Below are positions 1-49,605 of a stretch of 49,605 bases of DNA, in pieces. Within the stretch, counting starts at the first letter, position 1, and the number at the start of each line of letters is the position of its first letter. Source of the stretch: Octopus bimaculoides (taxonomy: Eukaryota); NCBI RefSeq assembly GCF_001194135.2, contig NC_068985.1:85708828-85758432 (forward strand). The letters are read 5' to 3'. The notes beneath the pieces are model-generated. The model did not search any database, was not told the origin of the DNA, and worked only from the letters and a program-made list of their open reading frames with translations. The position numbers and the translations under genes were made by a program.

Positions 1-12
1 TACATATATATG

Positions 13-173
13 AAGGGCTTCTTTCAGTCTCTGTCTACCAAATCCACACACAAGGCTTTGGTCAGCCCAAGGCTATAGTAGAAGACACTTGCCGAAGGTG
101 CCACACAGTGTGACAGAACCCAGAACAATGTGGTTGGTAAGCAAGCATCTTACCACACAGTCACTCCTGCACC
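13..173 (-). mobile_element. SINE-like repeat family B, tRNA-like head portion
   Basis: Shares gggcttctttcagt..accaaatccac.cacaaggctttggtc..gtagaagacacttg..accatgtgg with copies at 2105, 38743 and 46038. Confidence 0.8.
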
Positions 174-445
174 TCAGAAAGCCAAAGTGAAATTCTGTCC
201 ATCCAGGACCCCTGTATCTCAGTCTACATTTGCTCTACATAGACATCTTATACCTTTTTGGAATCAGGATGATCCCAGCATTGAAAAATCTGCCCTTCAT
301 TTGGTTCTTGAACATCCAGCATTGAGATCTGATTTAAAAGCATTTGGGATGTTACTTCTAGCAAGTAAAGTGACCTTATGAGGTAAAAGAATCACCGCCC
401 TTAGCTTTAAGTTTTACTGAGGAATTTAATGGTTCTATATGCTTT

Positions 446-625
446 CTCAGTCATTAGACTATGGCCATGCTGGGGCACCACCTTGAAGAATTTTAATCGA
501 ACAAATTGACATCAGTTCATTCTTTTTTATGCCACTGGTACTGCTAAGTTACATGAATATAAACATAATAACACCAGTTACCAAGTGGTGGTGGGGGAGA
601 AACACACACACACACACACACACAT
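446..625 (-). mobile_element. SINE-like repeat family B, 3' half
   Basis: tcagtcatt.gact.tggccatgctgg.gcacc and gctaagttac..ataaac motifs are shared with 41472 and 46038; ends in (AC)n. Confidence 0.7.
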
Positions 626-828
626 GTATCTTCTATTTAAATATTAAAAGAACTCCCAAAATTTGTGAAGTTATAAGTTTTCCATTTAAACTGAATTTAA
701 AGTAATACCATATTAGTAGGGTCCCAATAAATGCATTACTGTTATCACTCTCTTTGGTTTGGGGCTGCAGGCCCTGTTAGCCCTCCACAAGAGCTAGCTT
801 AAAAGTCCCCACAGAGTGTGGCTTTTAA

Positions 829-1037
829 GTGGTAAGCTGGTAGAATTGTTAGCCTGCTGGACAAAATGCTTAGTGGTATTTTGCCCATTGCTCCTTTCTA
901 AGTTCAAATTCCGTCAAGGTCAACTTTGCCTTTCATCCTTTTGGGTTGATAAATTAAGTACCTGTTGCGTACTGGGGTTGATGTAATCGACTCATCCCCT
1001 CCCCCAAAATGGCTGCCCTTGTGGCAAAATTTGAAAC

Positions 1038-1076
<39 letters not shown>
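829..1076 (+). mobile_element. tRNA-derived SINE family A with (ATT)n tail
   Basis: Head gctgg.agaa.tgttagc, B-box-like agttcaaattcc, central gtcaactttgcctttcatcc..ggttgataaattaagtacc, (ATT)n tail 1038-1076. Homologous to 4280, 24813, 36345 and 39689. Confidence 0.85.
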
Positions 1077-1077
<1 letters not shown>

Positions 1078-1619
1078 AAGGTGTATTGTCAGAATCACCA
1101 TAAATTTTTTTATTGCAGGTAAAAAAAAAAAAGAGGCAGAAGTGAGAATACCTCAGAAGTTGAAAGTAAACAGGATGAGGAGGAGGGAAAAAAGAGGATG
1201 AAGAAAGAAGAATTTAAAAGAGAAGTCATAAGAAAAAAGAAGAAAAAAACTACAGTATAGAAGAAGAAGAAGAAACAATTGTTTCTGTTAAATTCCTAAG
1301 TAAAAATACTTAGTAAAAATATAATCAGTATTTTTTGATCTGGTATTGATTATTAAAGAACATATTATGTTTTTTTACATTCCATTTCTGTTTTTTGGAG
1401 ATGGTGTCAAGAGTAGAAGAACTTATCTAATTTCTTCCATTAATTTCTAACACTGTAAAATCATTAACACACGAGACTCTCTCTCTCTCTCTCTCTCGGT
1501 CGATGTGTCTGCTTTTAGAGTATATTTTTGATAATACTAATATTCGTTTGTTTCAATTAAACTTATTTTTGTATTGTAAAATAATATTTAATTCTGAATA
1601 GAAACCCATTTAATTCTCT

Positions 1620-1621
<2 letters not shown>

Positions 1622-1675
<54 letters not shown>
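1622..1675. repeat. (GT)n microsatellite, one of dozens of GT/CA, TA and GA tracts in the window
   Basis: Seen directly; it produces the spurious CVCV ORFs in the track. Confidence 0.98.
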
Positions 1676-1683
<8 letters not shown>

Positions 1684-2104
1684 TCTCATGATTATACAGT
1701 AAATGTGTTTATACACTCTCTAAGTATGGATGTTTACCATCAATCTTTCATGCCTGTTATTCCCTGCTTGTATCTAACACATGCTTCTATCTTGACACTT
1801 GTCATTCTTTGTCATTTCCATTGTCATGGTCAACGTCCTAAAGCCATCACCTTCCTTCTTCAAATTTCTTCTACTTGGATCTGTTGCCACGCCTCAACCC
1901 AACTTCTCATCCACCACAGGCATCACATGTCCATACCGATTCTATCTTTTCTCTAATAAACTACATTTCTTTCTTTTTTTTCCTTCTTTTCTTTTCAGTT
2001 CATTTATGCTTTATAATTTATGTAGGTATACAAGCATTAAATTCCTGCAGAGCATGTTCTATATATGTGGACATCTTTACATACATACATACATCCATAT
2101 ATAG

Positions 2105-2452
2105 GGGTGAGTGTCTTCTAGTATAGCCTCAGGCTGAACAAAGCCTTGTGAATGGATTTGGTAAATAGAAACTGAAAGAAGCCTGTCGTATGTATATATA
2201 TGTGTGTGTGCACGTGCATGCATGTGTGTGTGTCTTTGTGTCTGCATTTGTCCTCTCACTATCATTTTTAACAACCGATGTTGGTGTGTTTATGTCCCCA
2301 TAACTTAGCAGTTTGGCAAAACAGAGCGATAAAATAAGTACGAGGCTTACAAAGAATAAGTCCTGGGGTTGACTTGTTCGACTAAAACCTCTCAAGGTGG
2401 TGCTCAGCCTGGTCACAGTCAAATGAGTGAAACATGTAAAAGAATAAAACAA
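2105..2452 (+). mobile_element. SINE-like repeat family B, 5'-truncated
   Basis: gtgtcttctagtatagcc..aaagccttgtgaatggatttggt..gaaactgaaagaagcc, internal (GT)n, ataagtac.aggcttacaaagaataagtcctggggttga, tail gaaacatgtaaaagaataaaa. Confidence 0.85.
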
Positions 2453-2472
2453 AATGCACACATGTGTATGTA

Positions 2473-2720
2473 TCATCATCATCATCATCATTGTCATCAG
2501 CATCATCAATGTTTAACATCCGCCTTCCATGCTAGGATGGGTGGGACGGCCCCACAAGAGCCAGCCAGGCTAAATCTTTCACCAGACTTCTGTGACTGTT
2601 TTGGCAAGATTTTTACAGCTGGATGCTTTTCCTAACACCAACCACTTAGCACAGGCAAAGTCAGTTTTGGCAAGGTTTTTACGGCTGGATGCCCTTCCAA
2701 ACACTAACCACTTTACAGTA
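2473..2720 (-). mobile_element. Repeat family C (RTE-type 3' tail with (GAT)n), with a local duplication of the ctggatgc..cttcc..ac.aaccac block
   Basis: Reverse complement matches 34540-34708 (ggttggcattaggaagggcatccagctgtag ... ccaac.c.tgctagcatg.aaagc.gac.ttaaac(gat)n). Confidence 0.75.
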
Positions 2721-2891
2721 TGGCCTTTTACCCTGAGGATGTGTAAGGAAATTTATTTAACTTGAATTAAGAGTTGAATTTGACCTTATACAGAAATGTT
2801 TACATTGGTAATAAATTTTTAATATATATGGATATTAGTGTCAAAGCTCTTTTTAAAATTATATATATGTATATCTATATCTATCTATCTA

Positions 2892-2927
<36 letters not shown>

Positions 2928-3579
2928 CACTCCACACTTGTTCAACACTCGCTGCATTCACCTCTTCCCCAATATTTAACCATTTGTTACTTCCCCCGAC
3001 TGATGTCTGTATTACTTCTTGCTTTATGAGGCTTTTGTTCTGGTAATCTATCGCTACCATCCTATCTTTTTCTCCAGATAGTTCCATCTGCCTCCGCTCA
3101 TCTGTGGTATAAAATATCCTCTCCATCCTCTCAAATATGGGGGTCTTATACAGAAGGGGTCTTTTCCTTTTACATGTGCTTTCCAGCACCTTAACTCAAC
3201 ACTTTGCACACCATCATAAAGTTCCCTTTCCTGGCCACTGACATCTATTAACAGTCACATTCTGGTTGAATAAATCACAGTAGCAATGATGAATAAACAA
3301 ACATGGTTGTGAAACACTGCAAGTTTTTCACCATAAAATTCAGAGCTTGCCTATAAACTGTTTGCACGTATATATTTTTACTTACAAACACACACACACA
3401 TGACAAGTCTAACACCAGAAGCATAAAGCTTTAATAATCCAATAACTCAACCTAGATTCCTTCAGGTGCATTAACACAAAACCTCTTTAAACATAAAATG
3501 TCGTTGAATATTTATTAACCAAACGAAACAAGGATGAAATAAATTTGTTATTGATTATTTATTGCCAGCCCCTAATATT

Positions 3580-3758
3580 GCTGTTGTTGTTGCTGAGTGC
3601 CAAATTGGCTTAGACTGAATAGACTTCTAAAATGAAAGTCATTCTAATTATGATCACTCAATTTAATTTGTTGGACATTGCTTGGTCCAATATGTTCTAG
3701 TCTAAGATGGACGGGTATGACTTGAGGGAGATTTACCTGCTATTTCTAGCAGGTTGAG
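3580..3758 (+). mobile_element. Dispersed repeat family E, decayed
   Basis: End motif tgagggagattt..ctgctatttctagcaggttgag recurs at 32790-32828, 36180-36220, 49030-49060 and inverted at 27232-27260. Confidence 0.55.
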
Positions 3759-4279
3759 TTACTTTGTAAGGTTTTCTCTGTTGATTCTCTCTAAATAATG
3801 TTGTTGTTCTTTGAGTGTGCATGTGTGTGTGTGTGTGTTTGCGTGTGTGTGTGTCCCCGTGTGTGTGTGTGTGTGTGTGTATATATAGGTACTTTTTGTA
3901 TGTATGTGTGTGTATATTTGCATCTCCTCTTGAAATTGTGTAAAAGTTGTAAATGAGTATCCCTGTTATATAAGCTGTGACGTTCATTTCTAATATTCTT
4001 CAAATACACATCTAGTCATAAAGAAATATCTTGCTTGGAAACACGAGTGGACAGGAAGGGCATCTAGTCATAGAAAATTTGCATCAATAAACTCCATCGC
4101 AGCAATACATGTGTGGGAAAATGGACATTAAAATGGACTTTTGGATTACAGACCAGCTTTTACAAAGTTTCTCTAATTCACTCACAAAAGGTGAGTGAAT
4201 GAGAGAGATGGAAGCTGAAGACTTTATGATTGCAAAGTTCACATCTTAATCATTCAGCCTTATTGCCCTTAGAATATTG

Positions 4280-4478
4280 GTTTCAAATTTTAGCACAAGG
4301 CCAGCAAGTTTGGGGCTGAAATTAAGTTGATTACATCGACCCCCAATCTTCAACTGGTACTTATTTTATCGACCCCAAAAGGAGGAAAGGCAAAGTTGAC
4401 CTCAGCAACATTTGAACTCAGAATGTAAAGACAGATGAAATGCCACTGACATTCTAACGATTCTGCCAGCGTGGTGCC
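4280..4478 (-). mobile_element. SINE family A flanked by a 19-bp target-site duplication
   Basis: Family A motifs on the minus strand. Flanks tattgcccttagaatattg (4261-4279) and tattgcccctataatattg (4479-4497) are 17/19 identical. Confidence 0.85.
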
Positions 4479-5378
4479 TATTGCCCCTATAATATTGCAC
4501 CATGTATTTATTCTCTTAACATTTACTGGAATAGGGATTTTGCTGCTCAGTGTCCTTCAGCCCTTATACCAAGGAAACAGTATTGGAATTGTGGATGTAA
4601 AAGTTGACACTTTAACCAATCATTGTATGTCATGTTGAAGAGATATGCCAGACAAAGGAATCCTTGTTGTTGGTTTACATCAAAGAAGCTGTCACATCAA
4701 AAGATATCCCAGTAAGTAGCCAGTGGTGGGTAGGAGTGGGAGGGCAAATATTGAGTGGCTGAGATGATCTTAAGGCAGATTTATTTATCAAAGTATTAAA
4801 ATAATCAAACACAGGGATGATCAATTGTTGATAAAAATTCCATTAAGAGTTTCTTTAATATTGTAGATTACAATTGAAAAGACAAATGTGCCACTGAAGT
4901 TGGCAGAAGAAGAATTCTCTCTGAAAGTCACTATTGCCAACAGTTAAAGATTGGTAAAATTAAATTATAACCTTCATGTCTATGAGGAATAGAAATGGAA
5001 ATATAAAGAAGAATTATTAGAACAACTGGCTTCTAATTAAGCATCAAATAAAATGCTTTAATGAGTTCGTGAAACGGGGAAGAGTGCTAACCCTGTCATT
5101 TTTGCCAAGACTCCAAAACTAATGCAAGAATGAAGAAGAACGAAACCACTTAGCTCTGGTTTATTCTCTGATTGGAGATCTGATCTGAAATCTTAGAACA
5201 GTGTTGATTCCATTAATGGCACCAATCAGGTGCTGGCCAGGTGGTTGTGTTTTGTCAAGTTCTGTCACCCAAGAAAGCATACAGTCAATTTTACCAAATT
5301 GCATTGGTAAGGAACTGGCCAACCCAGAGCCATGTAGCGGTACTAAATCTGGAACCACATGGTTGGTGGGTGAATTCC

Positions 5379-5431
<53 letters not shown>

Positions 5432-5559
5432 TGTGTAACATCATCATTATCATTTACATCTCTTTTCACTTGTCAGTACTTGAGCAAAATGGTGATGCTG
5501 ACTTCCCTTGTTGATAACATGTATTGTTGCTTTGTACATTCAGAATCCTCTGGAATAAA

Positions 5560-5670
5560 CAGATAATAAAGGTTGGCAACAGGAAGGGCATCCAACTGTA
5601 AAATGCCGCCTCAAATATGTCTCTATCTAACCCATACCAACAAAGAAAATCAAATGTAAAAATAATAAAC
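5560..5670 (+). mobile_element. Family C 3' tail fragment
   Basis: ggttggcaacaggaagggcatccaactgtaaaa..ctaacccatacc..gaaaa. Confidence 0.6.
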
Positions 5671-7399
5671 AATTACAGAGGCTGAATAACTGCAAGGATA
5701 AAAGCAAAACAAAATGGGACACTTTAAATGAAATTTCTTGTGATATTTGTTCTGCAATCAGTTATAGATACTCCCTTGGTACACTCACTGTTATGAAAAC
5801 AGTAATCTAAATTATTTCCCGACTGAATATCTGTAACCAAAAACACTGTTGTTCAGCAATTGTGATATGAAATACAAGCAAAAACAGGTTTTTTTTGTCA
5901 ATGAAGTAAAACAAACCTACAAAAGTTATTCACCTTTTTCATAAAAAATAGTGATTTAAGTTATTTCAACCTACAACATTTTGGGATAAATATTTTCCAT
6001 AATCAAATGTAAATCAAAGAAAATTAAATCAACATTTATATTTGATCAAACTTCGAATTAAGTTAGAATGCATTTATTGAATATCATAAAAAAAAAAAAA
6101 ATTTTTAAATCAAGCTTATGTAGAGAGAGATTTTACTAAATCCCATTCTTGGTAAAATGGCAAAGAAATTTTACAATCTTTAAAATTCTTTAAACATTTA
6201 TTTGATTATCTAAATATTGTGGAAGACAGGAATACATTTAAGAGGCTTTAGAAAGAGGTTTGTAGATGTCTTCATAGCAGTGATACAGTGATAAATGAAA
6301 TGGAAGAAAAACAAGCAGAGGAAAACTGAAGAATTATTGGAATCCAAAGAAGGAAGCCAAAGAGGTAATTATTGCTGGCAGGACAAGAAATATTTTGGAA
6401 AGACAGTAACAAAGAAACGATGTAAAGTTCCATGACAATTAAAAGCAATTTAAGAAGAAAAATGAGTGTAGATTATACTGAGCTGAATATAAATCAAAAT
6501 TAAGAAACGGAAATAAGAGAAAAAAAAAGGTAAGTCGGGGGCTTTCAGATTGTTTAGGAGAAGCATTCAACAAATAACAGAGTTGGATGGACGTGTATTG
6601 CAAGTTAACCCTTGAAGAAGAAGAATTACAAAAAAAAAAGGGGCTGTTGTTAGATAAGTACAGAGTGAAAATAGTTATGTAAAATTTTGAATTAAGATAA
6701 AATGTAGAGATAGAGGATAAAATGAATGATAGAATGTGGGAGAGAAGAGAAAGAATAAAGAGTGAAAGAGATTGCCAGTTGCCAAAACATGAGGATATTA
6801 GAAGGGATTAATGAGGAATGAAGAAATAACAAAGGAAAGAATTGTAAGATGAGAGAGAGAGCGAGGAGAAGGTGTGTGTGTGTGAGATGCATATAAATTA
6901 ATGAATGTGGAGTTAGAAATGAAATAAAGTAGCCTTAAAGTACAGCAATGTAAGTTCAACATTGGCATTTGAATGGAGACCTGCAGGTGAACAGTCCAAT
7001 TAGCAAGAAAAAGTATGATCCAACCCTTTAACTTGTGAATGTCTTGAGATACAAGTTCGAGCTGGAGAAAATTGGTCTGAAACACTGCATTAAATTGACC
7101 AAAGAGCGGCTATAAAAATCAAAATATATCATTGAATGCATTACTTCTGAAGAGAGCATTTGATCAACGAAGCTGTTAAAATATAAATGACAAAGTTCCA
7201 GAGTGACATGATGGAAAGTGGAGGCGGGAAAACACGGATAAGAAATGCTGTGAACTTTGTTCTTTAATCTCTAATCTTGCAGTTGCTGTCATCACTGTCA
7301 TCATTTGCATCATGATTGATTTCATTCATGCTCACCTTGTTGGCTAAAATGGAATGTGCTTACAGAACACACACACACACACACACATACATACACACA

Positions 7400-7448
<49 letters not shown>

Positions 7449-7756
7449 ACACATACACCAAACTGTAAACATACACACATAAAAACACACACGCACTCAC
7501 ACAGATGCAGGGAGACATAGAAGCCGAATTTATTGAGTGTTAAGCTCCTGGCTGAAGGTTCAGGGTTTTATTTTCTGGCATCAGAGTTGGTTCTGTGTTT
7601 ATTTAAAAGACTTTCTAGTTGTTTGTCAGCAAAGATGTCAACAGTTATTCAGTTTCAGGTTCAATACTTGGTTGTCACTTATTCTCGTTGGTCATCAATA
7701 GATCCATTGACTTCTTGCACTGTTAATAGTTGACTATTCCCTAGATATGTGTGTCC

Positions 7757-7940
7757 TATCCAGCCCAAGTGTTCAACCTGTTTTATGTTCAAACCAGCCA
7801 AATCTGACCTCTCACCCCTAACCTACAATGTCATTGAAACCTCAAAGCTATGAAATAAAGGATGATCAATTCAAAATATTGTAAATGAATGAGCATAACA
7901 TTTGAGAGAGTAAGCTCAATGCTAAAGTGCTAAAGGTAAC
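7757..7940. mobile_element. Short non-autonomous DNA-transposon-like MITE fragment (right end)
   Basis: Internal sequence is homologous to 17412-17500. Its end aatgctaaag (7918-7927) is the reverse complement of the ctttagcatt start of the 17397 copy, implying TIRs. Confidence 0.5.
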
Positions 7941-9096
7941 TGTCAGGCAGAATTAACATGATGTGACACTTGTGATGATACTGCTCCATCGGATGGTTAA
8001 ATTATGGGTTTTGACACCCAGAAAGAATGAGTGAACTCAGCAGTTTCATCTCTATTGAGAGTCTCATCAAGAATCCCATCTCAGATTGTCAGAATAAACT
8101 AACGTACAACCCCTTCCAAACACAACATTATACCAGGTATATACAGCCAGCCATCACCTGTGAATGAATATGGCTTGCCAACATGCATCAGGTAATGCAA
8201 TAGATATAAGAACCAAAAAGTACAAAAGACAATTTCCTGGTTATTAGTGACTACAGAATCAGTAGAGTGAACCTTGTAAGGAAAAAAAAATGTATGAGAA
8301 GCCATAACTAAGTGGGTTTTATTGATCCCTGCATCCATGGCCTTCACAGATGTTGTAAAACCAATAAGCTCTTGAACAATGAGCATACTAACTCACAGAT
8401 ACAAAATTTTAAAAAATAATGTGCAAGAAAATCCAAGAGAATTGGCATTTTGGGAAAGAAGAATTGGATATAATGATTGGAGTTGGACTTGAGGTGTAGG
8501 AATGAGAATTCAGTAAGGGTGATGAAACATGGAAGGGAGATATGATCCAGGAGTGCCAGGGTTGAAGCGGTGAGGGATTAGCCAGCTCTAAGAGACAGAA
8601 ACCAATGCAATAGACTAAGAAGACAGAATGTCTTGAGATGAAAGCCTGGAATGTGATAAGGAGTGACTTCATATCATTCATTTAAATAAAGTCAAATGAA
8701 ATGAGTTAAATAAAAATTATGCATTATTGCAAAACTTAAATAAATATAATTGATAATGAATATTTGCAGCAAAATAGCAAAGTTGTAAAAGCCCCAAAAT
8801 TGAAGTTTTCTTTAGAATGTCCTTTTGAAGAGATATTTCATTATCAATTCTATTTATAAGACATATTCTCTAACTTGAAAGATTTCTGCCAAAACTGAGA
8901 TGTTTTGGTTTTCATCCTCAACAATATGGACTAAAGTATGAAATTTAAGAAGAATTAAATGAAGCCAAATACTTCACATTCCCTACAGTATGTAAATGGT
9001 GTCATATAGGTTGCCACTGTCATCATCATCATCATCATCATCATACGTATGCTTAGCGATGGTGATGATGATGATGATAATTTAGATGTTATATAT

Positions 9097-9290
9097 CATC
9101 ATCATCATCATCAGTTAACATCCATTTTCCAAGCTGGCATCAGTTTGCCAGGATCAGAAAAGCTACAGGATCACATTGAGCATAATTCTATGGCTGGATA
9201 CCCTTCTTAATACCAACCACTTTTCAGGGAGCACTGGGTGCCTTTTTATGTGGCACCAGCATCAGTGAGGTCACCAAGTAACTTGCAAGA
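9097..9290 (-). mobile_element. Family C fragment
   Basis: (cat)n-gttaacatcc.ttttcca.gctggca ... ggctggata.ccttc.taataccaaccact ... gggtgcctttttatgtggcaccagc. Confidence 0.7.
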
Positions 9291-9919
9291 CTAAAAGAAA
9301 AAGGGAAAAAGCTGTCCTCAATTATGTGTATGTGGGGTGGATGGTAGTAATACTTCAGAGGGGTTGGGGGCGATGACATGCCAGAGCATACACACACACA
9401 CATGCACAACACCACCACCACCACCAGTAACACATGGTTGGGAAAGAAACAAACTAACAGACAGTCACACCTGCTGTAGAAAATGATATTTGAAATGGTT
9501 TAGGATTTCTTTGTAAAGTTAGAGAAGAACTTCTGGTAATTAGTTCAAAGTAAGCGAGATAAAGATTAAAATGGCTCTGCATTGTTCACAAAGCTTGCTT
9601 ATTATGATTGACCATTAATGATGAGACAGGGAGGGGGGGGACAATATTGTATTTTGGAGTTTGTCTCACACACACACACACACACGCACAAAGACACAAA
9701 GCTACACATACAAAAAGCACTCACTTGAAGGGAAACACAGAGACACATGCAATCAATTACACACACACACACACACTCACACACACACTCACACATGTAT
9801 GCATATTCAGGTTTGCATTCCTGAAGACTCACAGACTTTAGATTGTTTCAAAGAATAAAACACAAATTTGTCTGACAGGTAAAGCTTTCAGCGAAGATTA
9901 TTTTAACAACTATATATGC

Positions 9920-9975
<56 letters not shown>

Positions 9976-10783
9976 TATGTGTGTGTGCATGTATATTGTG
10001 TGTGTGAATGCCTGTGTCTATGTTTACATTTATTCCTCTCTAAAATAACCAATATTTCTTATGCTGTGCCCCTTTATGCGTCAGAACTTAGCAGTTCAGC
10101 AATCAGAGATTGCTAAAATAAGTACTGCTTGTGCTGGTGGGGGTCTTCATGCTTGGCTGAATCATTCATAGACGATGGAGTCGCAACAACTGAAACCATT
10201 GAAAAAGAATACAACAATGGTCCAACGTAGAAGAGAAACCTAATTTGAATATGCACCAAGACTCCCTCAACACACACACACACACATAAAAAGGATTCAC
10301 ACGCCACACACACGTACAAACATACATACATACACCCCACACACGTTCATATATACATACTCACACACACACATGGACATACACATATACACCCCCACAC
10401 ACGTACACACACAACACACACAAAGCCAGCTGTCAAGAATTTCACTGCTGTTCTTGAGAAGTGATTCTCTGGTGTCTCCAATTAAGTAACTTCAGCATGT
10501 TACTAACCAAACTTGTGAAGACTCCAATAGTTCTTTAATATATATTGAGGTAGTTTATTCAGTGATACACTGAATACTGAAATGTTAACAACAACATTAA
10601 TTGTATTTCATTAATGATAATGCTTTTTATATTGACATTCCCCACCCTGGGCCCATACATATCTGGAATGTGATGACAAAGGTAAAATGATTCCGTTTCA
10701 TATATATATGTATACAGGATTTTTTTTATACAAAACAAAGAGAAATAATCATGGGCGTCTGCTGCAAAGGTAGCATAAGGATT

Positions 10784-10852
10784 CTGAATAGGGGTACCCC
10801 ATGACCCTGAACAAGGGTACCCCATAACTCTGAATAAAGGTAACCCATGGCT
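10784..10852. repeat. 23-bp minisatellite, 3 copies plus decayed flanking partials, with a GGGGTACCCC palindromic core
   Basis: Units ctgaataggggtaccccatgacc / ctgaacaagggtaccccataact / ctgaataaaggtaacccatggct. Confidence 0.85.
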
Positions 10853-11067
10853 CTGACTACCTTTTGCATCAATGAGTTTATCTAAAATGAGTTCTGCAAA
10901 ATATTGTAAACATTTTCAGTTGTAGTTGATTTGTGACAAAACCAGCCCCTCTTTAAGTCCCCTTTACCTGTTGATAGACCATCAATGGCACCCTCATTGC
11001 CTTGCATTTGTCCCCTCTCCAGTAAACACATTATTTGCTTCTTTGACCTTTCATTAAAGTAAATAAA

Positions 11068-11343
11068 ATAGGGTACACCAAGCATCACCACCATATGTGC
11101 ATGACATGGTGATCTCATATCAAGATAAACAGTGCATTATTAAAACCCCAAAGAATTCCTCTCAACACATGCCTATGATGTTCCCCAAACTACTTCTGCT
11201 CATGATCAGAGATGCACATATCGTCAGCTACCAAGGGACATGCTCAACTGGTTATGGTCAAGCAAATGAGAAGCAAATCAGTGATATTGAGCAGAATATT
11301 TGCTGGAGCCCATCTTTTACATTATTATTATTATTATTATTAT
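11068..11343 (+). mobile_element. Dispersed repeat family D, internally deleted copy with (TTA)n tail
   Basis: Colinear with 25413-25763 (catggt.atctcatatcaagataaacagtgca; ccccaaagaattcctctcaacacatg; gatcagagatgcacatatcgtcagc; gagcagaatatt). Confidence 0.85.
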
Positions 11344-11695
11344 ATGTTTGACTTTTGTTTTGTATTTGTACAAGTTGACTCCAAGTCTCACCCAGAGACC
11401 CCAAGAGACAAGTTAGAAGTTGAAGTTGGTGTTATGCCTAGGGTGTCATATATTTGGTTTTGCATGTAGTATTGTTCTAGGAAAAGTTTATTATTATTAT
11501 TATCATTATTATTAAGATTGCTGCATTTATTTAACCCTAGGTCAATCCTGGTTGAACAAACCTATGATCAAAGGTATGTAGAAGTTCCCTCAACTGCAGT
11601 CAATTAATGGTGCAGCAGAATATGGAATGATGAAATTCGATCTGAGCAAGTTTTAAACACAGAAACCCTCTTAAACCAACCTGAATACAACAAGC

Positions 11696-11732
<37 letters not shown>

Positions 11733-12701
11733 CTTCATTTATAGCAATGCACAGCAATGATTGCCAATGTAAACAAGAATGGAAATAATAAAGACGCAAA
11801 AAAAAGCTACAAAAAAAAAAGAACAGAAAAAAGTCAGAAACTCATAAAGCCAAACTGTAATGGATTAAACTTTACATAGAGAGGAGGAAAATAACAAAAA
11901 AGAACAAAAAGAAACACTGCCACCGAGAACAAGAATAAAAACCTATCTTTACAAAATATTCCTATATCAATACATACACACACACACACACACCCACACA
12001 CATGTTGTATAAGTGAAATTGCCAATCAAATACAATCAACTTATGTATGAATAAACTTTGTAAATAATGCAAGGATATAAAAGTGTATTTTTTCAAGGAT
12101 AAGTATGGTTGATCAATTTAACCATAGCATATTACTGGTATTTATTTTATTACCCCCTTCCTTCCCTGGACACACAAACAAACATAGAGTGTTTGGAGGA
12201 TGGGTAAAGGGCATGTCGAGAGATGTGAGATATGGAATAAGAATGGCTTACAGATGTAAACATTCCCACCCAGCGATTGGTCAATAAAGTTTGGAAGAAC
12301 AACAAATGAGTTACTATTTACAGGTTTTGGCTGTCAGAGTGTAAACAGACGAACTCTGCTCTCCTCTACACAGGAAAATAAAATAATGACAAAAAAACAA
12401 AAGAAATGATGATAAAATAAAACAAGCTAAGGATATTGAACATGAGGAACAGGATAACTTTAATTAATCAAGGCTGTACGCATATGGAGGTAAACATTGT
12501 TGAATAATGATCAATTCAACCAAACAATAACAAAGGGAGACAACTCAATATAAAGAGATAAATATTTTTTAAATACCTTTTGGGTATTTAAGGATATTTT
12601 GATTAACAAATGGTGTAATGGTTCAAACTTTGCTTCACAATATCTTGGGTTAGTACATTATTTACATTTGACGGATATTTGTCCTCATCTTGTTTCTTGT
12701 T

Positions 12702-12748
12702 AACACAATGTTTCGGCTGATTTACCCTCCACCCTTCATCAGGTTTCT
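12702..12748 (-). ncRNA. Minimal type I hammerhead ribozyme motif (degenerate copy) in the PLE 3' region
   Basis: Minus strand gaaac-CUGAUGA-AGGGUG gaggguaaau CAGCC-GAAA-CAUU-guguu: intact catalytic core, 4/5-bp stem II and near-palindromic stem III AACAUU. PLEs are known to carry such HHRs. Confidence 0.75.
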
Positions 12749-12813
12749 TGGGGAAATTTCAAACCTGGGTTCTCATTGCTAAGGTATTTTTCAATGTTGC
12801 TATTATTATTATT

Positions 12814-12888
12814 CAGGTCACTGCCTAGAATCGAACTCGGAGTCTTGCGGTTAATAGCCCGTGCTCTTAACCACTACGCCATATGCCC
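12814..12888 (-). other. tRNA-derived segment with Pol III A and B boxes, inside the PLE 3' region; not a functional tRNA
   Basis: GGGCATA-TGGCGTAGTGG(A box)-TTAAGAGC...CCGAG-TTCGATT-CTAGG (T arm 4/5 bp, B box). Anticodon stem does not pair; followed by (AAT)4. Confidence 0.8.
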
Positions 12889-13746
12889 GTGGGCAATTAT
12901 GGAGTGAATTTTAGGGCTTATAAATCTAATAATTTTTCTATCCTTCTTTAATACTGGTTCCCATATGCTGCCCATATCTGCACTCAGTCTGCTTAGGAGG
13001 TTGTTGTGTCCTAGCATATGTGCTGCTTCTTTTAGCTTTCATATTTTCCATTGGTGTTCTCTGTCTATCATTTTAACTTCACCCCACAGGGGGAGGTGGT
13101 CTCCATTTTTCCATACATGATCAGCTATACCTGATTTATCAATATCTCCTCGTATCACAGCTTTGTGATGTTCCTCTACCCTTATTTCGAGGGGGTGGCA
13201 TGTTTTGCCTTTGTAAAACCTACCACAGCTGCATGGAATGGAGTACACGCAGTTTTTGGTCATATTCTCTTCTATTGGTGGTTTTACTTGAAGGAGATAT
13301 TTGCAAAGTGTTGTATTACTCTTGAATACTGTCCTGATGTCATATGGGCCACATATCTTTTGTATCTTTCTGGAGATGCCTTTCACATACGGTAGACAGA
13401 CTGTGGACAGTTTATTGGCCTCATCCTCTCTCTTCTTCATAATTGGAGTGGATAGTATACTTTTGGGGTAGCTGTTGCTTAACAAATCGTTATTGTGCTT
13501 GATCATTTCTTCGTGGTGTGCATCACGATCGCTACTTATATTCTTTGCATGATGTTTTAGGCACTGAGCAATCCCTCTCTTTACACTGTATGGATGGTGG
13601 GAATTGAAGTTGAGGTATCATCCAGTAAAGGTTGGCTTGCAGTATATGGATGTCCTGAATCCATACTTGATGTGTGTTATTTATACGTCCAAGAATGCCA
13701 GCTGGTTGTCTTTTTCCTGTTCCATTGTGAACTGTGTGGATGGCAG
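12874..13746 (-). pseudogene. PLE polyprotein remnant: RT C-terminus/thumb plus GIY-YIG endonuclease; 3 in-frame stops, no frameshift
   Basis: One-frame manual translation: FTMEQEKDNQLAFLDV* ... SIYCKPTFTG*YLNFNSHHPYSVKRG ... VCLPYVKGIS ... CVYSIPCSCGRFYKGKT ... RVEEH ... KSGIADH ... KI*KLKEA. Stops at 13683-13681, 13620-13618 and 13041-13039. Confidence 0.93.
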
Positions 13747-15422
13747 CAAATAAGATGAGGACAAATATCTGTCTAATGTAAATAATTCCTCATCTTTTAA
13801 ATATAGAACTGTATCTTGGGCTAGATTTCATTGCAAGGTACTATGGGTGTCATTGGATAGATGGAAACTGTACAGAAGCCTGTCACATGGATTCTAGCTT
13901 ATGATTCAAAATTATAGACTTGTCACAGACACAAACACAGTGAATCCAGAGTCTAAATCTCAAACATTCAATGTTTTAAAATTTAAAAAAAATTAATTTT
14001 ATGTTCCTTTAGAATATCTGGCAGAACAGAATAACACAATGTTTCAAAGCAGAAAAGGTTATTCCAGTCAAGACTGGTGATGCCACTCAAAGTATACAAA
14101 GGATAAACATGGGAAAGAAATAGAGAAAATGACTCATTTATTTCATACTCTTCATTTCCATCCATTTTTCTCAGATTTGAATGGATTATATATAATATTT
14201 ATTTAAAAATGGGGAAATATCTTCTTCTATAGTCGGGTGCAATGATCCCAATTTTGAATTTGAAAACTTTCAAATGTGAGAAAGAAATAGAATAATTCAG
14301 AGTAAGTTAGGTAATTAATCACAGGCAGCTGCTGCCATTTTAATTTTGAATTTTTTTCAGTGTTGTTAATATTTAAGAAATGTCTCCATTTAATATCCTT
14401 GGCACAAAGATGTGCCAATTCACTCTCTTACCATTTGTTCAATATAGTCTCTATTAGCATTCAGTATTGCTTCGTTCTTTGAGCAGGATTGTTGCCATCA
14501 TCTTAATTGTACTTTTGGGGTTTTTAGCATCTGTACAAGAAATTGATGTTTGGTACACAGTCCAGATAGATTCCAGAAGGCTCTGAAGAATGGTATCTTG
14601 TAACTTGGAATTACAAAACTCAAGTAATTTTGGGCATTGAAATTTAGTATGATAAGAATTCCAGTAAGTTTTTGCTCCAGCTGAAGTAAACAGGTCATAG
14701 GTCAACTATTGGCTCTGCTCACAAGAGCAAGATTGGTAATTGTCTTCATGTAACCAGAGATAATTAAAGTTTGCTTAGCAACAACACATTTAGGACTAGG
14801 GGTAATCCAAGATGTTGATATCTCTTGTAGGGAAGATGACCAGTTCAAATCCAGCAATAAACCAAAGAAATTATTCAAATTTTGCAGTCAATGAAAGTTT
14901 TGCCAATCAATGTGAGCTGAAATCATCAGTAACTGGAAACGCTAGAAATTGTTTCCTGAGATTTGGTTCTGAGGATCACAAAAATCTGTATATACCTTGA
15001 TGGTTTTTTTTGGTGGGGATGTGTGAAACGACCGTAAATAGTTGGGGCAACTGATTCAAATCATTATAAGGAATTCTTAAAAAGTTTGAGTGAACGTCAG
15101 CACATTCAGAGCAGTCTCTATAAAACAAGTTGTAGCCAGCTAAAAACACCATTGCAGTGTAGAGAATATGTGTTCCTAGGTTTCTTTGTGACAATAACAT
15201 GACTGGAGTCAATACTGGACTTCATAGCATAAATTATGGGTATTTAAATACAGTAATCTGTAACTGGATTTAAGCCTGTCATGATTCAGAAGAAATGTGT
15301 CTTGTTTGTGTTTAGTTTCCTGCAGCTTTTTCATTGTCACATTTTGTGAGTTCAATTTCATCATCAAGCCAGTCTGAATTTCTTTTCCCTGTGTCACCAA
15401 AAGTCACAAATTTCATACATAG

Positions 15423-15510
15423 AAAAAAAAAAGTTTAGGAGTGAGAGAAAGGTTTGAACTCATGAACCCTGATCCAAGTCCAGTATGTTAGCTGTCCAAC
15501 CATTGTGCTT
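15423..15510 (-). other. Decayed tRNA/SINE-head-like segment followed by a T run
   Basis: Minus strand gcacaatggttgg...gagttcaaacc...tttttttttt: a B-box-like motif plus a Pol III terminator-like tract. Cloverleaf not recoverable. Confidence 0.35.
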
Positions 15511-15935
15511 CATATTTTACTCAAGGATATATCTTACTGGGATTGATTTAGAGTTTTTTCTGATGAGGATTGATAAAAACTTGACTAAATATCAATGTTT
15601 CACCAAAATCTTTGGCGTTGTGATTTAGAAAAGCATTGCCATTCGATATCCATTGAAACTGTGTGTAATAAGATATCCAGATTTTTGGTGTTTTGCCCAG
15701 GGAAAATAAATCAATATAATATTGAAAATTGAAGTATCAGCTAGGGTGTTAGATGTTTCAACATATGTATAACAGATACACTTGTATAGCAGTTATTGAT
15801 TGGAAGCAACGATAGTCATTAGAACGAGTAGGCTTGTGGCGGTTTGCATTAGCAGGAATTGGTTAATAAATACAACACAACATATTAAAAAATATACATA
15901 TATACTGTATCTTATATATATATATATATATATAT

Positions 15936-16070
15936 NNNNNNNNNNNNNNNNNNNNNNNNNNNNNNNNNNNNNNNNNNNNNNNNNNNNNNNNNNNNNNNNN
16001 NNNNNNNNNNNNNNNNNNNNNNNNNNNNNNNNNNNNNNNNNNNNNNNNNNNNNNNNNNNNNNNNNNNNNN
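15936..16070. other. Assembly gap (N). Other gaps: 20005-20014, 21842-22369, 34200-34209, 38686-38695, 41695-42315, 46221-46230, 47385-47492
   Basis: N runs, mostly abutting (TA)n or G runs. Confidence 1.
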
Positions 16071-16093
16071 TATATGAATAATACATTATAAAT

Positions 16094-16135
<42 letters not shown>

Positions 16136-17396
16136 CGCACACACACATACTCACACACTCATATGCACACATATCTGTGATGGTGCTTAACTTTTTTGAT
16201 GGAAATCATCCACACATTAATCTTTGTAACATTGTTAAATGACCTTGATAGAAACATTTCTGTGAGAAGAATTAGGAATTCCTCATCTGGGTTCGCTGAT
16301 TCTTATCAATGTGATCCTTTAGTCTTTTAAATTGAACAAATATAAATAAATAAATGAATAAATAAACAAACAAAACAGAAATTAAAAAAAATAAAATGCA
16401 AGTTTAATTTAGAATTTACATATTAAAAATGTGGATTGTGAAAACAAGGGTGGATCTTGATGAGGGATTTTGTGGTTTCTGTAAAATGTTATCAAAACAA
16501 AACCCCTGGATCCAGTATCAAACACACTTCATTATTTTAACATGGAATTGTCTTGTGTTCTAAAGAGTCTAATAGTGAATAAGACAATTATGATGGTGAT
16601 GGTGGAGGTGATGATGATAATGTTGGGGATGATGGTGATGATGGTGATGATGCAGGTGTTTTACAAATTTTATTCATTTGCACTGCAGCCATGTTGAGGC
16701 CTGTCCCATCTTGAATGAATGATTTTTATGACTTATACCACATATATATATAAATATGTGTGTTTGTGTGAGTATGTGTGTTTATATATATGTATATATG
16801 TGTGTATATATACATATATATAGAAAAGAGAGAAAGAGATGCCCCTGGTGGACCATTTCACAGTTTGTTGATTGTTCCCCAGGGAAGAGATTCCCAGTTT
16901 CTTTCTCCATGCAAGAACATACAATATTCATCTTATACATAATACAAAGGGGTCACAATTTATGCTACCCTTGTAGTGGGGACCTTAATTTGAATATTTG
17001 TGCTTTTGAATGTTCATCATTCATTAAACAACAAATATTCTATGCAGAGCATTGTATAAATGGTCTTCCTCGGTCATGAGTGGACGGCCATCATGTATGT
17101 ATGTATGTGTGCCACTATGTGTGTGTGCATGATTGTTCCCTACTTTGCCAACCCCAAAAGATGGAAGTTGATGGCAATTCTGGAGGAAGAGGGGAAAGGG
17201 AGGTAACCAAATACCAAAGAATACTTTGCCAAACTTCAGCCTTTGCTTGGAATCAATCGTTCTCAGTGTCTGAGAGTCTAGGCTATGGCACAGTTCCTTG
17301 CTCGTAATCAGACCAAAGTTAATTTCTGGTGGGACACACAATGGTGGGTGCAGTCTATTACATTGAGCCCAGAATATGACTGGTACTTACTTTATT

Positions 17397-17500
17397 CCTT
17401 TAGCATTTAAACTGGCCAGATCCAGCCTTTCACACTTACCTGACAATATTATTTGAGAAATAAACAATCACATCATTGGAATCTCAAAGCTACACAGTCG
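17397..17500. mobile_element. MITE fragment (left end), same family as 7757-7940
   Basis: cctttagcatttaaactggccagatccagcctttcacac...catcattggaatctcaaagcta. Confidence 0.5.
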
Positions 17501-17635
17501 GGCATGACAGATTTGAATGAATGGGAATCCATAAGTCTTACATTTGGGAAAGAAATCTGGATGCTGAGGGGTCAAGGAACCTTGTGAAGATGAAAGGCGG
17601 GGGGGGGGGGATCCCCACACGCAAAACTGACTATT

Positions 17636-18157
17636 TGTGATGAGGATGGTAATGATGGTGATGGAAAGCATAAGAGTTGTAAAAGTAGTGGTGTTAGTAG
17701 TAGTAGTAGTAGTAGTCTTGATGTTAGTGGTAGTAGTAGTAGTTGTAGTAGATATAATAATAACACTGATAATGATGATAATAATAATGACTCCTTTAAA
17801 AACTTGTGGTGGTAAATAATAAATTGATGCTGGAAAGGATGTTGAAGTGAGATTGCCATGGTAACAACCATAGCAACAATAATGGTGGTAGCGGTGGTGA
17901 GCGATGATAACAATGATGATGACTATGTTGATGATGATGGTTGTTATGGTGGTGGTGATAGTGGGAGTGGTGATGATTATGATGATGACTGTTGTGGTGC
18001 TGCTGATAAAAATGGGATGTTGATGATGATGATGAGGAGGATGATGGTGATGGTGATGGTGATGGTGGTGGCAGTGATGAAAAAGGTGCTGATGCTGGTA
18101 GTAGGAATGATGGTGATGCTGATGCTAATTGTGATGGTGGTGATGGCCATGATGATA
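17636..18157. repeat. Compound trinucleotide block (GAT/GGT/TAG/TAA). Similar blocks at 23837-24410, 29848-29943, 33119-33180 and 49372-49520
   Basis: Interleaved imperfect triplet repeats; source of the poly-M/V/D/H track ORFs. Confidence 0.95.
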
Positions 18158-19786
18158 TAATTGCAATTATTTGTTTTCATAAAAATAAAAATTAAGAATA
18201 TTTATAAAAACAAAAAACAAAAAGAAAGAAAGGAAGGTGAAAAAAAACTGTATATTGTTGATGTAACTCGGTTTCGATTGTTTCTCGTGACAATTTTATA
18301 TTTTCCAAAACAAAATCAATTTTCATTTATCCAGTTTTGGAGTGGAACATTATGAAAGTGTTTCAGACTCACAGAAATCAATAGTTTCAGCAAGATTTAA
18401 TGTCAACCAATAATTTGGTAAGAGTTTTGGAGGTGAGGTTGCTTTTAGTTGTTGTTGTTCTTGTTGTTGCTGTTGCTACTGCTCTCATTATGAAATGTTT
18501 CCAGGCACTCACTGCACTCTACCAGCTGGATAATGTGGTCGGAGGAAATTCAACCAGAATATTCTATAAATTGTTGGTGAAGGATGATACAGAAAATGGT
18601 GGCCTTGCAAATGGTTTTTTATGTGGTTCTTTCTTTGGGGAGACTTTCAGATTGGAGATTATGGACAATTTTCAAAAGTCCTTCACTTGGCTCTGCTACA
18701 ACTGGTTTAGAATAATTTCTGCAGCCAGTATTATTATTATTATTATTTGGGTCACCAGCGACTAAACCTGTCTCCAATGTGCAGGTGGCAGCGGGTGGGG
18801 TGGGGGAATTGTTTTCTTTTGTATTCAAAACATCTATAAAACCACAGTGTTCAGGAAATATAAAAACGAAAATAAGGAGAGAGTGGAAGAAGTTCAGAGA
18901 GTTATTAAGTCAGTTGCACCAAGATTGTAATTTGGTTGTGTATAAAGTAGGATGATAGATGGGAGAGAGAGATGCGAGTAGAGAAAGCAGGGGATGTGCA
19001 AAGATTGAAGAGAACATGCTCTGATGTTTGTATGAATGATTGTGGTGGAGACAGAACGAGAGATAAGCTGGTCCTCACAGACTACCCAGACTGTGTGGCT
19101 ACTATATTGGTGAGGAGAGACGAGTGACTCAAGTAAATGTGAGTGTAGCTGATGCAAGATCAAGCACCTCCAAGGAGTAGAGTCTACTTTAGTGTAACCT
19201 AATGTTGTTTTAGGCAGACTAAAACCGAAGTAAAAAAAATAGTCACAGCTGCAATGGCTTTGATCACAGTATTGATTGGGTCAGAATTGATCTGGGAAAC
19301 AACAACAACGACGATGGATACGATGACAACAACAGCAATGATGATGACAGTGAGATGAGAAAAAAAAAAACCCCAGAAAATTTCAAAGACCTCAATAAAT
19401 AACTAGAAATCTATAAGAGAACTTCATAAGATATGTGGGAAACATCAGTTTGGATCTAGTTGGATGTTATTGATAAAGCAGAACAGAGCAGGGATTTGAT
19501 GTAACAGTCGCTTGCCTGTCGGTGATTTTGTTTAGCGTTTGGGAATAAAAAGTAAGAAAGAGGATTAAAATAGTTTAACTGATCAAATTTGGTAACTGGC
19601 ACTTCAGAGACCAAACAGTTAACATAACTTTACAGAAATGTTCGAAATGTCTCTGACATTACAATTCAATCGTTAGAATTAGTTCTAATATGACTGTACT
19701 ACAAAGTAACTGGTTCTTCATGAAGTTGAAGATATAATAAAGATTCAGGTAACTGAGACATTTAGGGTTAATTCAATCAATTAGAG

Positions 19787-20864
19787 CAGCGTTTTTCAAC
19801 TGGGGTTCCCCGGAACCTTACGGTTCCACAAAGGGTTCCTAAGGGTTCTGCAAGAAAGAGTAAGATAAACTAATACTAATTCCATGATCGTAATATTATT
19901 ATACATGCACAACATATTGTAATATTGTGATATAGACATCATCCTATCTAACCAATTATGTTATCAAAAGAATATAACAACCATTGGGGATATATTTAGT
20001 GATGNNNNNNNNNNTATATATATATATATATATGTATAAAAGATAATTTTTAATAGAGACAATACTCTGTGTATAGTACAACTAATTTTTTTTTGGTGCT
20101 CGTTTATGAGCTAAGGAGTAATAAAAATTTGTAGAAGATGTAAATTCCAGTTGTCAGTACTTTACATTGGAAAATGAAATTGTGCTTACAATGACTTGGA
20201 TGGGAAACATGTTTATATTAAAAATTAAAAATTTAAAACTAATAAAAGATAATAAAAAAATATAATAAAAATAAGACATAAGGTGTAAATGAACATGAAA
20301 ACTGTATACATATATACAAATTTCATTGTCAATGGTAGATTCAGCTTGAGAGAAGCAAATGGATTCAAGCTCACACACATGATCTGAAAAGTTTGAAACT
20401 GCAGTATTGAATTATCCTTCATTCCTCTAACGATCTCTGTAGAGGTAAGACAGAATTTCCCTATTTTCACCGCCAGTAAATATCTCTGCCTGTAAACATT
20501 CAGTGAAGCTCTACATAGTGCTGATAGCTCACTGGCTGCTATTTCTAGCAATGATTGTAAACCTATTTTATACATTTATAATTCTACCTTCATGGTGCTT
20601 TATTCTTGCTGGATAGTAATAATATTTATGTTTCTTGCATATCTTTTCATTGATCTTGGTTTTGATTTTGACGGAGGATTTCAGCTGAGTAAACAGGCAG
20701 AGATGTAGTGGATATTTCAAAATTTCATTGTCAATGGTAGATTCAACTGAAGAGAACCAGTCAGATTCGTACTCATGCACATGATATAAAAAGTTTATAT
20801 ATATATATACATATATATATACATATATATATACATATATATATATACATACATATATATATAC

Positions 20865-20895
<31 letters not shown>

Positions 20896-21033
20896 CATAT
20901 ATATATACCATGTGGACTATGCTGAAAATATATGAGAAAGATATGCTGCATAATTTTTTTTGTGCAGGGGTTCCTTGAGACATGTAATTTATTCTAAGGG
21001 TTACGCAAGGGTAAAAAAAGTTGAGAAACACTG
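19787..21033. mobile_element. Non-autonomous hAT (Charlie-like) DNA transposon
   Basis: TIRs CAGCGTTTTTCAAC (19787) and GTTGAGAAACACTG (ends 21033) match 12/14. The 8-bp flanks aattagag / atttggag match 6/8 (decayed TSD). Repeated gggttcc subterminal motifs at both ends. Confidence 0.8.
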
Positions 21034-21803
21034 ATTTGGAGGAAGAGCTCTAGTAAAACAGAACAATATATTTTAGAAATTGATTGAGTCTAATTCTGTC
21101 AATTATGGGAGCTTCGTTAGCAGAAACATAAATACTGAATTAAGAAAAGGCTTGTATTTCAAGTAGATGTGCGTATGTGTGTGTGTTGGTGGACCTCTGA
21201 TGATAAATTTAACCAAAAGAGTAGCCAACATTGTGTGTTTTCAATCTATTAATTTATAATAATATTGTGCTTGTATAAATTATTAAAGACAGGAAGGTGA
21301 CATATTTGACAGCCAGTTAACAATGCAATTAATTATGGTCACTGAGGCCATCGATGTGTTCCAAGATTGATAACTGGAATTCTGAGATTGAGAACTGGAA
21401 TTATCAGCAGTGTATTTAGTAAAAACTTTGGGTGAATATTTTTATTTTGTAAATTTAAGATAAGATATATCATCTGTATGGAATAAAAATAGTAATTATG
21501 ACATCTTGCACGGAATTCTTCCAAACTTGCAGTGATTTAATGTTCAACCAAAAACACAAAATTAAGAAGTAGATAAATTAATTAGAAAACTATTTATTTA
21601 TTTATTAATTATTTATTATTATTTTAATTTTCTATGTCTTAAATATAAATTCTTGAAATATTTCAATCTGATATTTAAATCTTATTTCATGTTTGTGAGT
21701 AAACAAAAATGGTGTTGCATTTAACGAGAAATAATTACACACACACTCACACATACACACACACACACATATACACATATGCATATATATGTATGAATAT
21801 ATG

Positions 21804-21841
<38 letters not shown>

Positions 21842-22501
21842 NNNNNNNNNNNNNNNNNNNNNNNNNNNNNNNNNNNNNNNNNNNNNNNNNNNNNNNNNNN
21901 NNNNNNNNNNNNNNNNNNNNNNNNNNNNNNNNNNNNNNNNNNNNNNNNNNNNNNNNNNNNNNNNNNNNNNNNNNNNNNNNNNNNNNNNNNNNNNNNNNNN
22001 NNNNNNNNNNNNNNNNNNNNNNNNNNNNNNNNNNNNNNNNNNNNNNNNNNNNNNNNNNNNNNNNNNNNNNNNNNNNNNNNNNNNNNNNNNNNNNNNNNNN
22101 NNNNNNNNNNNNNNNNNNNNNNNNNNNNNNNNNNNNNNNNNNNNNNNNNNNNNNNNNNNNNNNNNNNNNNNNNNNNNNNNNNNNNNNNNNNNNNNNNNNN
22201 NNNNNNNNNNNNNNNNNNNNNNNNNNNNNNNNNNNNNNNNNNNNNNNNNNNNNNNNNNNNNNNNNNNNNNNNNNNNNNNNNNNNNNNNNNNNNNNNNNNN
22301 NNNNNNNNNNNNNNNNNNNNNNNNNNNNNNNNNNNNNNNNNNNNNNNNNNNNNNNNNNNNNNNNNNNNNCTGCTATTTTTCAGCGTGGTGGTATCTCTTA
22401 GATACCCTGTATTATAATTTTAAATAATTATTACCTTTGATGGTTTTTATTCCCATGCTGACCACTTAATAAGATCAATATTTTAAATATCGATCTTATC
22501 C

Positions 22502-22539
<38 letters not shown>

Positions 22540-22589
22540 AATGTGATAAAGAGACCAATGGTATAAACAAATTTATATTTTATGTAGAA

Positions 22590-22640
22590 TGTCTTACAGC
22601 TGTTTCAAGGAAAATTCAATGTATCCCTTCATTGGAGATG
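22590..22640 (-). ncRNA. Second, more decayed minimal hammerhead-like motif
   Basis: Minus strand ucu-CCAAUGA-aggga..uuccuu-GAAA-CAGCUGUA-aga: palindromic stem III ACAGCUGU with a GUA site and 3-bp stem I. The core has two substitutions versus CUGAUGA. Confidence 0.45.
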
Positions 22641-22812
22641 GTAATAGTAGAAGTTAAGGATTATTACATCAGTATGAGGAGATTTGCAGTAAGAAATGAG
22701 AGCGATGCGGAGAAGAAAAAAACAACGAAGAAAAAGTACTTGGAGCATAGCTCCATTCCAAAGGTATTACCCGTAACATTCGAGTCTGGTTGACTCCATT
22801 ACCCACCATAAC

Positions 22813-22852
<40 letters not shown>

Positions 22853-22871
22853 TTTATTAATAAAGATGGAA

Positions 22872-23270
22872 AGACATCACAAAAACTGTCTTGGTCACTA
22901 GTCATTAACTCTGTAAGGCTCAAAGCATGGAGATCATGCTTCACTACCTATTCCACAGGTTCTGTCCAGAGTTAGAGATCAGCACTTCTTTACACAGCTG
23001 TCCTCAACCATCTGCATCACATGACCATACCAGCACAGTCACCTCTCTTGCACACCACATCTCATGTCTCTTATGACTTAACTTTTCTCTCAAGATGATT
23101 ACACTCTGTCATGTATGCACACTGACATTGCACATCCAGTGAAGCATACTGGCTTCATTCCTTTCAAGCCTTTCACATGTCCTTGGCTGTCACAGCCTAT
23201 GTTTTACTGCCATGTAATATAGCTGTTTGCACACAGGCATCATACAATCTGCCTTTCACTCCGAGAGAGA
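22872..23270 (-). mobile_element. RTE-clade LINE, 3' end of RT ORF (pseudogenised)
   Basis: Manual translation across shifts: SLGVKGRLYDACVQTAILHGSKT*AVT ... LERNEASMLHWMCNVSV ... LREKL ... CWYGHVMQM.EDSCV ... VVKHDLHALSLTELMTSD; the LYxAxVxxxxLxGSETW and WxGHVxRM motifs are typical of RTE. Confidence 0.85.
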
Positions 23271-23500
23271 AAGAAGAAGAAGGCAGATGCAAAAAGTGGA
23301 GTGGCAAAACAAAGGGTGGATAAAGATGGAAATAGAAAGGAAAGAAAAGAAAACTAAATTTGCGACCCTTTTGACCACAGAAATCATAATTAAATTAGCT
23401 GGTGTAAAATAATTGAACGGAGAGGAGTCTGCGAGACAGCTGTTCAATCTAGAGAGGAACATATATATGATGGACGTCCTGCAGTTTCTGTCTGCCATGA

Positions 23501-23540
<40 letters not shown>

Positions 23541-24812
23541 ACGTATATACATGCACACACACAGACACACATGAGCAGATGAACTTATTCATATATATAT
23601 ATCTTTATGTTTTGCTGCAAGAAGTATTTCAAGGTTCCTGTCCAATGTTGTTTCAGTGGGAATTCCTGAGACATTAGTCAATTAGAAGAAGAAAGATAAT
23701 TTTAGAAGCAGCTCCAAGACTACAATACACACTTGTAAGGTCTCGTCATGAAGCACCAGTTTCTTGTGATATATATATATATATATAAAAGAAAAAAAAA
23801 AGAAAAAATGAATATAAGCATCTATTCATTTAATTACACATCATCATTATCATTATCATCATCTCCATTCTGATTGTCATTATCACCATCATCATCATCA
23901 TCATCGTTAGCATCATCTAAATTAGCAATAATAACAAAAAAAATAGAAAGAATATTATAAGAGCAATTAGACTGCTGATGATGGTGATGATGATGGTGAT
24001 GGTGATGATGATGATGATGGTGATGATGATGGTGATGATGTTGAGCTGATGAAGAAAAGGGAATGATGATGATGATGATGATGATGAGGAGGAGGAGGAG
24101 CAATAAGGGAGATGGTGATGATGACAGTATTCATGATAATGGACATGAGAATGATGATGATGATGATGATAGAAGTGAGGAGGATGATAATAATAATTAT
24201 GAGATGGAGGAGGGAGCAGACAAGGATTGTAACAACAATGATGATAAAAATGATGACTGAAAGAACTGCCACCACCACCACCACCACCACCACCACCCCA
24301 TCACAACCATCACCACTACTACTACCCCCACTGTCACCACCACCACTATCAACACCAACAGCATTACCAGTACCACCACACTCACCGTCTCCACCACCAC
24401 CATCATAACAACAACTAAATAAGTAAATGAAAGGTAACTCTAACTGCAGACATTCTTGGTATGTACGAAGGTAAGTCAGATGTTGTTGTTGTGGTTGTTG
24501 TTGTTTCTGTCTATTTGACATTCCTTGTATTGTACTGCGGCCAGTGAAAGTGCAGCCGTGAGAAATGAGGCGCCAAGTTGTGTAACGAGAGTCTGATGGA
24601 TAGATTCAGGTTTGGCTGGAATGAAGGAAGACCGTCTTTGAGTTAATGGCAGTCAGAACAAGAATGAGAAGGTGGTGAGGTGTTGTGCTTTTGCTGAAGT
24701 TATTTTCAATCATTTGAAGGGAATCTGAGAAGAGACTGCTGCAGAAATAATGAAGTAATAAAGGCAAAGCTAAGAATATCACAGACTTGGTCTGCCAAAG
24801 AAATAACAACAA

Positions 24813-25025
24813 CAGTTTCAAATATTGGCACAGTGCCAGCAGTTTGGGGGGAAGGGTGTAAGTCGATTACACTGAGCCCCAGTACATGACTGGTTGTACT
24901 TATTTTCTTGGCCCCTGAAAGGATGAAAGACAAAATTTACTTTGGTTGAATTTGAACTCAGAATGTAGATGGATGAAATGTCTCAAAGCATTTTGTCCAA
25001 CCTGCTCAGGATTCGGTGAGTTTGT
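24813..25025 (-). mobile_element. SINE family A
   Basis: gtttcaaat.ttggcaca..gccagc..gtcgattaca..gaaaggatgaaagacaaa..gaatttgaactcagaatg. Confidence 0.8.
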
Positions 25026-25119
25026 TTTGTGCTAATTATTTGAGAGAGTCATTAGAGCTTGGGCAAAAATACTCTTAATTACTTGCTTTCTGCTTAAATT
25101 AGAAAAACATTGTTACCAT

Positions 25120-25290
25120 TTGGAACAATTGCTTAACTGCTGGACAAAAGACCCTGAAACATTTGATTCAGCTTATTACATTCAGAGTTCAAATTGTGCT
25201 GAGGGCAGCTTTGCTTTTCATGCTTCAGTGGTTAATAAGAAAGCAGCCTGGTTCTGGGGTTAATGAGATTCACTGAGCTTTCCCCTCTAA
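25120..25290 (+). mobile_element. SINE family A, strongly decayed
   Basis: gctggacaaaa..ttcagagttcaaattg.gctgagg.cagctttgcttttcatgc. Confidence 0.55.
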
Positions 25291-25328
25291 TTTATTAGCC
25301 TTCTGAACAAATCAGAAACAATTATTAT

Positions 25329-25763
25329 CATTGAGTGAGAAAGCAGTGCATGTCATCAAAGTGACACTGGGATACAAATATACAAAGCCCAGTGTACCCA
25401 TCATGACTACCCATCTGATAAGGGTACACCAGGCACATGCATCACAACCATATGCACACAACATGGTAATCTCATATCAAGATAAACAGTGCACAACCTT
25501 GAAGGTGGGGCCCAGTTAGAATTTTCGTCAGATCAAGTAGCCCATCCTGAATAAGGTTTGTTTAAGGATGATGAACGAAACACCTGTTTCCAGAGGTGAA
25601 TTATTCAAACCCCAAAGAATTCCTCTCAACACATGGCTATGATACTCCCCCATGACTTCTGCTCGTGATCAGAGATGCACATATCGTCAGCCACTAAGGG
25701 ACATGCTCAACTGGTTATGGTCAAGCAACTGACAAGCAAATCTGTGGTATTGAGCAGAATATT
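25329..25763 (+). mobile_element. Dispersed repeat family D, longer copy with 3' end interrupted
   Basis: Homologous to 11068-11343 and contains an extra 107 bp (25494-25600). Confidence 0.85.
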
Positions 25764-26212
25764 ATTATTGTTATTATATGAAAACTCACAGCTTATTTTG
25801 CTGGGTATGATGGAAAGTGTCAGCTGTCCACAGCCAACAGACTAAGGTGACACTTGTTTCACTGGTTAGGCTTCAAGAACCCTGCCAAGAATTCTTGCAG
25901 TTCCAAGCAATGCTGATTTTTGTAGGTGCTCTACTTTCACACTTGCACCGATCTTTTTCAGCCATGTTGGTAGCTGAGTGCTGATACTTCCAAGTGCACC
26001 AATTACTATTAGTATCACGTCTTCCCTCTTCATTGACCACAACCTTCGTATTTCCCACTTTTAAATCGTCTCATAGTTGTTTATTATTTTTTTCTCTTCT
26101 TTCACATTGATCCTGTTGTCATCAGGGCATGCTGTGTCGATTATCATACTTGTTCTTTCGTTTTTATTCACCACAACAGTGTCCAGTTTCCGATGTCTGG
26201 TTGGATGATCAC
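25761..26212 (-). mobile_element. R4/Dong-type non-LTR retrotransposon 3' end (RLE nuclease, 3'UTR, (AAT)n tail)
   Basis: DHPTRHRKLDTVVVNKNERTSMIIDTACPDDNRINVKEEK, then after a shift KWEIRRLWSMKREDVILIVIGALGSISTQLPTWLKKIGASVKVEHLQKSALLGTARILGRVLEA* (stop 25868-25866). This is the typical R4/Dong C-terminus. Confidence 0.88.
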
Positions 26213-26247
26213 ATTATTGCTATTATTATTATTATTGTTGCTATTAC

Positions 26248-26326
<79 letters not shown>
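26213..26326. repeat. (ATT)n microsatellite, about 38 units
   Basis: Seen directly; abuts the 5' truncation point of the Dong-type fragment. Confidence 0.98.
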
Positions 26327-26731
26327 TATCATTGTTGTTATCATGTGGAGATCTTATTTTATTAATGTAGTGTAACATATTTCAAAACAGCATTCTGAAA
26401 CCATAAGAGGAAGTCTTAAAGGAATTTAGTTGTCAAGAAGTTGAGAACCAACAAGAATGAAATCATTTGTTCAACGGAGTTTGTAAAATTTTCAACTTGA
26501 TGCAATTAAATTTAAACACGACTTACATTCCATTTGCTGTAAGTATTATATTTAGATTTAAATACCACTAATACTAAATAGTAGGTTACAATTACTAAAT
26601 ATTAATAAACACCAGTACGAAATATCCAGATTATTATATGAAATATTTATAGTTTACAGAAATATCTTTTTGTCTTTTAATTGAACATTCTGAAATAAAG
26701 AATGTGGTAAGAACTCTGAAAATGCAATAAG

Positions 26732-26805
<74 letters not shown>

Positions 26806-27231
26806 AAGATTTAAAGGACATATAGTCTTTGTTAAGGTCACAGTCTATGATGAAAGGACTTTTGCAGACTAATTAATTAATCAATCAACCCATTATCTAA
26901 TTGCTTGGTATTAAAACTGAAGTAAAAAAAAATTGTACACATACTATAATTAACAATATGACCCTCCCAAAATACACCAATAAAAAAAGAAAAACTATTT
27001 GATGTTATGGGAGAAAGAAGGTCAACCTCCATGATTTTTTACAGGCCCTTCAAAACTGGCAAGGTTGGGGAAAGAGGGAAATCTCACCCTGATGGATTAT
27101 CCTAACACTAGAAAGCTAATCTCTAATGATTCTTGTTAAAGACAACCAAAGTCAGATGGATTAAGTCTAATATCTAAGAACAGTTACAGTGTTTCTGAAG
27201 AAGTTCTGTTTGAGGGATTCAATGTGGGTGC

Positions 27232-27420
27232 TTGATCTGCTGGAAATAGGAATCAAATTCTTATGTTATGCAATATTGTCATTTAAAAAGGGAAAAAGAC
27301 ACAGGATAATGCAACTCTAGAGACATTATGTGTGGAGAAAATAAATGATTGGATGGTTATGGTTCGAATGTCTTCAAGAATGGGTCTCCTTAGTCATGTG
27401 TCTGATCCTCAATAAAAACA
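27232..27420 (-). mobile_element. Dispersed repeat family E, inverted
   Basis: cttgatctgctggaaatag..atcaaat is the reverse complement of the family E end motif; ggatggt.atgg...gaatg further in. Confidence 0.5.
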
Positions 27421-27560
27421 AAATTAAACCAATTTCAAAATTTGAGTGAAACGAAATTTATGGTAGAGAAGACTTTCTCAAGATGCTACAGAATGGCTTT
27501 AAATCTAGAATCCCATGATTAGAAAGGAAACTTCTTAACCACTTGGTCATAGAAGATCAC

Positions 27561-27786
27561 TTGAACCTTTTTGTTACCATATTTCTGTTGAAATTTCATT
27601 TCAATCAAAAATATCGAAGAATTTAGTAAAATAACTTTGTCATTATTAAGCTGGGATTTTGGAACCAATTAACCAGAAATTTTGATAGAAGGTTTTAATT
27701 TAAATCCCCTTAAAACAGGAAATCTGTATTACAGAACCAGGATGTTGATGAGGGCAGCTCAGGCAAGTTGGCATCAAAAGAGTTAA
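27561..27786. mobile_element. Decayed MITE with TTAA-like ends (possibly piggyBac-like)
   Basis: Left ttgaa-cctttttgttacc and right ggcatcaaaagag-ttaa; 13-bp TIR about 9/13. I recognise the internal sequence from memory as a common repeat. Confidence 0.45.
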
Positions 27787-28431
27787 TTTATTAATTTCTA
27801 AAATGGTACCATGGCAATGCTAATTAGGTAGAATGTGCAATTCTTTGTTGTAAGGTATTTTTTTTTTTATTGTATTTCCTCATTTGGTTTTATGACCTGG
27901 ACGTGCAGTTCCTCTTTATATCTTGCTGACATTAGTGTCCTGCCATGGGTGGCTGCCATGAGTAACTGACATAGATATTTGTCTTCTGACTCTTTTAATT
28001 AGTTGGTTCATAGCATTAAATCAGAATACTGTTTAACTTTAGTTTGTTTTAGTCGTCATGAGCAAGACCTTACTGGAGCACTGCTCACAGCCCTTACTGT
28101 ATGATTTTTTCCTATAAAACATTTACTGAAAGAGATTTTTGCCTTCAACAACTGAGCAGTGGATAGAATGAGTCTTCTTTTAATGTTTAACTGGTTTCTT
28201 ATGGGACTATGGCCATACTGGAGCACAACATCTAAGGGTTTAAGTTGATTCTATTAATACCAGTCTAGTGACTGTGACTGACTTCAATGACTTTGTAAGG
28301 GAGAAAGTCAAGGTTGACGTGGGTGTAAAGGAATGGAACCAAGGCAGAACCAAATACCACATGGTAAGTTTCGTTCAACTTGGTGATTCTGCCAACCCTC
28401 ATTACTATACCCATCATCATCTCTCTCTCTC

Positions 28432-28470
<39 letters not shown>

Positions 28471-28769
28471 TATATATATATATATATATATATATTTATT
28501 TGTGCATCAAGGTTACCATTGGTTTCATGTTAAGGAAAATATCTTAATATCTTAATAATTTTTCAAGCCGATCACCTGGTGGGATGGTGTTTGTCTCCCT
28601 TTTGGAAGAAAACAAAATGGAGATGAACACCATATCTCCAGCATTAATTCACAAAGAAATTTTATCTGCCAATGTGGTGTTGAGCACTCATTCTCATTGT
28701 CTGACAGTCATTTATCAACTTGTTGATCTAAAAGTTGAATAGTTTCTCATAATAAATTATATTTCTTGA

Positions 28770-29334
28770 TTAGCAGAGATACCCGGCGTTGCTCGGGATT
28801 AAAATGTCATACTTTGTATATATATATATTACAGTTATGTTGAAACAAATGATATATGAAAGTGAAGCATGATGACAAAACATTTGTGGAATAAATGATG
28901 AGCTAATTTGACTAAGTGACATGTCATGCATCCATTTGAAGGAATCCAGGCCCTAACCTGTCATGGAAAATTGAGGTGTGTGTGGGGGACTTTTGAATGC
29001 ACCAAAAAGCTGTCAGTGGATATATTCTCTTTTTTGGCAGTCAGTACTGAGTCTAACACGACCCATCATATGCTTGACAGTTGAATGAATGTAGGTGTAA
29101 TGGAAATATTTTATGTAAAGGGGTAGATTCTACAAATGGGCTGCAATGGGAGACGGCGATGGGGAAGTGAACTGTTGGAATGTTGCAAAAGGCATTGATA
29201 TTGAATTGCTGGTGTGGCTGTAGAACAAGAAACATAAACTGAGCCACACACACAATCACAGACACATTATTATACAAAATGTGATGACACTCACATACAT
29301 ATAGTAAGACAGACACACACTGAGGCATATATAG
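28770..29334 (+). mobile_element. Possible non-autonomous Helitron/Helentron-like element
   Basis: Starts ttagcagagata followed by a CpG-rich hairpin cccggcgttgctcggg. Ends gacagacacacac..atatatag. This layout resembles DINE/Lep1-type elements. Confidence 0.35.
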
Positions 29335-31331
29335 CTTTTCACCTCATTGTTTTTGCAGCCATCACATATGTATAAGTATGTGTAGATGTGTGTTTTAATT
29401 CAAATGACAGACAGACACACACACGTACATACACATACATATATATACACATAAATATATATGCTTATTCCCATATATATATATACACACATTATATATA
29501 TATATATATATATATGCACGTATGCACACATATATGGATACATGGCCTCCTCTTGATGAAGTTTCTACTAAAAGCATGCTAAACCAGTTTAAACCTGAAT
29601 ATAGAGGGTGGGGAGGGGGGAATTTAATGTCAGTTACACAACAATAAATTTGCAAAGTCAATGATTCATTCTTTTTCTCAGCTCAGGTGTAGACCTCTGT
29701 TTATTAGTTCTTATGTATTTGGAATAAACCCTGATAATGTAAAAATACCACAACCACTTGTGAAGAAGAGGGTCCTTCAATGTGTGTGTGTGTGTGTGTA
29801 GTTCTATTTGCAAAGATGGAAGATGAAAACTAATACTGTTAGACCTATGGTGATGATGCTGATGATGGTAATGGTGGTGATGATGGTGGTGGTGCTGGTG
29901 ATGGTGTTGTTGTTGTCCTTGTTGATGGTGATGGTGATGATAATAGAAATGAAATATTAACAAGGATTTTAAAATATTTATATGGAAAAGAATAAAAATT
30001 GTTTTGACTGGATGGATTAGCTGATTACACAAGTTGATAGACATGGTCTTGTAGTTCCAGGAAAATTAATCTCAGCAATTTAATCAAGACAATTGGCAGC
30101 ATAACTGAATGCCATTATAAGAGGAGACAGTGGAAGGAAATAAGAGCGATGAGGAATTTAATTGCAGCAGGATGTGTTACATAGAAATATAGCAATATAT
30201 GTGTGTGTGTGAAATATGAGCTGTGAACTTTGAGGGGTTGTGAAATGTGGTCATGAAATGCAATGATGAATGCTTTGAATGAACCCAAAGGGGACAGAAG
30301 ACCCTCAGGAGAGTGAAGGATTCTTCTAGCTGGGGATTAAAGTCAGTAAGTACATCAATAAAGGAACCATTGAGAGAGAAAGAGAAAGGGTAAAGTGTGT
30401 GTGTGCAAGTGTGTATAGGAAGAATGATGGTCATTACGTTTATTAAATCAATCATTCTACAGTGTAATGATTTGATTTACTAAGTTTTCCCCTGAATCAG
30501 TGAATGACACCACTTTCCTGAGAAACTATATCCACCACCACCACCACCACCACCACTATAGCCAGTACCAACTTCTGCTGCTAGTTAAGTACAAGATGAG
30601 TTAAGTTGAGCACCAATAAATATCTACCTAAGTTCCTTGATTTACCAAAATATTGCCATTTTTAGAAGCTGAGAAACCTGACGCTAACAGAAAGGTGAAA
30701 ATATTAAGTCATCTCATTCCATGCTGTCTTCTGGTTTGAAATCAAACTGGATTTAGGTTTTGCATTCCTCCATGGTCAAAAGGTGGTGAATTTGGAAGAG
30801 TCATTAGAGTATCAGAGGAAATACTTTGTAGTATTTATTCTGACATCATCACTGCCACAAAACAACAACCATCATCATCATTGTCATCAATTTTAATAAC
30901 TATTTTTCTGTGCTTGAATGAGTTGAACAGAATTTGTTGAGAGAGATTTTTCATAGCCAGATTCCCTGTCACCAACCCCCATCTGTTTCCAAGAAAGGTA
31001 GTATTTTCCCCTGTCCAAACATAGTGAAAGAGAGAGGGAAAGAAAAATTACGAAGAATGGTAGACGAGATCAATAAATTGATAAATGGAAGACTGACAGG
31101 TTGGGAGGAAGCAGGTTTTGAGACAGGCAGGTATATGAGCTGATGGGGAAAATATGGGGAGGGATGAAATAAAGTGGGAATGAAAAAGAAAGAGGATAGA
31201 TGAAAAGAAGAAAGATAGAGAGTTAGGGTTAGTGGTATAATGTGATGAAATAATGTTGAAGAATGAAAGAAAATTTTGAGAAATGAAAATTAGATAGGAG
31301 AGTTCAGATGAGAGAAGAAAAAGAGGCTAAG

Positions 31332-31370
<39 letters not shown>

Positions 31371-31376
31371 GATAGG

Positions 31377-31793
31377 TAGATAAATTAAGAAAAAGAGTCA
31401 AATGCAGTGTTATTCAAATCTTTATACTTCCAACATATGTTTCGAAGAAAACATTGATATTATTCCAGAGGGAATTTCTCCACTCTTAATTTTCCGTTAA
31501 TTTTTTTCTTTCTCCCCCTTCTCTTTCTCTAAATTGCCTTTGACGTTAAATCTGTTAACGGTTTTTAAAAAATAACTTGCCAGCATTCCCCTTCATCATA
31601 TATGTGGTAATCACATTCAGTTAAAATGGTTATTGATGTGTTTTGTTTCTCTTCTGTCCCTGATGAGATGATTGCATTGTTTTACATCATTTTATTCCCT
31701 CCAGAATAATATCAATGTTTTCTTCGAAAGATATGTCGGAAATATAAAGATTTGAACAACACCTGTGTTTGACTCCATTTCTTAATTTGTCTA
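31377..31793. mobile_element. Foldback MITE with about 100-bp terminal inverted repeats and TA ends
   Basis: 31377-31475 versus the reverse complement of 31694-31793: the inner 55 bp are 50/55 identical and the outer about 45 bp also align; 218-bp spacer. Confidence 0.88.
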
Positions 31794-32654
31794 TGTTATA
31801 CAAAAACATTTCACTTAACCCTGGAATTTCTACCTTTATAAGTAGGCTGTAATATTCTTGGCACTTATGTGATTTTTTGCTATCCTGGTAACTATTTATT
31901 TATTTTTTTCCATGTTATTTGTACACATTGTAAAAATACACATACATTTATATTTATATGTATGTATATATTAATATATGCATGTATGTTTGTTTGCATG
32001 TGAATGACAATAACAGAGTGAAAGGAGGAAAAAAATTAATAACTGAAAGTAGACAAAACAAGAAAATCACTCAAGGTTTGAAACACAAACAAGAATAACT
32101 AAAAAGGGGAGAAATAACCCCTATAATTTCCGATGGGTGGTCATTTAAAAATAGGCTATAAGAGAGCCTCTATTGGTCACTAAACCTGATAGAAATAACT
32201 GCTAAATGTTTTTCAAATTCCTAGTTTCAATTTAAAAAATAGCAAGAAACTGGATAATATAATCCTAGATATATCCAAAAATTAAACAGGATGGTCACAA
32301 CTGGAACACCATTGACCACAGCGCTGCCTAATTAGCAATGATCAGGGTCTAAATAAGAGCAAGCCTCAATTACTAACCTCGTAAAAAATCTTGTTTCCTC
32401 CATCTCTCCTAACATCTCTTGTCCTCTCTACAAACTGTTTATTATTTTCATCCAAGTCAATGATTCAGATGCATTTTTGCCTTGTTATCCTCATTGTTTC
32501 AACAATCAAATCTCTCTTTCAATATTTCACCCATTCCTGTCTTCCCCACCCCCTCTCCCAATGCCATTAATTTGGGATTCCATCCCTGTCTGCAGTTTTT
32601 ATTTCACTAAACATTGAACAGTAAATCTTTTATAGAAACTACTCAAAGGTTTGT

Positions 32655-32828
32655 TGTTTAAATGCAGCTCCAGCCTGACCCAGCTAATCTAAATCAAAGG
32701 CATTCCAGACATGACCATTCCATCATTTATCAGACAACTAATACTTTGTCCAGTGTCCAGTTCCTTTTGTTATAAACTGTTAGAGTAGATTTGAGGGAGA
32801 TTTCGATGGTATTTCTTGCAGGTTGAGC
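32655..32828 (+). mobile_element. Dispersed repeat family E
   Basis: tcaaaggcattccagacatgaccattcc ... gatttgagggagattt.gatggtatttcttgcaggttgagc. Confidence 0.6.
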
Positions 32829-33650
32829 CTGTAATTACTACAGGCAATTCTGTTATTTTCCAGATTAATTAATGGAAAAGACAGCATGAGAAATGGTAAT
32901 ACGAGTCTTCAGTGGAGAAGCTAACGTTTTATACTCTGTACATCCACCCACAAACATTCTTCAATCCATGATGGTTGTTTACCATGCAACAGCAAAACTT
33001 CAATTTCTGTGAAAGCTTTTACCAAAGATGAATGAATAAATAAATAAATAACCTGAAGAATATGTGCAAGTTTACATGAATCAACAAGGGCTCAAACTAT
33101 TAACATTATTATCTTCTTTATCATCATCATCATCACCATCATCACCATCACCATCATCACCAACATCACCATCATCCTCACTGCCTCATAGATGCTAATG
33201 GAGAGCTGAAAGGTTGGTTAGTAAATTATGAAGTGACAGGCTATATACTATATTACAATGTACAAAAAAAAAAAAAAGAAAAGAATTCTGTTTAGCTCAA
33301 GAATAACTAAGAATGAATGCGATGTAAAACCGAACAGAAGATAATAATAAAACAGAACCCTTCCATCAGAGCTATTTTAGAATACATGAATAAATCCACA
33401 ATAATTCTGAATTTATAGAAGATAAATTATTGTGTGGATACACAATTCTGTAAATAATAGTTACTGATGGTATATGTCAATTTTCTTTTTACACTTTTCC
33501 TCCATGGATTTAAGTGGCAGAGAGAATAACTTTGCTTCTGGATAGGAGGTAGGGTCAGTTACAAATGAAATGGATACTTTTACATGGGGCCAAAACACAT
33601 TCTCTCTATATTTAAGTGGTTGCCAATTATTCTATTCCAGCTCTCACTCA

Positions 33651-33684
<34 letters not shown>

Positions 33685-34060
33685 GGCTGGCTGTCTCTTC
33701 CCTTCACCTCTCTCTCTCACTCACTCACTTTGTGTGTGTGTGTGTAAGGTATCATCTGTCAGATATTCCATCAGGTAACATAAAACATTCTGCTGAAATG
33801 CTGAAACGCAGGTACTCTTGCGTCGATGGCACACAAATTCTATTGAATCTAACCTCATGAAGGGAAAGGATCAGGCAAATAAAAAGTAATTTTTTTTTCA
33901 TAGTCTATTATTTCCTTTCATTACTGATATACACACAGTGAGCAGGTATCAACCATCATCGAAGAAGCAGCTAATTTGATGGGATATGTTTTAGTGATGA
34001 CTACACATACATAAACATATACACGAAACATACGTGTAACAAATGCATATACACATATAT

Positions 34061-34161
34061 CAGGTATGGCTGTGATGGTTAAGAACCTTACTTCCGAACC
34101 TTGTGGTTTCAGGTTCAGTCTACAGCATGACACTTCACCAAGCATTTTCTGCCATAGCTCC

Positions 34162-34163
<2 letters not shown>
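34061..34163 (+). mobile_element. tRNA-like SINE head (family B related)
   Basis: tggctgtgatggttaagaa...ggtttcaggttcagtc; A/B-box-like motifs. Confidence 0.55.
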
Positions 34164-34199
<36 letters not shown>

Positions 34200-34209
34200 N
34201 NNNNNNNNN

Positions 34210-34245
<36 letters not shown>

Positions 34246-34248
<3 letters not shown>

Positions 34249-34705
34249 ACAAGTGACAGACCTTTTGGGATATGCGGTGCTTGAGAAGACCTAGCAAGCC
34301 AAGTGAAACAGTAATTCTGGCCTATGCCAGTGCAGCATAACTGGCCCATTTAAGAGTACCTTTCAATCATTGGGCAATAAATTGTGCTTGCGAAGACCTG
34401 TTGAATCAAGTGATGTCATTGTCGTGGCCGATATTGCCAGTGGCATGTAAAAAGCACCATTCAAGCATGGTCGATGCCAGTGCCAGCTGACTGGCTTCCA
34501 AGCTGGTGACATGTAAAAAGCACCCACTACACTCTTGGAGTGGTTGGCATTAGGAAGGGCATCCAGCTGTAGAAATCTTGCCAGATCAGACTGCAGCCTG
34601 GTGTTGCCTTCTGGCTTGCCAGCCCTCAGTCAAACCGTCCAACACTTGCTAGCATGAAAAGCAGACATTAAACGATGATGACGACGACGACGATGATGAT
34701 GATGA

Positions 34706-34708
<3 letters not shown>
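34246..34708 (+). mobile_element. Family C, longest copy, with RTE-type 3' tail and (GAC/GAT)n
   Basis: Internal duplications (gtgcttg.gaagacct ×2; catgtaaaaagcacc ×2), tail ggttggcattaggaagggcatccagctgtagaa..ttaaac(gat)n. Confidence 0.8.
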
Positions 34709-34755
<47 letters not shown>

Positions 34756-34772
34756 CTTCACACACATACATC

Positions 34773-35338
34773 ATGGTGTTTAGAGTGATCATTAGTGATG
34801 GTGTTGTCATGCCTCCACTCATCTTCCCACAGACTCAACACAGAAGCCTACATGAGATGCCTGGAGGAAGTAGTGCTGCCCTGGGTCAAGAGGGTGGCTG
34901 CTGGAAGATCCTATGTCTGGCAAAAGGACTCTGCACCAGGTCACACAAGCAGGAGAACTCAGACAATTTCTGCAACCACACCACCCCTAACATCTGGCTA
35001 TCTAACTCCCCAGACTGATACCCCCTTGATTATTATGTGTGGGGTACAGTTGAGCGAGAGACCAACAAAACTCCTTGTAACACCAAAGATGAACTGAAGA
35101 CAAGGATTATGGCAGTATTCACCAACGTAGACAAGGAGACCTCCAAAAGAGTTGCAGGAGATTCCAAAGTCGTCTGGAGGTCGTGGTTGAAGCCAATGGC
35201 AATTTTATTGAATAAATTTACTCTTTAGTATATCAAGATATTTTTATGTAATTTTGGTAAATATATCCGTTAAAATGAGATGTCAGTGTTATTTTCATTT
35301 TTGCATAATTTAGACAACAGTTTATTCACTGCACCCTG
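34773..35338 (+). mobile_element. Tc1/mariner transposase C-terminal fragment (probably DD37D/maT) with right TIR
   Basis: VFRVIISDGVVMPP..RLNTEAYMRCLEEVVLPW..YVWQKDSAPGHTS..TPNIWLSNSPD*YPLDYYVWGTVERETNK..DELKTRI across frameshifts. Ends ...tcactgcaccctg followed by TA (35339-35340). Confidence 0.9.
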
Positions 35339-35351
35339 TATATGTATATAC

Positions 35352-35450
35352 ATCATCATCACATCATCATTTAATGTCCCGTTGTCCATGCTGATATGGG
35401 TTGGATGGTTTGACCAGAGCTGGCAAGCTGGGACTTGTACCACACTCCAG
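35352..35450 (-). mobile_element. Family C tail fragment
   Basis: (cat)n-ttaatgtcc.gttgtccatgctga.atgggttggatggtttgac. Confidence 0.7.
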
Positions 35451-35530
35451 TGGAGATAAAAATATTGTTGTAAACTTTCTGAAAAAACTACTTTTATCTG
35501 TCAATATTTTGCAGGCATAGAAGGACAGGC

Positions 35531-35557
35531 ATAATAATAATAATAATAATAATAATG

Positions 35558-35637
<80 letters not shown>
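35531..35637. repeat. (AAT)n directly joined to (ATT)n: palindromic microsatellite
   Basis: Symmetry centre 35591/35592; 46-bp arms with one mismatch (G at 35557). Confidence 0.95.
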
Positions 35638-35817
35638 GATGATGATGTTATTATCTCACGTGCTAACAAATCCTAGTATTTGTTAAACAATCCACATATA
35701 TGTAACTTTGATATATTTATATTTTTCACTTAAATATATTTAAAAAATAAATTTTGCGCATAAAAATCTGCTTGACACATTTTTATGATTAGAAAAATTC
35801 CTGAGATATTTTATATT

Positions 35818-35947
35818 TACAGTGTTGTGAAGATTGGTGATATATACAGTGTTGTGACTAAAGCTTGATGATATAGTTCATACATACAGTGAAGTGGCTA
35901 AAGTTTAGTTAATATGTACAGTGTTGTGACTAAAGATTGGGTAAATA
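35818..35947. repeat. Irregular minisatellite, 4 units starting tacagtgttgtga(ctaa)ag
   Basis: tacagtg starts at 35818, 35846, 35885 and 35917, with variable tails. Confidence 0.75.
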
Positions 35948-36039
35948 TTTTTATTGAAACAAAAGGTGACATGGCTGGGTGGAAGTAAAAAATTGAGGCA
36001 TAGGTGACTGCCACGTCAAAACTATTTTAGGTGGTGCTT

Positions 36040-36220
36040 TGTTGATGTTGTTTAAATCTGACTGAGTGGACTTATGATTAAAGCTATCCTAACCATGACC
36101 ATCCCACCTTTTTTTTAAGACCTAAAGTTTCTATGACTACATTACTTAATGTCTTCTCTTTTTTAAGGACTGTAGAATGCAATTTGAAAGAGATTTGGCT
36201 GCTGTTTCTAGCAGATTGAT
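36040..36220 (+). mobile_element. Dispersed repeat family E
   Basis: atgattaaagctatcctaaccatgaccatccc ... atttgaaagagatttggctgctgtttctagcagattga. Confidence 0.6.
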
Positions 36221-36344
36221 TAAGTTGGTAAATCTCTTTCTATTTCTAATAACATAATTGAAGGAGAAAGACTAGAGATCATCATCCATTTTTCCTTTGG
36301 TCTTTGTAACCTTGACAACAAATTGTCAATAGATCTTGATGTTG

Positions 36345-36579
36345 AAGGCAGGGGGAGCTGGCAGAAATGTTAGCTTGAGGGGCGAAATGCTTAGCAGTAT
36401 TTTGTCTGCTTTTACGTTCTGAGTTCAAATTCCGCCAAGGTCGACTTTGCCTTTCATCCTTTCGGGGTCTATAAATTAAGTACCAGTTATACACTGGGGT
36501 CAATATAATCGACTTAATCCCTTTGTCTGTCCTTGTTTGTCCCCTCTATGTTTAGCCCCTTGTGGGCAATAAAGAAATA
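36345..36579 (+). mobile_element. Young SINE family A variant with a 14-bp TSD
   Basis: Retains CpGs (ttccgccaaggtcgactttgcctttcatcctttcgggg). agatcttgatgttg is duplicated exactly at 36331-36344 and 36580-36593. Confidence 0.92.
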
Positions 36580-38742
36580 AGATCTTGATGTTGTTCAAAA
36601 ATATGTTATGAGGTCTTTGTGAGCAAGCTACATCCTTTTAGACCAAGATGGACTTGGTCATTCAATAAATAGTGATTGGTGAAGTACTGGGGTTAATTTG
36701 ACCAACTAAAGTCCCCAAAATGGTGCCCCAGCAAGGCCCTAATACAAAAGAAAGCTTATATTATGAACTAAGATGTAGCTGGAAGTGTGTACTCTCTCTC
36801 TCTGAAGTGTGAAGACTGAAGAAATTTGTGAGAAACACCAGGAAACAATGAAAGCATCTTAGATTGATGTGGGTGGAGATAACACCAGCATATGGTGGTG
36901 CTCCAGCATGGCCACAGCCTTAGGGCTTAAACGTATAAAAGAATAAAAGAATATGAATCAGAGAAAACAAAGTTGAAGGTGGTCTTCACAAAATTTCAAA
37001 TTGAAAGATAGAATTAAATACTCTAAATACATCAAGTTCATCATTTTAGGTAAAAAAAAAGAGTTAAAAAAAAAGTTTACCCCCCCCCCCCCCTCTCATT
37101 AACACAAATCAATAAATTTACAAAGATAAACTTCATTAAACTAATCCCCAAAATAATATAGTTTAGAACTACATAAGCTTTTCCTATTGCATCGTTGACT
37201 TTAAACAAAACAGAGACAAACTATTTTTCTCCCGTTCCATGCATCACTGTGTGGTTAACAAACTCCCTTTGCAATCATAAAGTCCCATGTTCAACCCAAA
37301 CTGTCCCCACACTTGGGTTTGGCCAATGCATTGTAAGGGAAATTTGGTGAAGCTCATTGAATGTGTGTGTGTGTGTGCATGTGCATGTGTGTGTGTACAT
37401 ACATGTGCATGTGTGCGCGCCTCTGTAAATCAGTATCACTACCTTGTGATGTTTAACCTTTCCAATGAAAAGTAACTCTAAAAGTGATGAAAGTCAAGGT
37501 AGACTTAACCATTTGCTAAACAGAGATCAGTAAAATGGGTTCCAGATGAAGTATTGAAGTGAACACAACTAAAAGTTGTTAAAGATGTGGCCCCAGCATG
37601 GCTGCAGTCTCATGATGGTAATTAGTAACAGAAAAGAAGTAATCTATCTACCAAATAATGGCCTATTATCTTAATTATTCAATTCTGATTAGTCTAGGAT
37701 TGCTCGTTATTTCTTTCTTTTTAATGAGATCAGTCTAGATGACATGCTGTCTGACAGTTCTTTTGTCATCACAGACTGTTATGATGACAATCTCTTATAG
37801 AATCAAATGACACAAAGACATGAACAACTTAATTAAATCTCAAAACTTTGCTCTCAACAACTGGAGCAGATTTTCCTTTTTTTTTTTTTTCCAATTTTTC
37901 TTAGTCTCAGCCATATTAAATTCTCTCTGGTGAAATTGATCAATTCTCATTGCTAAGGCCACATCTGACCAAATAATAACCACAGTTGGCCTCTGATAAG
38001 TAAAAATGAACACCACTCAATAATTTAGTCTTACTTCATAAGCAATTCTCATGTGTAAATATAAATGTAAATTATAAATAATTTGGAGAAATAAAAATAA
38101 GTTATAAAGAAGGTTGGGGCTGTTTACTCTATTGCCAGTGTTCAAACCAAAATTTCTCCAGTTTTTCTCTCGAAACATTGTCTTTTAAAACATTCTCGCA
38201 TGTGGGCATCAGTGAGGTGAGGGCTTGTTAAGAACCTGCTCAGAACCAGTCATTCTCTGTTTTACATCTATCTCACCATGCTTGCATGAGTTAGGTGAAT
38301 GCATATAACTAAAGCATTGTCTTACAGCCAAATACCCTTCCTGTTGCTCATCCTTGTCTGTTGGGGATTTATCCCTCTATCGTCTCTGAAATAGGTGGGA
38401 CTAGCAGAGGCTTTGTTGAGTGGGATTATAAATGTGAAAAATATTTGATGTTAATGGAAAAGACAGTCAAGGATTTCCTTAACGGTTCCTTTCCTTCTGA
38501 TTTATAAAAAAATAACAAATAAACCAAATTTAAATTCAGGTTTATTAATACCTAAAATACAAACCATTCAACCATGAGATATTGACTCTGTTTAGTTGAT
38601 GTGTGGTACATAAATTCCATCTAGAATGATGATCCAAGACATTCAGAAGATGTATCAAGATCACCTTCATAAAAATGGTGGTGGTNNNNNNNNNNGGGGG
38701 GGGGGGGGGAATAAATAAAAAATAATAACAAACAAATCTTTT

Positions 38743-39088
38743 TTCTCTTTTACTTCTTTCAGTAATTGGACTGTGACCAAGCTGGGGCATGCTTTGAAGG
38801 GTTTCATCAAACTTAGAACTTATTTTTTAAAGACTGGTTATTATTCTAATGGTCTCTTTTGCCAAACTATTAAGTTATAGGGTCATAAACAAACCAACAC
38901 TAGCTGTCAAGTGGTAGGGGTGGGGGACAAATACAAGCACTCATACATGATGAACTTCTTTCAGTTTCCATCAATCACATTCACTCACAAGGCATTTATC
39001 AGCCTAGGGATAAAATGGAAGACACTTGTCACAGTAGGACTGAATCTAGAACCATGTGGTTGGGAAGTAAACTGTTTACCACACAGAT
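38743..39088 (-). mobile_element. SINE family B, near full length, diverged
   Basis: Colinear with 46038-46454. Confidence 0.8.
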
Positions 39089-39688
39089 ATGTATCTAAAA
39101 TGAAATTTTAATCTTATATTTGTATTCTTTTTAAGAAAATACCCATTTCCCCACCCACCAATATATGTATTTATTCAATTTTATTCATTTATTAATAAGT
39201 TGTTAATTATTATAAATTAATATTGGTTTACATAGTTATTCTAAATTACTTTTGTAATCAGTAAATATTGCCAAAGTCTTTGTAACAGTTGGTGTGTATA
39301 ATATTCTTAATTTTTCTGTGAGAAGCTAAAAAGAAGAGATATCAGAAAAAAGTTACATAAATTAAGATCTTCATTTTGGAAAGATATATCTTAATACATG
39401 TCATACTTCTGACAGTAACACCAACAAAGATATTAGTGCTAAGCTGCAATACCTTCAAAGTGGTGACGTTTTTTTAATTTGATATCATTGCTAGAATGGA
39501 GAAATAGAGCCTTACATGTATGAATAGCAGCCAGTCTTTTCCAAAAATACCTTGCTTAAGCCTTTGTCTGCAGGTTAATAGTTAAACCTGATTGACAGGG
39601 GACCTAAAAGCGCAATATTTCAACCAATTAGGAGCAAAACTGAGCAAAACAATTCACAACGTAGACATTTGTATTTACTTTATAAATT

Positions 39689-39888
39689 AGTTTCAAATTT
39701 TGACACAAGGCCAGCATTTTCTGGGGAGGGCATGAGTTGATTATATCGATCAAGGTGCTCAACTGGTACTTTTTTTTATTGTCCCTGGAAGGATGAAAGA
39801 CAAAGTCAACCTCAATGGAATTTGAACTCAGAACATAAATACAAATGCATTTTGCCAAGTGCAGTAACAACTCTGCTAGTTCACTGCT
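39689..39888 (-). mobile_element. SINE family A
   Basis: gtttcaaattttgacacaaggccagc..gctcaactggtac..ggaaggatgaaagacaaagtcaacctc..gaatttgaactcagaac. Confidence 0.85.
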
Positions 39889-40750
39889 TTGCATTCATCT
39901 TATATATTAAGATATGTGAAATATACAAAGAACTTTAATGAGATTGTAATATATAGATTATAACTTTCTCCATACAATTGACTTTTTGATGGGGGTCGGC
40001 TATGGTTCATCTCTTTTGATTTAGCATCTCATTTTTCTTTATGCTAGCTTTTGTCACTTTTATAAGAAATAGTTCCAGCTATCTTTGAGCATTAGCATGT
40101 CTGCTTCACTCGAAGAGATTTCCTTCCTTCTCAATGACATTTTCGTACAGCCTCACCACTTCTTCCATTTCGAAATTCCTCACACTTTTACATCACACAT
40201 ATTCATGAATCACAGCTGCACAACTTTATTTCTTCTGGTTTGCACCAAACCTCATTTCCTTCTTCACACCAGATTTCTTTATTTTATCTTTTTACATTTG
40301 GCTTTCTTCACCTTTCATACCTCCATTCTTGTTGCCAGATTTAGCTTTCTTTGACTCTTCATTCACAATCATATTGAAAACCATATTTTCGATTCCATGA
40401 AGATCGCTTCAAAAGTATCATCTCATTCCACTAAACATATCAATTATATTCAATGCAATACAGAAACGAGATTCAAATAATCCAACTAACAGAATTAGAT
40501 TTAATAATGCATTTAACTAGATTTTCTTTTCGCTCTAACCTCATATTAACAAATTATCACAGCTATTTCGTTATGCACTTTCATTCATCAATAAATTATG
40601 AAGATAAATTACTAATATATACTGTTATTAAATTATTCCACTCTCACATGTAAACTTTGTTCAATAAAATGCATATTTAAAGCTATATTTACCAATAGTT
40701 ATAATTTTTTGTCTGCAGTGTGGTTTCTCTTGCAGAAATACCAATGTCTG

Positions 40751-40780
40751 ACTTACCTGGAAAAAGAAAAAAAAAGAAAA
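40751..40780 (-). other. Back-to-back 3' and 5' splice sites (Y22-CAG|GTAAGT); junction 40757/40756
   Basis: Minus strand TTTTCTTTTTTTTTCTTTTTCCAG|GTAAGT. Confidence 0.6.
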
Positions 40781-41471
40781 TTATTTTAAATGAACAAGTG
40801 ATAATTGCTGTAATAATCAGAATCAAGTAACATCTACAAAAGGAAGAAGACAAAAGCAAGAAAAAAATAACAAAACAGTTTTTTAAAAAAAAAAAAACAT
40901 TAATTAACATTTCAATTTAATTCAGCTTCAAGTAGCAACGACTACAGAATTAGTTTGAAGAAGTAAAAAGAAAGAATAAGTAAATAAATAAAATGAGAAA
41001 AAAAACAAAAAAACAAAATGTAAAAAGTAATTTCAGATGAGAACCACTAAGAATAATTTATTTTAAATTTGTAACATTTGTTTAATTTTGAGCTAAGTAA
41101 AATTACAAATCATTACCAAACTAGTTAAAGAGGATGACGAGAGGAATAAGTAACCTTTAATAGAGAGAAAACATTTAATTGATGATGTCTGTGGGTGAGG
41201 AAGGAATCCGAACAATCGAGCAATCACTGTTGAGCACTATTAACCTTTCACACAAGATCTACTTATTCACTCTCGTTCATTTGGTTTTATAATTTAGACC
41301 CGGGGCAGCTCTGATTGGACATTTCAGTGAAACATATACAATTTCAAATATTACACATCACCATCCACGGCAAACGAAATGTGTACATTTTTCCAAAAAG
41401 ATCTTTTTTTCTCCATTAGGGGCCATCAAAAGCATAACTTTCCCAAATGATCTCACATTTTCTTTTATATT

Positions 41472-41630
41472 TTATCTTTTACTTGTTTCAGTCATTAAAC
41501 AGTGGTCATTCTGGGGCAAACTTTGAAGAATTTTTTAGTTGAATGAAACTTGGTATTATTTTATCAGTCTCTTTAGCCAAATTGCTAAGTTACAGGGACA
41601 TAAACACAGACATAAAGACACAGACACACA
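41472..41630 (-). mobile_element. SINE family B 3' half
   Basis: cttttacttgtttcagtcatt...ctctttagccaaattgctaagttacagggacataaacac. Confidence 0.75.
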
Positions 41631-41662
41631 TAATGTGTGTGTGTGTATATGTAGATATATTA

Positions 41663-41694
<32 letters not shown>

Positions 41695-42649
41695 NNNNNN
41701 NNNNNNNNNNNNNNNNNNNNNNNNNNNNNNNNNNNNNNNNNNNNNNNNNNNNNNNNNNNNNNNNNNNNNNNNNNNNNNNNNNNNNNNNNNNNNNNNNNNN
41801 NNNNNNNNNNNNNNNNNNNNNNNNNNNNNNNNNNNNNNNNNNNNNNNNNNNNNNNNNNNNNNNNNNNNNNNNNNNNNNNNNNNNNNNNNNNNNNNNNNNN
41901 NNNNNNNNNNNNNNNNNNNNNNNNNNNNNNNNNNNNNNNNNNNNNNNNNNNNNNNNNNNNNNNNNNNNNNNNNNNNNNNNNNNNNNNNNNNNNNNNNNNN
42001 NNNNNNNNNNNNNNNNNNNNNNNNNNNNNNNNNNNNNNNNNNNNNNNNNNNNNNNNNNNNNNNNNNNNNNNNNNNNNNNNNNNNNNNNNNNNNNNNNNNN
42101 NNNNNNNNNNNNNNNNNNNNNNNNNNNNNNNNNNNNNNNNNNNNNNNNNNNNNNNNNNNNNNNNNNNNNNNNNNNNNNNNNNNNNNNNNNNNNNNNNNNN
42201 NNNNNNNNNNNNNNNNNNNNNNNNNNNNNNNNNNNNNNNNNNNNNNNNNNNNNNNNNNNNNNNNNNNNNNNNNNNNNNNNNNNNNNNNNNNNNNNNNNNN
42301 NNNNNNNNNNNNNNNTAGATGGGATGGAGATATCCTTCAAAGATGAATTCTAAAACAGTCGCTCAATCCTACCTGTAAATTCCATAAACAACGAAAAATT
42401 GAAAGTTAAATACAAACAACAAACGTTAATTATAAATTAGAAAATTATAAATTTTAATTATTAATTTTTCTCTATGTGATAGTGGATTTTCATCAATGAG
42501 TTCTTGAAAATTGGTTATTTTCCCTAAAACTATATACTATATATACTTTATCTGTAAGGCTCAATTTAATTTTAATTTTTTATAAATTGATTTTAATTGA
42601 GTTTTTTACCTGTAATTTTGGATTTTGTCCCTAATATTATTATATATAC

Positions 42650-42701
<52 letters not shown>

Positions 42702-42855
42702 ATATGTATTTTCAAGTTCTGTCAACCAAATCCACTCACAAGGCGTTGGCTTCAAATTCTGGCACAAGGTCAGTAAATTCAGGTGAGAAGGTAAGTCAAT
42801 TACAGTGGGTAATTGACAACAACAACAACAACAACAAAAGATGACAAGGGTAAGA

Positions 42856-43292
42856 AAGGGGTACTTATAACTGTGAAACAAATCCAGTGATGACATCAAA
42901 ATGGAATTTGACCTTTTGACAAACGTGCAAAAGTTTTGTTCAAAATGTGATAAGCTGAGAGCTACTAATACCAGGACCCAACTTGATCATGATACATCTG
43001 CCAAGGACCTGGACGAAGAAAGTTTTTATAAGTATCTTGGGATATATGAAGGAAAAGGGATTCAACACAGATCAATGAAAGAGAAGATCAGGAAAGAATA
43101 TTATGTGTTTGAATGGTCTTGAATACTGAGCTGAACTCCCAGAATAGAATTGCAGCTATAAACTCACTGGTGATACCTGTTGTCCAGTGTGGTCTTAATG
43201 TCATCAATTGGAATCAGAGTGATATCCAGTGTATGGACATTAAGACCAGGAAGCTGCCGACACTAAGCAGGATACATCACCCAAAATCAGGT
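42856..43292 (+). mobile_element. R4/Dong-type LINE, RT C-terminal/thumb fragment
   Basis: DDIKMEF-LDK-AK ... DEESFYKYLGIYEGKGIQHRSMKEKIRKEYY / VLNTELNSQNRIAAINSLVIPVV..INWNQSDIQCMDIKTRKL..HHPKS across frameshifts. Confidence 0.88.
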
Positions 43293-43617
43293 TGAAGATC
43301 CATTGAGGAAAGCTGAGTAGAAACATTTGGTGTGAGGGAAGTTAGAACCATATATGGTATAAGAGAAAATGGTGGTGGGGGAAAAAGAAATCTCCAAAGA
43401 CAGACAGACACACACATTGTGTATGTGTGTGTGTATTTGCTTATGTATAAAACAATGCATTGAGATGAAACTCTTTACATCAACAGCCAACTTCATAATT
43501 TGGTAAGTGATTAATAAAATTAGCACCTGACTGATATCCTTTTAAGGCTGTGCCCCAGCTGGCCATAGTATAATGAGTGGAACCAGCAATGTATATACCT
43601 ATATCTATGTATGTACG

Positions 43618-43648
<31 letters not shown>

Positions 43649-43661
43649 CTATCTATCTATA

Positions 43662-43705
<44 letters not shown>

Positions 43706-43809
43706 CACACACACACACACACAAATGCATGCAAATGATGTTCCAAAAATATGCCAATATTTTAACACATCTCTTTATTGAAAATACCTTGCAGACTTTT
43801 GAGACTTAC

Positions 43810-43870
43810 GGTCGACACTATGAACCAAAATGAATGAATAAGTGCACAGTTATAGAACATTAAAATAGTG
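43810..43870 (-). CDS. Candidate 61-nt exon of an unidentified minus-strand gene; possible start MFYNCALIHSFWFIVST (signal-peptide-like)
   Basis: Acceptor gtatctttctccatacag, donor ACC|gtaagt, one open frame, ATG at 43860-43858. No homology recognised. Confidence 0.3.
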
Positions 43871-46037
43871 CTGTATGGAGAAAGATACACATATCCCATG
43901 ACATTGACAACAGACTTCTTGGATTCTCGATATTGCCATTAGCATCATTGAAAAGTTTCTCACAGAGATAAGAATCAAATCATTTCTTATATGATTACCA
44001 TTTGAAGTTAGAAGAAACCGTGTGTTATTTTGCATCTTATTCACATTGATTCTCTTCTCTCGTTTTGTTTTGTTGTTTGCGTTGACGTTTATTTAACTGT
44101 AACAATTTTGTGATGGATGATTTATGTTATGTCTAAGAAATGGAAAATGCGATTAACTTTCATTATTTGTTGCTTTTTGAACAAAAAAGAAATTGTATAT
44201 ATAATAATGATATTAAATTTTCATTTATCTGCTACATTAGAAATTATTCATTTACTGGCATTTATCAATAACTGTTAGCAAATTATCACAAACGTGTGAC
44301 ACCTTCCGTCTTACGATAAGCTGATAAAATTTAATGAAAGGCAAAAAAAAAAAAAGAATAAAAACTACAAAAAAAAAAATTAAAATTAAAGAAGTAAAAA
44401 TAGAAACCGAAAATGAAACATGATAAAAATGAAGATTTCATATTTTTATTGATAACTTATGAAAAATAAAAATAAGATGAAAAACACAAAATCATATCTA
44501 AAAATGATTTGTAAAAGAATTTTACTTGAGTGAATAAAAATGATTGATATTCGCTATATTGTGATTGATTGAATATGAATAAAGTAAAATCATAAGAATC
44601 ATCAGCAAGAATTAAAAATAATTACAAGAAAAATAAGCATTGCAAAACCTGTGTTTGGCTGTTTTCTTGAAGCATGGAATGGAAATTGTGGGTGTTTTAT
44701 ATCGAAAGTAGAGAAAGTTTGTTTTGTTTGTTTTTTGCTCTTGAATTAAGTCTTATTTGATGAAAGAATTGATTGGTTTGTTACAATTTATTGACCAAAA
44801 GGTAGTTTGTGCTTGAAGAAAAAATTGTTATGAAAAACAAGACAGAAATCAAAATAAATACAGCCAAATTGGAATGGAAATAGATTTTGAAGAAAAATTA
44901 TTCAAAATTGTAATAAAACGAAGCTTAACATCCGTAAAAGTGTTCTTATGCATGAAAAATTTGATAAATTGTATCAATAGATCTCAGGATTACAACATGG
45001 TGAGCAAAACAGAAATCTTGTTGAATACCTATACAAACAAGTTGAGAATCAAGAAAAAGAAACCAAAAAAATATTTGCTGTAACCTGGAGCCAAGCTTAA
45101 TGAGAAAATTCTTGCAGAAGTAATGGAAATATTCAATTATTTTATTGTAAACATTTTCTGTGGCATCACATTAAGGAGATGATAAGTTGTTGAAGTATAG
45201 AGTCCACGATAGCTTGAATTCCTTGTTCTTGTTAGTTTTACTTCAAATAGTTTCATATACGTCTTAAAAAAATACAACTGTTGTTTTCTCTTCTTCCAGA
45301 AGTCAACAGTCTGAGATGTTTCTAAGAAAGCAGAACAAAGAAACCGGTTATACAGCACAGGTTTCATTGCTCTGTTGTCAATCTGTTGCTGGATAAAATT
45401 CTTTGCATGACATTGATTGCTTCTCTAACCTGGATGAAGGCTTACCCTGCCCATTACAAGTTGGGGCAAAATGCTTCTGTAGTCAGAGGAGCAGTCCTGA
45501 CCAAACAGCATTTACTTATTACACTAACATGACATAAATAAAATATTTGTTGACAGAAACAGTCTTTGCTATTATAATTTATGGCAATTCTGAACTCCAT
45601 TAACTCTTTCAATACCAATTTGTTTGAGACTGTGTCTTGTTTGATAATATCAAGTCATTTAGTCCAAGAACAACTCTATTAAGTTGTGTTCAGCCATTTA
45701 ATTAGGACAAAATTAACGTGTACCAAAACTAGGGCAGGTAAAGCATATGATGATGATGATGATGATGGTTATATATGAATCAGTATTTATGCTTAGACTG
45801 GTCAGAATATTTTTGATGTCTTCAATATTTATTGAAACAATGTATTTTCTTTGAATATGGTCATGATAGGGTTAAATACCTGAGTCCTGATCCAGGTATT
45901 TTCTTACTGCAGAATAAGACAATTAACCAATCCTCTGTTCTGTTAACGACATAATTGAACTTTTGTAATGTTGAGTCCTTTCATATTTCTACCATAAAAA
46001 ATAAATTCCTTTAATGTTTGTAAATCTTGTGTCATTA

Positions 46038-46454
46038 TACTCTTTTACTCTTTTACACATTTCAGTCATTTGACTGTGGCCATGTTGGAGCACTGCTTTT
46101 ACTCAAACAAATCGACCCTAGGACTTATTTGTTGTAAGCCTAGTACTTATTCTATTGGTCTTTTTTGCCAGACTGCTTAGTTTCGTGGACATAAACACAC
46201 CAACATAAGTTGTCAAGCGANNNNNNNNNNGGGGGGGGGACAAACACAGACACAAAGACACACACAAATAAAGATATAAATATATATATTTACATGATGG
46301 GCTTCTTTTCAGTTTCCATCTACCAGATCTACTCACAAGGCTTTGGTCAGTGTGAGGATACAGTAGAAGACACTTGTCCAAGGTGCAGTGCAGTGGGACT
46401 GAACCTGGGACCATGTGGTCGGGAAGCAAGCTTCTTATCACACAACCACGCCTG
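46038..46454 (-). mobile_element. SINE family B, full length (contains a 10-N gap)
   Basis: Tail tactcttttactctttta, cagtcatttgactgtggccatg, gggcttcttttcagtttcc, head gggactgaacc..accatgtgg..cacacaaccacgcc. Confidence 0.88.
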
Positions 46455-46455
46455 T

Positions 46456-46650
46456 GATTGGCATTAGGAATTAAATCCAGCTACAAGAACCATGCTATAA
46501 GAACAAATGACACATACAAGCACGTAATCTTTGGTACCAGTCACTCCTGATGGGAGGTAACTCAGACTGTAACAGTCTGTCCAACCCATGACAGCATGGA
46601 AAATGGGCATAAATATACAGGTGATGACAGTGGTGATGATGATGATGATG
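46456..46650 (+). mobile_element. Family C tail fragment
   Basis: gattggcattaggaa...atccagct ... gtccaacccatgacagcatggaaaatggg..(gat)n. Confidence 0.65.
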
Positions 46651-46831
46651 AAGAAACATTACACTTCACTTGTTAACCTAGCAGTCAATAGAATGCTGGA
46701 AGAGTGAAGCTATCCGTACAGTAAGCTAATTATACAAAAAGTCTGCTTCAGCAGTAAATATAATGATTTAAATTTAAAACCTAACTAAAGTATTCTTATA
46801 CATTTGAAACAGATCAAAAGAACAATGCACA

Positions 46832-46881
<50 letters not shown>

Positions 46882-47351
46882 CAAGAGAGAGAGAGAGAAG
46901 CAGAGAGAGAGAGAGAGAAATTGTATATAGAAATGTAGAATAGTGCTAGCACTATTGTATTGTTGGAGAGAAACTTCTCTCAAAAACTTGTATTTGAAAT
47001 AAACCGAGATCACTGAGAATAGCATCAAGTAAGTTCTGTCTTTTGTTAACAAATAAGTTTCTTTGAGAAGGTTTGCTGACAAAGAATATTACAAGAGCAG
47101 CCATTCTACATTAATATATATAACAGTTATATACACAGTGTTGTTTTAATCTAAGGAATATAAATACACAGCTTGGTGCAGTTAAGTAGTTTGCTTTGGA
47201 GCAATGTGCATTCATGTTTGATACCATTACTTTCTATTTTGATACTGAGCTGATCAATGTCTGGCAAGTAGAATTTGGAGATGGAAACTGTGCAGAAGCT
47301 TGTGATATGTGAGTGTGTAAGTATTACACACACACACACACACATATATAT

Positions 47352-47384
<33 letters not shown>

Positions 47385-47547
47385 NNNNNNNNNNNNNNNN
47401 NNNNNNNNNNNNNNNNNNNNNNNNNNNNNNNNNNNNNNNNNNNNNNNNNNNNNNNNNNNNNNNNNNNNNNNNNNNNNNNNNNNNNNNNNNNNAAAACTGA
47501 GGCATATATATATATAATGTAAAAAACTGTTATAGAATTTGTTAGGG

Positions 47548-47645
47548 GTCTCTGTCTTCTGAGTTCAAATCTAGCTGAGGTGAATTTTGCTTTCATCTCC
47601 CTGGGGTTCAAAGAATAAAATTCGAGTCAAATAGTGAATCTGACC
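47548..47645 (+). mobile_element. SINE family A fragment
   Basis: ttctgagttcaaatc.agctgaggtgaattttgctttcatc. Confidence 0.6.
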
Positions 47646-48302
47646 AATTCCTCCCAACTCACTCTTTCTCAACCTCTCTCTCTCTCTCTCTCTCTCTCTC
47701 CCAACAACCAACAAATTGGAAGAATTATTGCCATCTCTCTTTTCTCCAAGAGCAAATACTTTTACACAATTCAAAGGAATAATAAAAAAGTGAAAGTGAT
47801 TGCTTTGAAAGGATGGGATTGCTGAGAGACTCTGGCAGAACAGAGTACAAGATGGAATATACATACATATATACATACATACATACATACATACATACAT
47901 ACATACATACAAACATACATACATATATACATACGAATATGCATATATGCGTGAGCGTGTGTTTGTGTATGTAACAGTTTATGTTCAAATCAGTGTCTTT
48001 GTTATGTCCCCTTATGATATGTAACTTAGAAATTGGTCAAGCAGTGATTAATGAAATAAGTATTAGACTGAAATCAGTAATGGTGTTGATCTGATTGAAA
48101 GAAGTGCTCCAGTATGGTCACAGTTGTTGAATAACTGAAACTGGTAAAAGAATAAAAGAATTTGAAAGGATGTTTGGTAGCATGCGTGTATGCATCCGTA
48201 CTTATATGAATGTGTATCTGTGCTTAGATGCACATTCACACATCTGTGCTTACACACACACACACACACACACATCCACTGCTCCTTCCTACTTCTCCCC
48301 AA

Positions 48303-48486
48303 CCACACAACAGATTTCCTGTTCACCACACAACAGATTTCCTGTTCACCACACAACCGACTTCCTGTTCACCACACAACATATTTCCTGTTCACCACAC
48401 AATTGATTTCCTGTTCACTACACAACAGATTTCCTGTTCACCACTCAACCAGTTTCCTGTTCACCACTCAACCAATTTCCTGTTCA
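48303..48486. repeat. 23-bp minisatellite, 8 copies, consensus ccacacaacagatttcctgttca
   Basis: Eight contiguous 23-mers counted by hand; variation is concentrated at unit positions 9-13, and the last 9 bases ttcctgttca are invariant. Confidence 0.97.
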
Positions 48487-48699
48487 CCGTGTGGTATTTT
48501 CCAAGTAATTGTTGGTGCTGAAACACCAACATCAGACTGTTGTCATACCACGTGACCTTTTTCCACCAGTCACAGGCTAGCGTCCAGTAGTAAACATCGA
48601 CTCTCTTCACTCAAACTCTCATTCAGACCCCAATGGCCAAAGACTAGCCATATGCTTGAAACTCAGAGTACCAAGGAGTTTGAATCAAACTGATTTAAT

Positions 48700-48700
48700 C

Positions 48701-48741
<41 letters not shown>

Positions 48742-48868
48742 TTGTGTGTGGGTCTTCATGACAGTATTTGTCCCCCACTATCACATCACAACCAACGCTG
48801 GTGTGTTTATATCTCCACAACTTAGCGGTTCAGCAAAATAGACTGATAAAATAAGTACTAGGCTTGCA
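48700..48868 (+). mobile_element. SINE family B middle fragment
   Basis: (GT)n, tttgtccccc..caaccaacgctggtgtgttta..aacttagcggttcagcaaaa.agactgataaaataagtactaggctt. Confidence 0.75.
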
Positions 48869-49605
48869 TGTATTTCCCAGCAGTAATTAGTCATCAATCT
48901 GTACTGACCATTACGGGTTGCAAAATGACCTATAAAGGGTCATAGGCATAGCACAGCCCTTCGTCCACACCTGTCCAGTGAAGGAGAAACATCCTTTCTT
49001 ATTTACTGTCGTAGGGATTGATTTGAGAAAGAGTGTTAGCTGTTATTTCTAGCAGATCAGTTGACTATGTACACATTCCTTGGCTGAAGTGTGTTGTGTT
49101 TCTATTTATTTATTTATTAAGTTTCTGTGTTAAACTGTTTCTTCAATTTCGCTTTGAATGGAGAACAGCATGGAGCAGGAATGAGGGCCTGATTATCGAT
49201 GGTCATCTAGGAGAGCTGAGAGGGTCAGAGGTGAGGGAAATATTAAGGATGATATCAGAGGAAATGACCTTAAACAGAAGAGGCTTTTGTTGGAAGAGAG
49301 AGAAAAACCATTTTGCAGAACTATTCATCCTGTGTTGACGAGGAAGAAAAAGCATCTCATGAGAATGGAGATGGTGGTGATGATGATGGCAATGATGATG
49401 GTGGTGTTTATGATGATGGTAATGACAATGATGATGATGAAAATGGTTATAGTGATGATGATGATGATAATAGTAATGATAATAATGATGATGATGTTGA
49501 CAATGATGATGGTGACAGTGATAGACTTGGTTTTCTTTCTTTTCTTCTTGTTTTAGTTAAATGGAGATTTCTCCAAAGACTGCAAACATTAATCTATTCA
49601 AAGAT

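What the first reader, a model, noticed from the sequence alone, without database searches (positions are those of the whole stretch)
40751..40860. Recursive-splicing (ratchet point) signature on the minus strand
Seen: 22 uninterrupted pyrimidines, CAG, then immediately the perfect donor GTAAGT. A second strong acceptor (cttgcttttgtcttcttccttttgtag) lies 77 nt upstream at 40834. Established: AG|GT zero-length exons subdivide very long introns in Drosophila and vertebrates; I know of no characterised case in cephalopods, whose introns are long. Inference: either a recursive site, or a 77-nt exon (40833-40757) whose end doubles as an acceptor, allowing include-or-ratchet choice. Either implies a minus-strand host gene with the downstream 40 kb largely intronic.
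Basis: partly seen in the sequence, partly recalled or inferred. Interest (0 to 1): 0.72.

Follow-up and report, generated by a model that had tools for sequence, protein, structure and literature searches.

The report
Used splice acceptor of a last exon
The pyrimidine-tract/AG/GTAAGT motif is real and its AG is a working splice acceptor in two octopus species, but the RNA keeps the GTAAGT and the ~0.7-3 kb behind it as an ordinary, conserved final exon, so recursive splicing is not shown.

Summary
It is unique in the window, and none of 100 shuffles produced it.

Assembled RNA contigs from five runs join one and the same upstream exon to this AG. That exon ends ...GGGAAATTCTTTAAAG and is not in the window. 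Three runs are the window's species and two carry Octopus vulgaris alleles. So this is a real, conserved 3' splice site closing an intron of more than 8.8 kb here and more than 20 kb in O. vulgaris.

After the junction the RNA stays colinear with the genome. GTAAGT is kept, and contigs end without a further splice at 40076-40167. Some runs of the window's species extend to about 37.9 kb. The stretch 40084-40758 shows 3.0% substitutions against O. vulgaris, versus 7.3% background (P about 8e-7). It therefore behaves as an exon, not as intron behind a ratchet point. A public O. vulgaris gene model also starts an exon at this AG|GT.

The 77-nt exon (40833-40757) appears in no contig and diverges at the background rate.

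Recursive use of GTAAGT in a minority of transcripts cannot be excluded, because only contigs were available, not raw reads. Verdict: an ordinary last-exon acceptor, of low interest.

The parts
40759..40780 (-). 22-nt polypyrimidine tract of the used 3' splice site (4 T longer in O. vulgaris)
40757..40758 (-). AG of the used 3' splice site. RNA contigs leave the genome exactly here and continue into an upstream exon ending ...TTCTTTAAAG.
   Evidence: the O. vulgaris gene model P0001 has an intron ending at the same AG
40751..40756 (-). GTAAGT, the first six bases of the exon, retained in all RNA contigs. After splicing it lies in AAG|GTAAGT, a consensus 5' splice site sequence.
40084..40756 (-). 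Core of the last exon. It is colinear in contigs of X1, X13, X14 (window's species) and X5, X8 (O. vulgaris alleles). Contigs end at 40076-40167 without loose letters. 97.0% substitution identity to O. vulgaris with a single 1-nt indel.
37877..40083 (-). Extension seen only in runs of the window's species (X1, X13, X16), interrupted by a high-copy SINE-like repeat at about 39690-39860. It is a long 3' end or read-through. It is absent from the O. vulgaris RNA run X5.
40687..40692 (-). GTAAAT, a weaker donor 64 nt into the exon. It is used in the O. vulgaris gene model (286-nt intron to the AG at 40408-40407). It is not spliced in any contig seen here.
40757..40833 (-). It is not present in any RNA contig. 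It has 6/77 substitutions plus a 4-nt indel against O. vulgaris, which is the background rate, so it is intron.
40834..40860 (-). Second acceptor-like tract (..ttccttttgtag). It is conserved in O. vulgaris, but there is no evidence of use.

Best explanation
The tract and AG at 40780-40757 form the 3' splice site of the last exon of a minus-strand transcript. That transcript is poorly annotated and probably non-coding or UTR-like. Its preceding exon (...CAGAATCTTACAGTATGGGAAATTCTTTAAAG) lies beyond the window, so the intron is more than 8.8 kb here and more than 20 kb in O. vulgaris. The spliceosome joins that exon to G40756. The exon then runs on colinearly, GTAAGT included, to a 3' end near 40080, with longer forms reaching about 37.9 kb in the window's species. 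GTAAGT is simply the start of this exon. In the bulk of the RNA it is not used as a donor. What is shown: the junction, its identity in two species, colinearity after it, the clustered contig ends, and the elevated conservation of the exon. What is inferred: the strand (from the canonical Y-tract/AG and the O. vulgaris annotation, because contigs have no direction), polyadenylation near 40080 (no poly(A) reads were seen), and the non-use of GTAAGT in rare molecules.
For:: contigs of X1 (978 nt, depth 6.5), X13 (972 nt, depth 87) and X14 (637 nt, depth 83) match 39809/39810/40145..40758. They then continue with the same non-genomic letters TTAAAGAATTTCCCATACTGTAAGATTC on the + strand. X5 (1267 nt, depth 67.5) and X8 (1036 nt, depth 23.4) match 40084/40129..40758 and then run on 592 and 406 letters, beginning with the same 30 letters. 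Their other ends stop at 40084 and 40129 with no loose letters. X2 and X4 hold only 40076-40279 and 40167-40331. X5 and X8 carry the O. vulgaris allele at 18 of 18 variant sites, so the junction is shared by two species; the upstream exon is absent from the window and from 20.3 kb of O. vulgaris sequence upstream of the AG. X5 holds essentially nothing else between 37420 and 43000, so the exon is discrete. X1 and X13 hold nothing upstream of 40758; the exon has 20/675 substitutions against 7.3% background (P = 8e-7) and one 1-nt indel; the public O. vulgaris model P0001 starts an exon at the same AG|GT and translates GTAAGT as part of its CDS.
Against: Only assembled contigs were available for the expressing runs. 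Contigs drop rare isoforms and have no strand, and their depth is a poor measure of expression. No poly(A)-containing read fixes the 3' end, and there is no canonical AATAAA just upstream of 40080; the nearest signals are TATAAA at 40064-40059 and CATAAA at about 40043. The runs X13-X16 of study P7 also hold 21-44% of the sampled words of 27400-37370. So transcription may continue more than 13 kb past the exon, as it would behind a ratchet point. In X1 the contig stops exactly 30 letters (k-1) into the upstream exon, which hints that this exon also has another partner. The regenerated AAG|GTAAGT is a perfect donor, and a weaker donor lies 64 nt downstream, the architecture of RS-exons.
Confidence: 0.72

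Rival explanations
1. True zero-length recursive site. The host gene continues far downstream. After the long upstream intron is removed, AAG|GTAAGT is used as a donor to remove the rest. The contigs seen are the recursive intermediate or a by-product.
For: The junction of an upstream exon to GTAAGT followed by colinear sequence is what an intermediate looks like. There is a sharp asymmetry of cover, nothing upstream of 40758 and cover downstream. P7 runs hold 21-44% of the words of 27400-37370. The regenerated donor is perfect, and the motif is identical in O. vulgaris.
Against: In O. vulgaris RNA (X5, X8) the stretch is a discrete 630-675-nt block at depth 23-67 in one contig with 400-590 nt of upstream exons. 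Nothing lies further downstream. Five runs end at 40076-40167. X1 holds only baseline words beyond 37.4 kb. The sequence behind the motif is more conserved than the flanks, whereas ratchet points have a conserved motif and poorly conserved surroundings (PMC8605326). Conservation of the motif alone is not significant (P = 0.10). No downstream exon or gene is known.
Confidence: 0.1
2. Expressed RS-exon with a local choice. After the upstream splice, the spliceosome can use GTAAGT (40756), use GTAAAT (40692), or use neither. Either donor would pair with the weak acceptor at 40407, as in the O. vulgaris model. This would give short alternative forms of the last exon.
For: The O. vulgaris model P0001 splices 40692 to 40406, leaving a 64-nt exon that begins with GTAAGT. 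Both sites are conserved. A strong ratchet donor with a weaker donor less than 100 nt downstream is the described RS-exon layout (PMC6224609, PMC8605326).
Against: All five contigs, including those from O. vulgaris RNA itself, are unspliced across 40692-40406. The acceptor at 40407 has almost no pyrimidine tract. The model's ORF has no Pfam match and its exon 2 carries -1/+1 indels in the window, so the intron may have been drawn to keep an ORF open.
Confidence: 0.1
3. Not splicing at all. The break at 40758 would be a genomic rearrangement, or a second genomic copy of the 0.7-kb block next to different DNA.
For: Contigs cannot tell RNA from DNA. The runs X13-X16 are of unknown kind. Another shared loose end, at 37706, is clearly non-canonical and probably a repeat boundary.
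Against: The break falls exactly after a 22-nt Y tract and AG. The same junction is seen in two species. DNA-like contigs of X17 and the O. vulgaris assembly are colinear across it. DNA depth over the block is single-copy. The expressing runs lack the upstream side altogether. An independent annotation places an intron end at the same AG.
Confidence: 0.03
4. The 77-nt exon 40833-40757 is the real exon, and the AG at 40757 is only its end.
For: A good acceptor at 40834 is conserved in O. vulgaris, and one reading frame is open across the 77 nt.
Against: No contig covers 40805-40831. All junctions land at 40757|40756. The 77 nt diverge at the background rate and carry a 4-nt indel.
Confidence: 0.02

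Closest known systems
Intronic ratchet points / zero-nucleotide recursive splice sites of Drosophila (Hatton 1998; Burnette 2005; Duff 2015, bioRxiv 10.1101/006163; Joseph & Lai, PMC8605326)
   Same: Juxtaposed acceptor and donor (Y)n-CAG|GTAAGT. It sits at the end of a long intron segment (more than 20 kb). A weaker donor lies 64 nt downstream. The motif is identical in a second species.
   Different: The product is visible and abundant in RNA. The sequence behind the motif is conserved over about 675 nt rather than only at the motif. There is no known downstream exon, no saw-tooth evidence and no lariat evidence.
Annotated (expressed) RS-exons of vertebrates, kept in mRNA because the exon junction complex represses the regenerated 5' splice site (Blazquez et al. 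2018, PMC6224609; Sibley et al. 2015)
   Same: An exon present in RNA whose junction with the preceding exon regenerates a strong 5' splice site (AAG|GTAAGT). By that paper's sequence definition it is a 'putative RS-exon'.
   Different: That class is defined on internal exons, which have a downstream exon to re-splice to. Here the exon is terminal in all contigs. Repression by the EJC, or skipping on its loss, is untested, and nothing is known for molluscs.
Ordinary terminal exons with alternative 3' ends (long-3'UTR or lncRNA last exons)
   Same: A single used acceptor. Colinear RNA of about 0.7 kb with longer 2.9-kb forms. No long conserved ORF. Moderate purifying selection.
   Different: Nothing essential. 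The only oddity is that the exon begins with a perfect donor hexamer, expected by chance in roughly 3 of 10,000 exons.

Membership tests
Intronic ratchet point (zero-length recursive splice site) | Tandem 3' splice acceptor | 5' splice donor, (Y)n NCAG|GTRAGT | tested here: met
Intronic ratchet point (zero-length recursive splice site) | Upstream exon is spliced to the AG, giving an intermediate that carries exon|GTAAGT | tested here: met
   five runs from two species. An ordinary exon gives the same junction.
Intronic ratchet point (zero-length recursive splice site) | The regenerated donor is then used. The product is invisible in mRNA and the upstream exon ends up joined to a downstream exon. 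| tested here: not met
   GTAAGT and 630-950 nt behind it are retained at contig depth 23-87. Contigs end without a splice. No downstream partner was found. Rare use cannot be excluded with contigs.
Intronic ratchet point (zero-length recursive splice site) | Lies inside a long intron, with a further exon of the same gene downstream | tested here: inconclusive
   The upstream intron is more than 20 kb. No gene or exon is called within 10 kb downstream in O. vulgaris. P7 runs do show downstream transcription.
Intronic ratchet point (zero-length recursive splice site) | Motif far more conserved than the sequence behind it | tested here: not met
   The whole 675-nt block is 97.0% identical. Motif identity alone has P = 0.10.
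Intronic ratchet point (zero-length recursive splice site) | Saw-tooth read density and lariats ending at the site in total or nascent RNA | not testable with these tools
   The raw RNA runs X18-X20 have no reads here at 6% sampling. The expressing runs are held only as contigs.
Expressed RS-exon (Blazquez 2018 definition) | [quoted passage not shown] | tested here: met
   AAG|GTAAGT in contigs. AGG|GTAAGT in the O. vulgaris model.
Expressed RS-exon (Blazquez 2018 definition) | Internal exon with its own downstream donor and a following exon | tested here: inconclusive
   It is terminal in all contigs. It is internal (64 nt, donor GTAAAT) only in the O. vulgaris gene model.
Expressed RS-exon (Blazquez 2018 definition) | Skipped through the regenerated donor when repression (EJC) is lifted | not testable with these tools
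   Needs knock-down or a minigene experiment.
Ordinary terminal exon | Used acceptor, colinear RNA, no downstream splice, 3' ends clustered | tested here: met
   ends at 40076, 40084, 40129, 40145 and 40167.
Ordinary terminal exon | Mapped poly(A) site with signal | tested here: inconclusive
   No poly(A) reads are available. Only variant signals are present, TATAAA at 40064-40059 and CATAAA at about 40043.

The most novel reading that the evidence does not exclude
The perfect donor regenerated at the very start of a conserved last exon (AAG|GTAAGT) may be functional. U1 bound there could re-splice to a far downstream acceptor and so skip this last exon. That would fit the transcription that P7 runs show for more than 13 kb downstream, and the hint that the upstream exon has a second partner. 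Alternatively, bound U1 could suppress the proximal poly(A) site and produce the 2.9-kb and longer forms. Either way it would be the first recursive-type 'include or ratchet' switch described in a mollusc, and an unusual one, because it would gate a terminal exon.
Probability: 0.1. Interest if true: 0.6.

Novelty: already known. Interest (0 to 1): 0.2.

Why it matters
Confirmed recursive splicing would be a first for cephalopods, whose introns are long; I found no paper that links recursive splicing with octopus. What the data actually show is an ordinary splice acceptor of a conserved last exon. The useful results are practical. They correct and extend the gene structure at this locus: a minus-strand transcript with an intron of more than 20 kb, only partly captured by a 'hypothetical protein' model in O. 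vulgaris. They also give a caution. A junction read of 'upstream exon | GTAAGT + colinear sequence' does not by itself distinguish a ratchet point from an exon that starts with GTAAGT.

Tried and rejected
Four of the eight read-laying runs gave nothing usable.
The named places were 37378-37417 and 44348-44399; for the cause was probably the (TG)n/(TA)n microsatellites. As a result the upstream block 43700-46825 and most of the downstream region could not be examined.
- the raw RNA runs X18-X20 (about 6% sampled) gave only partial hits on A/T-rich low-complexity runs and no true cover.

The apparent absence of X12 over 39908-40740 looked like a deletion allele. It is a tool artefact, because X12 holds 96% of the words there.

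Searching the window and the O. vulgaris locus for the upstream exon found nothing, so the host gene could not be named.

A protein search with both open frames across the junction found only the O. vulgaris hypothetical protein P0001. No annotated protein carries the observed upstream-exon/GTAAGT junction.

My first conservation estimate (97% against 76-87%) counted gaps as mismatches and exaggerated the contrast. The substitution-only figures are 97.0% against 91-94%, which is still significant.

I considered that the pyrimidine tract might be the antisense A-rich tail of a retroposon. The block is single-copy in DNA depth and I found no support for the idea.

The shared loose end at 37706 in X1, X13 and X16 was checked as a possible downstream splice. 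It has no GT/AG on either strand and its partner is not in the window or in L001, so it is probably a repeat boundary.

Rfam found nothing in the window. Pfam found nothing in P0001, in the conserved + strand ORF, or in two ORFs that I took by eye for Penelope-like and mariner-like remnants.

I ran no further search on the side observation at 44817-45080.

Full report
**Observation.** On the minus strand the window reads ...aaaataa ttttctttttttttctttttcc ag gtaagt cagac.... That is 22 uninterrupted pyrimidines at 40780-40759, AG at 40758-40757 and GTAAGT at 40756-40751. A second acceptor-like tract ends with AG at 40835-40834, which makes the candidate exon 40833-40757 exactly 77 nt. The site is the only pyrimidine tract + AGGTAAGT in the window on either strand. 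The exact pattern arose in 0 of 100 shuffles, and a relaxed pattern is expected 0.10 times per window. Sequence alone cannot decide function, however. In a genome of this size the motif must also occur by chance, and about 3 in 10,000 exons would start with GTAAGT at this base composition.

**RNA evidence: the AG is a used acceptor.**
- The raw RNA runs offered (X18-X20, about 6% sampled) have no genuine reads at 40400-41200, only partial hits on A/T runs.
- Assembled contigs of other runs are informative. In three runs of the window's species, one contig matches the genome up to 40758 and then continues with the same foreign letters. On the + strand these are TTAAAGAATTTCCCATACTGTAAGATTC. The runs are X1 (978 nt), X13 (972 nt) and X14 (637 nt).
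- Read on the minus strand this is ...GAATCTTACAGTATGGGAAATTCTTTAA-AG|GTAAGTCAGAC... An upstream exon ending in AAAG is joined to G40756; the two shared letters AG make the canonical cut the only one with an AG acceptor.
- Two further runs, X5 and X8, show the same junction with the same 30 upstream letters. There the contigs continue 592 and 406 letters into upstream sequence.
- X5 and X8 carry the O. vulgaris allele at all 18 sites where their contigs differ from the window. The junction and its partner exon are therefore shared by two species.
- The two species differ by about 7% in substitutions at this locus.
- The partner exon is not in the window. It is also not in 20.3 kb of O. vulgaris sequence upstream of the AG, a stretch that covers the window's N gaps.
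- The strand is inferred from the canonical tract/AG and from the O. vulgaris annotation, because contigs carry no direction.

**What lies behind the AG.**
- All five contigs stay colinear with the genome through GTAAGT.
- In the O. vulgaris RNA runs the block is discrete. X5 covers 40084-40758 at depth 67.5 and X8 covers 40129-40758 at depth 23.4. Each contig ends there without loose letters.
- X5 has nothing else between 37420 and 43000 apart from repeat fragments.
- In the window's species, X14 ends at 40145. X2 holds only 40076-40279 and X4 only 40167-40331.
- X1 and X13 run on to the SINE-like repeat at about 39810. X1, X13 and X16 cover 37750-39690. X1 then stops, holding only baseline words (0.05) of 27400-37370.
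- None of these runs has cover upstream of 40758.
- This is the picture of a last exon with a proximal 3' end near 40080 and longer forms of about 2.9 kb.

**Conservation.**
- The O. vulgaris locus L001 is colinear with the window's minus strand from 49605 down to 34768.
- The motif is identical there, with the T-run 4 nt longer. At the local divergence, 30 identical bases have P = 0.10, so this alone means little.
- The informative result is that the whole block 40084-40758 has 20 substitutions in 675 and a single 1-nt indel. The rate outside it is 7.3% (binomial P = 8e-7).
- The sequence behind the AG|GT therefore evolves like an exon. For intronic ratchet points the literature describes the reverse: an ultraconserved motif with poorly conserved exonic content, and products invisible in mRNA (PMC8605326).
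- The 77-nt candidate exon has 6/77 substitutions and a 4-nt indel, which is background, and it is in no contig.

**Public annotation.**
- A protein search with the two open frames across the junction found one hit, P0001. This is a 102-aa 'hypothetical predicted protein' of O. vulgaris with no Pfam domain.
- Its gene model has an intron ending at the same AG and translates G|GT AAG TCA... as GKSDIG... It therefore also treats GTAAGT as exon.
- The model uses different upstream exons. One is equivalent to window 45496-45446, and there the window carries -1/+1 indels, so the ORF is not conserved.
- The model also removes a 286-nt intron from GTAAAT at 40692 to the weak acceptor at 40407. None of the contigs shows this intron, not even those from O. 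vulgaris RNA.
- No other gene is called within 10 kb on either side in that annotation.

**Interpretation.** GTAAGT is the exon's first six bases and is not used as a donor in the bulk of the RNA.

But a junction of 'upstream exon | GTAAGT + colinear sequence' is produced equally by an ordinary exon, so those criteria do not discriminate.

**What keeps a recursive reading alive (about 0.1 each for a true ratchet and for a local RS-exon choice).**
- The regenerated AAG|GTAAGT is a perfect donor.
- A weaker donor lies 64 nt downstream, the RS-exon layout of PMC6224609 and PMC8605326.
- X1's contig stops exactly k-1 = 30 letters into the upstream exon, hinting at a second splice partner. This is a weak inference from assembly behaviour.
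- The P7 runs X13-X16 hold 21-44% of the words of 27400-37370, an unexplained downstream transcription that X1 and X5 lack.
- By the sequence definition of Blazquez et al., the exon is a 'putative RS-exon'. That class, however, consists of internal exons, and its defining behaviour (skipping via the regenerated donor) is untested here.

**Limits.**
- Only contigs, not reads, were available for the expressing runs.
The conserved upstream block and most of the downstream 37 kb could therefore not be examined.
- No poly(A) read fixes the 3' end.
- The upstream exon's gene is unidentified.

**Verdict.** It is an ordinary splice acceptor of a last exon, and a public gene model already places an intron end at this AG. 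Interest is low. There is a small residual chance of a recursive-type switch, which raw total-RNA reads or long reads would settle.

Noticed in passing
window 43813-45219: A 1.4-kb block with 97.7% substitution identity to O. vulgaris (32/1396; P about 5e-17 against the 7.3% background). It is the most conserved stretch of the alignable 15 kb, it is AT-rich and it has no long ORF. Places 44348-44399 inside it tripped the read laying filter, so no RNA could be laid on it.
   Followed up: partly
window 44817-45080 (+ strand): An 88-codon stop-to-stop ORF inside that block. All 4 substitutions against O. vulgaris fall on codon position 3. There is a 1-nt indel in its A-run near the end. It has no Pfam match. 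It could be a + strand coding exon or chance.
   Followed up: partly
It is not the donor joined to 40756 in any contig.
   Followed up: yes
window 27400-37370: Runs X13-X16 (one study, kind unknown, but they contain the spliced junction) hold 21-44% of the sampled words here, while X1 holds 5%. The source and strand of this downstream transcription are unknown.
   Followed up: no
window 37706: X1, X13 and X16 all have a contig that matches from 37706 upward and carries the same 30 foreign letters before it (TGCCTTAAAGTTCATTAGCGATATCTGGTA). There is no GT/AG on either strand, and the partner is not in the window or in L001. It is probably a repeat or insertion boundary.
   Followed up: partly
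window 39690-39860; also 38788-39091 and 37572-37950: Very high-copy repeats. Contig word depth reaches about 1e6 at 39776-39863, which looks like a SINE with a tRNA-like core. These repeats break all contigs of the transcript.
   Followed up: no
window 45446-45496 (minus strand): This is the equivalent of exon 2 of the O. vulgaris model P0001, with AG and GTAAG splice sites intact. It has a -1 and a +1 indel relative to O. vulgaris, so the predicted ORF is locally frameshifted. This argues that P0001 is not a real coding sequence.
   Followed up: partly
runs X5/X8 versus X17 (all labelled organism C): X5 and X8 match the O. vulgaris assembly at 18/18 variant sites in the exon. The DNA-like run X17, under the same species label, shares only 4 of its 15 variants. 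The label seems to cover two distinct lineages.
   Followed up: partly
window 13042-13617 (minus) and 34789-35094 (+): ORFs that look by eye like transposon remnants. The first has a GIY-YIG-like 'VYSIPCSCGRFYKGKT' motif as in Penelope-like elements. The second has a mariner/Tc1-like 'WQKDSAPGH' motif. Pfam gave no significant match to either.
   Followed up: partly
window 41695-42315, 21842-22369, 15936-16070, 47385-47492 and five 10-N runs: Assembly gaps totalling 1432 N. The O. vulgaris sequence spanning the 621-N gap next to the finding does not contain the missing upstream exon.
   Followed up: yes
window about 40010 (L001 about 21050): O. vulgaris has a 36-nt (ATC)n-containing insertion just past the conserved exon block.
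   Followed up: no
window 48302-48488: A minisatellite of about 8 copies of a 23-nt unit (ACCACACAACAGATTTCCTGTTC), with many di- and tetranucleotide microsatellites nearby.
   Followed up: no
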